IMG/VR virus record: IMGVR_UViG_3300023199_000204
Span: 252,474 to 316,473 of that record
Reading direction: 5' to 3' (one strand)
Length of the DNA: 64,000 nucleotides
A program made the translations under genes and the position numbers. Under the pieces are notes generated by a model. That model searched no databases. It saw only the letters and a program-made list of their open reading frames with translations, and was not told where the DNA came from. Below are positions 1-64,000 of the stretch, one piece after another. Positions within the stretch are counted from its first letter, which is position 1. Each line of letters begins with the position of its first letter.

Positions 1-717
1 CTTTAAATACTATAAAGGCATTGAAAGAAGATGAGCAGATTGTTAAGTATCTAAAGTGGGTTAAGAAAAAACCTGTGAGGGTGGTACATAAAGCAAAAAG
101 GTCTAACAAAACAAAGAAAAGAGATAGGCGAGGATAAAAAAAGTAATTTTGGTTATGATGATTTTAATGGGCTCTGTTAGTATATCTTATGCTCAAAAAA
201 TTGATTTAAATAAAATATGTAAGAAAACTAACAAAAAGCTTATTATATCTAAAGCGGGAATGTTTTTAAAAATAGAGCTTTTAAAATGTATTCCAGGCGA
301 CATTGTTGCTGCTAGAACTAATGTTCCACTAGATATTAAAACTCTACAATTGGTAGATAGAATAACTAAAAAGTGGGCGAAACATAATAAAATTAAAAAG
401 TTAAGTATGACCTATCTAACTACCACTAAAGTAGAAAAAAAAGATAATAATATACATTATTTATACCAACTTAGTTAAAAAAACAAAACATAAGATATAT
501 TATATTTAATTACTACTAATAATTTAGCATACTCATCGAAATGATATACAAAATTATGGAGGTGTGATATGGCATTTGTATTAGGTCTTTTACTAGGAGC
601 TGTAGTTAGTCCTCCACTTTACCTATTAGGAAAGTGGGGCTACGGAAAATTGAAAGAGAAATTTTCAAAGGAATAATAAAGATGGGGCTTTAGCCCCTAT
701 TTAATTTTGAGGTTTAA

Positions 718-996
718 ATGAAATTTGAAGAAGAAATATCCCAAGTTATAGATGACTTAATAAATCCAGCGTTAAGCGCACACGGCGGGTTTATTGAGCT
801 TGAATACATAGATGGGTATGATGTTTATATAAGAATGGGTGGTGGTTGCCAAGGTTGTGCTGCTTCTAAATATACTTTAAAATCTGGTATAGAAACTCTA
901 TTAAGAGAAGAAGTAGATGGGATCAATTCTATAATAGATGTTACTGATCACGAAGCAGGACTTAGTCCCTATTACTTTAAATTTGAAGAGGAATAA
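718..996 (+). CDS. NifU/NfuA C-terminal domain protein (Fe-S cluster carrier)
   Basis: INPALSAHGGFIEL...MGGGCQGC with the NifU-C CxxC motif. Confidence 0.85.
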   Translation: MKFEEEISQVIDDLINPALSAHGGFIELEYIDGYDVYIRMGGGCQGCAASKYTLKSGIETLLREEVDGINSIIDVTDHEAGLSPYYFKFEEE

Positions 997-1362
997 TGAA
1001 GATATTTTTTGATTGGAAACTCGTTGCTCCCATCTTAACTGCCGCGAGTACCGCAGTTATTGGAGGAATAAAACTTCTTCAATGGGAGAAAGAACAGAAG
1101 CAGAAAAGAAAACAATGGGAGTTTGAACAGAAAAGAAAATTTGATCAGTGGAAAACTGAATTTGAAAATAAGAATAGACAGTGGGAAAAAGACTTTGAAA
1201 TTAAAATCAATAAACTCAAATCATAATCCTAAAAAAACTAGAAGTTGTATTTATTGTCCATTTCCAGTTATAAAAGGAAAATTAATTTGTCATTGGTGTT
1301 TTAGTGAATTTATACTAGAGATAAAATATAATTTAATATGGGAAAGAAAATGGAGAAAATAG

Positions 1363-2358
1363 ATGATTGCTACTATTACTAAAGTAGATATGGTTGTGGA
1401 TTTGGATCACGGAGATTGCGGAAAAGGAAAGATAAGTCACTGTTTGCTTTCCGAAAAAAAATATAATTATGTTTGTAAAGCTTCTGGTGGGAACAATGCT
1501 GGTCATACTATCTATCATAATAATGAGAAGTTTATAACCCATTATTCTCCGTCTGGAGTATTTAAGAATATTAATTCAGTAATATGTTCAGGATGTGTTG
1601 TACATCCTGAATCGTTTTTAGAGGAAGTTGGAAATTTAGTTTCACGAGGAATTCCTGCTGATAAGTTATTGAAAATTGCTTATAATGCTCATTTAGTAAC
1701 TGATGAACATATAAAAGAAGATGTTGAAAATAATGTAGTTGGCAGTACTGGCAAAGGAATAGCACCAGCTTATAGAGATAAATATAATAGAACTGGACAC
1801 CGAGTAGAAAAGTCTAAGCTTCTTCAACCATTTTTATTTGATCCTATTATCTTACACAAGGCATCTAGAATTTTAGTTGAGGGTTCTCAAGGAATGTGGT
1901 TGTGTCCTGATCACGGAGATTACCCTTATGTTACATCTAGTCCTCCTACTTCTTCTTACGCTCTACATTCTTTGGGCATGGCTCCAAGGAACGTAGGAGA
2001 GGTAATAGGAGTGTGTAAGCCATATTCAACATATGTTGGAACAAAAGATTTTCAACCAGATGGCAACATATATAAACAAATTCAAGATGTTGGAAAAGAA
2101 TTTGGAGCCACGACTGGTCGTATGAGACAAGTTCGAGAACTAAATCTATTAAAATTATATAAAGCAGCTCAAATTAATGGAGTAGATTATATAGTAATAA
2201 ACAAGATGGATGTGTTAAGAGAAGTCAATTATTGGAAATTATTAATAGACAAGGATAAACTTATTGACCGAAAAAATGAAGATAGTTTTAAAGAATACAT
2301 AGTACAGTATATGAACAAATTTGAAATAAAATTCTCATATAGTCCTAATAAGATATGA
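1363..2358 (+). CDS. purA: Adenylosuccinate synthetase (short PurA type)
   Basis: GDCGKGK P-loop, GGNNAGHT, EGSQG, YPYVTSS, EFGATTGRMR and NKMD motifs. Confidence 0.9.
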   Translation: MIATITKVDMVVDLDHGDCGKGKISHCLLSEKKYNYVCKASGGNNAGHTIYHNNEKFITHYSPSGVFKNINSVICSGCVVHPESFLEEVGNLVSRGIPADKLLKIAYNAHLVTDEHIKEDVENNVVGSTGKGIAPAYRDKYNRTGHRVEKSKLLQPFLFDPIILHKASRILVEGSQGMWLCPDHGDYPYVTSSPPTSSYALHSLGMAPRNVGEVIGVCKPYSTYVGTKDFQPDGNIYKQIQDVGKEFGATTGRMRQVRELNLLKLYKAAQINGVDYIVINKMDVLREVNYWKLLIDKDKLIDRKNEDSFKEYIVQYMNKFEIKFSYSPNKI

Positions 2359-2361
2359 TCT

Positions 2362-2406
2362 ATACGTGCGTGCGTGAATTTTGATTTTTCGGCATCGACG
2401 ATTTTA
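2362..2406 (+). repeat. Dispersed motif copy 1 (ATACGTGCG..TGAAWTTT..CGACGATTTTA)
   Basis: CG-rich intergenic motif that recurs at 39522-39562. Confidence 0.6.
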
Positions 2407-2467
2407 TGTCCTGTTGAAGTTTTAAAATGTCGACATAATTCTTATAAAATAATAATGGTTAAAAGAT

Positions 2468-3109
2468 ATGGGAAAATTCAAAGGTCCTGACTGGGCTCGT
2501 AATATAGGGGGAGCAGTCTCTGCCAATAAGCAAAGAAAGGAGGCTATCCGTAAATATTATGAAAATCCTAATATATGTTTCAATTGTTTAAAAACAATTG
2601 AAGTGGGATCAAATAAAGTAAAAAACGTTAGACAAAAGAAATTTTGTAATAATTCTTGTTCAGCTTCATTTAATAACAAATATAGAAAAGTTAATAAATG
2701 GGCAAAAAAGAAATTATGTAAATATTGTGAAAAAGAAACCCCAACTAAAGATTCAACAACTTGTGTGGATTACAATCCAAATAAAATAGATTGGACAGTT
2801 ATAACAATAAAAGAACTTAAGGAAAGATATAATTCTAAACCTAAGTTTTACTTTCAAGGGAGAATAAGGTTATTATCAAGAAATGTTTATAAAAATTCAG
2901 GACTGCCAAATTATTGTGTAAATTGTAAATATGAATTACAATATGATGTTTGTCACATTAAATCAATTAAAGATTTTTCAGAAGAAGCTAGAATTTCCGA
3001 AGTTAATAATATTAATAATTTAATTGCATTATGTAAAAGATGCCATTGGGAATTTGATAATGGTTATTTAAAATTGGAAAAAATTACGGGAAGAGTGTCG
3101 GAAGATTAA
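2468..3109 (+). CDS. HNH endonuclease with Zn-finger motifs
   Basis: CxxC motifs and DVCHIK...NNINNLIALCKRCHWEFD; 3' end runs into a tRNA-like gene. Confidence 0.8.
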   Translation: MGKFKGPDWARNIGGAVSANKQRKEAIRKYYENPNICFNCLKTIEVGSNKVKNVRQKKFCNNSCSASFNNKYRKVNKWAKKKLCKYCEKETPTKDSTTCVDYNPNKIDWTVITIKELKERYNSKPKFYFQGRIRLLSRNVYKNSGLPNYCVNCKYELQYDVCHIKSIKDFSEEARISEVNNINNLIALCKRCHWEFDNGYLKLEKITGRVSED

Positions 3110-3183
3110 GCTTGAATAAGTTTAATCGTCTTGGACAGGCATCATAAGCTTGGCTTTCACAGGTTTGATTTCCGCCCCCGTTA
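3085..3183 (+). pseudogene. Degenerate tRNA-Met(CAT)-like gene with an extra hairpin in the D region
   Basis: CAGGC-ATCATAA-GCTTG anticodon arm, ACGGG/CCCGT acceptor remnant, poor T arm. Confidence 0.5.
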
Positions 3184-3186
3184 TTT

Positions 3187-3286
3187 GGAGCAGTAAAAGA
3201 GTTAGTAGAACAGCTCGGAACGAGAAACGAAAGCTCAGCCTTCTTAGGAAGTGTGGAAAATGTAGGTTCGAGTCCTACCTGCTCCG
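3187..3286 (+). ncRNA. Non-canonical tRNA-like RNA (100 nt)
   Basis: Perfect GGAGCAG/CTGCTCC acceptor and GTAGG-TTCGAGT-CCTAC T arm; no canonical anticodon arm. Confidence 0.65.
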
Positions 3287-3779
3287 CAAAGGACAAGGGA
3301 ATCATAGAGGAGGCTTCTATGAAACATTTAAATCAAGAAAAAATGAAAGTTGTTAGTTTAGAAACTAATGGTAAGAACAAAGAAGTTATTTCTAAAGAGC
3401 GAGACTTTGGTGCCCGAATAGGGGCTATTATATCTTATGTAGATTGGAAACCTATATCAAAATTAGTCAATAGAATGTTAGGAAAAATAAATGGCATTAC
3501 AAAATCCAAGTCATAAATTATACGAAGAAATGTATAATAAAAAAGAGCATATAAAAAACTATGCTAAGTCAATATCAAGATATTTTGGATTAGGATTTTC
3601 TTTATATGGCATATTAGATAATCCTAATAGACTTGTATATGATTTAGATTTACATTTAACGGCTTTAAGTGAAGAAAAAGTTCTATTCATAGTAGATTTA
3701 ATATCTGAAAAATTAGGAGATTTTCTAGCCTCCCCAGACAAAGAGGCAGAAAAGAAATAAAAAAGAGAAATATAAAAGT

Positions 3780-3851
3780 AGGGCACGCTCGGGGTAAGCT
3801 GGCTGGTCTCCAAAACCGACTGAATGCTGGGTTCGAGTCCCAGGTGCCCTG
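3780..3851 (+). tRNA. tRNA-Trp(CCA)
   Basis: AGGGCAC/GTGCCCT acceptor, CTCCAAA loop, canonical T arm, short D arm. Confidence 0.85.
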
Positions 3852-5293
3852 AAAAGGAATGTTAGAATGCTTATAAAAACACTGTTTAAAGATCCACATC
3901 AATTTGTTTTAAATATATTAAGAGATCATAATTTTAAAGAAATGGATAAAAGTGATGCTCATAGCTACCAAAATTTTAAATGTTGTAGATCATTTAAAAA
4001 AAATAATATAATCGTTAAAATATGTGATGCTGTTAAAGAACTTTCTATATTGGCAGTGGCAGAGGGCAAATGTAGTGAGTATGTTTCTTACTTTAATAGG
4101 AACTTTTATTCAAACGTAAAGCAGTTAATAAATAAATATGAAAATTTTTAATATAAACTCTAACGCCTCTATTTTAGGATATAATAAAGCGGTGTCTATC
4201 GCAAAACAATACGGATTTTATTTGTCTTCTAAGACATTGTGTTGTAATACTTTCGTTAATATTTATACTTATGAAATAGTTAAAATCTGCGAAGGTTTTG
4301 TCGAAGCATTCTTTATAAATCCTAGAAATGATCAATATTATCTCGATGATAAAGATTCATTTAAATCTTTTGAAGAAGAACTTAAAAAAAGAGGATTTGT
4401 AAATGAAAGTTAGTTCGCTTAATACATCTTCTTTTTATCCATCTATAACATCTAATGGTATAAAAAATACTAGAAGACTATTAACTAGCTTTGGTTTTAA
4501 AAGAAATGAATACGTATTAATGGTAAGTGGTGAAGAGTGGGAGTATAACTATCGCGGCCTGAGAAAATTTGCGTTTCTATATTATAATCCTCTTATAGAA
4601 TTGAAAATTATGAAGCGTACATTCTACATTATGAAATTTGAAGAAAGATTAAATCTTGTTAAGTATTTAAGAGAAAGTTATGTTTAGATATTCAAATAAA
4701 GAACTTAAGTCTTTAATTGAAACAGAAGGGTTTTGGAAAATAATTGGTCTAATAGATATAGATACAATATCTAATAATAAAGTTAAGAAACTTATTTTAA
4801 AAATGAAAAAGCTTGAAAATAATATTTATAGAAAACTGAATGAAAATTAAAAAAATAGAAGCAGATAAGCAAATTATAATAGATGTTAGAAAAAAATTAT
4901 TAAGTCTTGGTTTAAAGAGAATTAAAAATTCCCCCAGCGAGCCTCCTTTTTCAAAAGAAATATGGGAAGGTGGAATTTATCTTTATAAAGATCCACCAGA
5001 TCTTCTGGTATTTGAAGCTCTATTTTATAGAATTAATATACCAGAAGAACTACAACAAGCTTATATTCATTTAGAAAAGGTGTTTAAATAATGAAAATTT
5101 ATATTGTTAAAGATATAATAAAAATATATGGAAAATCATTTAATACAATTAAAAATTTCACTAGTAAAAAAATGGAAAATTTATAAAGGAACTCTTAAAT
5201 TAATATGACATTTAGAATTGGAGATATATATCGAACAGAATCTATTCCAAGATATATTGTCGTCTCTTCAGAGTTCTGTTTAATATAGAATAT

Positions 5294-5680
5294 ATGAACG
5301 AATCTATCGCACCATTTGAAATCAATAAGCCACGCTGGAGATTTGATCATTGGCACGCAAATTATGAAGTTTCGATAAATAGATATTTATATACTGTTAA
5401 AGATTTTGATAAAAGAAGAGAACTTAAAATAAAAGCAAAGGAACTTCTTGGTGAAAGATTATATCTTTATCACTTTGACAATAATTTTTATAAACAGAGT
5501 GTTAAATATGAAAAATTTGCTTTGGAATTTAATTCCAAATTTAATAATCTTAAAATAGATTATAATATTATATCAGAAGAATATGAAGTAAAAAGAAAGT
5601 TTTCATTGAAGAATGAAGATGAAGTAAATGTTTTTTCAGACTATCTGTCTGAATTTGGTGTAATAGAAGAGGCAGAATAA
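5294..5680 (+). CDS. Hypothetical protein, paralog family with 7772..8164 and 8130..8522
   Basis: Shared C-terminal DYLxxFGxxE motif. Confidence 0.6.
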   Translation: MNESIAPFEINKPRWRFDHWHANYEVSINRYLYTVKDFDKRRELKIKAKELLGERLYLYHFDNNFYKQSVKYEKFALEFNSKFNNLKIDYNIISEEYEVKRKFSLKNEDEVNVFSDYLSEFGVIEEAE

Positions 5681-6811
5681 AAGGAAGTAAGTATGGAATT
5701 ATCACCATTAGAGCTAGTATTTTTAGTACCTCTTATTGTTGCGGTGGGTTGGTTCATAGTAACTAATTTATTTATGGGAGGTTTCGCAGATTACAAAACA
5801 AGGAGTACATCATTTTATCGAAGAGGCTTAGGAGGCAGTATTAGAAGGACTCCTGCTCCTGTTAATGGAGGATAGAATAAAAATATTCATATTATGACAA
5901 AAGAAGAACTAGCAAATAAGTATTTAGAATTAATGGAATTTAAAAACAATATGACAGTTAATTTAATTAATATGCTCCTTGTAATTCACGAAGGCAATTT
6001 AAGCTCTGAAGGTGCGGAGAAAATAATTAAGTTAGCTAATATTGATTCTTTGGTAAATAGATTTAAGAATCACGTATTAGAGACTTTTACAGAGGAAGAA
6101 ATAGAAAAATTAGTAAAATTTTCTGAGGACCCTTTGTATAAAAAAGTAATTTCAAATGAGTATCTTGAATCATTACAAAAACTTTCTGTAGATTGGTGGA
6201 TTAATCAATACTCAGGATTAAATGATGAAGTAAATAAGATCTTAATGGAAGAAAGGAGCAACAAAATATGTTTGAATTAGTTGTAGGAACGGGGCTACTT
6301 GCTGCAGGATGGTTTGCCAGAAAGTATTTCTCTGAAAAGAAAAAACGCAGATAATGTTTCCTCATACTATATTCTTATCGGAAGATAGAAATGTTGATGA
6401 TGATATAGATCTCATTTTTAATATTGTGAATAACTTGGTAAAGGCAGAGCAATGGGACACGATTAGTGATTATTTTCAAGCTATAGTTGAAAAAGATTAT
6501 TACAAACAAACTCAAACTCACGGTGCTCAATTGATGGCTTTTTTGGCAACAACAAGAATGTTTAAAAAAGAAATAGGTCATTGGAGAAAAGTTATGAAGA
6601 AGAAAGTAAAAAAGCTTTTTAAAAAAGAAAATAAAAATATAACAGAAAAGATTGTTGAAGAAATATAATGCCCATTGTTGAAAATCAGCCAGTAGGTCAA
6701 TGTGAAATTTGTGATAAATTGTGGCTATATGAAACCTTTTCTGAAAAATGCGAAGTGTGTATGGGAGTATTTTGTAAAACACATCTTAAAAAGAGGAAGA
6801 TACTATAACGA

Positions 6812-7459
6812 ATGAGGAAAAATATGAAGCTGGTTTTAGGGTCGCGGAATCCAGGTAAATTGGTAGAGCTTAAAGAACTCTTCAATATTGAGGGATTAGA
6901 ATTGGTTCCCATAACTGATTTTAATGTTCCAGACGTTGAGGAAACAGGCTCAACATTTGCTTCTAATGCTGTATTAAAGGCAAGATATGCTGCTGTTAAA
7001 ACAGGGATTCCTGCTATTGCTGATGATTCTGGTATGGAAATATATGTTCTAAACGATTTTCCAGGAATATATTCAGCAAGATGTGCTGGTGAAGACGCAA
7101 CTGATGAAGAAAAAAAGAATTTTATTTTGGAAAAAATGAAAGGCATTCAAGACAGGAAAGCACGATTTGTGTGTGTGATGGCGTATTGTGAACCTGACAA
7201 TAATATTCCAACTTATTTTACTGGAACTGTAGAAGGAGAAATTCTAACTTTTGCTTTAGGGAAATCAAAGCCAAATCTTCAATATGATAGTATTTTTTAT
7301 TATGAGCCCGCTAAGCAATCATTTGCTATGATGCCAGAAGATGAAAAAAATAAAGTTAGTCATAGAAGCAGAGCGTCAAAAAGTATGAGAAAGTTTCTTG
7401 AAGAGAAAATTAAATCTAAATTTAGGAGAGAATACTCCATTATTAATGAAGAGGGCTAA
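6812..7459 (+). CDS. rdgB: Non-canonical purine NTP pyrophosphatase (RdgB/HAM1)
   Basis: SRNPGK, EETGSTF..NA.LKA, ADDSG, PGIYSAR, KNKVSHR motifs. Confidence 0.92.
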   Translation: MRKNMKLVLGSRNPGKLVELKELFNIEGLELVPITDFNVPDVEETGSTFASNAVLKARYAAVKTGIPAIADDSGMEIYVLNDFPGIYSARCAGEDATDEEKKNFILEKMKGIQDRKARFVCVMAYCEPDNNIPTYFTGTVEGEILTFALGKSKPNLQYDSIFYYEPAKQSFAMMPEDEKNKVSHRSRASKSMRKFLEEKIKSKFRREYSIINEEG

Positions 7460-7771
7460 ATGGATATTATATCAGATATTGTTGTGTGTTATTAATCATT
7501 AGCAGTACTAGCTAATATTATTAGTTTTTTTTGGATGGACTGGTGGTGATGTTTCTAACCAAGCTTTAGCAAAAATATTTTTGGGGACCTTGTGTCCATT
7601 AGTAGGTTTGTATTTTGTTTGGAAAGTAGCATTTTCAGAATGATATATGTATTAGGAACTATATTCTTTTTACTTTTTATAGTTATGATAATAGCTTTAA
7701 TTAAGCTAAGTATTGATTAATATGAAATATAATGAAAGATTTAATTTCACAGGGCATATACTAAATTTTAA

Positions 7772-8164
7772 TTGTTTTTTTCTACGCAAAAAAAAGAAAA
7801 AAAAATGGAAGGAATGGACAGATATAATCAGGTTTATTCTTCTTTTTTTAAGAAGGATGAATACATAATTTTTTCAGCTTATTGCTCAAACTACAAGTAT
7901 TTAGCTATTAAATGTGATGAAGAACTTACTAAAATTAGTGAAGAAGAAGTTAGTTGTAATAAATGTAAAAAATTTTATCACATATATGATAGATTGCTAA
8001 CCGCTCGTAATAATTATAAAAATGTTAAAATAATTTATGATAAAAATAAGGAAAGATATACTTTAAGACTTTCCTATAAGGCTAAGGATTTTGATAGAAT
8101 TGAAGTTCTTCTAGATTATTTAAAGGAGTTTGGGGCAATTGAAGAAAAAAAATCCAACTCATAA
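7772..8164 (+). CDS. Hypothetical protein (paralog family)
   Basis: VSCNKC and DYLKEFGAIEE shared with neighbours. Confidence 0.55.
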   Translation: MFFSTQKKEKKMEGMDRYNQVYSSFFKKDEYIIFSAYCSNYKYLAIKCDEELTKISEEEVSCNKCKKFYHIYDRLLTARNNYKNVKIIYDKNKERYTLRLSYKAKDFDRIEVLLDYLKEFGAIEEKKSNS

Positions 8165-8522
8165 AGAGTTTGTAAAGAAAATTAAGGATGTTCATCTCCT
8201 TAATAGAACAAGGAAATTTCAAGCGAACTGGCGATATCCACAGAATTGTAAATATAAAACATTTTGTAATAAGAAATATCTTGTCCCAAATTCATCTTTA
8301 AGCACACAGGATGTCGACAAAGTCACTTGTAAAGACTGTCTTAAATATATAGATAAGTTTAATTTTGTGGAAGAAATAATTAAAAATTATAAAAATGTTC
8401 GCTTTGATAATAAGAAGGGAGATGAATATAGTATTATTGTTAAATGTAAATTTAAAAATATGGAAAATGTTAGAGTATTTGTAGATTATCTGTCTGATTT
8501 CGGAGTGTTAGAAGTAAAGTAA
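8130..8522 (+). CDS. Hypothetical protein (paralog family)
   Basis: VTCKDC and DYLSDFGVLE shared with neighbours. Confidence 0.55.
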   Translation: MGQLKKKNPTHKEFVKKIKDVHLLNRTRKFQANWRYPQNCKYKTFCNKKYLVPNSSLSTQDVDKVTCKDCLKYIDKFNFVEEIIKNYKNVRFDNKKGDEYSIIVKCKFKNMENVRVFVDYLSDFGVLEVK

Positions 8523-8528
8523 ATATTA

Positions 8529-8603
8529 CTGGGCGTGTTCTAGTCTGGCTAAGATTCCTCATTTGGAATGAGGAGATCGTAGGTTCAAATCCTGCCGCCC
8601 AGA
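8529..8603 (+). tRNA. tRNA-Pro(TGG)
   Basis: CTGGGCG/CGCCCAG acceptor, CCTCA-TTTGGAA-TGAGG. Confidence 0.92.
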
Positions 8604-8637
8604 TTAAAGTAGCTTGTTTAACAAGTAGAGGTTAGTT

Positions 8638-9027
8638 ATGAAAACATTGGTAGTTAATGTTCGCGACAAAAACTATGATGTATATATTGGTAGAGAAGGC
8701 CGAGGCGAAACAGGTTACTTTGGTAATCCTGTAATAAGAGGTAAGGTCTGCACAGTGTGTGGAAATGTACATCCCAATAGAGGCAGCACGCTGCCTTGTT
8801 ATGAGAAATACGCACGCGAGCGACTATCTGATGATGCTGATTTTTGTTCTGCCGTACGCAAACTTAGGGGCAGAGCGCTCGGATGTTTTTGTGCGGGTAA
8901 CAAGGTTCTAACAAAAGACGACCACCCTCACTGTTGCCATGGTCAGGTATTAGCAGAATTAGCCGAGGAGCTAGAGGCTGCTGTAGAAAAGTTTGTAGAA
9001 CTTGGTGGACTTGATGAAACACCTTAA
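8638..9027 (+). CDS. DUF4326-like protein
   Basis: YDVYIGR, FGNP, LRGRALGCFC and CHGQVL motifs. Confidence 0.75.
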   Translation: MKTLVVNVRDKNYDVYIGREGRGETGYFGNPVIRGKVCTVCGNVHPNRGSTLPCYEKYARERLSDDADFCSAVRKLRGRALGCFCAGNKVLTKDDHPHCCHGQVLAELAEELEAAVEKFVELGGLDETP

Positions 9028-9513
9028 GGAGATTATATGGAAAAAGTAGAACTAGACCTACCAAAGCTGGTTGAAGCTGATGATTATCACGAATTTAAAT
9101 GGCTAGAAAAACATCTTCAAAAGTTAAATAAAGAATTATATGTTGAAGAATTGACTCCATATTATGAAACAATAGACTATATAGCTATCATCTATTATAA
9201 AAACAAAGATGCTAAATATCATCAGTTAAAAGCAAGTGTTGAAATGGAAGTTAATAGTGGATAAATTTATTTTAAAAAATTTGAAAGAAATTAAAAGATC
9301 TTTAATAAAGGACCAAGAATTTACTATAAAAGTATCCGAAGAAGCAATTCACCTAATAGATGAAATTTTAAAAAATAAGGCATTGTTCAAAAGACAAACA
9401 AGAAAATTGCTAAATAGACTTGAAAAATTAGATAATTGTGTAGATATTGGAGAAATGATATATTATCAAGATTATAGTTAAAAATCTATCAATTAAATTA
9501 TATTAGGATTACT

Positions 9514-9609
9514 ATGATTGTTTTTAATCTAAACCTATCAAATTTAGAACACGCCCATAGCGAAGAGCACGGACTCTCTTCAGCGGCAGGGAGAGGTGTA
9601 ACTATTTAA
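9514..9609 (+). CDS. Putative attenuator leader peptide 1 (MIVFNLNLSNLEHAHSEEHGLSSAAGRGVTI)
   Basis: AGGA RBS, 31-codon ORF not in the ORF track, directly upstream of antiterminator/terminator. Confidence 0.7.
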   Translation: MIVFNLNLSNLEHAHSEEHGLSSAAGRGVTI

Positions 9610-9611
9610 TA

Positions 9612-9667
9612 GGTCTGGGATTATAATATTTTACGAAGCCTGGGCCATTTGGTCTGGGCTTTTTTTA
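9612..9667 (+). promoter_or_regulatory. Attenuator 1: antiterminator GGTCTGGG (9612-9619) and intrinsic terminator (9636-9667)
   Basis: AAGCCTGGGCC-ATTT-GGTCTGGGCTT plus T run; GGTCTGGG is duplicated just after the leader stop and can pair with the 5' arm. Confidence 0.75.
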
Positions 9668-10154
9668 TTATGAGAAAGAGGCTAAATGAATAAATTAAGT
9701 ACCGCTACCAAAATGGATGAAGTTATGATAAAACTCCTTGACGGCATAACTTTTGAAGGAACAGATATAACGAACGATCAATATAAAAATTTACTCAAAT
9801 ACTATGAATATGATTTAGATCATTCAGATACTATGTCTAAACTGTCTGCTAAATTGACAGATGAAAAATATGAAAAAGAATGTAGCGAATGGGAAGAAGA
9901 AGAAGCAAGTAATAATATATATTATAATGTTCCTAAACAAAAAAAACCTGATATAGAGAATATTTTAAAAGAAACAAAAAGGTTTTATGAGGCAGGAAAT
10001 ATAAAAAATATAATGAGAGAGGCGAGTCACGACGGACGTAGAATTATGGCTTTCATATCAAAGTTTCTTGAAAAAGGAGAAGACCCTGTTAAATTAATAG
10101 CAGAGTGTATGAGTCAAGTGGGATTTGATGTTCAGTTAGAAGAGTAAATTAAAA

Positions 10155-10229
10155 GCTCCTGAGAGCCATTAGGAAGGCTATCAGATTTCCAATCTGACTA
10201 TCGTGCGGGTTCGAATCCCGTCAGGAGCT
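10155..10229 (+). tRNA. tRNA-Gly(TCC)
   Basis: GCTCCTG/CAGGAGC, TCAGA-TTTCCAA-TCTGA, U73. Confidence 0.88.
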
Positions 10230-10233
10230 TTAT

Positions 10234-10305
10234 GGTGGATATGGTGTAATGGTAGCACAAAACACTGTGAATGTTTAGGAGAGGGTTCGTATCCCTCTAT
10301 CCACC
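10234..10305 (+). tRNA. tRNA-His(GTG)
   Basis: G-1:C73, GTGGATA/TATCCAC, CTGTGAA loop. Confidence 0.92.
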
Positions 10306-10356
10306 CTCGTTGAAGTCCCTTTGACTATAAACGTAAGGAGTGACGACCTTACATTT

Positions 10357-10430
10357 GCGACTGTAGCTCAATTTGGTAGAGCACTACATTGCCAATGTAG
10401 AGGTTGTGGGTTCAAGTCCCATCAGTTGCT
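10357..10430 (+). tRNA. tRNA-Gly(GCC)
   Basis: GCGACTG/CAGTTGC, CTACA-TTGCCAA-TGTAG. Confidence 0.92.
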
Positions 10431-10494
10431 TAAAGTTGTGAGTTTGAACACAGGCTCTTTACCCTTAAAATCCTAAGGGGCTCATAACTTTTTT

Positions 10495-10584
10495 GGGAGA
10501 GTGGCAGAGTCTGGCTTATTGCGTTGGTTTTGAAAATCAAAGAGTACTGAAAGGTCTCCGGGGGTTCAGATCCCTCCTCTTCCG
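10495..10584 (+). tRNA. tRNA-Ser(TGA)
   Basis: TTTGAAA loop, long variable arm, G73. Confidence 0.9.
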
Positions 10585-10589
10585 TTTAT

Positions 10590-10663
10590 GCGGGTGTAAC
10601 TTAATTTGGTAGAGTGTGAGATTTCCAATCTTAAGATTGCGAGTTCGAGTCTCGTCTCCCGCT
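10590..10663 (+). tRNA. tRNA-Gly(TCC), second copy
   Basis: GCGGGTG/CTCCCGC, TGAGA-TTTCCAA-TCTTA. Confidence 0.88.
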
Positions 10664-12576
10664 TTTAATAAGGAGGAAGCTAATGGCAGATATAGAGTGT
10701 TCAAAATGGTCTGGTTTTTATAATGTTCCCGAAGGAAGGTGGGATACTAATCATCCTAAATGGGAAAAATATTATGGTGGTAAATCAACGAATGTTAATT
10801 CTCCAGATTATGATCCAAAGTATTCTGACGAAACAGGAGCTTCTTGGTTGAGACGTTTTAAACAGAGGATAAAATGAATCGAAAAGGACATAAAAGGTTA
10901 GATGTTAAAGTAAGAACTGGTGGTAATGGACTATGGTCAAGGGTAGCAAAAGAAGTAATTATTACTAAAATAGAATGGGAAATGTCTGACATTTTAGATG
11001 AAACTTATGTGAAACTATATCTTGATCCCGAAACTTGGAATCAAAAAGAAGATGGTTTAATTTATACAGATGATACTTTTGAAGCAAATATGCGAAATAT
11101 ATTATGTAATATGAAATGTGAAAGAAAACTTATTGATTTGCCTTGGGAGAAACTTTCATATACTGAACAAGGAATGCAGGGAGGACATAAATTTTGTTGT
11201 CCAGATGACTGTAATTCTTGTCCCATATATGTAAGTATGATATTAGGATCTTGGTAGGAGAGCAAATGAAGCTTAAAGAAAGGCCACAAGAGCCGACAGA
11301 AAAAATAGTATATGAAAAACTTAAGAAGAATATATATTCATACTACGAATATGTTAAAAAAAGAAGACCTTGAAGATGATGAAGAATTTGCCATAGAAGA
11401 TTGGAATGATGACGATGACCGCCTAATTGGCGGATGGGTCACAAGAAATGTTAGTGTATCTTTACAAGATATTGTTGATTTCTTTATAGAAAGAAACATA
11501 GATCTCAATGAAGTTTATCCATATTATGAAGAAGAAGTTAGAGTAGATGATGCTTTTATGCTAGGATATGCTGAGCCATTTTTTCATTATACGAAAGAAG
11601 AAGCTGATGAAGATTTTGAAAAAAGAGTTAAGCAATATAAGAAAGATTTAAAAAACTATAAGAAATGGTATAATGAAAATAAAGAAGAAATAAAAGCAGA
11701 AAAGGCAAGGATAAGAGAGGAAAAGAAAAGATTAAAAGAAGAAGAAAAGCAGAATAAAAAATTAGAAAAGTTAAAGAAAAAAAAAATAAATTATAAAAGA
11801 GCTTATGGAGTTAGAAAAATAGTATGTCAAATCACTGGGATCCTTTAAAGGATATTACAATCTTTGCGTTTGAATTATCTCAAAATTCACAAGTAATGAA
11901 TTTGCTAACTGATAAAGGAATTATTAAAATTCACGCTGACGGGGACTGATGTGCTTTTGCGTGGATAGAAGAATTCTCCACACCAGCACTGGGGTTCCCA
12001 GCCAAAATAATTGAAATGAAAGAGGGAACTTATTTTGCTGGAATTAATGAAGATTATGAAGTAACTGATGTTTGTTTTTATAACTTGGAAACTGACAGAG
12101 GAACTTTCGCGATGGAATTGAGAGTATCTCATAACGGTTATTATGGAGGCTCCCTATGTATATTAGAGGCTCCAAAAGATAATGGTTATAAAGATCTTAC
12201 AGAAGAAGACAAAGTATTAATTGATGGTATGTGGTCAAAGCAAATATCTGATGAAGAATTTAATGATTTGTTGAAAAGAACAGATTGGAAAATAAAGGAT
12301 AAAGAAAGTGAAAATAACGGAAGATGAAGCTTGGGGAAATTTTAGAAGGTAAAGATTTAATAGTAAAACAATATGAGTATGTGAGAAGATAGAGTGTTTT
12401 ATTTTCAATAGTTTTTAAAAGAGATGATAAGTTTTATAGTTTTGCTTGGGATCAGTCAGCAATTAAATATCAAGATGGACAGGAGCAATTACATATTGAT
12501 CATGAAGGAATGATAGGTTGTAGAGAAGTGGAACCATATGAAAAAACTATGTATAGAGTTAAAAAATGAATTAAAC

Positions 12577-12650
12577 GGTCCCATAGTCTAATGGTTTATG
12601 ATTTCGCTCTTTCAAAGCGAAGGTGTTGGGTTCAATTCCCACTGGGATCA
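12577..12650 (+). tRNA. tRNA-Glu(TTC)
   Basis: GGTCCCA/TGGGATC, TCGCT-CTTTCAA-AGCGA. Confidence 0.9.
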
Positions 12651-12830
12651 AAGGAAAATATTAAAGTTAAAGAAAAAAAAGAAGCAATAAAATTAAGAAA
12701 AAAAAAGGAAAATCCGTTAATTATATATCTAAAAAATTAAAAGTAGGAAAAGGAAGCGTATCTACTTGGTGTAGAGATATTATTTTAACTGAAGAACAAA
12801 AAAGAAATCTATTAAAAAATAGTAATAAAT
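12651..12830 (+). pseudogene. Remnant of an HTH-containing (homing-endonuclease-like) gene between the two Glu tRNAs
   Basis: Fragments read KEAIKLRK..GKSVNYISKKLKVGKGSVSTWCRDIILTEEQ; no start codon, frameshifted. Confidence 0.45.
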
Positions 12831-12836
12831 AAAAAA

Positions 12837-12910
12837 GGCCCTATCGTCTAATTGGTTTAGGATACGGCGTTCTCAATGCTGAGATCGGAGTTCAAATCTC
12901 CGTAGGGTTA
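12837..12910 (+). tRNA. tRNA-Glu(CTC)
   Basis: GGCCCTA/TAGGGTT, CGGCG-TTCTCAA-TGCTG. Confidence 0.9.
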
Positions 12911-13888
12911 ATAAGGAAATACAATGTTTTTTAATTTCTTGAATAAATTGTTTAGAAAGACTAGTCCCAATGTTAAAAAGTGTGGTATTTATTTATGTGA
13001 TTATGAAATACCAAATACTTTTAATAGAAATTACTGTGATTTTCATAGGGAAAATGGATTTAATGGGGAGCCACTAGTATGTTCAGTATGTAATAAATGT
13101 GCGAGGATTAATTCAAATGGAACCAATTATTGCGATCTCTGCTATTCATTAAAGAATAAAGAGGAAATAGTTAAAACAATTGTTAAATTATGGAATCAAA
13201 ACATTAAAAACATATCATCTTGGGAAGATATGGCGAGGATGGCAGTAGAAGAGTTTAGTTGAAAGGATTTAAATTAAATGTACAGAACTAATGCTTTTAA
13301 AAATGATGACAAGTCTATTGAGGATTTTATTAGGAGGGCCCTAAGGACAAATTTTAATCGCTGGGAAAGAATAGATATTCAACCAATTGGCTCATTCTTT
13401 CATCATAAAGTTTTTACACTATCTAAAACAGAAGAGGATTCAAAAGTAAATATTTTAAGTTTTGTGTTTAGAAAATATTATACAAGACCTGGATATAAAA
13501 TAATAATGTTATTGGGGGAAAGAAAGAACCTTACTATATTTATAGAGATAAGAGAAGTAAAAATAGATTTGAAATTCCAAAGAAATTACATAAACAGATA
13601 ATATCTTTTTATAATGATTTTATTAATTGGGCTGATGAACAAAAAGAAATGAAAAGATTAAAAGAATTTGAAAAGCTATATGAGAAAATATAAGGAAATA
13701 ATGAAAATTAAAGATGAATTTGATTTAGCTAGAGTTATTCATGATATTTTGATGGAAGATTATATTATTTGGAACACGTTTAATTTGGTGAGTAGCAAAG
13801 GTAAAGAAATATATTTAGATAAAGATGATGTAGAGTATGTAATTACGATAAATAAAAATGTTGTTTCAAAAGTATAATGTGGAGTTAA

Positions 13889-14641
13889 ATGTCTAAAAAG
13901 AGAGAAGATATAGATAAAAAGAAAGATATAATAATTTCTATGCTTAAATCAGGAATTTCTAAGGCAGAAGTCTGTAGATATCTTAAGTGTAAATATATAA
14001 CTCTAAAATCTAGATTGGATAAATGGGGATGTAACATAAAAAATACGCATAGAAAAAGTTTCCCGAGACTCAATAATAGAAAACACGTATCTGAATATTT
14101 ACATCACGACAGTAATATTAATTCTTTTAAGCTCAAAAAAAAATTATGGCAGGATGGTTATAAAGCAAAATTTTGTGAAGAGTGTGGAATATATAAATGG
14201 CGTGGAAAACCAGCACCTTTAGAGTTAGATCATACTGATGGTTACAAATTTAATAATTGTATAGAAAATTTAAAGATTCTGTGTGCAAACTGTCACGCTA
14301 AAAAATCAACTAATGGTGGGAAAAATAAAGGTACTTATAAAATTAGCTCCGTCTCTCAATTGGCAGAAGAAACGCGCTTAGACCGCGTACGGTGTGAGTT
14401 CGAATATCACCGGAGCTATAATAAAAAATCTAAAAATAAATGTATTGATTGTAAAAAAGAAATAAAAAAAACTAGTAAAAGGTGTAAGAAATGCTTTTCT
14501 CTCAGTTCAAGAAAAATAGAATGGCCTCCTGTAGAAAAAATACTAGAAATACTAAAAGAGGAAAATTATACAAAGCTTGCTAAAAGATTAGGAGTGACTG
14601 ATAACGCAATTAGAAACTATTTAAAAAGAAACAATAAATAG
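13889..14641 (+). CDS. HNH endonuclease with N- and C-terminal HTH-like regions; contains an embedded tRNA
   Basis: CEECG..LELDHTDG..NN..NLKILCANCH; C-terminal CxxC pairs and LAKRLGVTDNAIR. Confidence 0.85.
   Translation: MSKKREDIDKKKDIIISMLKSGISKAEVCRYLKCKYITLKSRLDKWGCNIKNTHRKSFPRLNNRKHVSEYLHHDSNINSFKLKKKLWQDGYKAKFCEECGIYKWRGKPAPLELDHTDGYKFNNCIENLKILCANCHAKKSTNGGKNKGTYKISSVSQLAEETRLDRVRCEFEYHRSYNKKSKNKCIDCKKEIKKTSKRCKKCFSLSSRKIEWPPVEKILEILKEENYTKLAKRLGVTDNAIRNYLKRNNK
14345..14418 (+). tRNA. tRNA with Leu(TAG) anticodon and short variable loop, inside the HNH ORF
   Basis: AGCTCCG/CGGAGCT, ACGCG-CTTAGAC-CGCGT, GTGAG-TTCGAAT-ATCAC. Confidence 0.8.
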
Positions 14642-15407
14642 ATGGAACCAACTATAAAAAGTGGAACAGAGCTAAAAGAACAAGTTTAAAATGCTAGTAT
14701 TATGATTACATAACATATTTTAAGGAAAAAAAATGAAAGTTTATGTTTTAAAATGGGAAGATAATAGAAATAATAATTGGAATAAATTTAACTTATTTGA
14801 AACAAGAAAGTCAGCCAATGAAAAGGTTAGGGAATATCTTACAAATATTTATATAGAAGAGGAAATGGAAGGCTTTGACACAAATAGTCCAACGGAAGAG
14901 AAATTAAGAAAGAAGGCATCAAAAATATCCTTAAAAGAATTAAGTAAGAAAGTTGGATGTTTATGTTATTATGAAATCATTAGAACAGAAGTCGAAAAAT
15001 AGGAGAGAAATGGGAACTAGATCGATTACCATTGTTAAAGAAAAAGAACTTAAAAGTAAGAATAATTATTTAGTAATGTATAGACAAATGGATGGTCATC
15101 CTGAAACTCACGGCTACGAGCTTGCCAGCTTTTTAAATGGAATGAAGATAGTAAATGGAATTCCATATGGAGAGGACACTTCTCAAATCGCCAATGGAAT
15201 GGATTGTTTGGCAGCTCAGATAGTTGCTTATTTTAAAGACGGTCCTGGTAGTATATATTTATGTCCCTCAAATGAGTTACAACACGAGTGTTTTGATTAT
15301 TATGTTTATTTAAACAAGGGCAACAAAATAATGATTAAGTGTATGAGTGGAGACGAAACATTGTTTAAAGGCACGCCAAAACAATATTTAAAATGGGTAA
15401 ATAAATA

Positions 15408-15617
15408 ATGATAGAAGCTCTTTTTGTCGTAGAAGGTTCGCAGGCTTATAATGCTGGTGTTAGGAAAGGTGATAAAATACTTGCCTTTAATGATGTTGTT
15501 GTTAAGTCTTTAATAGATTATATAAGAGCGAAGAGAAATTCAGGCGAATATGAAACCATTCTCGTTAGTAGGTATGGAGAACAAAAGTATTTTAGATGGA
15601 AAAAGAATAGAGGGTAG
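15408..15617 (+). CDS. Small PDZ-domain protein
   Basis: VVEGSQAYNAGVRKGDKILAFND. Confidence 0.7.
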   Translation: MIEALFVVEGSQAYNAGVRKGDKILAFNDVVVKSLIDYIRAKRNSGEYETILVSRYGEQKYFRWKKNRG

Positions 15618-15698
15618 GCATATGTTGGTTTGATGCGACCGCCTGCTAAGCGGTTGGCTCCGTGATGGAGTCCGCGAGTTCGATTCTCGTGCCCTCTG
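15609..15698 (+). tRNA. tRNA-Ser(GCT)
   Basis: ACCGC-CTGCTAA-GCGGT, long variable arm. Confidence 0.9.
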
Positions 15699-15733
15699 CT
15701 TAAAGGAGAAAGAATGAGATTTTGAATATCTTG

Positions 15734-15823
15734 GGAAGATAGGTAGATATGGTTTGCTACGTCAGTTTGGAAAACTGATCTGTCTTGTAAAAGACAGTGC
15801 GGGTTCGAATCCCGTGTCTTCCG
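15734..15823 (+). tRNA. tRNA-Ser(GGA)
   Basis: TCAGT-TTGGAAA-ACTGA, long variable arm. Confidence 0.9.
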
Positions 15824-16491
15824 TTGTTTAAAAGGAGAGACTTATGTTTAGAAAGTTTAGAAGCATAGTTTTGATATTTTTTATTCCATTCGTTCTGATT
15901 TTTGAAGGATTACGAAAAGTTTTAAAACATTTGAGAAGATTTCTTTCTTTACTTGGACACGAAAGAATAATTAGTCATTATAAAAGAAGCAAGTTTAATC
16001 CATATGAAGAAGCCAATAAGATGGGATATTATATATGCTTAGATCCTTATGAAGCAGAAAAATATATAACAATTCCATTACCAAATCCTAGTAGTATTAA
16101 TGATGTTAAATCATATTGGGCTAAAAGTTTTATAGATTATCCAAAAGAAAGAGCACCTAAGGGCAAACAATGGAAACTTTTTACTGGAAAAAATGAAGGT
16201 GTTAATTTTGCTGATGGAATGCCAGAATGGAGATTAGTTGATGAAAGTAATTAATTCAGGATATTTAAAATATATTCAAAACTTTTATAATTATTTGTCT
16301 AAAATAAGGGCAAAAAGTGTAGATGTTAGTGGATCAGTTTATAAAGAAATTCGAAATCATTTAGTTGATGTTTTTAATCCCTGTTCTTCATTATCGATAA
16401 TCAGAAAACATTCGGACCCTACACGCATTTTTGTTGGTCATTTAATTTTAGAAAATAATGAGGCCGCGGAGTTTTATGTTAAAAGGAAAAA

Positions 16492-17658
16492 ATGAAATAT
16501 ATAATATTAAGTGATCTTCATTTAGGGCACAAAGGGATCCAGAATAATGGATTTGTATCTTTACTTTCTAATATTCCAGAGGGTGCGGATGGATATGGCA
16601 AGAGTAAGTTAGACAGTTTTTCTACAGCCATAAAAGATTTTTGTGGAGAAGATAAAGCAGTTTTGATTTTAAATGGTGATTTATTAGAGCTTTCATTAGC
16701 GACAATGAGAGATGCTCTTGACAGCTTTTTAGATGTGATTGCTACAATAAAAGACAATGTAAGTAAAATAATATTAATTGTTGGAAATCACGATCATCAT
16801 ATTTGGTCTTTACATTCAGAGTATAGCAGGTCATTAAATCATTTACTTTCTGGAGATTTGCCAGCAGTGGGGACGGCTTATAGGACAACGATATTTGCTG
16901 AGAAAGCACATCTTTTAGATCCGCTTATTAAAAAACAAATTGACGAAAACATTGACTTTAAAGTATCATATCCTTCTTTACGGCTCCATTTAAATAATGG
17001 AGATGAACCAGTTTATTGTTATATTACACACGGTCATTTATTGAGTGGATTATATAATTTAACTTCAAGAATACTAAAACCTTTTGCTATTGGTAGAGAA
17101 ACAGAATATACAATTGCCGAAGTTAATTCTGCCTTAATTGAGTTTATGTATTGGTCAGCAGGAGAAATGGGCGATGGGATGGGAGTTGATGGGATCCTTG
17201 AGGCAATGTACACGGACTTAGAAAAGGGAAAGAGTTCTAAAATGAAGGAACTTCTTGTTAATTTATCTAATACATTGTTTCCAGATGGAGTTTTATCGTT
17301 TGTCCCAGATGTTTTGGAAAGAAAAATATTTAGTTGGCTAGCAGAAAAGATGTCCAAGAAACTATCAAAGGATAGAGATAAGCCCATATCCTCAGTTGAT
17401 AGATACGCTTCTTTGGAAGATACTAGAAATTACGTTAATGATTGGACTAACAATGTTGTTGATTTATCACCTCCATATAAAAGAATGATTTTTGTTTCTG
17501 GTCATACGCATCGTGCTGACGAGTTTAATATTAATGAAACTGTTAAATATTATAACACTGGATCGTGGTTATTAGAGCCAGCCCATCCTGAACCAGAGTC
17601 AAGACTCCTTTTTATAGAGGACGGAGAAGAACTGAAAATTGAGTTTAAGGTAATATAA
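16492..17658 (+). CDS. Calcineurin-like metallophosphoesterase
   Basis: SDLHLG, NGD, GNHD, THGH, GHTH and NTGSW motifs. Confidence 0.88.
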   Translation: MKYIILSDLHLGHKGIQNNGFVSLLSNIPEGADGYGKSKLDSFSTAIKDFCGEDKAVLILNGDLLELSLATMRDALDSFLDVIATIKDNVSKIILIVGNHDHHIWSLHSEYSRSLNHLLSGDLPAVGTAYRTTIFAEKAHLLDPLIKKQIDENIDFKVSYPSLRLHLNNGDEPVYCYITHGHLLSGLYNLTSRILKPFAIGRETEYTIAEVNSALIEFMYWSAGEMGDGMGVDGILEAMYTDLEKGKSSKMKELLVNLSNTLFPDGVLSFVPDVLERKIFSWLAEKMSKKLSKDRDKPISSVDRYASLEDTRNYVNDWTNNVVDLSPPYKRMIFVSGHTHRADEFNINETVKYYNTGSWLLEPAHPEPESRLLFIEDGEELKIEFKVI

Positions 17659-18431
17659 AATGAACAACTTTGATTATAAAAAAGCGTTTGAGTGGATATT
17701 AAAGCACGGAGCATATATTAAACTTCCCTATAAAGAAGAACTTGATGACTGGTATAGAGAGATTGGATGTCCAACTTTAGGAATAATAAATGGAAAATAT
17801 ACTGTTAGATCTATTAGAAATATGTATGGAAAGAATTTTGATTCATTGAAAGAGGCATTAGAAGAGTTTATTCCTAATTGTGATAATATAGGTGCTATAC
17901 AATGCTATACTGAAAATGAGTTAGGGATTAACTCTGAAGAAAATTGGGATGAAATGGTAGAGGCAATTAAAAAAGAAAAAGAAAAAAGAGATGCTAACAA
18001 AAGCAGAAATGATGATTGTTAGGAAATATAATATTGGAGTAATATGGGACACTGGTGCTACGAAATAGTAGATAATTATAATGCTTTAATAGCAAGGTGC
18101 GAAGATATATTTTGGTTTTGGTTGAGCAAAAAAATGTATCTTGATATAGATGAAAAAGATTATTATTGTGCTCATATAAATATTTCTTTTGATAAAAATA
18201 ATGATTTAATCAAATGTGAGTATAAAGGAAAAAGATGGGAGTTCCCATCATCTTATATAGATAATGATAAATGGATGACTGAATTAGAATTTCAAATAAA
18301 AGAAGAAAATATTGAAGAACAAATTGTAAATATTAAAAATCGCTTTGCTAATGAAAATGAAGAAAAGAAACTTTATTTAAAATTAAAAGAGAAATATGAA
18401 TGATAGATATAAGAAAGTAAATAACAAAATA

Positions 18432-18504
18432 GGGGATGTAGTTTAGTTGGGAAAACCTCTGATTTGCGATCAGAAGAGCGTCGGTTCGAGTCCGACCATC
18501 TCCA
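18432..18504 (+). tRNA. tRNA-Ala(TGC)
   Basis: GGGGATG/CATCTCC with G3:U70, TTTGCGA loop. Confidence 0.92.
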
Positions 18505-18535
18505 ATAATTTCAAATTTATTAGGAGGATAGGAAT

Positions 18536-18850
18536 ATGCGAAAAGCAAAAAGAAAAGTTTTTTAAAAATATCTGGAAAGACGACAGACGGAAAGTTAGTA
18601 TATAGTGGTCTTTATGAACTTAGGAATACTTACGGAATTCCATTAGATATAAGTATTCCATTTATTCACGATAATGATGGAATTCCAGACTGGTTTAATA
18701 TATATGAAGAGGCTTTAAAATATAACCTTCCATATGATAGATTAAGAAATAATTTAAGTGTTATAATAGTTGATCTATATAGTGAAGACATATGTAATTC
18801 AATATTATTTAAACTTGATAAAGTTAATGAAATTGGATTAGTTAAAATAA
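18536..18850 (+). pseudogene. Frameshifted ORF resembling a fragment of alanyl-tRNA synthetase
   Basis: Frame starting 18559 reads SGLYELRNTYGIPLDI, like the AlaRS motif GxxxFxLYDTYGFPxD; the ATG at 18536 is out of frame at A/T runs. Confidence 0.5.
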
Positions 18851-18852
18851 AA

Positions 18853-18926
18853 GGGGCTGTAGCTCAATTGGGAGATCAACTCTCTGGCAGAGAGAAGGTT
18901 TGTGAGTTCGAGTCTCATCAGCTCCA
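18853..18926 (+). tRNA. tRNA-Ala(GGC)
   Basis: GGGGCTG/CAGCTCC with G3:U70, CTGGCAG loop. Confidence 0.85.
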
Positions 18927-20932
18927 AAAGGACGATTATGGATAAAGAAGAACTTAATAAAAAAAGAGAAAATTTAATGCTAGAAATTAGAGCTATGGAA
19001 AAGGAAATAGCATTACTTGCTTGTTATTTTTACGATAGCCTTTCTAAAAAAGAAGCTAGAAAAAGACCAGAGCTAAAATATCTTTTATGGCAACAAGTAG
19101 ATGACTTCCAAAGTACTTTAAAAGAAATGGAAAAGCTCGATGACATAACATCTAAAAGGATACTTAATGAAAGTTTTAAACACTAATCAAAATACTCCCT
19201 TTAACCTTCTCCAAAGGGGAGTTGTAAAATATCTAGGAAAATTCCCACCACCTGAAAATATAAAAAAAGACAGATATAAAGCCATTTGTTTGTGGAGATA
19301 CGGACTTGAACTTCAATATGTTGCTATTAGAAAAAATGAAAATAATCCTAAATTATGGGTAGTAACCGTTGCCTCTAGAAAAAAAGATTTGGAAAAAGCA
19401 ATATTTTGGGGACCAATGACACCAGAACAAATTGTTGATATTCTTGGCGACACGATTAAAGTTCAAGAAAATTCAACAACTCAAGTTTTATCGATGCTTA
19501 AATAAGGAGATTTTTATGGGCGTTTTGTCTTGTGAAAGAAGAGGCTGTGATAATGTAATGTGTGATCATATAGTTACAGTTTCTCCTAAAGAATATTATC
19601 ACACAGAAAGCAGATATATGAGCCGATATATTTGTGATGAATGTCTTTCATTATTTCTTGATATTAAGAATCAATTAAGTGCTAATGCTACGGAAGAAGA
19701 AGTGTGTATAGCGATAGACAACTTCTTTGATAATGGTAATTACATTTCTGGTGGAACTGGAAGCAATGTTTTTGCTGAAATTGTTAAAGTAACGAGGAGT
19801 TAAAAAGTAGGTAGTTTTATTAAAAAGGTGATTACAATGAACTTTGATATTAAAGATGAGTTTTATTTTAAAGAAGAACCAGATGAGTTATATAAAGTTG
19901 TTGGCTTTTGTTCCTTTCTATCTGGCGAAGAGGCAGGAGTATATGTAATATATAAATGTATTAATTCTCACGTTTTAAATAAAATTAATGAAACCTTCCG
20001 CGAAGAGTATAAAACCTTAGAGTATAAGGTAATCAAACTGTGAATAAAATATATATAATTACCAGCCTCTCTTTAAAAAAATCAAGAGAAGAGGCAGAGC
20101 ATTTGTGCCCTCAAGGCTGGCACTATAATCTTGAGGACGCTATAAAGTTAGTAGAGGAGCTTGATAGCGAGGCAGGATGGTTTTCTCATATTGTTATAGA
20201 AGAGTTAAAGGAGGGCTTGAATCTACAATCTTTTACTGGTAAAGATGAAGTTTGGTTTGAGTTTTGTGAGGGAGAGGAATTTAAGAAGAAAAAAGTTGTG
20301 CGACCAGAGGAATTGAAAATGTATAATCTTCACGGAATTCATGGGCTATATGGCCCAAGTATAAAGGAAAGGAAAAAAAATGGATCATAATTGTACTGGA
20401 GAAGATTGTATATTTTGTCCACGAACGGATGAAGAAATTAAAAATATTTCAGAAAAAATAAAAGAAAGGGAAGAAGAAAGAAAGAAAGAGATTGAAAAAT
20501 TCAATATAGAGATTGAAGAGAAAGCAGTTGCCGACGCCAAAGAATTATTTATAAAATATTGTTTTTCAGCAAAAAATGTTGAAGTTTTGTATTTTCCAAA
20601 AAGCATTACTCCTCACCTTCGTGTTGGCGGTCATAGCACTTCTTATAATGCTGGGCTCAATATTATAACAAAAATAAATGTTCATTCCCATAATACTGGA
20701 ATTAATTTAATTAAATTTAATGGATTTGTTAATATAGTATCTGGTGATATGTTTTATGCTCATTTTAATAAATCAAAAATTGAGTACAAGAAAGACATTT
20801 ATCTTTGGAAAGATAAACCATATAAAAAGCAATATATTATTGAAATAGATTTCAAAGCAGAAGAGACTGCTTTTCAAATAGATAAAATTAATGATTATAA
20901 ACAAACAATAGCAACCTACAAAACTTTATAAT

Positions 20933-21379
20933 ATGGAAGAAAAAGTAAAAATTATTTGGGGGAAGTCAAAACATCTATCTCTAAAGAAAAAAAAGAAATT
21001 AGAAGAAGTAAAAAAGATGTTTGTAATATGGAAAGAGACTTTATGTCTTCATCCAGATGATGAGATTCATATTAAATATGTTGGAAAGAAAAAATTTAAG
21101 ATGCGAGTTAATTATAAATTGGCTGAATATAAAAGATATATTTTAGAAGTTTCTAAGTCTTGCTTAAAAGATAAGAGAGATTTTAAAAGAGAAGCTGATG
21201 TTATTCACGAGACAGTTCATATAGTAATATATCCATATACTGAGTTAGCAGAAAATTTTACTGAGATGGTAAAGGGAGAGAAGGGGGAGATTTTAAAAGA
21301 ACTTCTTGTGAAGGCTGAAGAAAGTGTGGTTTCTAGGCTAGAATTAGCATTGGCAAGAATGGTAGGAATTCAAATTTAA
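20933..21379 (+). CDS. HExxH-motif protein (possible zincin-like metalloprotease)
   Basis: VIHETVH motif only. Confidence 0.4.
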   Translation: MEEKVKIIWGKSKHLSLKKKKKLEEVKKMFVIWKETLCLHPDDEIHIKYVGKKKFKMRVNYKLAEYKRYILEVSKSCLKDKRDFKREADVIHETVHIVIYPYTELAENFTEMVKGEKGEILKELLVKAEESVVSRLELALARMVGIQI

Positions 21380-21380
21380 A

Positions 21381-22469
21381 ATGAAACTTAAAAAATCTGG
21401 TCTCCCTGAAATTTACAAAAACATAATAAAAGAGAAAAATTTCATATACTTGTTGGTATTTTTATTTATGTTTGGCGGTATTATATTTAAAATACCAATA
21501 ATAGCGGGTTGGTTTGGATTTATATTGGCAAGTTATTCTGTCGTTTCCAATGATAGTATTCAAACAATAGGCACATTCTTAGCGTCTAACAGGAGTAAAA
21601 ATTGGATTATATTATGGGTATATATAGGATTAATATTTTTATTAACAACAACCTATAGTTGGTTAATATATTCTGGAGATGTTTCATATGGGAGACTTGC
21701 TTCAAAAGGGTTTGAGAATAGTCCAACTAGTTTTAATTACTTACAAGTTGTAGCTCCATTATTTTTGCTTATATTAACTAAACTTAAAATGCCAGTATCA
21801 ACTACTTTTTTAATACTAAGTAGTTTTGCGACTACTGGAAGTAGCATAGGTAAAATTCTATTTAAAAGTGTTTCAGGTTATTTTCTAGCATTTTCAGTTG
21901 CGTTAATTATCTGGCTCTTTATTCACTCCTATATTAAAAAGGCTATAAAAAAAAAGAAAAAAGCAAGTTCTGTGTGGAGAATATTTCAATGGCTCACTTC
22001 TGGAACGTTGTGGTCAATTTGGCTGATGCAAGATGCGGCAAATATTGCGGTATACCTACCTAGAGAAATGAGTTTATTAACATTCGGTTTGTTTTGCTCT
22101 ATAATAATAGCAGGTCTTGGAATTTTGATGTATTATAGAGGTGGGAAAATTCAAACCATAATTCTTGAAAAGAGTTATGTTGAGGATGTTAGACCAGCAA
22201 CTATAATAGATGTTATATATTCAGGAATTCTTTTTTATTTTAAAATGATTAACAAAATACCATTAAGTACTACTTGGGTTTTTGTTGGATTTTTAGGTGG
22301 AAGGGAATTAGCAATTAATATTATGTCCAAAGAAAAAAAGAGAAATTATAAAAAAGTTGGTAGGATGTTGGCGAGAGATATAACATATTTAATTATAGGA
22401 TTGCTAGTGTCCTTAATACTTTCAATATCAATAAATCCTATAATTAGAAAATCCATACTAGGATTTTAG
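21381..22469 (+). CDS. Polytopic membrane protein, possibly PiT-like phosphate transporter
   Basis: About 10 hydrophobic segments; internal repeats ND/QD..N and PVSTT/PLSTT typical of the PiT fold. Confidence 0.6.
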   Translation: MKLKKSGLPEIYKNIIKEKNFIYLLVFLFMFGGIIFKIPIIAGWFGFILASYSVVSNDSIQTIGTFLASNRSKNWIILWVYIGLIFLLTTTYSWLIYSGDVSYGRLASKGFENSPTSFNYLQVVAPLFLLILTKLKMPVSTTFLILSSFATTGSSIGKILFKSVSGYFLAFSVALIIWLFIHSYIKKAIKKKKKASSVWRIFQWLTSGTLWSIWLMQDAANIAVYLPREMSLLTFGLFCSIIIAGLGILMYYRGGKIQTIILEKSYVEDVRPATIIDVIYSGILFYFKMINKIPLSTTWVFVGFLGGRELAINIMSKEKKRNYKKVGRMLARDITYLIIGLLVSLILSISINPIIRKSILGF

Positions 22470-24371
22470 GAGAAGCTGTGTCGCGAATATTAATGATTTT
22501 AGGAATTATTACGCTAGCTACAGCGTGTGGGTTTTTTGGTCAGATTGAAAAAGTAAGTATTAAAAATAAGGTAGGAGTGGAATTTAGAAATGTTTCTACT
22601 ACTGATAGTAATGAAAGATATAGTTTAGGAACAGGAATCGATATAAAATCAACAACTGGATACGGAGCAAACATCTTTTATAGATTTAGAGACACAAATT
22701 GGAGTGTTTTTGAACAAGAGCACGGGGTGTTTTTTGGATTTAATGTTCCTTTGTATAAGAAAAAGTAGGTAATTAAATGAAGAAAGCTTCAGGATTATAT
22801 GATGTTAATACAATTATTAATATATCATCAGAAAATTTAATGAATGACGGATTTGAAGAGTGGGTGCCCTCTCGCCCAATTGGAACATTTGGTTTCTTGT
22901 CGAGATGTAAAAAAGCTTGGATGGTTTTTACAGGGAAGGCAGATGCTCTTATATGGCCTAAAGGACAGTGATGAGAAAGATTAATAAAGTTTGCGGTAGC
23001 ATTTTAAAACAGTTAGAAATACCAGATAATCTTGAATATTGTTGTGAATTTATAGAGCAACAACTTAATTATGATTGTAAGCAGCACGGTTCGGGATGTC
23101 CAGATATAGGAATTAGATTAACAAAGAATATTGAATTAATGCTTATAGCACCAAATGCTGAGTATATATGTAATTATTGTCCAAGTTGTGGAAAAAAATG
23201 GTCTAAGGAGAGATAATGTTTTATGATTTTAGGCAGAATAATTCTGGAGGTTCTTTTAAAGTAACTGATAGTGTTGGACATTATGTAATAATAGAAGCTG
23301 ATAATGCTCAAGAAGCTAACGAAAAAGCAGAGCAAGTGGGCATATATTTTGATGGTTGTTCAACTGGAAAAGATTGTAATTGTTGTGGAGACAGATGGTA
23401 TCCACAATGGGATTCCGATGGTAGTGAAGAACCATCCATTTATGGAGAAAATATAGAAGAATATAAGAATTCAATAAGATATTCTGTTTCAGATGAAGAA
23501 GTAATTTTTGTTTACTATAAAGGCGGACACTCTAAAAAAATAGTCATTGATGTTAAATCAGAAAAATAAAAGACCGAAAAGGCTTTAAGAGATGAGGCAG
23601 ATAAAACTTGGGCAGCTTTTGCTGGGATAAGCTATTGTTATAAAAATCCTGAAAGAATGTATCAAGCTGATTTTTACGATAAATATTATGATGAGTCAGG
23701 CAATAGAAGTATTGAGAAAAAAGGACTTGTAGTTAATAATGATTATAATTATCTCACATTTTCTTCTGATAATAAAGAAGAAGTGGAAGATTTTATAAAA
23801 GGGTATAGAACATATGCTGAGGCAGTTAGAGAGGCTATAATTAATTTATCAGATTTGAACAGAGATGAGTTCAGTAGCAAGGGAGAGAAAGCTTTAAAGG
23901 ATATGCTTTTGAATGCACTGAAAAATGTAATGTCGACATATTCATAATATAAAAACTAAGAGCTGGTATGAAAAGATACAATATAAAAAAACAATTAGCT
24001 TACTATGAAATTTCATTTTTAAACAACAAGAATCTTAATGATTTGATAAATGAATTCAATTCATTAAAAAAGAAGTTCGGAAGAAAATGGAATCTTTCAA
24101 TCAAGTTGGAAGACTCTTATGATAGTTATGAGTCCGAGCCTTCATATAATAGCTTTTGCGTTTATGGTGAAAGATTAGAAACTATAAAAGAAGCAAAGAA
24201 GAGAATTAAAGAGGAAGAGGAATATAAAGCTTTAAGAAAAGAGCAAGCAAGGGCTCGGGCAAAGGAAAGAATAAAGGCTGAAAAGGAAACTTATTTAAGA
24301 CTTAGGAAAAAATTTGAAAAAAAAAATCTTAATTTATATTAATAATAATATATTAGGACAGGAATATAATT

Positions 24372-24491
24372 ATGTCTATATTTAATTTACGCTTGAAATT
24401 AAAATCTATCCAAATTACTGATCAAGTTGATCAGAAGGATAGATGTGTGCGCCAATATAATACCACAAATATTGGAGGCTCAAGCGTATAA
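24372..24491 (+). CDS. Putative attenuator leader peptide 2 (MSIFNLRLKLKSIQITDQVDQKDRCVRQYNTTNIGGSSV)
   Basis: AGGA RBS, 39 codons, N-terminus similar to leader 1 (MxxFNLxL), last codons overlap the antiterminator. Confidence 0.72.
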   Translation: MSIFNLRLKLKSIQITDQVDQKDRCVRQYNTTNIGGSSV

Positions 24492-24553
24492 GACATTAAT
24501 ATTATTAGATGTTTTATCAAGCCGCTTGGGTCAAAAGCCCTGGCGGCTTTTTT
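24477..24553 (+). promoter_or_regulatory. Attenuator 2: antiterminator GGCTCAAGCG (24477-24486) and intrinsic terminator (24519-24553)
   Basis: AAGCCGC..GCGGCTT stem plus T run 3 nt before tRNA-Cys; GGCTCAAGCG pairs over 10 bp with CGCTTGGGTC in the terminator 5' arm. Confidence 0.78.
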
Positions 24554-24556
24554 ATT

Positions 24557-24628
24557 GACGTGCTCCTTGGGACTGAGGGTTAGGCTCTGCAAAAGCTTGA
24601 ATTTGGGGTTCAACTCCCCAGCACGTCT
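24557..24628 (+). tRNA. tRNA-Cys(GCA)
   Basis: GACGTGC/GCACGTC, CTGCAAA loop, U73. Confidence 0.85.
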
Positions 24629-24642
24629 TGGAAATAAAATAA

Positions 24643-24775
24643 GGATGCGTTGAGCAGTGCGGTGAGCTTGGCGGGCTGTGGGGATTGATTAAATGGTAAT
24701 TTTAATGAGTTCGATTCTCACATTCCCAAAACCCCGTGGTCTTCGGGCTTGTAGGTTCGATTCCTACCGCATCCA
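24643..24775 (+). tRNA. tRNA-Tyr(GTA) interrupted in the anticodon by a ~50-nt nested mini-tRNA (24680-24729)
   Basis: GGATGCG/CGCATCC-A73, GCGGG/CCCGT stem, Tyr-type long variable arm; removing the insert gives loop CTGT+AAC. Confidence 0.8.
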
Positions 24776-25807
24776 ATAGGAGAAAGAAAATTAATTTAGG
24801 AAGCATTTTAGATGACTATAATAAATTTTATAGTAGGATATTAAGTTATTTTAATATAAATTATTTAAGTGGAGATATATCAGACTCCAGAGAGTATTAC
24901 TGGTTTAATGATTATGATTCACTTTATTTCTTTTCAAAAAAAACCAAAATATAAAACTGTATATGAAAAAGGACCAGAATATAAAAGTACGATAAGTTCT
25001 TATCACGGAGTAGGCGTAGTAAATGGTGGAGATTTGACACTTGTTCAAGTTATTGATGACTGCGGAGGTGGTGATATAGCTATGATTCTCGATAATAAAA
25101 AGAAAATAACAGATGAGAAAATTATAGAATTAGTTGAAGAATTTTAGGTAGAGAGGATGATAAAAGGATTTCGTGAATATGGCTACAATACGGAAATAAA
25201 AAATATAAAAGAGGTGGTTTTTGAAGATTTTAAGGTAAGGGAAGAGGACAGGGAAGGTGTTAATATATTATTTGCTGTATATAGACACCCACCTTATTGA
25301 AGGATATGCTCTCGTTTTCTTTGAAAAAAATGGGAAGTTATATGAGGTTCAAAGCTCTCACTGTTCTTGTAGGGGACTTGAGGAGCAGTGGTCCCCATAA
25401 GAAACTAACTATGAGACTGTAAAATTTAGAATTAAGGGCAATAGCTATTGGGGTTGGGATGAATATTCAAATGATATTCTTAAGATTTTAAAAGAAAGGT
25501 TTGGTATTATGAAACAAAAAGATTGGACGCTTGAGCAAGAGTATTTTAGTTGGAAAAGATGGGATCAATGTGATACACTATCAGTAATTTTTTACGAGGT
25601 TCAGTTTAAGAAAAGCTTTGGCGTGTTTAGTAAAGGAGAGGAATTCGGAAGCATTATGCTTTCTTATAAAGATGGAATTATTGAAGCTTATTAAAAAGAT
25701 GGAGAAGAAGTTTTAAAGACTCAAAAATTTAGATTACAACCATTTATGGAACAATAATCAACATCATTTGTTTTCTAGGATATAGTGATTTAATTTAATA
25801 GGAAAAA

Positions 25808-25879
25808 TCCGGGTTAGTGAAATGGCATCATCGCACGGCTGTTAACCGTGAATTAGAGGTTCGAGTCCTCTACCCGGAG
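25808..25879 (+). tRNA. tRNA-Asn(GTT)
   Basis: TCCGGGT/ACCCGGA-G, CACGG-CTGTTAA-CCGTG. Confidence 0.9.
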
Positions 25880-26575
25880 ATAAGGAGAAAGGAATGTCTA
25901 ATAAATAAAAAAGAAGTTCTAGAGGTGTTAGAAAGGTATGAAGAGATTAAAAGTGAAATTAAAGGAACATTCTTAATTTATGCTAAATATTGTGGTATTT
26001 AAGTTTCAGAAATAGTTCATATTGAGGTAAACGAAAGTGAGGTTGAAGTAGAATACACTGAGCCAGGCGGATGTAGCTGTTGCTATACTAGTAGATACTC
26101 TACTTTTCCTATTAGTTATTTATGGGAAGAGAATTGGATTGAAAAGCTAAAAGCTAAGCATCAAGTGGAATTAGCCGAAAAAATTAAAAAGAAAGAAGAG
26201 GAAAAAGAAAGAAGAGAAAGAGAGCAACTAGAGCTGGATAAAAAGCTTTATAAAAGATTAAAAGAAAAATTCGGCTAAAATAATCTTAGAGGCAGATTCC
26301 ACTGGGTGAGTTAATAAGGAAAGTAAAATAATGAATTTCGCAAAATGGTTTAGAGAACAGCAAAAAGACGCTAAGGCTGTAATTAATTTAACAAAACTTG
26401 ATGTCAGAGATGAGCCTTGTCTTACCCTAAAGGGCAATAATAAATATAAAGTTTTGATAACACAAAATACATTTATTTCGAATGTATGTGGAATTTTCGT
26501 TGAAGATGTAAATTATGTATTAATGGAGGCACAAAATGAAGAAACGAAAACGTAAATAAAAATCAGGCAAACTAT

Positions 26576-26723
26576 GCCTCCGTGGTGTTAATGGCTTAGC
26601 ACACTGGATTTTGCGAAAGACATTTGGTATGTAGATGTTAGAGGCAACTCTTTGGTCTAAGTGAGTTCGATTCTCACCTTTCGCGTAATCCATGAAGTGT
26701 GGGTTCGAATCCTACCGGGGCTA
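26576..26723 (+). tRNA. tRNA-Lys(TTT) interrupted in the anticodon by a 73-nt nested tRNA-like element (26613-26685)
   Basis: Outer D and T arms intact, TGGA/TCCA stem; removing GCGAAAG...CTTTCGCG gives loop TTTT+TAA; outer acceptor is one G short. Confidence 0.75.
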
Positions 26724-27641
26724 TAAAATAGATTAGATAAGAGGATTTAGTTAATATTTATTATTAAAAGGAAAGGAAAAAATGAAAAGTAAAATTTTAT
26801 CAGTTGTATTGTCAGTTTGTTTGTTAATTGGAACGGTATTTGCGACTTCTGCCTGTGGAGACGACTTAGTTGTTAATGGAAAAAACATATAAAACCAAAG
26901 GTATTTTTACTCAAGATGAAAAAGACCCTTGTATTAAATATAGTTTAATTGCTGGAAATGTTGCTTGGGCAATTATATTTTTTGGAACAGCAGTTGCTCC
27001 AGTTTATTTTTTTGGATTTTCTTTATGGGAGCCAGCGAGAGTTAAGTCAGAATGCGAAAAGAAATAAAGTCTCCAAAAATAGGAATGGGAGCAACCATTC
27101 AACTTTGGTCAGATAGAATTGCTGGAACAATCGTGAGAATTACAAAAACTAAAAAGACAATCTTTATTCAAGAAGATGCGGCATCAAGAATTGATAGAAA
27201 CGGAATAAGTGAAAGCCAAAGATATGAATATACTCCAAATTCTAAAGGAAATGTATATCGTGCTTCTTTAAGAAAATATGGAAGGTTTAGAGTATCAAAA
27301 ACCAATGAATTAGTTAGTATTAGAGTAAGACGCAAGTTTTACGATTATTTTTTTTAAGGACATTATGGGAAGATTAAAAGTAGCTAGTTATATTGAAGAG
27401 TGGTTGAAATTAGAATGCCCACACTGTGAAGAGTCAAATTGGCTTCAATCATCATTTGGAGACATATTAGACCCTGATGTTGATGCGATTAGATGCCTAT
27501 CCTGTAAAGAGTTGTTTCTTGTTTGTGAAAGAGAGGAATGGGAGAGTGAAGATAATTTATACATAGAAGATGGAGTGACTGATCCGTCTGAAATAAAAGA
27601 GTTAGATTTTTATAATGAAGAGATTTGGAATGATTAAATAA

Positions 27642-27714
27642 GGGTTTGTGGTGTCAATGTAGCATATTCGCCTCTTAAGCGAAAAGGTGATGGGTTCAAG
27701 TCCCTCCGAGCCTA
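27642..27714 (+). tRNA. tRNA-Lys(CTT)
   Basis: GGGTTTG/CGAGCCT, TTCGC-CTCTTAA-GCGAA. Confidence 0.85.
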
Positions 27715-28386
27715 CAATAATTGAAAGGAGAAAAATGAAAGATTTGAAAGACTATTCAATCGAAGATTTACAAAAAGAAATTAATAGAAGGGAAAAGTTA
27801 AGTAGTGTTCCAGAATTGATTGAAAATCCTGATTTTTCCAATGCGATAAGGGAAGCAGAAGAAATCATCAACTCAGTGTTGGTAAATGATGGGCGTCCTG
27901 GGAAGGATTATAAAAATGGTATTTTCTCAGAAATAATGAAGGCATTATATGGACCAAGCTTTTTTTTGAATGGTGGAACAGTAATGTGAGGCATTAATGT
28001 TTGGAGTTAAAAGTGTTTCAGCATTAGTTCTTAACGAACTCATCCAAACTCAAGATGAGTATGTAAGAAAAAAAGCTTTGTCAAGGATACACAAAAGCAT
28101 TAAGAGGCTTAAAAATATATTTGATGAACTTGAAGGTATAAAAAACAGAAATGTATTTGATGATCTTTATTTTTCAACATAGGAGGCTATACTTGATAAA
28201 GTATTAGATGATAAGTGTATTCCATATAAGGTAGCATCATATATTCATACAACATTAACTTCTTATATTAGAAGTAGAAGAAGAGAGATATATCTTAAAA
28301 ATTATTTTGTTAAGAAGAAAAGGGGTAGGAAGAGATTAATAAACAAGACCAAAAAACATTTGGAAGAATATGAAAGTTATATAAAT

Positions 28387-28460
28387 TCAGCTGTCTTCTA
28401 ACTGGATAAGATCCCTGGCTTTGAACTAGGGCAATGTGGGTTCGAATCCCATTATTCCCG
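28387..28460 (+). pseudogene. Chimeric tRNA: Gln(TTG) body with a non-matching 3' acceptor strand
   Basis: D, anticodon (CCTGG-CTTTGAA-CTAGG) and T arms intact, but TCAGCTG cannot pair with TATTCCC-G. Confidence 0.7.
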
Positions 28461-28532
28461 TCACAGGAAGCTCAAAGTCGCGAGCAGCTCACTTACGGGC
28501 GAGGTTGATGGTTTAGCGCCCATCCCTGTCAC
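28461..28532 (+). pseudogene. Degenerate tRNA-like element
   Basis: TCACAGG/CCTGTCA acceptor, GCTC/GAGC D stem, aberrant anticodon and T loops. Confidence 0.5.
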
Positions 28533-28535
28533 TCT

Positions 28536-28619
28536 GCCCCTATGACGGAATTGGTGAGACGTGCGCGATTCAAAATCCCGTGCCCTAGAGGTGTGTAGGT
28601 TCGAATCCTACTAGGGGTA
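28536..28619 (+). tRNA. tRNA-Leu(CAA)
   Basis: GCCCCTA/TAGGGGT, TTCAAAA loop, long variable arm. Confidence 0.88.
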
Positions 28620-29937
28620 TAAAAAAGAAAGGAGAAAAATGAGACTTACGAAAAAAGATAGATTTATAGTTTCCTGCGAAAATCCCTGTTTTGAGTTCTC
28701 AGACACAGAGATAAAAGAATCATATGAAAAAGCCAAAGGACATTATTGGAGGGATGATGAACAAGAAGAGTATGTTTCTGTTTGTCCAGTTGGGAGGGCA
28801 GAAAAATTTGAGTATTTCTCATCATCTGATGAATTAAATGACTTAAAGTTTAGAAAGCAAGTAAGAAAAGCAGCCTCTTTATGGTCAATGGGAGAATATA
28901 ATAAAGCTAATAAAATATTTGAAACTTCATTTAATTTACATTACAACAGTGAGTAAAAACATTATGAAGTTGTTAATAGAGACCTTGCTGATGCTATGAT
29001 ATAAAATGGTTTGGAAATAATATTGTTAGAATATTTGGTGCCCAGAACAGAAAGGATTTATTTATAATGAGAATGAAAAAGAGAGACGCATATAGAAGGC
29101 ATATTGAAAAAATGATTAATTAAATTGAAAATAAATCTCACGGCTTAAAAGATGTAAATTATGGGAATAGATTATTTATGGAAATAGATGGACGTTTCAT
29201 TATTGCTTGGATCAATAAATTTTACGACATTAAAGGAAATAATGGTAAAGAAGACTAGCGAAGGAATGTTATAAATTAAAGAGAGGAAAAAATGAGTGTA
29301 TGGCATAGAGCTTATTTATATTTAGGATGGCATTTAAATTATAAGGAAGAATATGAACTTGTTAAATATTTAAGAAAAAGATCTTATGAACTTTATGATA
29401 ATCAGGAAGAAGTTAAATTAGACTGTGTTGATGATTGTATGTGTGCTCGCTATTTTGTTATAGGTAAAAAAATACAAATGGTCGCTAGTGAAGATGAGAA
29501 CAAGTTTTTTAATGTCGAATTACCTAAAGAAAAAGACTATAGTGAAGTGGTAGAGATATTAAAAGAAAAATATGAAGTAGATTTAGGAAGACCGGAATTA
29601 TTTATGTTTTCTCACGGAGATTAAAATGACTAGTAAAGAAAGTAAAAATCCTAAACCTAAAGCTAAAGCTAAAATTATTGCTTATTATGATTGGTATAAG
29701 GTAGCAGAATATATTTGTGATAAATATGAGGACGTTAGTTATGATGATTTAGAGAATTATAGAATTGAACTTCACGATATTAATTCGGCCGGAAATGGCG
29801 TAATGGCTAAGGTAGATGATTATTATTTTAAATTTGAAGAAAATGAAAATAATCGCAGAGTTATTAAACATATACTTGATGAATTTAGTAAAGAAGAAAA
29901 TAGAAAAGTTATGGTTAAAATAGAATGGTAGAACAAA

Positions 29938-30010
29938 CGGTCCATAGTTTAATTGGTTAAAACAAGGTCCTGATAAGACTTAGCCGAAAGTTCGAATCTT
30001 TCTGGACCGA
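29938..30010 (+). tRNA. tRNA-Ile(GAT)
   Basis: CGGTCCA/TGGACCG, AGGTC-CTGATAA-GACTT. Confidence 0.9.
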
Positions 30011-30441
30011 TAGGAGAGTATATGGTTTTAAGAAAATATGTTGTAGTAAGTGAAATGCTTACAAGAACGGAATGGGTAGAGTATCCCGTAGCGGGCTATG
30101 AAGAATGTTATCATATCTATAATGTTGTTGAGGCAGAAAGTCACGCAAAAGCAAAATGGAAAGTTTGGAAAAACTCTGATGATTATAAAAAATATGGTGG
30201 ATATGATATAAGAGATATGCCGAAATTTTCTATAAAATTATATAAAGAAGAGTTTAATGATTAAATAATCAAGAAATGGTTCTGATTTGAAAGTTGAACT
30301 GAAGGCTGATTGAAAGGATTAAATAACATCGCATTGGGCTGACCAAAAAACGCAGCTGGGTTAAAGCTCCCGGCAGGTTTAATCTAAGTAGATGTTAGTA
30401 TGAAAGATTAGTAGATGTTCCGAGTATTGATTATTAAAGAC

Positions 30442-30518
30442 ATTCCGATAGTTTAATGGCAAAAACGCCCGCACCCAGCACAATGCGATTTGAAGCGGGA
30501 GATGTTGGTTCGAGTCCG
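30442..30518 (+). ncRNA. tRNA-like RNA with 22-nt expanded anticodon loop and unpaired acceptor
   Basis: GTTT/AAAC D stem, CCCGC/GCGGG stem, GTTGG-TTCGAGT-CCGAC T arm. Confidence 0.6.
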
Positions 30519-30532
30519 ACAGAGTTTGTTGA

Positions 30533-30605
30533 ACACTGATAGCATAACGGTTAATGCCCTCGCCTGATGAGTGAGCGAATGTAGGTTCAAATCCTACTCA
30601 GTGTA
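30533..30605 (+). tRNA. tRNA-Ile(GAT), second copy with G37
   Basis: ACACTGA/TCAGTGT, CTCGC-CTGATGA-GTGAG. Confidence 0.85.
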
Positions 30606-32002
30606 TAATAAAGAGAGGTTGTAATAATAATATTTAAAGCGGTAGTTAACGCAACTAAACAGGTTGAAGACATTTGGAAATGTAAAGTTATAAAAACTTT
30701 TATTGTCCAAAAAGGAGATATATTTGTTATTTATAGTGAAACCGATGATGGAATTACGATGATGAATTATAGCTCCGTTTATAATGGAGAAATTACAAAT
30801 GACATCTGTTTTAATTAGTGATCTAGAATATTTTAATATAAATGATTCTAAAAAATCAATAGAAATTTTAAAAAGAAATAATATTCCAAAGTTAAAAGAA
30901 AGTGATATAAAGTTCGATTTCAGTGTAGGACATAGAGATGGTCCAGCAACAGGCATCTGCTCTGCTAATGGAAAAAAATGTTGGTTCGAAAGAGTAAACG
31001 AAGGCTATGTTAAATACAATGATGGTGAATTCATATTAAGATTATATGTTATTGTTCCAATTTCAGATAAAGAATATCAAAAAGAATTGGAAATTCATAA
31101 TATTTTTAAGAAGAACGTAGGAAAGCACACAACTTATAAGTCAGACGGGAAAACACGATACAAAGTAGATGGCATTTTAGTTTCGTTAATAAAAACTTTG
31201 CTTGGAAGAAAAAGAAGTAAATATTATAATAATCCAGAGGTTAGGAAGTTTCAGCAAGAAGTAAATTATGACCATCGAGCAATAATTGGTTGGTGGATTG
31301 AAGAGGTCCCGTATTATAGGTGGTTAAAATGATTTTTAAAAAAAATTGAAACTAAAAAAAAGCGAAAGAAAATATATTTAATATTTTAAAAAGTTATAAT
31401 GAAAAGCTCTGGAAGAACTATGATTATGATATATCAGTTAATAAGGATAAAAAAGAAATAAGAATAATAGTTAGTTGTATATATAGATTAGGAAATTTTG
31501 TATCTTTTGAGCTACTTTCGAGATTTTCAGATATGTTTAATACCAAGAAAATTAAACTAATTGATGCGAATTATACATTAGGATGTGAAAGTTGTGATTA
31601 TGGGTCAAGTGATGAAATAACTATTTTAATAGAGGGAGCAGAAGTTTAAATGAAATACATAATATTAATAATTTTAGCTTTATTGATTGCTGATGCTGGA
31701 ACGTATTATTTAAGTACGGAAAGAAAACAAGTGAGCCTTTCTTATATTAGCATTTATAAACTTTATTCTAAAATTAGAAACATAAATCCCAGTAAATGGA
31801 AAGAAGAGAAGTTTCTAGAATACAGCGTAAGTATCAAGTCTCATACAATAAGGTTAGGAAAATATAAATTATATTTTGATGGTTCAATAATAAGGACCAG
31901 TTTGCTTCAAACATTTATGTTTGGCTCCTTATATAATGATATTGAAGATCATTACAATCCTGGAAAAATAAATGTTAAAAAATCAATGAAAAAAGTTCTG
32001 GA

Positions 32003-32269
32003 ATGAAAAAATATTTTGTTTATATAGTTAGGTCATCAAAGGATAAATTATATACTGGAATAGCGATTGATGTAGAGGATAGGATTAAGACACATAATAA
32101 GGGAAAAGGTTCAAAAGCTTTAAGGGGGCAATTACCAGTAAAACTTTGTTGGGAATATGGACCAATTGATAAATCACAAGCAATGAAGATTGAAACAGCA
32201 ATTAAAAGGCTGCCTCAGTTTGTGAAAGATGCTATTGTAGGAGGCAAGAAAGTTTATGGCAACTGTTAG
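32003..32269 (+). CDS. GIY-YIG nuclease (short form)
   Basis: YFVYIV..LYTGIA.DVEDRI..HN.GKGSK..A.KIE..IK. Confidence 0.85.
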   Translation: MKKYFVYIVRSSKDKLYTGIAIDVEDRIKTHNKGKGSKALRGQLPVKLCWEYGPIDKSQAMKIETAIKRLPQFVKDAIVGGKKVYGNC

Positions 32270-32646
32270 AATGGAAGCAACCAGAGTTTATTATTTAACT
32301 GAAATATGGTTAAAAGAATATAAATAAGGCATTAATTCCCAATACAATCAGCATATCGATAATATTATAAAATTAAAAAATTCATCAAAAATACGTCGTT
32401 TATTTAAACTTACTAATTGGAACAGAAACCGTGCCATTTCTTATCTAGATAAAAAAAACTATGTTTAGTGATTATAAAGATTATCTTCATTATAGATATA
32501 AAAATTATTTATGGATAGATATAAAAGAATTACATAGAACATCTTATAAATTAAAATCACAAGATATAATTGATGTTCCTATAAAGCTAGTAAATGAAAT
32601 TCTTAATTTAGAAGAAAGCAATAATAATGATAGTATATATAGATAA

Positions 32647-32718
32647 TCTCCTGTAGCTCAGAGGTAGAGCGGTCGCCTGTTAAGTGAATGGTCGCAAGTT
32701 CGAATCTTGCCGGGAGAG
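32647..32718 (+). tRNA. tRNA-Asn(GTT), second copy
   Basis: TCTCCTG/CGGGAGA-G, CTGTTAA loop. Confidence 0.9.
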
Positions 32719-33127
32719 CTTAAATGAAAGGAGAAATAAAACGTATAAAGTAGATAGTTTTAAAATTACGGTTAATACAAAAAAAGCTATTGAGTTCATT
32801 GGAGAAAAACAGAGAAGAACATTTAAAAGAGTATCAGGAGCTTCAAGAACTTTTTCTTAAAAAAGTTTTATCTGAGTTTAAAAAGAGGAGTAAGATAATC
32901 TTAAAAACAACGCCACAGAGCATTAATAATGATGAGTTGTTAAGATTTAATAATATAATTATTCCTAGGTCTTATATAAAAGAATATGATGACGTAATAT
33001 CTATGCTTGAATTTACTTTACAAGAATCAGTGGAAATAACTGGTGAGCAATATAAATCTTGGATAAAGAATGAATGGAATTGGATGAGCACTTTTAAGAA
33101 TACTTTGGAAAGTTATAAGGCAGTAAG

Positions 33128-33463
33128 ATGAAAACTAATGTTAATCTATATATTAAGTGTATGAGAACTGGAAAAGTTCTGGGCGTGACAAAAGGTGTTG
33201 GAACAAATAATTGGAATTTACCTGGCGGAAAGCTTGAAGAAAACGAAGACTTTATAAGTGGAGCTTTTAGAGAAGTTAAAGAAGAAACGGGAGTTGATTT
33301 TAACCGACCAAGCGTAGGTTATACTTGGGATCCCATTCCTTTTATATCTCTTTGTAAGGCTCAGGATGATGGTGATGTTGAGTATGTTTTAGTATTTTGG
33401 GGGATACTATGTGATTCGAAATTCTTTGAGCCGATGTCCTCATCAGAGGGCGATGCTGCTTGA
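33128..33463 (+). CDS. NUDIX hydrolase (probably truncated by a premature TGA; frame continues to about 33547)
   Basis: Nudix box PGGKLEENEDFISGAFREVKEETG. Confidence 0.88.
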   Translation: MKTNVNLYIKCMRTGKVLGVTKGVGTNNWNLPGGKLEENEDFISGAFREVKEETGVDFNRPSVGYTWDPIPFISLCKAQDDGDVEYVLVFWGILCDSKFFEPMSSSEGDAA

Positions 33464-33966
33464 ATTGATAAAGAACTACTGCTTGATGGTAGGTTTAAAG
33501 AAGTAAATAAACTTGTTATTGAACATTTTAAAGGATTTGTAAGTTAATGAATAATCCATATAAGAGTGAACTTGAGGCGGCACATAATAGAATTCAAGCT
33601 CTTGAAAAAGAGCTTAATTTTAAAAAAAATAAAGCCCCTTTAAAAACAAAGAAAAAGATAACAATGAGCAAGAAAACAATTTCCTTTCTAAAAAGAAACT
33701 ACAAGATTATGATTTTTTGTTTTGCCGCACTATCTGTTTTTTTATGTTTTACTTTTGGAAATTCCAGAGCAAAAATTGAAAGTTGTTATACAAACCTTAC
33801 GCATGAAAGTTGCTCAAAAATATGTGAAAGGAATGGGAAAACAAAATTAATCGGCGGAGAGTGGACGATAAAAAATCTTTCGGCAAACTGTTTTTGTTAT
33901 TATGAAGACGGATCTTTTAAGAAAAAAAAAATAACTTGGATTAATAAAAAACTATGTAATAAATAA

Positions 33967-34041
33967 GCTAGTGTAGCTTAGTTTGGCAAAAGCACCTCGG
34001 TGGTATTGAGGAAATTAGGAGTTCGAGTCTCCTCGCTAGCT
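33967..34041 (+). tRNA. tRNA-Thr(GGT)
   Basis: GCTAGTG/CGCTAGC, CCTCG-GTGGTAT-TGAGG. Confidence 0.88.
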
Positions 34042-34078
34042 CTAGCTAATTCATAATTTTAAAAGGAAGGAAGATAAT

Positions 34079-34522
34079 ATGAAGTGTATAAAACACCCTC
34101 ATTATACTGTATCTAGAAAGCCGACATCTGGGTGTGAAGATTGTTTAAGAATTTTTATACAAACAAAAACCGCATTTAAAAATGACGTTAATTCCCTTTT
34201 AGACAAAATAGATTTGTCTAACACAGAAACAGCTAAATGCTTAGATGTTTCGCCTCAAACTTTGAAAAGATGGAAAGAAGGAAAAAGCATGCCTTCAGAA
34301 AGATTTAGAGATGATATTCTTTTTTATTTAGAACGAGTGTCCCAAGGGAATTATAACAAAACTTTAAAAGAGCATTTGGCTAAAATCGAAGAAGATAAAA
34401 AAGCTGAAGAAGATAAAGTTAAAAGAAAAGAAATGATAAACTATTTTTCTGTTTGGAAAGAGGGAGAGCTTGTTTCAAAAGACGATCTTATTGAGAACCT
34501 TTTAGAAGAAAGAATAGATTAA
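34079..34522 (+). CDS. XRE-like HTH protein
   Basis: LSNTETAKCLDVSPQTLKRWKEGKSMP. Confidence 0.6.
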   Translation: MKCIKHPHYTVSRKPTSGCEDCLRIFIQTKTAFKNDVNSLLDKIDLSNTETAKCLDVSPQTLKRWKEGKSMPSERFRDDILFYLERVSQGNYNKTLKEHLAKIEEDKKAEEDKVKRKEMINYFSVWKEGELVSKDDLIENLLEERID

Positions 34523-35230
34523 AGGAGATATTAATGTGGAAACTTATTGTAAGATGGGGAACTTCTTCTAGTTAAGTTATTTAACTAGAGGAGGTTTCAA
34601 GTGTATGAGATTAAAAAATCTGGAAAGTTTTATGTTCTTGATCGTAATAATAAACACACTGAGTTTATAAGTTATGAAGAACTACTTAAATGGTTAAGGA
34701 GGTTTAAACTACATTGTTTTCATTTACCTAACTTTTTCCGTAAGAATGGTATTGGAAAAATTGATCGCGTTGGTAATAATTGGAATAATATTTGTATATT
34801 GCCTCAAAGAAAAGGAACTGGATGGAAAAAGTATAGTTTTTTTACAGAGAGGCACCCCCGTTGATTATATTGTTTTTGACGAATATTATCGGGTAATTAA
34901 TACTGATGTCTTAATAAAAGATTTAGAAAATCTACCCGAGCCTAAATATTATTATAGAAAATGGAAATTTAAAAATAATAAAAATTGGCCAGGTTTTAGA
35001 AATGGTCCAGTTCCTTATACTGGGGTTAAAAGATTTAGATTTAGCTCTTATTATAAAAGTCCTAGAACTACATCAGAAAGAAGATATGTATATGCTCATC
35101 CTGAATATGTAAGACCAAAAAGAGGGATTAGAGCATTACCAAATGACTGGGATGACATACCAAAAGGGCGTCGCTCTCGTGGGTGGAAAGAACAGTCTAA
35201 AAAGAAAAGGCAGTGGATGAAATAATCATC

Positions 35231-35303
35231 GCCCCTATGGTGTAACTGGATAGCATCTATCGCTACGAACGATAAGGTTTGGGTTCGAGTCCTAATAGGG
35301 GTT
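35231..35303 (+). tRNA. tRNA-Arg(ACG)
   Basis: GCCCCTA/TAGGGGT, A20, TATCG-CTACGAA-CGATA. Confidence 0.92.
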
Positions 35304-36161
35304 TTTTAAAAGGAGAAAGATATGAAAAAGTATATTCTTGGAGAAATGTGGCTTGATGAAAATCTTGGTATAAGATATATTTAGGAACCGTTTAACTCTA
35401 CTTATCTAGAAGTTATTACAATAAGTAAAAAAGGAAAAGCCAAGGTTAGAAAGATAGTTCCTGATATGGCTTTAATATTACAAAATTTTGTTTCTCAAGC
35501 GAATGAGTTATTAAGAAAACATCAACTTTTTGAAAAGTCTTGTGAAGCTTTAGATGAAATAAAAGGTTTAAGACACCCTAAAAATGAAGAAGAAATAACT
35601 GAAGAACAACTGAAGTTTATAAAGTTAATGACTGGTTCAGAGCTACCAGAGGCTGATTTATAATGCCAACTAAAGGAATGTATCAGGTGTGGTGGTGTGG
35701 CAGAGGGGAAGAATATTTTGATAGAGAGTTCAATAATTTTGAATCTGCCATACAATACATAAGATCAGAATGGGGCTATGGGGCTATCCACAGAAACTAA
35801 TTCTGCCAGATGGGACTAATTATTCTTTTGACGAACCAGAATTTAATAATTATGTCGTTTTAAGTCTCTTTTCTTTAAAAGATGAAATATTAATTAATCC
35901 CAATACTAGGCAAGTTTATGTAATTAATATAATTAATAAAGATAAAAGAGTATGGAAATATTTAAGAAACGCTAATAGAATTACTAATATTAGAGAGCGT
36001 ATGGATGACTATATGAAAAATGTTAATGCTAATGAAATTGTTGATCTTCTTTTAGATTATGATATGTTAGAACCAATTAGTTGTGGAATATCTTCTGGCG
36101 TAGAGGATATGAGGTTTACCCAAAGTGGAAGAAGAAAGAGAGGAGATTAAAAATAAATAAC

Positions 36162-36244
36162 GCATCCCGTTCCAGACGCCTGTCTTCTAAATAGGTTCCT
36201 TAATAGTTTGGGGGAGGTAAGAGGTTCGAGTCCTCCGGGGTGTT
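36162..36244 (+). tRNA. D-armless 8/4-type tRNA-like RNA with TCT (Arg) anticodon
   Basis: 8-bp GCATCCCG/CGGGGTGT acceptor, 4-bp T stem, CCTGT-CTTCTAA-ATAGG, long variable hairpin. Confidence 0.72.
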
Positions 36245-37768
36245 TAAAAAAGAGAAAGATATGTCAATGAGAATTAAGCAACATAAGTTATTCATAGAGA
36301 CTAAAAAAAAGAATTGAGGCTGGCTACGATCTTCAAACAGAGGCAATGGTTTTGTCGGATAGGCTTATGGATATTGGAGATCCAGACAGAAGGGGAGAGT
36401 TTATAAAACACTCCATAATTATAGAAACCTCTAATTCAAAACCTAGATTAAGAAAGTTAAAAAGAAAGGGAGAACAAATTTGGAAAACAAATGCTAAAAA
36501 GTGGTTTAATCTTCCTTTGAAAATAGATTCTAATAAAGTAAAAGCACAAGGAAAGGTTTATACTAGTATAGATTGTCTTTTAATGTATGAATATGAAGTT
36601 GGAAAATCTGGAGTTCCGTTTTACCCAAATAAAGGCGATCCAGATAAACATTTAATGTTTATTGCTAATCAGAGATCTAATTGGAGAGCTTTAACTAATA
36701 CTAGTAATTACTATACCTCCTTTCACGAAGAGTATATTTATATATTTATGAAAAGTGGTTTGGTAAATAAAATAATCTATACTCCTAAATTAAAAAAAAC
36801 GGTAAATAAAATTCTAATAAAAGAGCCACTATATACAGAAGAAAGGAAAATTTACATTAAAGATAATGGGCATTAATTATGTCACCAAATCCAGAAGTAT
36901 ATAAAAAATTTGAAGTTTTAAGGCATTACGAAGACTTTATCGTTTCCCTCTTATATATTAAGAGGGATATTAGGAATGGGTTTAATTTAGGTAGAAAGAA
37001 AGAAGTAAAAAAAAGAAATAATTGTTTTAAATAAAAAGGATTTTTTTATATAAAAAGAAAATGTTCTGGAAGGAATTATTTTCAAAAATTGATAGTTATA
37101 ATATTCCTTATAAAGACAGAAAAGAGATTATAAAAAGAATAAGACAAGAAAGGTATTATCTTAAACTACCCCGTCCTGAAAATTGGGAACAGAGATATGG
37201 AAAAATAATAAGTTGGTGGGCAAAATGGGTAATAAGAAAAAAAATATAGATGATCCTTGTGTAAGCAACTACCGACTTGCGAGAGTTAATGATAAACACT
37301 GGGTTAAAAGATATTATTTACAACAGGATAGGAGCTGTTGTGGAGTCTTTGATGTTAGGAAAATAGGACCAGATTTGCGTGTATATCTTATTGGATGTAA
37401 TTATGGGCACTAATGGAGTAGGTAATGAATATAGAAGATTTAATAAAATTAATTGGGAAAGCATATGATTCATATTTTAACTTAGTTGTTAATTAATCTC
37501 AAGATAAATATTTGGCAAAAAGTTATTGTGAATGTTTCATTCTGCAAAATATAGATTAAAAATATATTTTGCCAAAAAAAGTATTCTTTGTTTTATAAAG
37601 AAGCGAGAAGAGGAGAGAAAATAAAATGTTTATCAGAGTTGGATTCTTGCTTATATTCAGTTTTAAAATGCTTTAGAAAGTCAAGTGAAGAGGCATTTAA
37701 AATTATAAAATTGATTAAGAAATATTATGAAAAGTTATATAAACATAAATTAAATTATAAAGGAGAGA

Positions 37769-38766
37769 ATGTTAGTGTCTAAAATATTACTAAAGTTTAT
37801 AGATCTATTTTGTGGAATCGGAGCATTTCATCAAGCAATTATTAATCTCAAGAATAAATCTATAATTAAAGATTATAAATGCATTCTATCTTGTGATATA
37901 GATAAAGATGCAAAGGAAACTTATCAAAAAAACTTTGATACAGATTTATTTATAAATGATGTTAAAGATGTATCAGACATTAATAATACTTATAGCTTAT
38001 TATGTGCAGGATTTCCTTGTCAACCGTTTAGTATTTCAGGAAATAAACGGGGTTTTAATGATGAGAGAGCAGGTCTATTTTTTAAAGTTGTTGATATTGT
38101 AAAAAAAACTAATCCTAATTTTATAATAATAGAAAACTCGCCTCGTTTAATTAGGAATAGTAGTTATTTCTCAGTCATACAAAATGAATTAGATAATGCT
38201 GGATATAATGTTAATGCTGAGATTATTAATTCTAATAAATTCGCAACTCCTAAAAAAAAGAATCAAAGGTTATATAGTTGCTATCAATAAAAATATTAAT
38301 ATTAATTATATATTTTCCTAAAGGGGAGGAACATAATTTATCAGTCCATGATATATTAGATTCTTCAGTTCAGAAACACTTAATCGAAAAAAGATATGAA
38401 ATAATATGGAATAAAACTGTTAATGAAAACAAAAAATACGGACCTATTAGAATAGGATATGTTTTAAAGAGAAGACAAGGAGAACGCATTTATAGTGTTG
38501 ACGGGCATTCAATAACCTTAACTGCTTCGGGAGGAGGCCCTGGTAGAAGTACTGGATTATATTGTGTAGATAAAAGTAAAAACATTATTAGAAGATTATC
38601 AGTTAATGAATGTAGGAAATTATCAGGCTTTAATAATGATTTTATTGTTAATAAAAATAAAAGAGTTGCTTATAAACAATTTGGAAATACTATTGTAGTT
38701 CCTGTAGTAGAAGCTATTATAAAAAATTTAGTTTTACAGACAAAAGAAGAGAATTGGAGTGACTAG
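37769..38766 (+). CDS. C5 DNA cytosine methyltransferase (M.HhaI-like), split by a frameshift at an A run near 38255
   Basis: FCGIG, GFPCQPFS, EN motifs; target-recognition region QGERIYS..ITL.ASGGG; QFGN motif X. Confidence 0.88.
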
Positions 38767-39515
38767 GTCTGGTGCGGTTAAAGGAAATCTCAAAGAGAGA
38801 GCAGTATTAACTGTCCTTAAAGAACACATTAAATACACCGAATTTCACTCAATTTTTGGTATTAGAGTTTGTATAAATTGTTACGATAACATCACTTTCT
38901 CCCACCTTTCAAGAAAAAAAAACAGATTTTATAGTAGTTTTTCCTAAATGTGAGAATTGCATTAGAGAAAAAAATATATTAAATATACAGCATAAATTTG
39001 GTGCAGGCAATTCAGTAGCTAGATGTAAACAAATTAAGTTTTTAACTTTACTTAATTTAGATGACAATAAATCATATATAATTAAAAAGTTTTTTGGTAC
39101 AAAAAATACAAAAGGAACTGGCATTTCTGTCACAGAAAGAGAGGTATTTAAGAATAATATTAAAAATAATATACAAGGTGTTATTAAATTTTTTCTTTTT
39201 GGAAATGAAGAAGATTATATTCCTAATATTTTGTTAAAGCAAAATAAAAATAAGATTGATGTTTATTATAATTACAATATTATATTGAATAATATTAACA
39301 GCACTGCTTTTGATATTAATATCAAAACCAATACTATAAATATTTCAATTAACAGATTTAAAGCATTATCTTTTCAAAGAAAAGGCGGGGGAAAGAAGGA
39401 GAAAAATCCGCAAGATATTCAATGCAAAATACTTAAAAGTTTTTATGATTTATTAAATGAATTAACATATAAAAATACTGTTAATTTAAATGAATTGTCT
39501 TTTAAAGTATTTTAA
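38759..39515 (+). pseudogene. Putative restriction endonuclease partner, fragmented
   Basis: Overlaps the methyltransferase stop; C-terminal FQRKGGG..PQDIQCK; assignment mainly by context. Confidence 0.4.
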
Positions 39516-39521
39516 TTACAC

Positions 39522-39562
39522 ATACGTGCGTGAAATTTAATTTCATCGTCTCGACGATTTTA
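39522..39562 (+). repeat. Dispersed motif copy 2
   Basis: Matches 2362-2406; contains inverted repeat ATCGTC-TC-GACGAT. Confidence 0.6.
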
Positions 39563-40027
39563 GGGAGAGAAGGAATGGCGAGATTTAAATCAGCTTATGG
39601 AGAGTTAAAACTTACTTGGAACTGTAGAAAGTGTAAAATAACTCATACAACAGATGATTTATTTATAGAGTGTAAGCGAGAATCATATGCTTTAAATGAA
39701 GACCAAAGGGAGCATCATTTTTTAATGTTGTGTTCAAAATGTAATAAATTTTATAATGTAGAGGTTATTTAATGGATGAAAATAAATTAAATTTAATGAA
39801 GCGAATTAAATATTCAATAAGCAAAACTTGTTCTATGTGTAAATGGGCAACATTTTAAAACCATAAAGAATTTGGAAGTTGTTATAAACAAAGTTATAGG
39901 CATAAAAAACATAATGATATTCTTAGTATGACCATTCATAAGAGTGGAATATGTGATAAATTTGAGTTTTCACATAAGGATTTTTATAAACTTGGAGATT
40001 ACATTCCTTTTTTGAAAGGAGCGATTA

Positions 40028-40471
40028 ATGAACCCACAAGCTATTAGATTATATCACGTTGGCTACCATAACAAACCAGGACAGATATACAGGTTTTATA
40101 CTATAAGGCTAAAATGGGATGATGGTGGGAGAATGGATTTTCCAAGTGAGGAGCACGCAAATGCTTACTTAGAAGGAAGACCAGCAAATTTTGTAAGTAA
40201 TATTAAATTATCATCAAAAGTCCCTGTTAAAAAGGAAGAGGTTATTGCTGAAGCAACAGAATTTAATGTTATGTTAAATTCCTATGGAGTAAATAAAGTT
40301 CCTGTAATCAAGGTTGTGAGAGAAATAACTTCTCTTGGTCTCAGAGATGCGAAGAATCTCGTTGAGTCTGCCCCTGTTGCGATACAGGAGGGTTTAGAGA
40401 AAGAGCAAGCCGAAAAGACAGCAAGGAAGTTAAAAGAGCTTGGAGCGGAAGTGGAAGTGGTTTCAGCTTAA
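40028..40471 (+). CDS. Ribosomal protein L7/L12 C-terminal domain fused to an unrelated N-terminus
   Basis: [46 protein letters not shown]. Confidence 0.88.
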
Positions 40472-40495
40472 AAATATAGCACCTAATGGTGCTAT

Positions 40496-40567
40496 AGATG
40501 AGTAACTCAGTGGAAGAGTGGGTGTTTTACGAGCACTTGGTCGGGGGTTCAAATCCCTCCTCATCCA
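40496..40567 (+). tRNA. tRNA-Val(TAC)
   Basis: GGTGT-TTTACGA-GCACT; A1:C72 mismatch. Confidence 0.88.
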
Positions 40568-41059
40568 AATAGGATCTCTAACTATGAGAAATATTAAGCA
40601 AAAAACTGAATTGATGGAAAAAGAAAAAAGTATTTTAAATAGTTATATAAAAGTTCTGCTTAAAACAAGTAGGTCTTTTACTAAACTTGTATATAATTGG
40701 GCAAATAAAAATAAGATTAATAAACATGACAAATAATTATTCGTGGGGGAATGAAACAAAATCTATAGTTGATTAAATAATTTTACAATATGGTGAATGA
40801 TGTCTTTAAAAGAAATAAAATATTATGGCTTAATGTGTGATTTGTGTGGTAAAATAGAAAAAATAGAGAATTATGCTGGAACCATAGGTGTAAAGCTTCC
40901 TTCAAATTGGGCAAAAATAAGTTATAATCTGCCTCAGAAGGGAAGGTTTAGGGCGGCATTTACTATTCATAAGTGTCCAACCTGTGAGAGAGAGAAGCCA
41001 TCAGACGCCGAAATCCTAATTCCAGAGGACGCAATAAACATTAATAAAGAAGTATATTA

Positions 41060-41386
41060 ATGAAATATCATATAAAAGCAACAATAGAATTATTTAATAA
41101 AAGACCAATATTTAGCGGACTAAGATCTCAGTTTTATTATATGGGTAGGGACTGGGATTGTGTTATTTCTTTTGAAGATGAAAAACTTTTTAGTAAAGAA
41201 TTAAATGATGTCTATTTAACACTGCTAAGTCCCGATTTACAAAAAGATAATATAAAAGTTGGAATGCCGTTTTTATTAAGAGAAGGAGCCAGAGTTATTG
41301 CTTTTGGTTCAGTTTTAGAAATTAATGAAGAAACTTTTTCAGAAGGAATGAATATAAAAATTGTTAATAAAGAAAGAATGATTTAA
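41060..41386 (+). CDS. Stand-alone EF-Tu domain III-like protein
   Basis: PIFSGLRSQFYY and GMPFLLREGARVIAFGSV resemble the EF-Tu C-terminal PFFxGYRPQFYF and GLRFAIREGGRTVGAGVV. Confidence 0.7.
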   Translation: MKYHIKATIELFNKRPIFSGLRSQFYYMGRDWDCVISFEDEKLFSKELNDVYLTLLSPDLQKDNIKVGMPFLLREGARVIAFGSVLEINEETFSEGMNIKIVNKERMI

Positions 41387-41603
41387 ACTCTTGTTAGATT
41401 TGAATATCTTGATATAGATGAATATGCTTATTTTTTAATTCCCGGATGGGATAGAAACATTCAGCTTTCTATTTCATTAAAGGAACTTCCATTTGAATTA
41501 TCCAGAGAATTAGTGGAATAATTAAATGAGGGCAATCCTTATAGGTGTTTCGTTGAAACAAATATTGGTGCCGAGTCAAAGTTTAAATTGAGATTCCAAA
41601 ATT

Positions 41604-41688
41604 GGAAACTTGGCTGAATGGTATAGCGTCGGTTTCGAAAGCCGTAGCTGGAGTAACATCCGTGAAGGTTCGAATCCTTCAGTTTCCG
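41604..41688 (+). tRNA. tRNA-Ser(CGA)
   Basis: GGAAACT/AGTTTCC-G, TTCGAAA loop, long variable arm. Confidence 0.88.
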
Positions 41689-43468
41689 TTTGAAAGGATT
41701 TTCTCTTGTTAATAAAGAATTTTTTATAAGAAATATTTATAATTCTAATTTTATTATGTTGGTAGAATCATTATATAAATGTTTCCCAACAATAGGAGGC
41801 AATAGATATGTACTTTTAAGTATTAGGGAAAATACAAAAGCATTATTATTTCCTGCTAATTACAAAGGAGAAACAACCTCTTTTAAAAGTTTAATTCCTA
41901 AGACTATTGAAGAAAAAAAATAACGTGGCTCGTTGTGTATTTGAAAAATTAAAATACTCAATCTCACATTATGAAAAATATATTAATTACATTGGTGAAG
42001 AAAAATGTAATAATTGTTTTACTAGGGATGGGTTGGCATTAGAACCAAGATTATGTGAAAAAATACATAAATTCTGTAATTGTTGTTATGGGTGTAGAAA
42101 CTATTGTTTAAACTCTTGAGAGGGGGTAGTATGAAAGTAGCAATTATTTCGTTTTTAGCATTGTTTGGATATATATTTTTTATTGAAGTTAGCTTATTAA
42201 CTTTTAGACTATGGTACCCAAAAAGAAAATATGAAAAGCATTTAAGCGATTTTAGAAGAACTAATTCTCATTCTAATATATATACATTATCTATAATATG
42301 GCCTGTTATAATTATAGGTTGGATAGCAAGAATGTTTTATTTACTTCCAGCAAAACTTGCTAATTTTTGCTTCCTTAAAGTAAAAACAATAAAAGAACCT
42401 TCATTTCAAAAAAAATCTGTTAAAAGAAAGCGAGATGATCAGAAAAAACAATATGAATATTAAATTAAAAGTTAAACAACAAACACAAGTAAGATTAAGT
42501 GAAGAACAACTTCTCGAAGCTATAGTGTCATATATAGATGAAGCTCATTGTGGAAAATTAGCAAGTGCCTTAGGAAGTGGCAAAGTTATGATGGATTTTG
42601 ATCCTGAGACAAGTGAATTTGTTTTAATTTTAGATGGAATTTTAGATGATGAACCGGAGTATCATTTTCAATAATGAAAAAAATAATGAATGAGCTTAGA
42701 AAGCTTAGAGAAGACCAATTAAAGCTAGAAGAAAAGATAAGAGAAAAAACTGAAGAGACATTTAAATTAGGAGTAGATTCTCTATTTGAGGAAAATTCAA
42801 AACTAGAAAGTTTTTCTTGGATTCAAACAGATATTGACCTTGAAGAAGAATTTTTGATTAAAGATTTTTGTGTTAATTATCATAAAATAAAAAAGTTGGC
42901 ATATGAGTTTGAACAAGAAGACTTAATAGAAATAGTTGAAGATATATCGTTTTCTTATTTAATTCAGAAGTTTTCCTATATGTTAAAAGAGAAAACTCCA
43001 ATAGAGGAAATTATTGAAAATTGTTATTTGGAAGAAACTCCAAATGAGTTTATAGAGTTATGTTATGAGGCAGCCATTTTGTTTCCAAGAATAAACAAAT
43101 TTTTTACTTCTTTTGAAAAAGAAGATTATAGGTTTATTTTTGGAGAAAATTTAAAAGTCTCTGTTTTTCGAAATAAAATTGATATAGAAGAACTTTCAGA
43201 AGATTATGAAAACTATGGAATATACTAATATGAATAATTTTTTTAAAGAACTCGTTGATAATCAGAAAGAAAATGTTGAAGAAGTTAATTATGATGAAAT
43301 CTATAATGAAATAGATTCGTTATTAGATGAATGGTTAAATGATAATGATGAGGTGGGTGATAGGGTTTTTGAGCTAATAGAGAAACTTAAACCTACTCCC
43401 ACTCCTTCTAAAAATATGGAAAATATTAAAATGGATATTGTTCCAATTAAACTATTATAGGAAACATA

Positions 43469-43946
43469 ATGGATAAAGAACTATTGTTGCTTTTAAATGA
43501 ACACATGATGAAAGAATTTGATGCCTATTTTCAATACTTAGCAACGGCATCCTTTTTTGAAAAGAAAGAGTGGCTTCGCACATTGGGCAAGGGTTCAAGC
43601 TGAAGAAGAAAGGGCTCACGCAATGAAAATATATGAGCATTTAATCGAAAGAGATTTAATACCTAACTTTTCAAATATAACTATTCCTCAGCTTGATTTT
43701 AACGGACCAGAAGATGCGTTTGCCTCGGCTTATAACGATGAAGTAAATCTTACAAGGAACGTTCAAAACTTAGCTGAGATATCTTTATCTTATAAAGATT
43801 ACGCAGCATTTGATTTAATGACTTGGTTCGCCAAAGAGCAAATTGAAGAAGAAGATATGCTAGATAATATAACCACTAGGATTACTATGGCTGGGAATAA
43901 TATATCAGCAATGTTATTCTTGGATCAAGAACTAGGAAAAAGATAA
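43469..43946 (+). CDS. Ferritin (FtnA-like), frameshifted near 43570
   Basis: LLNEHMMKEF..YL upstream in another frame; GFAHW..Q.EEERAHAMK; WF.KEQIEEE; LFLDQELGKR. Confidence 0.85.
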
Positions 43947-43947
43947 G

Positions 43948-44427
43948 TTGAACATATTTATTTTAGACAATGATTTAAAAAAATGTGTTGAATATTATGT
44001 AGATAAGCATTGTGTGAAAATGATATTAGAACATACTCAAATTTTATGTAGCGTTCATCACATATCTGGTTCTAAATTAGAAATACCATATAGGAAAACA
44101 CATCAACATCATCCAGTTGTTAAATGGGCAACAAAAAGCCTAAGTAATTATAATTGGTTAATTAAGCTGACAGAAAGCCTTTGTAAAGAATATTCTTATA
44201 GATATGACAAAATTCATAAATGTGAAAAAGTTTTAAAATGGGCAAAAGAAAATACGCCAAATATTCCTGAGTTAGGATTAACTCCATTTGCCCAAGCAAT
44301 GCCTGATGATTGTAAAAATGAGAACACGGTGGTTGCTTATCGCAACTATTATAGAAAGCATAAGAGGCATCTTTTTGCTTGGAAAAGGAGAGAGCCTCCT
44401 TACTGGATAAAGGATGAAGAGAATTGA
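43948..44427 (+). CDS. Pyrimidine dimer DNA glycosylase / endonuclease V family protein
   Basis: MNIFILD..DKHCVKMILE..Q.L, YRKTH..HP..W, EY..RY.K.H, FAQAMP, AYRNYY. Confidence 0.78.
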   Translation: MNIFILDNDLKKCVEYYVDKHCVKMILEHTQILCSVHHISGSKLEIPYRKTHQHHPVVKWATKSLSNYNWLIKLTESLCKEYSYRYDKIHKCEKVLKWAKENTPNIPELGLTPFAQAMPDDCKNENTVVAYRNYYRKHKRHLFAWKRREPPYWIKDEEN

Positions 44428-44897
44428 TTTTGAAAAACTCACATATATAGCTAAAAATAATGGTTTAAAAGCAATAGTTTCTCACGATTATTGGATTGAG
44501 CCACTTGAATATTATGGACACGTCGCTTTATTCTACAATAATAATGAAGTTGGAAGGTTTTGTTATGAGGATAGAGGTGAGTCTAAAACTGGAATAAGAT
44601 TATTTTCTATTCATAGTGATCTTGATCACGAACATAACGGAAAGGGTTGGGGCCTTCTAGGATATTTATTATTGTTAGAACAACTACAAAAAAAGTTTCC
44701 AAAATCCTATGTTGGTCCAAGCGAAGAGTTTGGTTCATATACTTCTCCAAGTGCTGCGAAAGTATGGGAAATTATCATAAAGAGCAAAATACTTAGGACT
44801 TCTATGTTAAGTCCAGTAATAGGGAAAGTAAATAAAGTAAGAGTTTTTAAATACATAGGACCCAAGATATTAGGAAATGTAATAGGCAAGTTTAAGG

Positions 44898-44969
44898 GGG
44901 TCCATAGTTTAGGGGAAGAACGCTGCTTTGACGTAGCAGAAGTCGAAGGTTTAAATCCTTCTGGACCTA
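44898..44969 (+). tRNA. tRNA-Val(GAC), inside the 3' end of ORF 44414..44986
   Basis: GGGTCCA/TGGACCT, CTGCT-TTGACGT-AGCAG. Confidence 0.85.
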
Positions 44970-46724
44970 TAAGGAGGGAAATATGAAAACAAATTGGTGG
45001 GAAAGCATTAAGTTTAAGGTCTTAATGTTTATTATATATATAAAGTATAAATTAAAAAGTAAAGAATGACAATATTAAAAAAAATGATTAATTACATAAA
45101 GTCAGTTTTTAACAGAAATAAATATCCAGAACTTAGAACTATATCTAAAGAAGAAGCTGAAATAGTTTGTGAGCATATTAATAATGACACAGAAACAAAA
45201 AAGGCTTGGAAAACTATAATGCTTTCTTTATTTGGAGATAGAATGCCTCATTCATATAAATATAATATATGGTATGGTTTTGAATTACCAAAAGTTATAA
45301 CTCACGAGTTTTTAAACAATCTTTTATATAAAGTTAATAATGATGAAGATATGCCGAGGCATCAAAAAGTATTTGTTACCAAAATAATTAATAAGATGTT
45401 AGAGCACAATATTGATTACCCAATAAAAAAATATAATACTGATACTGAAGAGTTAATGAATAAGTTGGAAAGTTTCATCACTGAAATTTCTTCCAGTTGT
45501 AAAAGGGAGTAGTTTTTTGGACCCAAAAGATTTTAAAGAATTTTTTAACAAGAATTTAACAAAAATTTTGGAAACAGATAATCATTTAAAAGTTGAGGAA
45601 GGTATAATTAAAAACTGGGCTTCTGGAGAATGGGCTCCAATGTCTCCATATTGTAGGGAATATTTTGTAAATGAATTTTCTAAACTTCTTAATTTTAAGA
45701 AAAATAATAAAGTTTCTTTTTCAAAAAAGAAAAAAACATCAGAGATAGATAAATTAGTTAAGTCAATTTTACAGGAGGTTGGTGTTGGATAGAAGGTTAA
45801 GAAGACACTTAATTTCAGAAAAAAGAAGAATATTAAAACCATATATTTGTTGGACAGAATGGTGTATGGATTGGGATTGTAGGCATATTGAAACCTTATG
45901 GTTCTATTAGCATTAAATAAAGCAAGATATAATGGTGACTTCGTAATTGATGATGAGGGTAATCGCAAACGCATAGATCTTTATTTAGGAATTTATAGAT
46001 CAAGTTTATAATCCTATCAAATTATATTTATATTTAGTAGGGGGACTTAGATGAAAATATCAAATTATTTACTTTTAATATGTTTGCCATTAGCCATATT
46101 ATTTCTTTCAATATATATGTCAGACATCTATGATGTGGTTTGCGATAGACAAACAAAGGGAATTATTAAGTTTTTTCAAAGAATTGGAGATTATTGCCAA
46201 AACTATATAGCAATTATAGTTTCTGTTTTAATAATATTAAGTGGTCTATTGAAGTTAGTGGAATTTTGTTTACAATAAAAAGGTAATATATGTATAAGTA
46301 TAAATTTCCTATTGGGGATTGGTCAAAAGATGGTCACGAAAAATGTGAATGGTTTTTGGTTCACGGTCTAAAGCCTGTTGAAGAAGTTAGAGAAGCTCAT
46401 TATGAGGCAGAGAAACTATTGGGATTTTCTATTGGTGACATATGTGGTCAATATGAGGAAAATTATATTACTAAAGAGTATTTAGAAAAATTAAATGAAT
46501 TGAGAATCTATCTTCCTGAAATAGATGTAGAAGAATATTCTAAGCGTTTTTGTCCAAACGCAGAAGAGTTGCTACATATATAGCTTAATATCCTTAATAA
46601 AGTTGATGAAAGTTTAGAATTATCTTTACTTCCAAAGGAAGAGGATTACCCAACAATCAATTTTTATGGTTTTGATGAGAAGGAACGACATCTAAGAACT
46701 CCTGGGTATGGTTTATTTTATTAA

Positions 46725-46798
46725 GCCTCGGTGGTGTAATCGGTTTAGCATTCGAGTTTCATAAGCTTGAGGTCTGAGTTCAAATCTCAGCTGAGGTA
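46725..46798 (+). tRNA. tRNA-CAT (elongator Met or Ile2)
   Basis: GCCTCGG/CTGAGGT, CGAGT-TTCATAA-GCTTG. Confidence 0.85.
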
Positions 46799-47433
46799 TA
46801 TATATAGGAGAAGAAATGCCAAGACTTAAGGATTGGGGAATAAGACAAGGATATTTGGTAGACATTGTTTACGGAATAATAAGACTTTCTGGAATTGTTT
46901 ATGATCATCATAGGTTAGAAGATGGAAAGGACATAATTACATCTTCGTTAATGACTCTTGATTTAAAAAACAGAAAAGCTACAACAAAATCTGGAAGTGA
47001 ATATATTCTTGAAGGAGACCCAGATCCTGAGTATATACAGTTTTTAAAAGACAAAGGCTTATGGGATAAATATAAAGATGAAATTTATCCCCCAACACTA
47101 GGACTTAATTAAAAATAATGATTATAAAAAAATAGAAAGTAATATACCTTCCTATTGGAAAATAGGATATTCAAGAGCATTTAATAATTTGTATATAAAA
47201 AGCGAATATTATAATAATAGGATTGATAGGTTTGGAACTCTTTATTTAAATGAGAAAGATTTGATAAGAGAGAATGGACCTATTAATATTGGAAACTTAG
47301 CAGTTCCTTTAAGACCCTTACATAACGCTCACAAAATAGTATTTATTAGCAAAGACAATGAAGAATTTATTTTAAAAGATAGAACAAATACTCAAGAAGT
47401 ATCTTCAAGATATTTTAGATAAAGGAAAAGAAA

Positions 47434-48741
47434 ATGTCAGTAATAGCAATGGAAGTAATGGAGGCGTTTGATCATCCAAATGCTGATTCATTAAGAGTTT
47501 ATAAATTTATAGCACCAGGGCAAGCATCAAAAGAGCGTCCACTTCAAATAGTTGCGAATCTTGAAAATGTGTATGAGGTTGGCGATGTCGTTGCTGTTGC
47601 GTTGGTTGGAACTGTTTTAAAAGATGAAACCACTATCAAAAAAGTAAATCTTCGTGGAGAGTCTTCATACGGAATGGCTTTGGGAAAAGTCGATGCCAAG
47701 GTCGGCGAAAATCTTTCTGATAAATATGAGGCAGAAGAGATAAAACCTTCAATGGCAGGATTTATTAAATGGCCGAGCATTTCAGGTTTTCATAATATTA
47801 GAAAATCATTAGAGAAAATAAAAGAATATGAGGGAGGTGCTTTTACTTATCCAAAACTTGATTACAAATGTAAAGTGAAATTACACGGAACGAATTCGGG
47901 TGTTCATTTACATTCTGATGGAACATTTGCTGTTCAAAGTCGTTCAAGAATATTAACTCCTGAGCACGATAATTTGGGGTTTTATAGATGGACGCAGGAT
48001 AGGAAAAATCATTTTGAAAAGTGGGCAAAATCTGCCGGTAGAAATTTAACCGTATTCGGAGAATTTTGTGGAGAGGGAATTCAAAAAGGCGTTGCTGTAT
48101 CCAAGATAGAGAGGAAGATATTTGTTGTTTTCGCAGTCCAAGTTGATGAAAATACACTAATAACCGATCCAGAAGAAATCAATGGTTATGTTTTGGAACA
48201 CGAAGATATAAAAGTTTTACCTTGGTATGATGCTAATTTCTTCATTGATTATTCAAATACTGATTTGTTAAGGGCTGTTATTAAGGATATAAATGCTGAG
48301 GTAGATAAAGTAGAAAAAGAAGACCCTTGGGTAAAAGAAGTTTTTGGAGTGAGTGGTATAGGCGAAGGGTTAGTTTTTTATCCTTATAAAGAATATGATA
48401 GGGATAGAATATCTTTATTAATGTTTAAAGCGAAAGGAGAGAAGCATCAGGTTGCTGTTCAAAATAAGCCAGTCCAACTAGATCCAGAAGTATTAAATTC
48501 AATTAATGAGTTCTCTGATAAATTCATTACAGAGGCAAGACTTGAACAAGGAGTTGCTGAAGGTTGTGATGGCAAGTTGGAAATGAAAATGATGGGTAAG
48601 TTTATTAAATGGATTATGTCTGATGTTAATAAAGAATCAAAAGACGAATTGGAAGCTTCGGGACTTAAATGGAAACAAGTAGGAAAAGAAGTTTCAAGTC
48701 GAGCCAGAAATTGGTATAAACAAAAGGTGGAAGAAATATAA
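47434..48741 (+). CDS. Rnl2-family ATP-dependent RNA ligase with N-terminal tRNA-binding OB-fold-like domain
   Basis: Motif I KLHGTN, QSR, FGEFCG, EGLVF, FKAK; N-terminal HPNADSL..IVAN..GDVVAVA..LRGESSYGM as in Trbp111/PheT-type domains. Confidence 0.85.
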   Translation: MSVIAMEVMEAFDHPNADSLRVYKFIAPGQASKERPLQIVANLENVYEVGDVVAVALVGTVLKDETTIKKVNLRGESSYGMALGKVDAKVGENLSDKYEAEEIKPSMAGFIKWPSISGFHNIRKSLEKIKEYEGGAFTYPKLDYKCKVKLHGTNSGVHLHSDGTFAVQSRSRILTPEHDNLGFYRWTQDRKNHFEKWAKSAGRNLTVFGEFCGEGIQKGVAVSKIERKIFVVFAVQVDENTLITDPEEINGYVLEHEDIKVLPWYDANFFIDYSNTDLLRAVIKDINAEVDKVEKEDPWVKEVFGVSGIGEGLVFYPYKEYDRDRISLLMFKAKGEKHQVAVQNKPVQLDPEVLNSINEFSDKFITEARLEQGVAEGCDGKLEMKMMGKFIKWIMSDVNKESKDELEASGLKWKQVGKEVSSRARNWYKQKVEEI

Positions 48742-49070
48742 TGGGCACTTTATAAATGATAATTAATTCCATTAACTCATTAAAAATATTACCAAAAAGT
48801 ATATTTGCAATTGTTGACGAGATAGGAAAATTAAGTGAAATTGGACTTTATCAAAGCCAAGCATATTTTGAAAGATTAATATATGAGAAGCTTGACGGCT
48901 TAAGCTATTATTATAATTTTACATTTAATCCTCATTTTAATATTTTTGATAGAATAATTATTTGTGTTGATGAATATAAAAACAAGTGGAAAATTGATTT
49001 TAGGAATTTATTTAATGTTAAAGCCAGAATGTGTTGATTGAAAAAATAAAGGGAAATAATATTTTCCTAT

Positions 49071-49143
49071 GCCAGCGTAGCTCAATGGTAGTAGCAACGG
49101 TTTTGTAAACCGTAGGTTGTAGGTTCAAGTCCTATCGCTGGCT
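49071..49143 (+). tRNA. tRNA-Thr(TGT)
   Basis: GCCAGCG/CGCTGGC, ACGGT-TTTGTAA-ACCGT. Confidence 0.92.
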
Positions 49144-49446
49144 TTTATGAAAGGAGGTTCCTATATGGTAAGTATGAAAATAGAATATCCTATTAATAAG
49201 CCAAGTGAATTTGGAATAACAGGAAATGTAAAAAAAAGGAGTGGGCGACAGTTATAGGAGAATATTTGAGAACTCAGATAGGAAAAGGAAAAGATATTTC
49301 AAAACCAAATACAGATAGTGATTTGTATGTAATTGATATTAACTTAGATCTAAGCTATGATACTTTTTATTGTAAAAGCAATTGTGGAAATTTAGGTCTT
49401 GAAACAGGTATTTTGTTAGATGTTATTCAAAGAATTGAGAAATAAT

Positions 49447-49491
49447 AAGGAGCGAATGGCTTGGATAAAAGCCACGCTCCTTTTGTTTTTT
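49447..49491 (+). terminator. Intrinsic terminator after the last tRNA of the second array
   Basis: AAGGAGCG-AA-TGGCTT/AAGCCA-CGCTCCTT followed by TTGTTTTTT. Confidence 0.75.
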
Positions 49492-49559
49492 ATAACTATC
49501 ATAATTGCTGTCGTTACGGCAATAATAGTTCATATAATTATTAACTGAAAGGAAATAAA

Positions 49560-50069
49560 ATGAAAAAAGTATTATGTTTAATTGTTGTAACCGTTTTCTT
49601 ATCAGCCTGTGGTTTACCTTCTGGAACAGTCCATGTCCTCAGTGGAGATGACGAATATATTACAGATCACGGAATGTATGTTTTAGTTGAAAATGTTAAT
49701 AGACCAAGTAAAAGTACAGTCGAAAATTGGACAAATGAAGCTTTTATGTTTTGGTGGAAGTTATATCCTAAGCTTGGAAGATGTATGATAAATAGAATAT
49801 ATATCGTTAATGCTCATTTTTGGGATCAAAATTATATTCCATATGAAGGAACAGCTGTCGGAAATGGAAAGGTTGCTGGGCTATCATATGGAAATAATAT
49901 AGATATATCATATAGTTATACTCTTGAAGATCCTTATTTAAAGGTAAGAGGTGTTTTTATACACGAATTATCTCATCAGTTGCTAACTTGTTATAAAAAC
50001 AGACTTCCTCCTGAAGACGACCATTCTTTAATGAAGCGAACAGGAATGGATGAATTCACTGAATGGTAG
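49560..50069 (+). CDS. Lipoprotein with HExxH motif
   Basis: Lipobox LSAC after a hydrophobic signal; FIHELSH. Confidence 0.55.
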   Translation: MKKVLCLIVVTVFLSACGLPSGTVHVLSGDDEYITDHGMYVLVENVNRPSKSTVENWTNEAFMFWWKLYPKLGRCMINRIYIVNAHFWDQNYIPYEGTAVGNGKVAGLSYGNNIDISYSYTLEDPYLKVRGVFIHELSHQLLTCYKNRLPPEDDHSLMKRTGMDEFTEW

Positions 50070-50153
50070 TAATTCATTTTCACCGATGTTATTAAAATAC
50101 TAATATTATTTCATATATATATCTATGATAATTAGAAGCTCTGGAGATTAAAT

Positions 50154-50822
50154 ATGTCTAATAAATTAGTATCAATTCTCATCATATCAAGAGGTAGATT
50201 TAATAGCTTACTAAAAGCCTTAGACTCTATTATAAAGAAATCTAAAGATATAAGTAGAGTAGAAGTAATATTAAGATTTGATGAAGATGATAAAGAATCA
50301 CTAGATAGGATAGACGAGCTACCTAAAGATAAGGTTGATATTAATGTAATAGTGGGAAAAAGATACTTTTACGAGTTTCTTCATAAATATGTAAATGAAG
50401 CCTGTGAGGAAACAAAAGGTGAATTTATACTTTGGTTTAATGATGATTGCGTTATAGAAACTCAGAATTGGGATGATATAGTAGCAGAGTATAGAGGAAG
50501 AATAGTTTGTTTATATCCAAATAATAAAGGAACTGGCTCTGGTAATATATTTCCATTAATAAGTAGGAAAGTATATGAAATTCTTGGACATTTCGCAAAG
50601 TCACAACAAGTAGATTCTTGGCAGTTTATTGTTGGGAGTAGAGCAGGGATTGAAGTTAAAAGGGATGATTTAATATTTATTCATAATCGCAAACAGGCTT
50701 ATGTTTCAGATGAAGATAGAAATGCTGTTTTAAAAAGAACGCGAACTGTTTGGAAAAAATCAGACAAATTAATTACTGAGGATGCCGATAAAATAAAAGA
50801 ATATGTTAAAAATAACAAATAA
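50154..50822 (+). CDS. Glycosyltransferase, GT-A/GT2-like
   Basis: VSILIISRGR, KGEFILWFNDD. Confidence 0.75.
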   Translation: MSNKLVSILIISRGRFNSLLKALDSIIKKSKDISRVEVILRFDEDDKESLDRIDELPKDKVDINVIVGKRYFYEFLHKYVNEACEETKGEFILWFNDDCVIETQNWDDIVAEYRGRIVCLYPNNKGTGSGNIFPLISRKVYEILGHFAKSQQVDSWQFIVGSRAGIEVKRDDLIFIHNRKQAYVSDEDRNAVLKRTRTVWKKSDKLITEDADKIKEYVKNNK

Positions 50823-51678
50823 TTTTACATACTTAGTATTAGGTTCGGAAGGTCAGATAGGAAATCCTCTTGTTAATTGGATAAAGAGGCAAGGGGATAC
50901 TGTTATAGAACACGACATTAAGCGAACAGATTTGGAAGATATAAGGTTGCTTCCTCCTAATAGTGAGAGAAAAGAGCATCTTTTAAGGAATAATATTAAA
51001 AATTGTGATTTTATATTTTTTTTAGCTTGGGATGTTGGAGGAAGTAAATATTTATCAAATGCTGAAAAGTCTTATGATTTAGTTAATAATAATATACTGA
51101 TTATGAAATCAGTATTTTCCCTCCTTAAAGAATATAATAAACCTTTTATATTTACTTCAAGTCAAATGTCAAATATGATACATTCCACTTATGGCAACAC
51201 AAAGCTAATAGGCGAAAAATATACTAGAGCACTAAATGGTCTTTCTGTTAAGTTGTGGAATGTATATGGTTATGAGAAGGTAGATAAAAAATCTCACGTT
51301 ATAACTGACTTTATTAATATGGCGTTGGAAGACAATCACATTAATATGAGAACTGATGGTTCAGAAGAAAGGCAATTTCTATATGTAGAAGATTGTTGTA
51401 ATGCCCTTTACACTTTAAGTAAATCATATAATAAAATATCTAGAGAACAAGATTATCATATCTCAAGTGGCGAGTGGCTTTCTATAGAAAAAATAGCATC
51501 AATAATAAGTAATTTAACTAACTCAAAATATACAAAAGGTTCGTATGTAGATAATGTTCAGATGAATATGAAACTAGAACCAAATGACTCTATGAAGAAT
51601 ATTTGGAATCCTAAATATAATATAAAAGAGGGGATTGAAATTCTTATAAAAAAAATTAAATTGGAGCTTAATAAATGA
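50803..51678 (+). CDS. NAD-dependent epimerase/dehydratase
   Basis: GSEGQIG, FTSS, YGNTK, NVYG, RQFLYVED. Confidence 0.85.
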   Translation: MLKITNNFTYLVLGSEGQIGNPLVNWIKRQGDTVIEHDIKRTDLEDIRLLPPNSERKEHLLRNNIKNCDFIFFLAWDVGGSKYLSNAEKSYDLVNNNILIMKSVFSLLKEYNKPFIFTSSQMSNMIHSTYGNTKLIGEKYTRALNGLSVKLWNVYGYEKVDKKSHVITDFINMALEDNHINMRTDGSEERQFLYVEDCCNALYTLSKSYNKISREQDYHISSGEWLSIEKIASIISNLTNSKYTKGSYVDNVQMNMKLEPNDSMKNIWNPKYNIKEGIEILIKKIKLELNK

Positions 51679-51971
51679 AAATTTACGTTGATATAGATGA
51701 AACAATTTGTGATACACCGGGCGATAGGGATTACACCAAGTCAATTCCTATTGAAAAAAGAATAGAAAAAATAAACAAATTGTATGATTCGGGACACACG
51801 ATAATCTACTGGACAGCTCGTGGAACAAAGTCTGGAATTAACTGGCGAGAAATAACAGAAAAACAATTAAATGATTGGGGAGCTAGGCATCATAAACTTA
51901 AAATGTGGAAACCAGATTATGATGTTTTTATATGTGATAAGGCAATAAATTCAAATGACTTCTTTAAATAA
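51675..51971 (+). CDS. Small HAD-family phosphatase
   Basis: DIDETI, WTARG, KP.YDVFICDK. Confidence 0.78.
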   Translation: MKIYVDIDETICDTPGDRDYTKSIPIEKRIEKINKLYDSGHTIIYWTARGTKSGINWREITEKQLNDWGARHHKLKMWKPDYDVFICDKAINSNDFFK

Positions 51972-52455
51972 AATTATTACAATATTAATTATAACTTTAT
52001 TTGTTTTGATTCTTTTCAAATCAAGTTCTGCTCATAAGGTTGATATTCCTCATTATAGATATAAGCATAAAACGGAAGCGATCATTGTAAATCCTTCCAT
52101 TTTTAATGCTAAGTTGAAAGTAAAATGTGATTGGAATGGTAAGAGGTGGCTAAGAGTAAAAGTTTTTCCTCTGAAAAGAAAAAGTAGTGTTTCAATATCA
52201 GTTCCAAATGGTTCTAGATGTGTGGTTATTCCCTCTTTATGGTAAAGGAAGAATTTATGAACAAAATTTATTTATCAATGAAATCTGAAGTTCCGAATAT
52301 TTCGGACAAAGAAGCGATGTTTTGGGCAAAGTTTATTAGGCTAGTTCCCACTCTTGATAAGGCAGACTCAGAATTTCTTTATGCGACAATGGCTTTATTA
52401 GTTGAAGAATTTTCTGAAAAATATAATAAGCCAATAAACCATTAAATAAATTAAG

Positions 52456-52890
52456 ATGTGTGTGACAATATATACAGACGCTGGTTGTAAAAATAAAAAA
52501 TCAACTTGGGCAATTTGGTCTCGTTGTGAAGAAGGAAGAATAGTAGAAAGTGGCTCGTGCCTAAAATATATTATGTCTGCTAATGCTGCTGAAATATATG
52601 CTATTTATAAAGGAATTCAATTAGTAACGAGAAAGTGGAATGATTTAGAAGGAATAGATATTCGGACTAATTCGAAGCACGCAATAAGCAGACTTAAATT
52701 TGGCATAAGTTATACTGGAAATTTCACTGTTTTTGAAAAGCGAGCAAGAGAGAATTTATATAAGTTTCTTGATAAAAAGAATATTAAATTAAAGATGAGA
52801 TGGGTCAAAGGACATCAAGGTAATAATTCAACACCTGCTTGGTTGAATAATAAATGTGATGAATTGACTAAAAAAGCAAGAGGTGAGTAA
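52456..52890 (+). CDS. RNase HI-like protein
   Basis: IYTDAG, NAAEIYA, WVKGH, NNKCD; the usual TDS reads TNS. Confidence 0.8.
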   Translation: MCVTIYTDAGCKNKKSTWAIWSRCEEGRIVESGSCLKYIMSANAAEIYAIYKGIQLVTRKWNDLEGIDIRTNSKHAISRLKFGISYTGNFTVFEKRARENLYKFLDKKNIKLKMRWVKGHQGNNSTPAWLNNKCDELTKKARGE

Positions 52891-53577
52891 ATGCTATCAA
52901 TATGTATAGCGTCAAAAAATCGCTCTAGGTTAAAAACAAGAGATGGACTTAAACTAGAGCCTTTAATTAATTGTATTAAATCAATTAAGAAATCACTAAA
53001 GTTTTTTTATGAAGATGTAGAGATAATAATAGCCGATTATAGCACTGATGATAAACCTCAAGAGTGGATAAGTGAAATCTTGGAAGACACGCCACATAAA
53101 GTAATTAGTGTTTCTGGCGAGTTCTCAAGAGGGGAGGCAAGAAACATTGCTTTTAGGCATTCTTCTGGAGAGTTTATATTTTTCTTAGATGCCGATATGA
53201 TAATATATTCTTGTTTTATTTTAAGAAAATGTGTTGAAATATCTAAACAAGATATTTCAAATTTAGGAACAGCATATTTTCCAATATGTTATTCTTATTA
53301 TAATCACCAGAAAAAAGATGGTTGGTGGCGAACGACTGGCTTTGGCAATGTAGCAATGTCAAGAAAGTTAATGAATAAGGTTGGAGAGTGGCAAGAGAAA
53401 AAAACTTGGGGCGGAGAAGACGATGAAATGTATATGAGGGTTTCAAGAGTTGCTCCAGTTGTTAGAGAAAAAGTTAGTCAGTTTTATCACCAGTGGCATC
53501 CATATGAAAGTGAGGATATTAAAACTTCCTGGTATGATTATTTATTAAATAAGGTTAAACGTGGATTTAAATTATAA
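52891..53577 (+). CDS. Glycosyltransferase (GT2/GT7-like)
   Basis: FSRGEARN, FFLDADM, WGGEDD, HQWH. Confidence 0.8.
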   Translation: MLSICIASKNRSRLKTRDGLKLEPLINCIKSIKKSLKFFYEDVEIIIADYSTDDKPQEWISEILEDTPHKVISVSGEFSRGEARNIAFRHSSGEFIFFLDADMIIYSCFILRKCVEISKQDISNLGTAYFPICYSYYNHQKKDGWWRTTGFGNVAMSRKLMNKVGEWQEKKTWGGEDDEMYMRVSRVAPVVREKVSQFYHQWHPYESEDIKTSWYDYLLNKVKRGFKL

Positions 53578-54241
53578 TATACAACTTAGAAATTCTAATG
53601 TAAATCAATCTATAGAAAACAAATTAGAAGATTTGCGTTATTTTTTAGATAAAAATCTAATGAAGATGTCGTTAATTAGTAGGCTTCCAATTAATGGATT
53701 AGTGTTTGAAGAAATATTACATAATTCTTTCCTAAAAATAGGATTAGAAAGTAATTGGGTTCCAAACTCTCACAAACCTGGTGCCGATATAACAGTGAAA
53801 AATTTCATTAATGATATGGACCCTATATCTGTTAAAGGTGGGCTTCTTAAAAATAATTATATTCAAATATCTTCTCATAGATTAACGAAACATTCAACTC
53901 TTTTAGATAAATTAAATTTTATAAATAACTGTTCAAATACATATAACTATTATGTGTTTAATGTTAGAGACTATAATAAAGAAAAAGAAGAAATAAGGAA
54001 ATATAGAACATTTTTAGTTCCTTCTAATTTTATAGATTTAAGCAATTTTGTTTGGTTTGAGACAGATAAATGTTGGAAAACTAGAGAAAGGGTAGAAGAT
54101 AGAACTTATTTGAGAATTAATAAAAATATGTCTCACCAATATTGGATGTATATTGATTATGAAGCATTTCTAAATAACAGCAATATTGAACAAATAGGTG
54201 GTATTACGCTACCAATATCTATGTTGGGAATTGAAGGATGA
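53561..54241 (+). CDS. Hypothetical protein, candidate PD-(D/E)xK restriction endonuclease
   Basis: FEE..SHKPGADI..ISVK pattern; overlaps the start of a methyltransferase. Confidence 0.4.
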   Translation: MDLNYNIQLRNSNVNQSIENKLEDLRYFLDKNLMKMSLISRLPINGLVFEEILHNSFLKIGLESNWVPNSHKPGADITVKNFINDMDPISVKGGLLKNNYIQISSHRLTKHSTLLDKLNFINNCSNTYNYYVFNVRDYNKEKEEIRKYRTFLVPSNFIDLSNFVWFETDKCWKTRERVEDRTYLRINKNMSHQYWMYIDYEAFLNNSNIEQIGGITLPISMLGIEG

Positions 54242-55089
54242 ACCGAACCTATTTGGTTGATGTTCTTGAGGGTCTTGGCAAGATTGAAAATGATTCGATA
54301 GATATAATACTAGCAGATCCACCTTATAATATTGGAAAGAATTTTGGAACTAATAAAACAAATATTCCAATTAAAGATTATATGGTTTGGTGTAATAGTT
54401 GGATTAATGAATGTTATAGAGTATTAAAACCAACAGGATCTATGTTTATATACGGATTTAGTGAAACACTAGCACATATTTCTTCTTCTATAAATTATGA
54501 ACATAGGTGGCTAGTTTGGTACTATACTAACAAAACCTCTCCAAGGTTAAAGTTTTGGCAACGAAGCCACGAATCAATTTTGTGTGTTTGGAAAGATTCT
54601 AAAAGTAGAATATTCAATGTTGATGATGTTAGAATTCCTTATACTAATAACTTTATAAAAAATGCTGCTGGAAAGATAAGACAAGCCTCAGTGGGTAGGT
54701 TCTCAAAAGGAAGTAAGAAAACAATATACAAGGCTCATAGCAAGGGAGCTTTGCCAAGAGATGTGATTAAAATATCGGCGTTAGCTGGCGGAGCCGGTAG
54801 AGCTGAGAGATGGAAGTATTGTAAGTCTCATAATGAGGTGTTTTTTAATAGAGAACACTCTAATTGTGATGTAATAAAACATCCTACGCAAAAACCATTA
54901 GCTTTATCTTTAAGATTATTAAAGTCCTGTAAGCCTGATTTTGGAGGAGTAGTTTTAATTCCATTTTCTGGCTCTGGAGCAGAGGCATTAGCAGCCAAAA
55001 AACTAAATATGAATTTTATAGGATTTGATATAAATTCTGATTATGTTAAAATGGCAAATAAAATTCTAGAAAAGGATTTAAATGAATAA
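54238..55089 (+). CDS. N4/N6 DNA methyltransferase, beta class
   Basis: DPPY precedes HPTQKP and PFSGSG. Confidence 0.9.
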   Translation: MNRTYLVDVLEGLGKIENDSIDIILADPPYNIGKNFGTNKTNIPIKDYMVWCNSWINECYRVLKPTGSMFIYGFSETLAHISSSINYEHRWLVWYYTNKTSPRLKFWQRSHESILCVWKDSKSRIFNVDDVRIPYTNNFIKNAAGKIRQASVGRFSKGSKKTIYKAHSKGALPRDVIKISALAGGAGRAERWKYCKSHNEVFFNREHSNCDVIKHPTQKPLALSLRLLKSCKPDFGGVVLIPFSGSGAEALAAKKLNMNFIGFDINSDYVKMANKILEKDLNE

Positions 55090-55665
55090 AATTCTAGGGT
55101 TGGGAAAAATATTATTAATAACTATCCTAATATTTTTAGGTATGTTTTCTTTTGGGGCAAGTATAATCATACCAGAGCTAAGTATCTTTAAAAGAATGTT
55201 GTTTGGCTCAGTATCATTAATATGTTTAATATTGACAACTTTATATTTTCTTCTTTTAGAAAACTCAAAATTTATGATAGATAATCAAAAGAACCTAAAT
55301 ACTAGAATTTTAATGGACTTAAACTCTGTCTCTAAAAATTATAATAAGCTTTTAAAAAGAAAAATGGGATTTGGGCAGGGAGATTTATTTTCAAAAGATA
55401 TAGAAATAATGTCTATGTTAAGAGAAGGAATAGTAGAAGAGCCTTCTTTAAAAGTTATAGAAGAATTTTTAAAAGAAATAAAACATTCCGATACATTATT
55501 TTTAATTCGTATCGATCATTATAATGGGCTATGGTGGTTAAGGGTGTGTGGTCAGTCAATTACTCTAAATCAAGCACTTGCTGTTATGGAACTTATAAGT
55601 AATAGAATAATTTTAATGTCAGATATAGATGGCTCTCTTATAGAAAAAAAGGAGATTATATTAAA

Positions 55666-56460
55666 TTGAATCATGTAGTTTTAGCAAGGATAGATGAACA
55701 ATCTGAAGAAGAATTTTTAATAGCTTCTAAGATAATACCTATTTACGCAAATAGAAATAATATTCCCAATGGAAGTGTAGTTATGGGAAGATACAGTGTT
55801 TTACCGTTTTATAATGGTCAATATGAATCTATGCTAAAAAACGGTAGTATTTTAATAAATACTCCAAAACAACACGAAATTGTTTCTAATATGGAGCTTT
55901 GGCTTAAGTTTCCTGAGTTGAGAAGTGTTTCTCCAAAGACTTGGTTTGATAAAAGTGAGGTTCCTAATGATGGTCCATTTGTAGTAAAGGGTAATACTAA
56001 TTCTAGAAAGCACGAATGGAACACTAAAATGTTTGCGAAGAGCAGAGATGACTTAGATAGAATATTAAGCAACTTACAAAAAGATACTTTAATATATAAT
56101 CAAGGCATTTTATTTAGAGAATATGTAAAGTTAGAAAAAATAGCAGAAGCTCCTAATGAGTTGCCCATTTCAAACGAATGGCGGTTTTTTTATTGGGAAG
56201 ATAAAAGGGTTGCGACGGGATTTTATTGGAGCAAATATGCTAATGGCGAGTTTTCTGGGCAAATGGATTATAATGGAATAAAATTTGCTGATAAAATTGC
56301 TTCAGTTGTTGCCAACTTTTGTAAGTTCTTTGTAGTAGATATAGCCAAAACAGAAGAAGGTGATTGGATTTTAATTGAGATAGGAGATGCCCAAATGGCG
56401 GGCTTATCAGCCATAGATAAAGAGTTATTTTATACTTCTTTGTCAAATTTTTTTATTTGA
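55666..56460 (+). CDS. ATP-grasp protein (DUF4343/R2K-like)
   Basis: FVVKG..SRK, EWRFF, FFVVDIA..WILIEIGDAQMAGL. Confidence 0.7.
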   Translation: MNHVVLARIDEQSEEEFLIASKIIPIYANRNNIPNGSVVMGRYSVLPFYNGQYESMLKNGSILINTPKQHEIVSNMELWLKFPELRSVSPKTWFDKSEVPNDGPFVVKGNTNSRKHEWNTKMFAKSRDDLDRILSNLQKDTLIYNQGILFREYVKLEKIAEAPNELPISNEWRFFYWEDKRVATGFYWSKYANGEFSGQMDYNGIKFADKIASVVANFCKFFVVDIAKTEEGDWILIEIGDAQMAGLSAIDKELFYTSLSNFFI

Positions 56461-56467
56461 GGAAAAT

Positions 56468-57004
56468 ATGATTGGAGTTCCTATTGGATTACTGGTAGCA
56501 AATACCACAGAATGGATGTTTCATAAATTTGTATTACACGAACTAGGTAAGGCTAAGAATAGTTTTTGGAGGTTTCATTGGAAACCACATCACAATTCTT
56601 CTCGAAGAAACAATTTTATAGATGCTGATTATGAAAAGTCAGCATTTGAATCAATTGTTGAATGGAATGCTCAAGGAAAAGAGCTGGCGGCACTATTTGT
56701 GGCAGCGGTAATCCATATGCCTTTATTACCTTTAACTCCTTTTTATACCTTGACTATTTGGTATTGTGTGTTAAATTATTATAGAAAGCACAAAAAATCT
56801 CATTTATTCCCTAAATGGGCTAAGAAGGAGCTATACTGGCATTGGCTTCACCATATGGGAAAAGACCAAAACAAAAACTGGGGAGTAACGCATCCGTTTT
56901 TTGATTTCGTAATGGGAACATCAACAATGAATCCTCCAGACAGAGTAAGTAAATTAGCATTAAATATAAATAAATTATATAATAAGGTTAGGAAAATACT
57001 ATGA
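56468..57004 (+). CDS. Fatty acid hydroxylase / sterol desaturase superfamily protein
   Basis: His boxes EWMFHKFVLH, HWKPHH, HKKSH, HWLHH and NWGVT..FD. Confidence 0.8.
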   Translation: MIGVPIGLLVANTTEWMFHKFVLHELGKAKNSFWRFHWKPHHNSSRRNNFIDADYEKSAFESIVEWNAQGKELAALFVAAVIHMPLLPLTPFYTLTIWYCVLNYYRKHKKSHLFPKWAKKELYWHWLHHMGKDQNKNWGVTHPFFDFVMGTSTMNPPDRVSKLALNINKLYNKVRKIL

Positions 57005-57468
57005 ATATAATTATCACCAATTTAAGCAAAGCGGGCAAACTGCTTTTAAATGATTGTATAGATCAGAATATCACTCATATAGTGTCTTTAGGAGGACCTA
57101 ATGATTCTCCTCCTCTCGCTTATAATGCTCATCCCGCCAAGAAGATAAGGCTTGAGTTCGATGACGTTGTTTTTGATGGTAATGATTATATTGCTCCAAA
57201 AGAAGAGCACGTAAGGAAGTTAATTGATAAAAAGAAAATGCTTATTCATTGCTATGCTGGAATAAGCAGATCAACTGCGGCAGCATTAATCTTTATGTCG
57301 TTGTTTCACGATTTACAAACTTGTAAAGATAAATTGCTTGAATTAACTCCTTGGGCTCAACCAAATAAAACAATGATAGGATTTGCTGATAAGATATTAG
57401 AACATAATGGCAAGTTTTTGGAACTTAGGGAAGAAATTTATGATTTAACTAAGGACTACGAATGGTAA
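57001..57468 (+). CDS. Protein tyrosine / dual-specificity phosphatase
   Basis: HCYAGISRS active-site loop. Confidence 0.85.
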   Translation: MNIIITNLSKAGKLLLNDCIDQNITHIVSLGGPNDSPPLAYNAHPAKKIRLEFDDVVFDGNDYIAPKEEHVRKLIDKKKMLIHCYAGISRSTAAALIFMSLFHDLQTCKDKLLELTPWAQPNKTMIGFADKILEHNGKFLELREEIYDLTKDYEW

Positions 57469-57923
57469 AAAGAATATTTATAGGAATGGATAGTAGTTGT
57501 AATTATGAAAGAAATAGGATATTACAATTTCTAAGTAGTGATATAATGCTATCAAATTATTCTTTTGAAGAAGTATCTGGTGATAATTATATAGAAGTGG
57601 CGGATGAGGTTTGTTCAAAAGTCAGAATAAATGGAAGTTATGGAATTTTGATATGCGAATCAGGTTCTGGCTCTGCTATGGTGGCAAACAAAAAAGTTGG
57701 GATACGGGCAGCGGTCTGTAATGATTCTTGTAGTGCTTCTCTTGTAAAGTCTCATAATGATGCTAATGTAATATGTTTAGGAGCCAAAATAATAGGAATG
57801 GATGTGCTTAAGGCGGCGATTTCCACATTTATATTAACTCCTTTTGATAAGAAATATTTAGAAAACGTTAATAAGATTAAAGTGATTGAAAACACTGAAA
57901 TTGAAAGTTGGGGTAGGAAATAA
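57462..57923 (+). CDS. rpiB: Ribose-5-phosphate isomerase B family
   Basis: GILICESGSG..ANK..GIRAA..HNDANVICLGAK; several canonical residues diverged. Confidence 0.8.
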   Translation: MVKRIFIGMDSSCNYERNRILQFLSSDIMLSNYSFEEVSGDNYIEVADEVCSKVRINGSYGILICESGSGSAMVANKKVGIRAAVCNDSCSASLVKSHNDANVICLGAKIIGMDVLKAAISTFILTPFDKKYLENVNKIKVIENTEIESWGRK

Positions 57924-57925
57924 TT

Positions 57926-58513
57926 GTGAATTATGAAAATCTTAAAGAATTAAGAAGAAGAACTCTTGCTCCGTATATTAAATGTAAATCTGCTTTGATT
58001 GACTCTAATGGTGATATAGAGAAAGCAATAAAATTGCTTCTTGAGCAAGGGTTTAAAAAACAGCGGAGACTTTTGGGCAACCCAACTGATAGTGGAATTG
58101 TTCACGCATATGTTCATCCTGGAGACAAAATAGGTGTTTTGGTTGAGCTAAAGTGTCAAACTGATTTTGTTGCTAGAACGGAAGAATTTAGAACTTTCGC
58201 TCACGAACTTTCTCTACAAGTCGCTTCAATGAAACCTAAATATATTTCAAGAGATGATGTTCTTCAAGAAGATATTGATAAGGAAAAAGAACTGCTTTTA
58301 AAAAATATGAAAAGAAAGAAGATGCCTGATGAAGATATAAAGAAGGCTTTGCCTTCTGCTATAGAAAGATGGTATGCTGAAATTTGCTTATTGGAACAAC
58401 CTTATATTAAAAACAGCATAAAGTCAGTTAAAGATGTTCTTGCCGAATTAATTAATAAAGTGGGAGAGAATTGTAGAATATCTAAATTTTCAAGATGGGA
58501 AATAGGTGAATAA
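57926..58513 (+). CDS. tsf: Elongation factor Ts (short single-domain form)
   Basis: KELRRRT.A..CKSAL, AYVH..IGVLVELKCQTDFVAR, LLEQPYIK, GEN..I.KFSR. Confidence 0.92.
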   Translation: MNYENLKELRRRTLAPYIKCKSALIDSNGDIEKAIKLLLEQGFKKQRRLLGNPTDSGIVHAYVHPGDKIGVLVELKCQTDFVARTEEFRTFAHELSLQVASMKPKYISRDDVLQEDIDKEKELLLKNMKRKKMPDEDIKKALPSAIERWYAEICLLEQPYIKNSIKSVKDVLAELINKVGENCRISKFSRWEIGE

Positions 58514-58612
58514 ATGAATGATCCTTCTAATTATCGGGACTGGGCTTATTATATCATAATGATATTATTGATTTTTACAATAGTGTCATTTTGTTCAATA
58601 TAGGAAATTAAT

Positions 58613-59059
58613 ATGAGTTATGCTGAAACAACCGAAATAATAATGCCTGGAGATACAAATCATTATGGAACGGCTTTTGGTGGGAAGATAATGGAATTAA
58701 TTGATAAAATCGCTGCCATTGCTTCTTATAGGTTTGCTAGAAATTGTGTGACTGCTTCAATAGATAGTTTGGAATTTAAACATCCTATTCAATTAGGTGA
58801 TATAATTACATTAAAAGCTCACGTTAATAAGTCTTGGAAAACTTCTATGGAAGTGGGTGTTAAAGTTATTTGTCATAGCAAGAAAACTGGGGAGGAATTT
58901 AAAGCTTGTAGAGCATTTCTAACATTTGTAGCAGTTGATGAAAATGGAAAGAGAAGAGAGATAGAGAATGAAATTAAACCAGAGACAGCACGAAATTGGA
59001 GGTGGTTTAATGAAGCAGAAGAAAGAAGAGAGTTGCGTTTAAAAGCGAGGAAGAAATGA
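58613..59059 (+). CDS. Acyl-CoA thioesterase (hotdog fold, YciA-like)
   Basis: PGDTNHYGTAFGG..D, VTASID..F..PI, TSMEV, FVAVDE. Confidence 0.85.
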   Translation: MSYAETTEIIMPGDTNHYGTAFGGKIMELIDKIAAIASYRFARNCVTASIDSLEFKHPIQLGDIITLKAHVNKSWKTSMEVGVKVICHSKKTGEEFKACRAFLTFVAVDENGKRREIENEIKPETARNWRWFNEAEERRELRLKARKK

Positions 59060-59220
59060 TTTGTAAGTATATATTTTCTTTAATAAAAAAACATTATATC
59101 TTTTATTAAGGAATTTTTAAATGAGGGAAAAGATAGTTTAAACGATGATGTTAATATGTATGATCCATTTGATGATGAATGTTTATATGATTTAAATGAC
59201 TATCATTAATAAGTAAATAC

Positions 59221-59574
59221 GGGGACGAAATGGATTCGACAGAGGCGACAAAGATAAATAAAGCAAGTAAGGGAATGTCTATTTTCTCTTTGAAAAATAT
59301 AGGCAAAAATAAGTAACGAAAATTACGCACTTGCTGCCTAATTAGGTAGCACATCTGAAGTTTTCTCTCACTCGTGACGGAACTTCAAGATGTCAAATGA
59401 ACGAGGTAATAATTATTCTTTTAGCGATTGGGAATAATTATGAAATTTTAATTGCTTCGTAATTTAGTAGCTTGTTTATGGGCGACTTTATTATTAAATT
59501 AAATCATAAACTAAACTTGTAGATGTCTTTATTATTGAGTTTCTGGACCCGGTTTTCGAAGGCCGGCGTCTCCA
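59221..59574 (+). ncRNA. ssrA: tmRNA
   Basis: GGGGACG-AAATGGATTCGAC 5' end, CGTCTCC-A 3' end with G3:U70, tag frame NENYALAA* at 59315-59341. Confidence 0.93.
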
Positions 59575-59789
59575 AATAAATAAAAGAGAGGAGTTAAAAG
59601 ATGAAAGAAGTGAAAATATTTGAATTTTCAGCAGCTAATTTTTCTAAATTGGAATCTGATATTAATGAAAAAATACGTAATGGATATAAATTAATATCAC
59701 TTTTGCTTTTATATCGGTCAGAAGACCCCTTAAAGGGAAATAAATATGAAGCCGTTTTTGAAAAACCATGAACTTAATAAATTATTAAC

Positions 59790-60487
59790 ATGAAGTTATT
59801 TTACTTTTATAAAAGAAGTAGTATAAAAAAAACAAGAATCGTCATTTGTTAATAGAATTTTTGAACCTAGAACTAATGAAACTGATGAAAAAGCATATAA
59901 TGATTTAAATTAATTAGTTAGAAATAAAAAAAACTTTGATCCTAGAAAATTTTATGGAAATACACTTTCTTTTATTTCTTTATTGGAAGCGAAAGATGTT
60001 AGAGAAATAGGTAAGGCTTTAGCCCCATGGGTAGAAATTATTATTAATGATTTCTATAAAGAATTAGGATTTGAAGTATCTTCTCCGAATGATAATGAAA
60101 ATCATGATTCTAATGTAGATGAATTAAAAAATCAATCAAAATTTAGAGGCTCTAGTTTTTATACCGAAACAACAAGAAGAAAATCAAAAAAAACGAAGGA
60201 GAACAGTCAAAAACTGGTCATGTTGCATATAATAAAGAAGAACATGATATATTTAGTATAATGATTCCTTATGGAGAATACAAAACTAAAAATAATAGAG
60301 AAGGAAATTATTCTGATATTTCTAAATGGTCTTTAATAATTGTTCCTTCATTTGATCTTATTGAAGAAGGAAAAATATATTTAAAAGGAATAATTCCTGC
60401 TAAAACTATTAAAAAGTGGGGAAAGCAAAACGCCAAGGATGTAATAAAAATTGTCAAAAATTACAAAGACGTTAAAGAGGATAGTTA
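59790..60487 (+). pseudogene. Fragmented ORF, candidate restriction endonuclease partner
   Basis: Broken reading frames abutting a methyltransferase; VDELK motif; context only. Confidence 0.3.
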
Positions 60488-61410
60488 ATGATTGATATTA
60501 ATCAATATATAATTGGAGATAATATAAATGTTTTGTCTCAAATAGAGCCCAATTCTATAACTTTATGCTATATGGATCCTCCATTTTATTCTAATAGAAC
60601 TTTGGAGATTTTAATGATAAATGGGATAATCTTAAATCATTTTCTAATTATATTAAAGATCGCGTTTGTTTAATAAAACCACTACTTAAAAAAAGCGGCA
60701 ATATAGTAATTCACATTGATCCTAAAGCTTCACATTATATAAGATTAATATTGGATGAGATATTTGGAGAGCTAAATTTTAGAAATGAAATTATATGGAA
60801 AACTACTGGAAATAAGGTAACTAAAAAATTATTATCAAGGTCTCATGATACAATTATAGTATATGGAAAATCTAAAAATACAATATATAATCAATTATAT
60901 TTTAAATATGACGAGGAATATAAAAGAAAAAGTAATGTTAAAATTTGTAAATATAATAATAAAGAATATATTACATCTGCTGCTCATAATTCACAACCAA
61001 ACAATATTGTAAGAGAAAATTTAAGATATGAGTGGAATGGTCATAATAAACAATGGTGGATTTTAAAAGAAAAAATGGAATCATTACACAATGATAATCG
61101 CTTACAGTATAACAAAAAAGGTATTCCAAGAATAAAAAGATTTTTAGATGAGATGAATGGAATTCCTTTAAGAGATGTATGGGATGATATTCCATCTATT
61201 CAAATAAATGAAAAATTAGATTATTCTACTCAAAAACCTATAGCTCTATTAGAAAGAATAATAAATATTTATTCTAATAAAAAAGATATTATATTGGACC
61301 CTTTTGCTGGAAGTGGAACAACAGGAATAGCTTCGATTAATTTGGATAGAAAATATATTTTAATAGATAAAAATAAAAAGGGTAAGAAAATATTTGAAAG
61401 TCGTTTGTAA
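60488..61410 (+). CDS. N4/N6 DNA methyltransferase, beta class, frameshifted near 60600
   Basis: DPPF; MDEIFG..FRNEIIW; YSTQKP; DPFAGSGTT. Confidence 0.88.
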
Positions 61411-61974
61411 CACAAAGGAGGACAATTATGTCAAAATACGATAATGGAATTACAAGATGTCAGTGTGGAAGACCAACACATTATAGTGCTTCAAGTTGCG
61501 AAGCTTGCTACGCAAGAGCAGCTCCATATGACGAAAGAAATCCTAATTGGCAAGTTGATGAAAAACCTTGTCCTGGTTGTTATAATGCTATGCCCAAGGG
61601 AGCAGGTATTTGTATGAGTTGCCATCAAAAATTAAACAAGAGGTAAGAAATGATTGATAAAAAAGAATTGGCGGAAAACATATATTGGAAAATTAAAAAT
61701 GACGGGTTTTTATATTGGCCAACTAATTATTGTAAGCCTGACAATGCTCCTAATTATGAAGCCAAAAAAATTATGGAAAAGATAAAAAAAACTGCCGTTA
61801 AGTTAGAAAGACTGGAAACGCAGTTATTTAATAAACTCAAGAAACATTCTGATGAAATTAAATAAGAAAAAAAATATATAGGTATTTCTAATTTTAGTTC
61901 TCTAAAACATCAAAAACCAATAATTAAATGTGATAAAAATAAAGTATAATCTACTAATAAAGGAGTATTATAGT

Positions 61975-62353
61975 ATGAAAAACTTAAAGGCTTGACAGTA
62001 AGAATTCATCGGCATCGCCGACCAAACCAACCAAGTATCATTATTGTATTGTTCGTGAAGATTTGCCTCTCGGCACGCTTTGCGCTCAATTAGTTCATTC
62101 AGCGGGAGAAACTGGACCTACGGAACCAGGGACTCACGCTGTTGTTTTATCTGCGAGAAATGAAAAGCATCTTTTAAAGATTGAACAGCGACTCACCCAT
62201 TATAAGATAAAATATCATAGCGTTCGAGAGCCTGATGCCCCTTATAATGGGGAGTTAATGGCTATCGGAATTTTCCCTACTTGCGATAGGAAATTTTTAA
62301 AGCCAGTCACTAAAAGGCTCAGATTATTAACCGAAACAAGGAGGAATAAATGA
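61975..62353 (+). CDS. Peptidyl-tRNA hydrolase 2-like protein; the RBS-linked ATG is out of frame with the main ORF
   Basis: YCIVREDLPLG..AQLVH..VVL..VREPD..MAIGI.P; AGGAG-ATG at 61975 gives MKNLKA-TGA, main ORF is in the +1 frame. Confidence 0.7.
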
Positions 62354-62759
62354 TTGACGTGAAAAAACTAAAAGAAGACCTTTATATGAAAAATCATACC
62401 CTATATTGTAGTGTTATGGCTCATTTGCGAGGCAAGCTTCATATGACGAAACTTAATGGCTCTACTTTTACAGAGGAAATATCAACAACCAATATTTGGG
62501 ATTGGTTCTCACACAAAGAAGAAGATTGGGATAGAAATTTCAGCAAAGAAGATAGAAGGCGCCATATGTTTCCTTGGACTATGGAAGACCAAGAAAAATA
62601 TGTTAAGGATACTATTGAAGAATATACAATAAAAGAAAAGGTTAAGAAAATCAACCCCGAGCCAGTTTCTTTAATTGGAAAAAGTCCAAGTTTTCTTGAT
62701 AGAGTAAAAAATGTATTTAGTAAATTAATAGCATAACATTAAGGGAAATTTTCCCTTAT

Positions 62760-62833
62760 TCACCCATAGCTTAACGGTAAAGCGTCCAGCCCTAAGCAAG
62801 CAGGAGTTCTCGGTTCGATTCCGTGTGGGTGAT
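62760..62833 (+). ncRNA. tRNA-like RNA with aberrant anticodon arm
   Basis: TCACCCA/TGGGTGA, canonical D and T arms, TCCAGC-CCTAAGCAA-GCAGGA (9-nt loop). Confidence 0.7.
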
Positions 62834-63671
62834 TGGAGTTATAATGAAAACTAAAAAACTAATTGAAATGCTTCAAAAGGCAGACCCATCAGGAGAGCAC
62901 GAAGTTTCAGTTCAGGGAATTGATATAGGTGCCGTTTATATTGAATCTGGTTATTATGATGGAGCATATCAAATTATTTCAACTGATGATGATAATAATA
63001 TTATTAAAGCAAAAATAACAGATAAAGGGAAAAATAATAATATCTCCATATTCGATAGAAAACATAATGCTTGATTATATTGATCTTTTAGTAGAATATA
63101 AACTTGGAAGCGAACAAAGAGAAAAATATTATAAAGATAAAGTATATAGATGGAGAGAAGAAGCTCATAATATAGACTTAGAAATTTATGAAGAGATGAA
63201 AGATAAGCTAGATTATAACAAAAATAAGTTTTTCTTAAAAGATATTTTAAGGGGTCAGGAAATATTGGAGCGAGATAAAAATGATAAACTTCTTTAAAAA
63301 TTTATACTATTCTTTTTTTTCTAAAACTAAAAATAAATTAAGGTATGTTTTCCCAAAGCCATCAACTTTAAAAGAGGCAATAGATATTCTTGTCTGTAAA
63401 AAATACAGAGGGCTTCTTTGGAATTCTTTTGGTCTTAGTAGAAAAATAGCAAAAGAATTAAACGAAGATAGGTTTTCAGTGAAGTTTCATCATACTCTTG
63501 GAAGGTTTTTAAGAAATTATTGGGAATTATGGGGTAATTCGAAATTAAAAAATTACTTTAACAGTATGGAAATTTTTCACCCAGACGATATGACTGATAT
63601 TATATTAACCTGTTTATATAGAGAGTTTAATAATAAGCCTTGGAATGTTAAGGAACAAGTAAAGTTATACA

Positions 63672-64000
63672 ATGATAATTAAAACAATTAATAATAAAAT
63701 AAATGTTGTAAAAAAAAATAATCTAATAAAATATTATAGAAACGGAAAACTTCATCGGACCGATGGTCCAGCAGTAGAGTGGGCTAATGGAACTAAAGAG
63801 TGGTATCAAAATGGAGAGCGTCATCGGACCGATGGTCCAGCAATAGAATATGCTGATGGAACTAAAGAGTGGTATAAAGAGGGAAAGCTTCATCGGACCG
63901 ATGGTCCAGCAATAGAATATGCTGATGGAACTAAAGAGTGGTATAAAGAGTGGTATAAAGAGGGAAAGCGTCATCGGACCGATGGTCCAGCAATAGAATA
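63672..64000 (+). CDS. Repeat protein with 22-aa LHRTDGPAIEYADGTKEWY units (truncated by the window)
   Basis: Open frame from ATG 63672; 66-bp tandem units, with one 12-nt internal duplication. Confidence 0.8.
   Translation, partial: MIIKTINNKINVVKKNNLIKYYRNGKLHRTDGPAVEWANGTKEWYQNGERHRTDGPAIEYADGTKEWYKEGKLHRTDGPAIEYADGTKEWYKEWYKEGKRHRTDGPAIE

Follow-up and report, generated by a model that had tools for sequence, protein, structure and literature searches.

A short open reading frame in the genome of an uncultured giant phage is probably the leader of a ribosome-mediated transcription attenuator, which ends at a strong intrinsic terminator ahead of a block of 12 tRNA genes. A second, paralogous unit precedes another tRNA block in the same genome, and the codons of each leader correspond, strongly for the first and only marginally for the second, to the tRNAs encoded behind it. 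The phage may therefore turn on spare tRNAs when translation slows, although this function is inferred from sequence and folding alone. Specific sensing of the downstream tRNA set is plausible but remains tentative.

The stretch analyzed, here called the window, is the last 64 kb of the 316,473-bp IMG/VR contig IMGVR_UViG_3300023199_000204. Its GC content is 30.5%, and all of its large ORFs are on the + strand, as are the two leader units, the tRNA genes of block 1 and tRNA-Cys described below.

Architecture of the first leader and its terminator

A preliminary description, based on sequence alone, proposed that a 31-codon upstream ORF, an antiterminator strand located 2 nt after its stop codon and an intrinsic terminator together sense the supply of the tRNAs encoded downstream. 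The observation itself is confirmed in every sequence detail. The ATG-initiated ORF spans 9514-9609 (31 codons plus TAA) and begins with the residues M-I-V-F-N-L-N-L. A Shine-Dalgarno-like AGGA (9505-9508) lies 5 nt before the ATG, within a 10-mer, TATATTAGGA, at 9499-9508. As described, residues 11-28 are 17 of 18 Leu/Glu/His/Ala/Ser/Gly, are specified by exactly the codons that had been listed, and the leader carries no Lys, Gln, Asp, Cys or Tyr. The presence of an ORF of this size is not by itself unusual, since about 115 spurious ORFs of at least 25 aa occur per 17.5 kb.

Within the ORF, a GC-rich irregular hairpin (9549-9599; about 55-60% GC) holds most of the Glu/His/Ala/Ser/Gly codons. 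Segment 1 (9525-9543, codons 4-10) forms the 5′ strand of a closing helix that, in naked RNA, pairs with 9604-9623 and so partly sequesters the antiterminator strand. However, this 1:2 helix is weak, with a z-score of −1.36 for the fold of 9510-9625 and a duplex no better than shuffled sequences (P 0.26). Segment 2, GGTCTGGG at 9612-9619, is an exact copy of the terminator's 3′ arm (9651-9658) and can pair with CCTGGGCC at 9639-9646 to form eight base pairs, three of them G-U, at −11.9 kcal/mol. An antiterminator of this strength is not rare if it is allowed anywhere in the leader (P 0.15-0.20), although one within reach of a ribosome at the stop codon is rarer (P 0.02-0.03). The terminator (9635-9662) is a 12-bp stem formed by segments 3 (9635-9646) and 4 (9651-9662), with a 4-nt loop and a tract of seven T residues (9660-9666), and folds at −16.8 kcal/mol.

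The first gene behind the terminator (9686-10147; 153 aa, no family match) begins 19 nt after it, and its ribosome site starts about 10 nt after the T-tract, so that this gene would depend on read-through. Between 10154 and 18926, ARAGORN identifies 12 tRNA genes of exactly the identities given in the preliminary description, which represent 11 distinct anticodons: Gly UCC (two copies), Gly GCC, His GUG, Ser UGA, GCU and GGA, Glu UUC and CUC, Leu UAG, and Ala UGC and GGC. A scan for T-arm motifs found no further tRNA-like gene in this interval. The tRNA genes of block 1 are interleaved with tightly packed + strand ORFs, with no other strong terminator.

A second, paralogous unit

A scan of the + strand for hairpins followed by T-runs revealed only three strong terminators outside coding sequence in the 64-kb window, at 9635, 24520 and about 49450. 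A fourth hairpin, at 1586, lies inside the adenylosuccinate synthase gene. Two of the three terminators carry a leader of the same design, and the existence of a next leader, assumed in the preliminary description, is thus confirmed. The second terminator (24520-24548; −20 kcal/mol, T-run to 24553) ends 3 nt before tRNA-Cys (24557-24628), the first gene of block 2, which runs to the third strong terminator near 49450-49490. It is preceded by a 39-codon ATG ORF (24372-24491) with AGGAA 7 nt upstream.

The second unit (24349-24553) carries the only other exact + strand copy of the 10-mer TATATTAGGA (24349-24358), and its ORF begins with M-S-I-F-N-L-R-L. The shared peptide start, M..FNL.L, occurs in no other ATG ORF in six frames of the window. 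The distances from stop codon to terminator stem are similar, at 25 and 28 nt. The combined DNA motif, comprising the 10-mer and the ORF start, occurs 27 times in the 2.9 million contigs of IMG/VR. Two of these are the leaders described here, while the other 25 are unrelated genes, none of which is a short ORF followed by a terminator. The two units are therefore related by descent or by shared constraint. Only the ribosome site and the first eight codons are conserved between them, whereas the remainder differs in sequence and length, a pattern that fits a leader peptide better than a functional small protein.

Leader 2 folds far better than shuffled sequences, with z-scores of −6.25 for the whole unit and −5.16 for the portion before the terminator. 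Its segment 1 (24388-24396, codons 6-9) pairs with segment 2 (24477-24489, the last codons and the stop) at −13.5 kcal/mol (P 0.005-0.025). Segment 2 (24477-24487) pairs with the 5′ arm of the terminator at −16.9 kcal/mol (P 0.004-0.009, and at most 0.001 if the strand must lie near the stop codon). The start codon of leader 2 pairs with 24492-24497. Leader 1 has the same layout with weaker helices.

Predicted switching between terminator and antiterminator

At equilibrium the full-length RNAs always form the terminator, as in trp, and any switch must therefore be kinetic. We consequently folded transcripts that end before the 3′ arm of the terminator while masking a ribosome footprint of −12 to +14 nt around the P site, an assumption based on established footprint sizes. 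For leader 1 transcripts ending at 9650, the antiterminator forms with probabilities of 0.81-1.0. It forms for every A-site position from codon 1 to codon 29 (0.82-1.00) and collapses to 0.28, 0.15 and 0.00 at codons 30, 31 and the stop. Leader 2 behaves likewise, switching at codon 33 onward. These folds match trp-type logic, in which a ribosome that arrives at the end of the leader in time gives termination, while a delayed or absent ribosome gives read-through.

Neither terminator leaves room for a promoter before the next gene, although internal promoters within the block cannot be excluded. Scans for promoter consensus sequences are uninformative in this AT-rich DNA, with 95 sites found against 87 expected.

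Correspondence between leader codons and downstream tRNAs

We compared each leader with each block by using standard wobble rules and excluding the start codon. Leader 1 covers all 11 anticodon species of block 1, and 18 of its 30 codons are cognate. A match at least this good has P values of 1e-3 (coverage) and 1.6e-4 (count) under a composition-matched null, and of 4-7e-4 and 1-2e-4 under structure-preserving shuffles. Independent draws from gene codon frequencies give P of about 1.5e-4 for coverage, and in-frame windows taken from real genes, start codon included, give P below 1e-5. Watson-Crick-only and expanded-wobble rules give similar answers. Among 27,205 open 30-codon windows in six frames, 0.015% satisfy both criteria, and these represent only the leader 1 locus. 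The other windows that reach either threshold belong to one GC-rich antisense-tRNA frame (11 of 11 coverage) and one other minus-strand locus (18 cognate codons).

The match of leader 2 to block 2 is weaker. It covers 10 of 12 species with 17 of 38 cognate codons, giving P of 0.10 and 0.19 under the composition-matched null and 0.09-0.11 and 0.16-0.20 under structure-preserving shuffles, although the gene-codon null gives P 0.016 for coverage and 0.45% of 20,868 open 38-codon windows meet both criteria. Ten of its codons (Gln, Asp, Lys-AAA and Tyr) correspond to no confidently called phage tRNA, but the tRNA inventory of block 2 is uncertain and sequence beyond the contig end could hold Gln, Asp, Tyr or Lys-UUU tRNAs. 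Three insertion-bearing or partial Gln-UUG-like genes lie in block 2. If these are functional, the four Gln codons of leader 2 become cognate, giving 21 of 38 (composition null P 0.04; top 0.15% genome-wide for both criteria).

Cross-matches sit at chance. Leader 1 covers 5 of 12 species of block 2 with 8 of 30 codons (P 0.83 and 0.73 under the composition-matched null; 60% of open windows do as well), and leader 2 covers 5 of 11 species of block 1 with 6 of 38 codons (P 0.86 and 0.91; 81% of open windows). Random re-partitioning of the 23 anticodon species between the two leaders reaches the observed 22 of 23 with P 6e-4, or 2.6e-3 when isoacceptor groups are kept together. Among contiguous cuts, the maximum score falls at the true position of leader 2 (k=12, 22 of 23 species), tied in raw score with k=14 (22 of 24).

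The preliminary description had emphasized the use of varied synonymous codons, but this is not supported on its own. With the peptide held fixed, synonymous codon choice is not significant (P 0.06-0.18; 0.06 and 0.08 with phage codon usage, 0.18 and 0.39 with uniform usage), and the signal is therefore mainly at the amino-acid level. One suggestive detail is that the Leu codons at conserved positions 6 and 8 are CTA and CTA in leader 1, whose block has Leu-UAG, but TTA and TTG in leader 2, whose block has Leu-CAA.

All of these tests are post hoc, because the hypothesis was formed on the same data. The nominal P values overstate the evidence, and a discount of tenfold or more on those of leader 1 is fair. 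However, three considerations weigh against dismissal: the block boundary was fixed by an independent feature, the next strong terminator; the second leader shows the same direction of effect with chance-level cross-matches; and the architecture recurs in a paralog whose helices have different sequences.

Searches for relatives and known RNA families

No relative carrying the leader was found in any collection searched. IMG/VR searches with flanking proteins returned only the source contig, a GC-richer phage of 34% identity that lacks the leader, and unrelated phages of 64% GC, and a metagenome scan gave the same distant relatives. A search of 5.8 billion proteins recovered only the query's own protein, and two other assemblies of this phage are 99.9% identical to the window. 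A GTDB scan gave one irrelevant partial hit, and INPHARED, searched in near and distant modes, gave nothing. A DNA pattern describing the terminator and antiterminator gave only GC-rich chance hits. The only comparison is thus with the paralog in the same genome, which keeps the architecture with different helix sequences. A third tRNA region, at about 160-176 kb of the contig, has four scattered tRNAs and no leader of this type.

Comparison of the leader with the window by blastn revealed no repeats and only a 13-nt chance match antisense to tRNA-Pro, which argues against a tRNA-derived patch. The paralog was found only through the terminator scan and the peptide motif. Rfam searches at gathering and permissive thresholds gave nothing above threshold for 9300-10200 or for leader 2. 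The best scores were 22.5 bits for PyrR (gathering score 54), 18.4 for the L10 leader (44) and 17-19 for sRNA terminator modules, with E values of 0.1-2 for the best hit, and these only reflect the terminator module. No T-box was detected at E up to 10 in 9300-10200 or at E up to 0.5 over the whole window.

Interpretation and alternative explanations

We favor the explanation that the element at 9499-9666 is a trp/his-type attenuator that gates read-through from an upstream operon into a 15-kb block holding 12 tRNA genes. What sequence and folding establish is that a short ORF with a ribosome site ends 2 nt before a strand able to pair with the 5′ arm of a strong terminator, and that in transcripts stopping short of the 3′ arm this pairing forms unless a ribosome occupies the last two or three codons or the stop. 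The rest is inferred, including any dependence of read-through on leader translation and charged-tRNA supply. In this view, a ribosome that keeps pace with the polymerase would reach the stop, mask segment 2 and permit termination, whereas a ribosome delayed anywhere in codons 1-29 would leave segment 2 free and transcription would continue into the tRNA block. Because the leader holds at least one codon for each of the 11 tRNA species encoded downstream, a shortage of any of them, through starvation, host shut-off or tRNA cleavage, would raise expression of the phage copies, and read-through would fall again once supply is restored.

The interpretation offered in the preliminary description is thus partly supported. 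The attenuator core is probable, and tuning of the codon set to the downstream tRNAs is possible but less than likely on present evidence. Sensing of anticodon nucleases, which had been proposed as an example, is pure inference. A bolder reading, which is more tentative still, is that the phage carries a pair of diverged paralogous tripwires for tRNA supply. Each leader peptide would hold about one codon for every tRNA species encoded behind it, and loss or shortage of any one host tRNA, through anticodon-nuclease defense, starvation or host shut-off, would stall the leader ribosome, open the terminator and switch on that block of replacement tRNAs, with negative feedback once supply is restored. 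In block 2 this would also switch on a tRNA-binding RNA ligase.

Two alternatives are unlikely, each to about the same degree. The first is a generic translation-coupled attenuator, in which the leaders sense overall ribosome speed or availability, for example the timing of infection or host shut-off, and the codon match of leader 1 is coincidental. Its structural logic is the same, and it is consistent with the weak match of leader 2, the non-significant synonymous-codon test and the scattering of single codons rather than runs. However, leader 1 is the single best match to block 1 among the open windows, and both the diagonal pattern of matches and the peak of the partition score at the real position of leader 2 would need to be coincidence.

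The second is that these are ordinary module-boundary terminators, preceded by small paralogous genes that encode peptides with a shared N-terminus, and that upstream operons end there with partial read-through while the alternative pairings have no regulatory role. The three strong terminators do divide the window into functional modules, the antiterminator of leader 1 is not rare if it may lie anywhere, the full-length RNA always folds as the terminator, and small ORFs are common by chance. Against this, conservation restricted to the ribosome site and the first eight codons is unlike that of a conserved peptide, and in both units the antiterminator strand sits exactly at the stop codon. Also, tRNA-Cys starts so close to a −20 kcal/mol terminator that it would be made only by read-through, and the codon match is left unexplained.

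A translation-independent RNA element is doubtful. This could be a structured leader at which a protein, small molecule or RNA sets terminator against antiterminator, or a small RNA ending at the terminator, with the open frame a by-product of a GC-rich patch lacking AT-rich stop codons. The GC-rich hairpin in an AT-rich genome, the high degree of structure in leader 2, which contains perfect palindromes, and the weak similarity to PyrR-site and sRNA terminator modules are compatible with this view. However, no Rfam family reaches its threshold, a 39-codon open frame in AT-rich leader 2 is unlikely by chance, the two leaders share the ribosome site and peptide start but not their structured parts, and the stop codons align with the switch strand in both. 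An arrest-peptide sensor, in which M..FNL.L would stall the ribosome in response to a factor or small molecule as in drug-inducible resistance leaders, is very unlikely, since although the peptide start is the only conserved coding part, a stall at codons 4-8 would leave both the long, structured and very different remainders of the ORFs and the codon match unexplained, and no known family was matched.

Comparison with known attenuators

In the attenuators of amino-acid operons (trp, his, leu, pheA, and the multivalent thr and ilvGMEDA leaders), a short leader ORF is followed by mutually exclusive antiterminator and terminator helices, a ribosome at the stop codon masks the 5′ strand of the antiterminator, and stalling upstream gives read-through. 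The thr and ilv leaders already sense more than one amino acid. Here, the genes that would be regulated are phage tRNA genes rather than biosynthetic enzymes, leader 1 holds 11 codon classes scattered once to three times rather than runs of one codon, its 1:2 helix is weak and its antiterminator short, and there is no sequence homology. The pheM leader of the E. coli pheST operon is a precedent for a leader-peptide attenuator that controls a component of the translation apparatus in response to the supply of charged tRNA, although it senses a single amino acid, is a bacterial chromosomal element and controls a synthetase gene and not tRNA genes.

T-box riboswitches also couple tRNA status to a choice between terminator and antiterminator upstream of translation-related genes, but a T-box binds one uncharged tRNA directly, through a specifier codon and a conserved T-box sequence, without translation, whereas this element has an ORF with a ribosome site. 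In pyrBI-type attenuation the outcome likewise depends on how closely the ribosome follows the polymerase across a leader ORF next to a terminator. However, in pyrBI a closely following ribosome prevents termination, while here, as in trp, an arriving ribosome is predicted to promote it by masking the antiterminator.

Full-text literature searches found no report of a leader-peptide attenuator on phage tRNA genes. Phage tRNA arrays are usually treated as constitutive cargo that adjusts codon usage or replaces tRNAs cut by host defense. A leader-peptide attenuator in front of tRNA blocks would be the first case of demand-driven control of viral tRNA genes, and would extend classical attenuation from one or a few amino acids to an eleven-species sensor. 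It would also provide a compact natural part that reports the supply of many tRNAs at once, and would make directly testable whether and when phages deploy their tRNAs against tRNA-targeting immunity.

Genomic context

The window holds 27 tRNAs identified by ARAGORN and one more found by Rfam (27642-27714, read by hand as Lys-CUU). The first tRNA, Pro at 8529, precedes leader 1, and no tRNA lies in the 8.6 kb before the window. Most other proteins encoded in the two blocks have no family match, but block 1 encodes a metallophosphoesterase (16492-17658) and block 2 encodes an RNA ligase fused to a tRNA-binding domain (47434-48741). The window also holds a tmRNA (59221-59575), which together with the ligase fits, but does not prove, a theme of tRNA and translation rescue. 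The window ends in MORN-like repeats that recur at 170-212 kb.

A second leader unit and additional tRNA-like genes

A second leader unit, paralogous to the first, is present at positions 24349-24553 of the window and comprises a 39-codon ORF, a three-helix attenuator layout and a terminator of -20 kcal/mol that ends 3 nt before tRNA-Cys. The start codon of this ORF pairs with the 6 nt just after its stop (24372-24377 with 24492-24497), an arrangement that would limit translation to ribosomes loaded during transcription.

Beyond the second leader, two tRNA-like genes at 24643-24775 and 26575-26724 have good acceptor stems and T-arms, although their anticodon loops, which by eye read GUG (His) and UUG (Gln), are interrupted by inserts of 50-74 nt. 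Each insert itself contains a T-arm-like hairpin, and both genes are missed by standard tRNA finders. They could be intron-bearing tRNAs, nested tRNA-like elements or decoys. Two further partial tRNA-like elements, at 28392-28454 and 30449-30520, score just below the Rfam threshold (25.4 and 28.9 bits) and both have UUG (Gln) anticodon-loop sequences, with one lacking an acceptor stem and the other having a 22-nt anticodon loop. A tRNA at 27642-27714 that was missed by ARAGORN at default settings is found by Rfam with 41.7 bits; its anticodon loop reads CUU (Lys), and its acceptor stem includes three G-U pairs.

Weak tRNA-like hits also lie upstream of the tRNA region, at 3187-3286 and 3779-3852. 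One of these is 100 nt long with a perfect 7-bp acceptor stem (28.1 bits), while the other is a Trp-CCA candidate that is seen only with relaxed ARAGORN settings. A second, sparse tRNA region was found far from the window, at contig positions 159819-179968 (L023), where it contains Met, Leu-CAA and Met tRNAs and one tRNA found only by Rfam (L023 6376-6451). This region has no leader of the M..FNL.L type.

Genes and sequence features near the tRNA blocks

The 76-nt tRNA with anticodon UAG at 14344-14419 lies inside a 250-aa ORF (13889-14641) that has a weak HNH endonuclease match. Although this tRNA is called Leu, it lacks the long variable arm of bacterial Leu tRNAs. Either the ORF is over-extended through the stop-free tRNA, or the arrangement is unusual. 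The 348-nt gap between the two tRNA-Ala genes (18537-18850) looks coding but is broken across frames after a short ORF that ends in an A/T run, and could be a frameshifted or programmed-frameshift gene. Just upstream of the first leader, a 250-nt stretch of 50-55% GC (8735-8988) lies inside the DUF4326-family ORF (8638-9027). This stretch stands out against the 30% GC background and may have been acquired recently.

Near the end of tRNA block 2, a 435-aa protein encoded at 47434-48741 joins a tRNA-binding domain (PF01588) to an RNA ligase domain (PF09414). It is 33-38% identical to phage Rnl2-type ligases and is a likely tRNA repair enzyme. The third strong terminator (49445-49560) is a two-tier hairpin, which sequesters the ribosome site and ATG of a 31-codon hydrophobic ORF that begins inside it. 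This terminator marks the end of the tRNA region and the start of a module of glycosyltransferase, epimerase and DNA-methylase genes.

A phage-encoded tmRNA (121.6 bits) is located at 59221-59575, outside the two leader-controlled blocks, and the distant relative L002 also carries one. Finally, both the window and the contig end inside a gene of tandem MORN-like repeats (63740-64000), and the same repeat recurs in genes 100-145 kb upstream (contig 170-212 kb, stretches L018-L022), which probably caused the assembly break.

What the first reader, a model, noticed from the sequence alone, without database searches (positions are those of the whole stretch)
14345..14418. Complete tRNA inside an HNH endonuclease reading frame
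Seen: a well-paired cloverleaf lies on the same strand between the HNH domain and the C-terminal Zn-finger/HTH region with the frame open throughout. It carries a Leu anticodon but lacks the long variable arm typical of bacterial tRNA-Leu. Inference: dual coding; tRNA maturation would cut the nuclease mRNA and limit expression, and charging identity may be atypical.
Basis: partly seen in the sequence, partly recalled or inferred. Interest (0 to 1): 0.6.

Follow-up and report, generated by a model that had tools for sequence, protein, structure and literature searches.

The report
tRNA-Leu gene nested inside homing endonuclease
A large phage carries a complete tRNA-Leu(UAG) gene in frame inside the flexible linker of an intact HNH homing-endonuclease gene, so cutting out the tRNA should destroy the nuclease message; this is a rare extension of a known habit of such nucleases to abut tRNA genes.

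Summary
A 74-nt tRNA (anticodon UAG, 14345-14418, Rfam 42.1 bits, also called by ARAGORN) lies on the sense strand inside a 250-codon ORF (13889-14641). Contigs from three metagenome runs give the same sequence.

The ORF is a full-length relative of phage T5 F-TflIV: HTH, HNH, linker, Zn ribbon, HTH. The tRNA fills residues 153-177 of a linker that varies greatly in length across the family and is modelled with low confidence. The C-terminal module is intact, has no start codon of its own, and can only be translated through the tRNA.

In a census of 71 relatives, 47 sit directly beside a tRNA-Leu gene. Many end in the first 10 nt of the tRNA, using U8-A9-G10 as their stop codon. None contains a tRNA, so this window extends a family habit.

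The missing long arm is not odd. About half of the tRNA-Leu genes in these phages are short, and this one keeps the bacterial LeuRS identity elements. It does have a broken G53-C61 pair, unique among 302 phage tRNAs checked.

Competition between tRNA excision and nuclease translation is plausible, with precedent in T4 segB and selB/selC, but no RNA data exist to test it. I rate it a new variant of a known kind.

The parts
13889..14641 (+). ORF of 250 codons plus stop: free-standing HNH homing endonuclease of the T5 F-TflIV type. GGAG lies 5 nt upstream of the ATG.
   Evidence: PHROG 10822, E 7.5e-26, residues 9-246 against profile 7-243 of 245. (T5 hegA/F-TflIV, 33% identity over residues 5-246).
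13889..14026 (+). N-terminal helix-turn-helix module (residues 1-46).
   Evidence: AlphaFold2 model: four helices, pLDDT 85-96. Aligns with the N-termini of T5 F-TflIV and the short-form relatives.
14096..14341 (+). HNH (His-Me finger) nuclease domain with CxxC...CxxC zinc site, ending in the conserved tail GKNKGTYK.
   Evidence: Invariant C96, C99, H115, N127, C132, C135 and H136 across 33 relatives. pLDDT above 94.
14345..14418 (+). tRNA-Leu(UAG), 74 nt, class-I shape (5-nt variable loop), A73, no CCA, G53.A61 mismatch. It also encodes residues 153-177 of the nuclease linker.
   Evidence: ARAGORN; Rfam, 42.1 bits, with alignment. (aligns with long tRNA-Leu(UAG) apart from a clean loss of the variable arm). 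(the only G.A at 53-61 among 302 tRNAs).
14420..14494 (+). Short basic linker remainder (NKKSKNK) and four-cysteine Zn ribbon (C185, C188, C199, C202).
   Evidence: Family alignment. pLDDT 87-90.
14531..14638 (+). C-terminal helix-turn-helix DNA-binding module (motif GVTDNAIRNYLKR). The only in-frame start-like codon after the tRNA (GTG at 14594) lies inside it.
   Evidence: C-terminal part 46-50% identical to long-form relatives, E down to 2e-19. (pLDDT 92-97). (start codons).

Best explanation
Shown:
- The locus is a single intact gene for a two-module HNH homing endonuclease of the T5 F-TflIV family.
- Its interdomain linker contains a complete sense-strand tRNA-Leu(UAG) gene.
- The nuclease belongs to a clade that habitually sits directly beside phage tRNA-Leu genes. 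In many members the ORF ends in the first 10 nt of the tRNA. Here the frame runs through the tRNA and resumes the family's Zn-ribbon/HTH module, which has no start codon of its own.

Inferred:
- One transcript has two exclusive fates. If it is translated unprocessed, it gives the full-length 250-aa enzyme, with a 25-residue tRNA-encoded stretch in a flexible linker.
- If RNase P and the 3' processing enzymes excise the tRNA, the message is severed. The 5' piece, encoding HTH-HNH, ends without a stop codon and should be a substrate for trans-translation. The 3' piece has no start codon.
- tRNA maturation therefore holds nuclease production down, as proposed for T4 SegB and the T5 F-Tfl enzymes.
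- The tRNA is probably leucine-accepting, because it keeps the bacterial LeuRS identity set. Its broken G53-C61 pair may weaken folding or processing and so shift the balance towards intact mRNA.
- The close tie to tRNA-Leu genes suggests that the nuclease's homing site lies in or next to such genes.

The confidence given (0.5) is for the whole statement including the inferred competition; the shown anatomy alone I hold at about 0.95.
For: - tRNA and open frame.
- Sequence reproduced in three runs.
- Full-length family match.
- T5 F-TflIV runs from GKNIGRY through a further 7 residues straight to the first Zn-ribbon cysteine. The window has GKNKGTYK, then the tRNA-coded stretch, then NKKSKNKC.
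- Linker length varies from about 5 to more than 60 aa in the family.
- AlphaFold2 gives pLDDT above 85 for both flanking modules and 49-66 for residues 141-180.
- The C-terminal module is intact and dependent on read-through: 0.05% of shuffles stay open, the other frames hold 8 and 13 stops, and the only start-like codon is a late GTG. It is 46-50% identical to long-form relatives.
- tRNA GC is 0.53 against 0.24-0.28 in the flanking ORF, so the stems are not decaying.
- It is the only UAG-anticodon tRNA in the 316-kb record.
- Family habit: of 71 distinct relatives, 32 have a tRNA-Leu within 150 nt upstream and 16 have a tRNA-Leu overlapping or within 60 nt of the ORF end. A crude Fisher test gives OR 31, p 4e-26.
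- The same HNH/tRNA(UAG) junction occurs in Salmonella phage S124 and in L009, and is inferred from the tRNA-like C-terminal tail of P0004.
- Literature: segB mRNA is cut between its last and stop codons during tRNA-Arg maturation, and the same idea is proposed for T5 F-TflI/II/IV (PMC2330249). A tRNA-Sec is nested in selB with the same hypothesis (PMC8124441). LeuRS identity elements are given in PMC9976931.
Against: - There is no RNA evidence at all: no RNA run holds the locus. Transcription, processing, aminoacylation and translation are all unobserved.
- G53.A61 breaks a pair that is G-C in 291 of 302 phage tRNAs checked and pairable in 10 more. The tRNA may be defective.
- The arrangement is a singleton. 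None of 71 related ORFs, 110 related proteins or 9 metagenome loci has a tRNA inside the ORF, so conservation cannot be shown and it may be a recent accident.
- About 1 frame in 5 is open across a tRNA by chance.
- The nuclease's target site is unknown.
Confidence: 0.5

Rival explanations
1. tRNA relic used as linker. The nuclease is functional and translated through the segment, but the tRNA no longer works as a tRNA. It is poorly folded or not processed and is simply tolerated as coding sequence for a variable linker.
For: G53.A61 is the only unpairable 53-61 combination among 302 phage tRNAs. The Rfam score of 42 bits is at the low end for this genome's tRNAs, which range from 40 to 71. The linker tolerates almost any sequence and length. 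The minimum-free-energy fold of the isolated RNA is not the cloverleaf and has a z-score of only -2.2.
Against: All other stems are perfectly paired. GC is 0.53 inside an ORF of 0.24-0.28 GC, which a drifting relic in a 32% GC genome would lose. Conserved tertiary nucleotides and the Leu identity elements are all present. It is the only UAG-anticodon tRNA in the 316-kb record.
Confidence: 0.3
2. Decaying gene. Only the N-terminal HTH-HNH part matters, as in the many ~150-aa short forms. The Zn-ribbon/HTH part downstream of the tRNA is a remnant, and the frame through the tRNA is open by accident.
For: Short forms that end at the same GKNxGxY tail directly before a tRNA-Leu are common. 21% of frames across tRNAs are open by chance. 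Homing endonuclease genes often degenerate (general knowledge).
Against: The C-terminal 73 codons have no stop, against 0.05% of shuffles and 8 and 13 stops in the other frames. They keep all four Zn cysteines and the HTH motif, are 46-50% identical to long-form relatives and fold with pLDDT 87-97. Without a start codon of its own, this conservation only makes sense if the part is translated through the tRNA.
Confidence: 0.07
3. Artefact. A sequencing or assembly error, or a chimeric contig, joins two genes; or the cloverleaf is a chance match.
For: The record is a metagenome assembly, and all supporting runs come from one study.
Against: Contigs assembled separately from two further runs cover the tRNA and both junctions with no differences or indels. 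The tRNA is found by two independent methods, with Rfam E 8e-8. The same HNH-tail/tRNA(UAG) junction exists in cultured phage S124.
Confidence: 0.02

Closest known systems
Phage T5 F-TflIV (hegA), a site-specific HNH endonuclease of the T5 tRNA gene region
   Same: Same architecture: N-terminal HTH, HNH with a CxxC...CxxC zinc site, Zn ribbon and C-terminal HTH. It is 33% identical over nearly the whole length. It is free-standing and sits among phage tRNA genes.
   Different: T5 hegA has a minimal linker with no tRNA in it, and it sits after tRNA-Ile2 rather than at a tRNA-Leu.
T4 segB (GIY-YIG) and T5 hegC/hegD: homing endonuclease ORFs whose 3' ends overlap a downstream tRNA
   Same: Sense-strand overlap of a homing endonuclease ORF with a tRNA gene. 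Published evidence or proposal that tRNA maturation cuts the nuclease mRNA and lowers expression (PMC2330249). In T5, hegC overlaps tRNA-Ser2 by 14 nt and hegD overlaps the tRNA-Gln2 pseudogene by 23 nt.
   Different: There, only the last codons or the stop codon overlap the tRNA 5' end. Here the whole tRNA is internal and a functional domain lies beyond it. segB also belongs to a different nuclease family.
selC (tRNA-Sec) nested in the selB ORF of Alphaproteobacteria (Mukai 2021, PMC8124441)
   Same: An entire sense-strand tRNA lies inside a protein ORF. The same hypothesis is offered: folding and processing of the tRNA represses the full-length protein.
   Different: In selB the tRNA encodes a C-terminal extension with no domain after it, and the tRNA and protein work in one pathway. 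It is bacterial, not a mobile nuclease. It is also conserved across many genomes, whereas this case is a singleton.
Short-form HNH plus tRNA-Leu(UAG) junction in Salmonella phage S124 and uncultured phages (L009, P0004)
   Same: The HNH domain ends in the same GKNxGxY tail directly at position 1 of a short (74-75 nt) tRNA-Leu(UAG). S124 and P0004 use the same reading frame as the window.
   Different: Their frame stops inside the tRNA and no Zn-ribbon/HTH module follows.

Membership tests
HNH (His-Me finger) free-standing homing endonuclease, F-TflIV / PHROG 10822 type | HNH catalytic motif with the flanking CxxC...CxxC zinc site | tested here: met
   C96, C99, H115, N127, C132, C135 and H136 are invariant in a 33-sequence alignment. 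pLDDT is above 94.
HNH (His-Me finger) free-standing homing endonuclease, F-TflIV / PHROG 10822 type | Whole-length profile match, including the C-terminal Zn ribbon and HTH | tested here: met
   PHROG 10822: E 7.5e-26, residues 9-246 against profile 7-243 of 245. T5 F-TflIV aligns over residues 5-246.
HNH (His-Me finger) free-standing homing endonuclease, F-TflIV / PHROG 10822 type | Free-standing gene in a phage genome, patchily distributed among related genomes, lying next to its presumed target | tested here: inconclusive
   It lies in a phage tRNA array, and relatives flank tRNA-Leu genes in 47 of 71 cases. No genome close enough to this phage but lacking the gene was found.
HNH (His-Me finger) free-standing homing endonuclease, F-TflIV / PHROG 10822 type | Site-specific DNA cleavage and homing | not testable with these tools
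   Needs enzyme assays and co-infection crosses.
tRNA (Rfam RF00005) | Covariance-model score above the gathering threshold over the full model | tested here: met
   42.1 bits against a threshold of 29, model positions 1-71 of 71. ARAGORN also calls it.
tRNA (Rfam RF00005) | Conserved G53-C61 closing pair of the T loop | tested here: not met
   G53.A61. This is the only unpairable case among 302 unique phage tRNAs.
Bacterial tRNA-Leu | Long variable arm (class II shape) | tested here: not met
   The variable loop is 5 nt. It aligns with long tRNA-Leu(UAG) apart from a clean gap at the arm.
Bacterial tRNA-Leu | LeuRS identity elements as defined in E. coli: A73, A14, A15-U48, G18G19, A20a | tested here: met
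   All are read directly from the alignment. The elements are listed in PMC9976931. The same short body occurs only with Leu anticodons: taa 18, tag 10, caa 7, aag 1.
Bacterial tRNA-Leu | Processed, CCA-tailed and charged with leucine | not testable with these tools
   No RNA run holds the locus.
ORF-tRNA overlap acting as an expression brake (T4 segB, selB/selC type) | Sense-strand tRNA within or overlapping the ORF on one transcript | tested here: met
   Searches show the sense-strand nesting. All neighbouring genes and tRNAs are on the + strand, and no promoter or terminator signal exceeds the shuffle expectation; a shared transcript is inferred, not observed.
ORF-tRNA overlap acting as an expression brake (T4 segB, selB/selC type) | mRNA cleavage by tRNA maturation that lowers protein output | not testable with these tools
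   Needs RNA end mapping and protein measurement.

The most novel reading that the evidence does not exclude
This HNH clade may be a tRNA-Leu-directed homing system that travels with its own arm-less tRNA-Leu allele. The loss of the variable arm and the insertion of the nuclease gene at the tRNA boundary would make that allele immune to cleavage. In this phage, nuclease and tRNA would then have fused into one unit, in which RNase P processing of the embedded tRNA gates production of the nuclease and the non-stop 5' fragment is cleared by trans-translation. On this reading, arm-less tRNA-Leu would be a widespread functional class of phage tRNA, whereas current reviews say tRNA-Leu carries the long arm everywhere except animal mitochondria.
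Probability: 0.2. Interest if true: 0.75.

Novelty: new variant of a known kind. Interest (0 to 1): 0.55.

Why it matters
Homing endonucleases must be kept at low levels, and several phage examples are thought to achieve this by letting tRNA maturation clip their mRNA ends. This locus takes that logic to its limit. A whole tRNA sits between the catalytic and DNA-binding modules, so each transcript can yield either a tRNA or a nuclease, but not both. It is a compact natural construct for measuring how RNase P processing competes with translation.

Two wider patterns came out of the work. One HNH clade is tightly tied to tRNA-Leu genes, and arm-less tRNA-Leu are abundant in phage tRNA arrays. 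Both bear on how tRNA arrays are shuffled between phages, and on the textbook statement that tRNA-Leu always carries a long arm outside animal mitochondria.

Tried and rejected
- Megablast of the region against cultured phages found nothing.
- Scans of IMG/VR and JGI metagenomes with the whole protein found no close relative and no second case of the nested arrangement.
- A word-index search with the C-terminal module alone (residues 176-250) found nothing. I had hoped to find stand-alone Zn-HTH genes downstream of tRNAs.
- The contig of P0004, the closest relative whose ORF tail looks like a tRNA(UAG), could not be fetched. Its tRNA is therefore inferred from the protein tail only.
- The closest long-form relative, P0005, has a long linker but no tRNA.
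- I tested for a chimeric origin, with the N-terminal and C-terminal halves coming from different nuclease copies. The best hits differ between the halves, but P0005 scores well in both, so the result is inconclusive and I make no claim.
- The promoter and terminator scan found no more sites than in shuffled sequence.
- A PDB sequence-profile search and Foldseek gave only weak matches. The top Foldseek hits were HNH nucleases (Cap5, McrA) at E above 0.1. NCBIfam gave only a sub-threshold hit on the ZorE HNH region.
- No RNA runs exist, so the reads tool could only confirm the DNA sequence.
- I considered and set aside excision of the tRNA followed by ligation of the mRNA halves. Removing exactly 14345-14418 would place TAA in frame immediately, giving only a short form, and nothing supports ligation.
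- I also set aside an alternative genetic code. The frame is open under table 11, so none is needed.

Full report
**Context.** The window is the last 64 kb of a 316,473-bp IMG/VR virus record with 32% GC. It is a tRNA array. ARAGORN finds 27 tRNAs in the window and 32 in the record, all on the + strand, and Rfam finds a tmRNA at 59221-59575.

**The observation.** ARAGORN calls a tRNA with anticodon TAG at 14344-14419. The Rfam tRNA model matches 14345-14418 end to end at 42.1 bits, against a gathering score of 29 and with E 8e-8, when the region is searched on its own. The 56-kb gathering scan lost it to the speed filters.

- Read from the alignment, the acceptor stem (A1-U72 to G7-C66) and the anticodon stem are fully Watson-Crick.
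- The D arm is of the tRNA-Leu type: a 3-bp stem, C13.A22, and the loop AAUUGGCAG.
- The variable loop is 5 nt, the discriminator is A73, and no CCA is encoded.
- The one real defect is G53.A61 at the base of the T loop.

The ORF 13889-14641 (250 codons) is open throughout, and the tRNA covers codons 153-177. Contigs assembled separately from two other runs of the same study span the tRNA and both junctions with no differences (X2 14293-14474, X3 14308-14458).

**What the ORF is.** PHROG 10822 (HNH endonuclease) matches residues 9-246 in one stretch at E 7.5e-26. The best named relative is T5 hegA, the site-specific endonuclease F-TflIV of the T5 tRNA region. It is 33% identical over residues 5-246 (literature).

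The zinc-site cysteines and the HNH residues (C96, C99, H115, N127, C132, C135, H136) are invariant in 33 relatives. An AlphaFold2 model gives pLDDT 85-96 for the N-terminal HTH, above 94 for the HNH domain and 87-97 for the Zn ribbon and C-terminal HTH. Residues 141-180 score only 49-66.

**Where the tRNA sits in the protein.** T5 F-TflIV runs from GKNIGRY to the first cysteine of the Zn ribbon with 7 further residues in between. The window reads GKNKGTYK, then the tRNA-coded stretch, then NKKSKNKC. Without the tRNA-coded stretch the linker would be as short as T5's. Across the family this linker ranges from about 5 to more than 60 residues with no conservation. The tRNA therefore lies in the part of the protein most tolerant of insertions.

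**Is the C-terminal module still in use?**
- Its 73 codons contain no stop, whereas only 0.05% of composition-matched shuffles stay open.
- The other two frames contain 8 and 13 stops.
- The only in-frame ATG, GTG or TTG after the tRNA is a GTG 15 codons from the end.
- It keeps all four Zn cysteines and the HTH motif, and it is 46-50% identical to the C-termini of long-form relatives.

An intact domain with no start codon of its own implies translation through the tRNA, or else a very recent origin.

**Chance.** In this genome 20 of 96 sense frames are open across a tRNA. This is the only tRNA with long open frame on both sides, 456 nt before and 219 nt after. An open frame across the tRNA alone is not remarkable. 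Its continuation into a homologous, intact domain is.

**The family habit.** Many short (~150 aa) relatives have C-terminal tails that read like translated tRNAs. Examples confirmed on DNA:
- Salmonella phage S124: the HNH ORF ends in GKNKGTYA and its last 6 nt overlap a 74-nt tRNA-Leu(TAG), in the same frame as the window.
- L009: the ORF overlaps a 75-nt tRNA-Leu(tag) by 10 nt.
- L011: an 86-nt tRNA-Leu(tag) starts 43 nt after the ORF stop.

A census covered 71 distinct ORFs of the family, from IMG/VR, Logan and cultured phages.
- A tRNA-Leu lies within 150 nt upstream of the start in 32 of them, out of 40 that have any tRNA there.
- A tRNA-Leu overlaps the ORF end or starts within 60 nt of it in 16 of them, out of 23. 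One ORF (L059) has both, so 47 of 71 are flanked directly by a tRNA-Leu.
- A crude Fisher test of adjacency against Leu identity gives an odds ratio of 31 and p 4e-26. It is crude because it mixes per-ORF counts with unique-tRNA totals.
- The commonest overlap is exactly 10 nt, which means the stop codon is U8-A9-G10 of the tRNA.
- None of the 71 has a tRNA inside the ORF.

The window is therefore one rare extension of a general pattern. This clade lives at the borders of tRNA-Leu genes, as expected if its homing site lies in or beside them; that last step is inference.

**The missing long arm.** Among 73 unique Leu-anticodon tRNAs in these phage loci, 36 are short (72-78 nt) and 37 are long.
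- The short ones carry only Leu anticodons: taa 18, tag 10, caa 7 and aag 1.
- Many share a common body, with A73 and often G1.U72.
- The short UAG tRNAs align with long tRNA-Leu(UAG), including T5's, apart from a clean gap at the variable arm.
- The window tRNA keeps A73, A14, A15-U48, G18G19 and A20a.

According to the identity review PMC9976931, these are the E. coli LeuRS determinants. Neither the anticodon nor the long arm is crucial for identity, and variants lacking the arm remain active. The same review states that tRNA-Leu carries the long arm in all organisms except animal mitochondria. The abundance of arm-less forms in phages deserves its own study.

**Is the tRNA functional?**
- For:
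  - Every stem apart from the 53-61 pair is intact.
  - GC is 0.53 inside an ORF of 0.24-0.28 GC.
  - All tertiary and identity nucleotides are present.
  - It is the only UAG-anticodon tRNA in the record.
- Against:
  - G53.A61 is unique among 302 phage tRNAs; 291 have G-C and 10 have another pairable combination.
  - The Rfam score is at the low end for this genome.
  - The isolated RNA's minimum-free-energy fold is not the cloverleaf.

I put roughly 60% on a working, possibly weakened, tRNA and 30-40% on a relic retained as linker.

**Mechanism (inferred).** All neighbours are co-oriented, and no promoter or terminator signal exceeds the shuffle expectation, so the tRNA and the ORF probably share transcripts.
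- An RNase P cut at 14344/14345 would leave a 5' fragment encoding HTH-HNH with no stop codon. This is a non-stop mRNA and a substrate for trans-translation. The phage itself encodes a tmRNA.
- The 3' fragment would have no start codon.
- Only unprocessed transcripts could give the full-length enzyme.

The same logic applies to relatives whose stop codon lies in tRNA positions 8-10. It matches the published case of T4 segB, whose mRNA is cut between its last and stop codons during tRNA-Arg maturation, and the proposal for T5 F-TflI/II/IV (PMC2330249; review PMC2988022). It also matches the hypothesis for tRNA-Sec nested in selB (PMC8124441). None of this can be tested here, because no RNA run holds the locus.

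**Origin (unresolved).** There are three possibilities:
- A tRNA-Leu was inserted into a T5-like long form.
- The nested state is ancestral, and other lineages lost either the tRNA or the C-terminal module.
- A short form upstream of a tRNA-Leu fused with the C-terminal part of a second copy downstream. Both positions are favoured sites for the family.

The best hits for the two halves of the protein do not discriminate between these.

**Verdict.** The dual-coding reading is structurally supported. The regulatory reading is plausible, has precedent and is untested. The identity concern is not supported. Relative to segB and the T5 heg genes (end overlap only) and to selB/selC (tRNA as a C-terminal extension), a whole tRNA between two functional domains of a mobile nuclease is a new variant of a known kind. 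It is a singleton in every collection searched.

Noticed in passing
window 44414-44986 (ORF) and 44898-44969 (tRNA-Val gac): A second ORF (190 aa) reads through an entire sense-strand tRNA and stops 14 nt after it, so its last ~30 residues are tRNA-encoded. This resembles the selB/selC case. NCBIfam finds no family for it.
   Followed up: partly
window 62760-62833, and loci L003, L009, L016-L092: Arm-less (72-78 nt) tRNAs with Leu anticodons are about as common as long-arm ones in these phage tRNA arrays (36 against 37 unique sequences). They carry only Leu anticodons, and many share a body with A73. A current review says tRNA-Leu always has the long arm outside animal mitochondria. In the window's record both CUN decoders (tag and aag) are short, while the UUR decoders (taa and caa x2) are long. 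The aag tRNA has an ordinary 4-bp D stem, so it may be of a different kind.
   Followed up: partly
loci L003-L092 (71 distinct HNH ORFs): This HNH clade is tied to tRNA-Leu genes: 32 ORFs have one just upstream and 16 have one overlapping or just downstream. The downstream overlap is typically exactly 10 nt, so the stop codon is U8-A9-G10 of the tRNA. RNase P cleavage would then remove the stop codon.
   Followed up: yes
window 59221-59575: The phage encodes a tmRNA (Rfam RF00023, 121.6 bits, full length). It is relevant because tRNA excision from mRNAs would create non-stop fragments.
   Followed up: no
window 27642-27714; 14345-14418; 15609-15699; 24557-24628: The two tRNA finders disagree. 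Rfam calls a tRNA at 27642-27714 that ARAGORN misses. ARAGORN calls three tRNAs that the large gathering scan did not list; the one re-tested alone scored 42 bits, so the loss was due to the filters.
   Followed up: partly
L012 (phage T5, NC_005859 26000-38500) and L003 (phage S124): In T5, hegC overlaps tRNA-Ser2 by 14 nt, hegD overlaps the tRNA-Gln2 pseudogene by 23 nt, and T5.069 overlaps tRNA-Asn by 24 nt. At the same Ala-Leu-Ser locus, T5 has Ala, an 85-nt Leu(UAG), hegC and Ser. S124 has Ala, an F-TflIV-like short HNH, a 74-nt Leu(UAG) and Ser. The nuclease and the tRNA allele appear to have been exchanged together.
   Followed up: partly
G000 (whole record): CheckV's completeness estimate for this 316-kb linear record is only 18%. 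That would imply a very large genome, or it may be a poor estimate.
   Followed up: no
L009 1437-3193: In a related uncultured phage the tRNA array around the HNH gene also carries an RtcB RNA ligase gene and an Acb2/Tad1-like gene, which suggests a tRNA-repair or anti-defence neighbourhood.
   Followed up: no

Follow-up and report, generated by a model that had tools for sequence, protein, structure and literature searches.

Leader-peptide attenuators of enterobacterial amino-acid operons, among them trpL, hisL, leuL, pheL and the multivalent thrL, ilvL and ivbL, consist of a short translated leader followed by a Rho-independent terminator and a mutually exclusive antiterminator, and the outcome is set by where the ribosome sits on the leader. 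T-box riboswitches also act through a terminator/antiterminator choice upstream of translation-related genes and report on the tRNA pool, but they do so by binding one uncharged tRNA directly through a specifier codon and the T-box bulge, without translation. Separately, the reason why phages carry tRNA genes, and when they use them, has been debated for decades, with codon compensation, replacement of degraded host tRNAs and escape from tRNA-cleaving defences as the current proposals. Recent work treats phage tRNAs as supply or counter-defence (PMC10264068, PMC11464382, PMC11555353). To our knowledge it does not address how phage tRNA genes are regulated, and in the literature we searched we found no report of a leader-peptide gate in front of phage or cellular tRNA genes. 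Here we describe a candidate for such a gate.

The window analysed is the last 64 kb (64,000 nucleotides) of a 316,473-bp viral contig, IMGVR_UViG_3300023199_000204. It has about 30% G+C, nearly all of its genes are on the + strand, and it carries a long island of tRNA genes mixed with small ORFs as well as a phage-encoded tmRNA downstream of the tRNA units (59221-59575, Rfam 121.6 bits). An earlier note, made from the sequence alone, proposed that a short ORF and terminator in front of tRNA-Cys form a codon-sensing attenuator, the second of two, and that the tRNA complement is split into two separately gated units. The sequence features it described for this element are all present. The uORF (24372-24491, + strand) has 39 codons plus TAA and is also called as a gene in public assemblies. 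It is preceded by a ribosome-binding region (24349-24364) comprising the 10-mer TATATTAGGA with AGGA and a second GGA 8 nt before the start codon. The 10-mer has only two exact copies on the + strand of the window, at 9499 and 24349, each just before one of the two leaders, and both leaders begin with M-x-[IV]-F-N-L-x-L before diverging after the first eight residues. As the note had claimed, residues 13-34 of leader 2 are confined to Ile, Gln, Thr, Asp, Val, Lys, Arg, Cys, Tyr and Asn, and the peptide contains no His, Glu or Ala. We take codons 9-34 as the sensor codons, while codons 35-38 form the antiterminator strand.

The uORF is followed by a strong hairpin (24519-24549, -19.6 kcal/mol) with a T-run ending at 24553, and tRNA-Cys starts at 24557; taken as a whole, terminator T2 spans 24519-24556 with its T-run at 24548-24556. 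Scans of the coding strand found only three clean intrinsic terminators in 64 kb, at 9638-9668, 24521-24556 and 49449-49489, and these bracket the two tRNA blocks exactly. A fourth hairpin, at 1586-1619, lies inside a purA-like gene and was rejected as a terminator, and the 10 kb upstream of the window contain no tRNA and no terminator. The third terminator lies about 300 nt after the last tRNA and is the likely end of the second unit. The region 49447-49548 also contains a strong AAGGAG ribosome-binding site within the hairpin and the ATG (49456) of a 30-codon hydrophobic ORF, with the T-run encoding Leu and Phe residues, so this hairpin could hide the ribosome-binding site as well as terminate transcription.

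The sister element, attenuator 1 (9499-9668, + strand), comprises the same 10-mer, a uORF of 31 codons (9514-9609), an antiterminator strand that starts 2 nt after the stop codon (9612-9619) and a terminator hairpin (9636-9660) with its T-run. Over 16 kb the only differences between the window and the Logan assembly of the same phage are two single-T indels, at 9628 and 9660, both inside attenuator 1. One lengthens the spacer before the terminator and the other shortens the T-run from 7 to 6; they may be homopolymer errors or a regulatory variant. A shorter JGI contig shares both and has one further substitution, at 8423. Other assemblies of the phage are about 100% identical and thus carry no useful variation.

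To examine whether the terminator could be placed under ribosome control we compared alternative folds of the leader RNA. The last codons of the uORF (24477-24486) can form 10 base pairs, two of them G-U, with the 5' arm of the terminator (24523-24532), enclosing an A/U-rich spacer hairpin (24488-24517). This duplex scores -15.6 kcal/mol with a shuffle p of 0.007, and it is the minimum-energy fold of the nascent RNA before the 3' arm exists (z -3.0). At equilibrium the terminator always wins wherever the ribosome is placed, so the switch must be kinetic, as it is in classical attenuators. We therefore folded the truncated transcript with a ribosome footprint imposed, and found that the antiterminator has a probability of about 0.9-0.97 for stalls at codons 1-32 and about 0 once the ribosome occupies codons 33-40; without a ribosome the probability is 0.88. 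A ribosome at the last six codons or the stop codon would cover 24477-24486. A further 7-bp hairpin inside the uORF (24452-24475), possibly a pause or spacer hairpin, does not compete with the antiterminator strand. Leader 1 behaves in the same way and has the same geometry, with the antiterminator 5' strand under a ribosome sitting at the stop codon and a stop-to-hairpin gap of 26-27 nt in both leaders, although its antiterminator helix is not significant on its own (shuffle p 0.066; z -0.75).

The tRNA genes of the first unit, unit A, which starts at 9686 just after terminator T1, lie at 10154-18926 (+ strand) and are Gly x3, His, Ser x3, Glu x2, Leu(TAG) and Ala x2. Of these, tRNA-Leu(TAG) (14344-14419) is overlapped by a 250-aa ORF (13889-14641) with weak HNH and helix-turn-helix matches, so either the ORF is over-extended or the tRNA lies inside a homing-endonuclease-like gene. 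The second unit, unit B (24557-49143, + strand), runs from tRNA-Cys, which directly abuts T2, to tRNA-Thr(TGT). It contains 14 tRNA genes confirmed by standard tools, 13 by ARAGORN defaults and Lys(CTT) by Rfam, which are Cys, Asn x2, Lys(CTT), Leu(CAA), Ile x2, Thr x2, Arg(ACG), Val x2, Ser(CGA) and CAT. Unit B also holds many small ORFs, including an RNA ligase with a tRNA-binding domain (47434-48741), homologues of which are cellular. At 37769-38766, 40028-40471, 43557-43946 and 1363-2358 the window encodes a C5 cytosine methylase split into two overlapping ORFs, a protein with a ribosomal L7/L12 C-terminal domain (in unit B), a ferritin-like protein and an adenylosuccinate-synthetase-like gene.

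The tRNA list in the earlier note requires correction. The genes it listed as Tyr (24643-24775) and Gln (26575-26724) appear only when introns are allowed, and ARAGORN then names them His and Ala because the position of the insert is ambiguous. They are interrupted in the anticodon loop by inserts of 50 and 71 nt, one gene being Tyr-like with a long variable arm and the other Gln-like. Each insert folds as a 6-bp stem plus a T-arm-like hairpin, sharing the core GAGTTCGATTCTCAC, and so resembles a tRNA acceptor/T-arm minihelix; one possibility is excision by tRNA-processing enzymes followed by sealing by the RNA ligase. Apparent intron-containing tRNAs at the survey loci described below were mostly two neighbouring tRNAs joined by ARAGORN and so do not inform these two genes. 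The second Lys and second Arg of the note are only degenerate tRNA-like elements. Degenerate or oddly built elements scoring below threshold in Rfam and ARAGORN occur at 28392-28460, 30440-30528, 36160-36245 and 3187-3287, one with a TCT anticodon loop but a reduced D-arm and another with a 13-15-nt insert in the anticodon loop. The claim that only Asp lacks a tRNA is also wrong, as the TTT, TTA x2, AAA x2, TCT x2, GGA, GGC, TCA and AGC codons of leader 2 have no confirmed cognate tRNA in unit B either.

To test whether leader codons match the downstream tRNAs we used only ARAGORN and Rfam calls with standard wobble rules. Leader 1 has a readable codon for all 11 tRNA species between the two terminators, while random 30-codon windows from the phage's own genes cover 5.3 +/- 1.6 and none of 50,000 reached 11. 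Leader 2 covers 11 of 12 confirmed species downstream (P 0.0035), or 14 of 15 with an extended set (P 0.0006), the exception in the confirmed set being Ser(CGA), which has no codon in the leader. Each leader covers the other's set at or below the null expectation. When a breakpoint was moved along the 26 ordered tRNA genes, coverage of genes by their own leader peaked uniquely at the real T2 position, with 25 of 26, and a random partition does as well with P 3.6e-4. Pro and Trp are absent from both leaders, and their tRNAs lie upstream of leader 1, outside both units. The match is mostly at the level of amino-acid choice, since synonymous resampling gives only P about 0.06 per leader. About a third of leader 2's codons (Asp x3, Phe, Lys-AAA x2, Leu-TTA x2, Gly x2 and four Ser codons) have no confirmed cognate in unit B, and each codon type occurs only 1-4 times, so that sensitivity to a partial shortage would be low.

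It is possible that T2 is an ordinary operon-end terminator with an incidental short ORF, the tRNAs being made by leaky read-through or from an unrecognised promoter. The leader follows the preceding ORF by only 29 nt, and no convincing sigma-70-type or Bacteroidota-type promoter was found upstream of either leader. The terminator always forms at equilibrium, which would also fit this reading. However, the set-specific codon match and the unique breakpoint argue against chance, and a strong terminator 3 nt before a co-oriented tRNA gene, with no room for a promoter, needs controlled read-through. We therefore consider this explanation unlikely, an assessment that also draws on the comparative evidence below. 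A second alternative is that the 39-aa peptide, or the short terminated RNA, has a function of its own, as a micro-protein or as a trans-acting small RNA like rnTrpL, with the terminator simply its 3' end. The N-terminal motif shared by the leaders could mean that the peptide itself is functional, and attenuator-derived small RNAs with functions in trans are known (PMC6614838). Against this, the middle of the peptide is not conserved between the two leaders and instead tracks the tRNA sets, and the antiterminator geometry is left unexplained. This is the least likely of the readings considered, although it is also compatible with the attenuator as a second role.

The phage has no close relatives in any collection we could search. 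Four neighbouring proteins, a tRNA-Cys DNA pattern and a leader pattern found only the same contig or non-syntenic loci in IMG/VR, a metagenome scan returned 80 loci at about 50% identity, none with a tRNA island, and a search of 5.8 billion proteins with the ORF after leader 1 found only itself. Megablast against cultured phages gave nothing for the window. We therefore asked whether the layout recurs elsewhere, using a T-arm pattern to retrieve 119 unrelated tRNA-rich IMG/VR loci, 1.1 Mb in all. Of the 20 terminators with a same-strand tRNA within 150 nt downstream, 5 have an upstream complement to their 5' arm at shuffle p <= 0.01, compared with 5 of the 239 other terminators (odds ratio 15.6, P 3e-4). 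This enrichment argues against an incidental ORF, although 15 of the 20 have no such antiterminator. In the five cases examined in detail the complement ends 5-18 nt before the stop of a 20-36-codon ORF, and the hairpin follows 24-38 nt later. Leaders in other phages share no sequence, only this layout, which weighs against a function of the peptide itself. Xanthomonas phage XacN1 and coliphage T5 have no attenuator-like terminator before their tRNAs.

The codon match was also assessed at three of the survey loci, L210, L250 and L246. The 30-codon leader of L210 covers 16 of 18 downstream species (P 2.5e-4), and its one missing amino acid, Thr, has its tRNA upstream of the leader. The 34-codon leader of L250 covers 13 of 13 species (P 0.0017), although a near-consensus sigma-70 promoter (TTGACA, 17 nt, TACAAT; L250:1297-1325) lies between its terminator and the first tRNA, so this array may have basal expression that does not depend on the leader. 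For both loci, megablast against cultured phages gave only short tRNA matches. The L246 leader covers 4 of 4 species (P 0.015), with a cluster of Arg, Trp, Cys, Pro, Pro and Arg codons before an array of Trp, Pro, Cys and Arg(ACG) tRNAs.

A search for the L246 terminator/tRNA-Trp junction returned a family of 12 loci with seven distinct leaders, in which sensor codons change with the tRNA array. Three ATA codons occur in exactly the three leaders whose arrays hold an ATA-reading tRNA (TAT or CAT anticodon), CGT occurs only with Arg(ACG), and in one member, L264, GAT sits next to the Trp and Cys codons and the array holds tRNA-Asp. Own-array coverage is 23 of 25 (permutation P 0.018). Where the terminator stem is different (L264) or longer (L256), the 3' end of the leader differs to match. 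Column-wise covariation could not be used because the alignment put the divergent L264 stem out of register, and per-sequence duplexes gave only modest specificity in cross-pairing energies. In the branch comprising L261, L262 and L263 a 1-nt deletion shifts the 3' end of the leader, such that the ORF stops four codons later than in its relatives and a second short ORF keeps the ancestral stop.

Our preferred reading, held with moderate confidence and on computational evidence only, is that positions 24349-24556 form a ribosome-mediated transcription attenuator that gates a block of phage tRNA genes. In the proposed mechanism, if every codon is decoded promptly the ribosome reaches the last codons and the stop while polymerase is making the terminator, covers 24477-24486 and allows the hairpin to form, ending transcription 3 nt before tRNA-Cys. 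If the ribosome is delayed at an earlier codon, or never loads, 24477-24486 pairs with the terminator's 5' arm and polymerase reads on into the tRNA genes. As the leader's codons are mostly those read by the downstream tRNAs, the unit would open when those decoding capacities fall short and close once the phage tRNAs restore them, a demand-driven feedback loop for which the inferred trigger is host tRNA loss late in infection or through tRNA-cleaving defences. The inference of two separately gated units made in the earlier note is supported in silico. The 25-kb unit B also holds dozens of protein genes and may have internal promoters, however, and huge phages may use polymerases that ignore intrinsic terminators.

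A translation-linked switch with a different logic is also conceivable, such as a general sensor of ribosome availability or translation shut-off in which codon identity hardly matters, or control through Rho or RNase access rather than the hairpin alternative. Any stall at codons 1-32, or no ribosome at all, gives the antiterminator in the fold model, leaders before large arrays use nearly all amino acids (19 distinct residues in both L250 and L210), and codon-level specificity is weak. We nevertheless regard this as improbable, as a general sensor would need neither the split of the tRNA complement between two leaders with complementary codon sets nor the small, matching codon clusters before the small arrays of the L246 family. 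A broader possibility, which we consider about as likely as not, is that phages with tRNA arrays have repeatedly evolved mini-ORFs that act as sensors of decoding capacity, holding one or a few codons for each tRNA in the array behind them, so that the array is transcribed only when one of those codons cannot be read, either because host tRNAs decay during infection or because an anticodon nuclease defence cleaves them. The two circuits of this phage would then let it answer the loss of one subset of tRNAs without expressing the other.

A gate of this kind would show that the phage measures decoding capacity and supplies tRNAs on demand, would give annotators a recognisable motif in front of phage tRNA arrays, and offers a compact, programmable part for sensing particular tRNAs or codons. 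The cargo is the same as that of the phage tRNA arrays already proposed as supply or counter-defence. In contrast to T-box riboswitches, the sensing element here is an ORF whose translation is inferred; the leader is only about 180 nt long and is coding, and there is no Stem I or T-box sequence and no hit to RF00230 in the window. With respect to the enterobacterial leader-peptide attenuators there is no sequence similarity, and no Rfam leader family (His, Leu, Thr, Trp or Phe) matched at the gathering threshold or at E <= 1 across the window, but the element is predicted to work like the trp, his, thr and ilv attenuators. It differs in being phage-encoded, in regulating tRNA genes rather than biosynthetic enzymes, and in having no clear anti-antiterminator (1:2) helix, so that the predicted default without translation is read-through. 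While the multivalent leaders already sense two or three amino acids at once, the leaders described here sample 10-19 different amino acids once or a few times each rather than using runs of one codon, and would extend leader-peptide attenuation from amino-acid biosynthesis to the tRNA pool itself.
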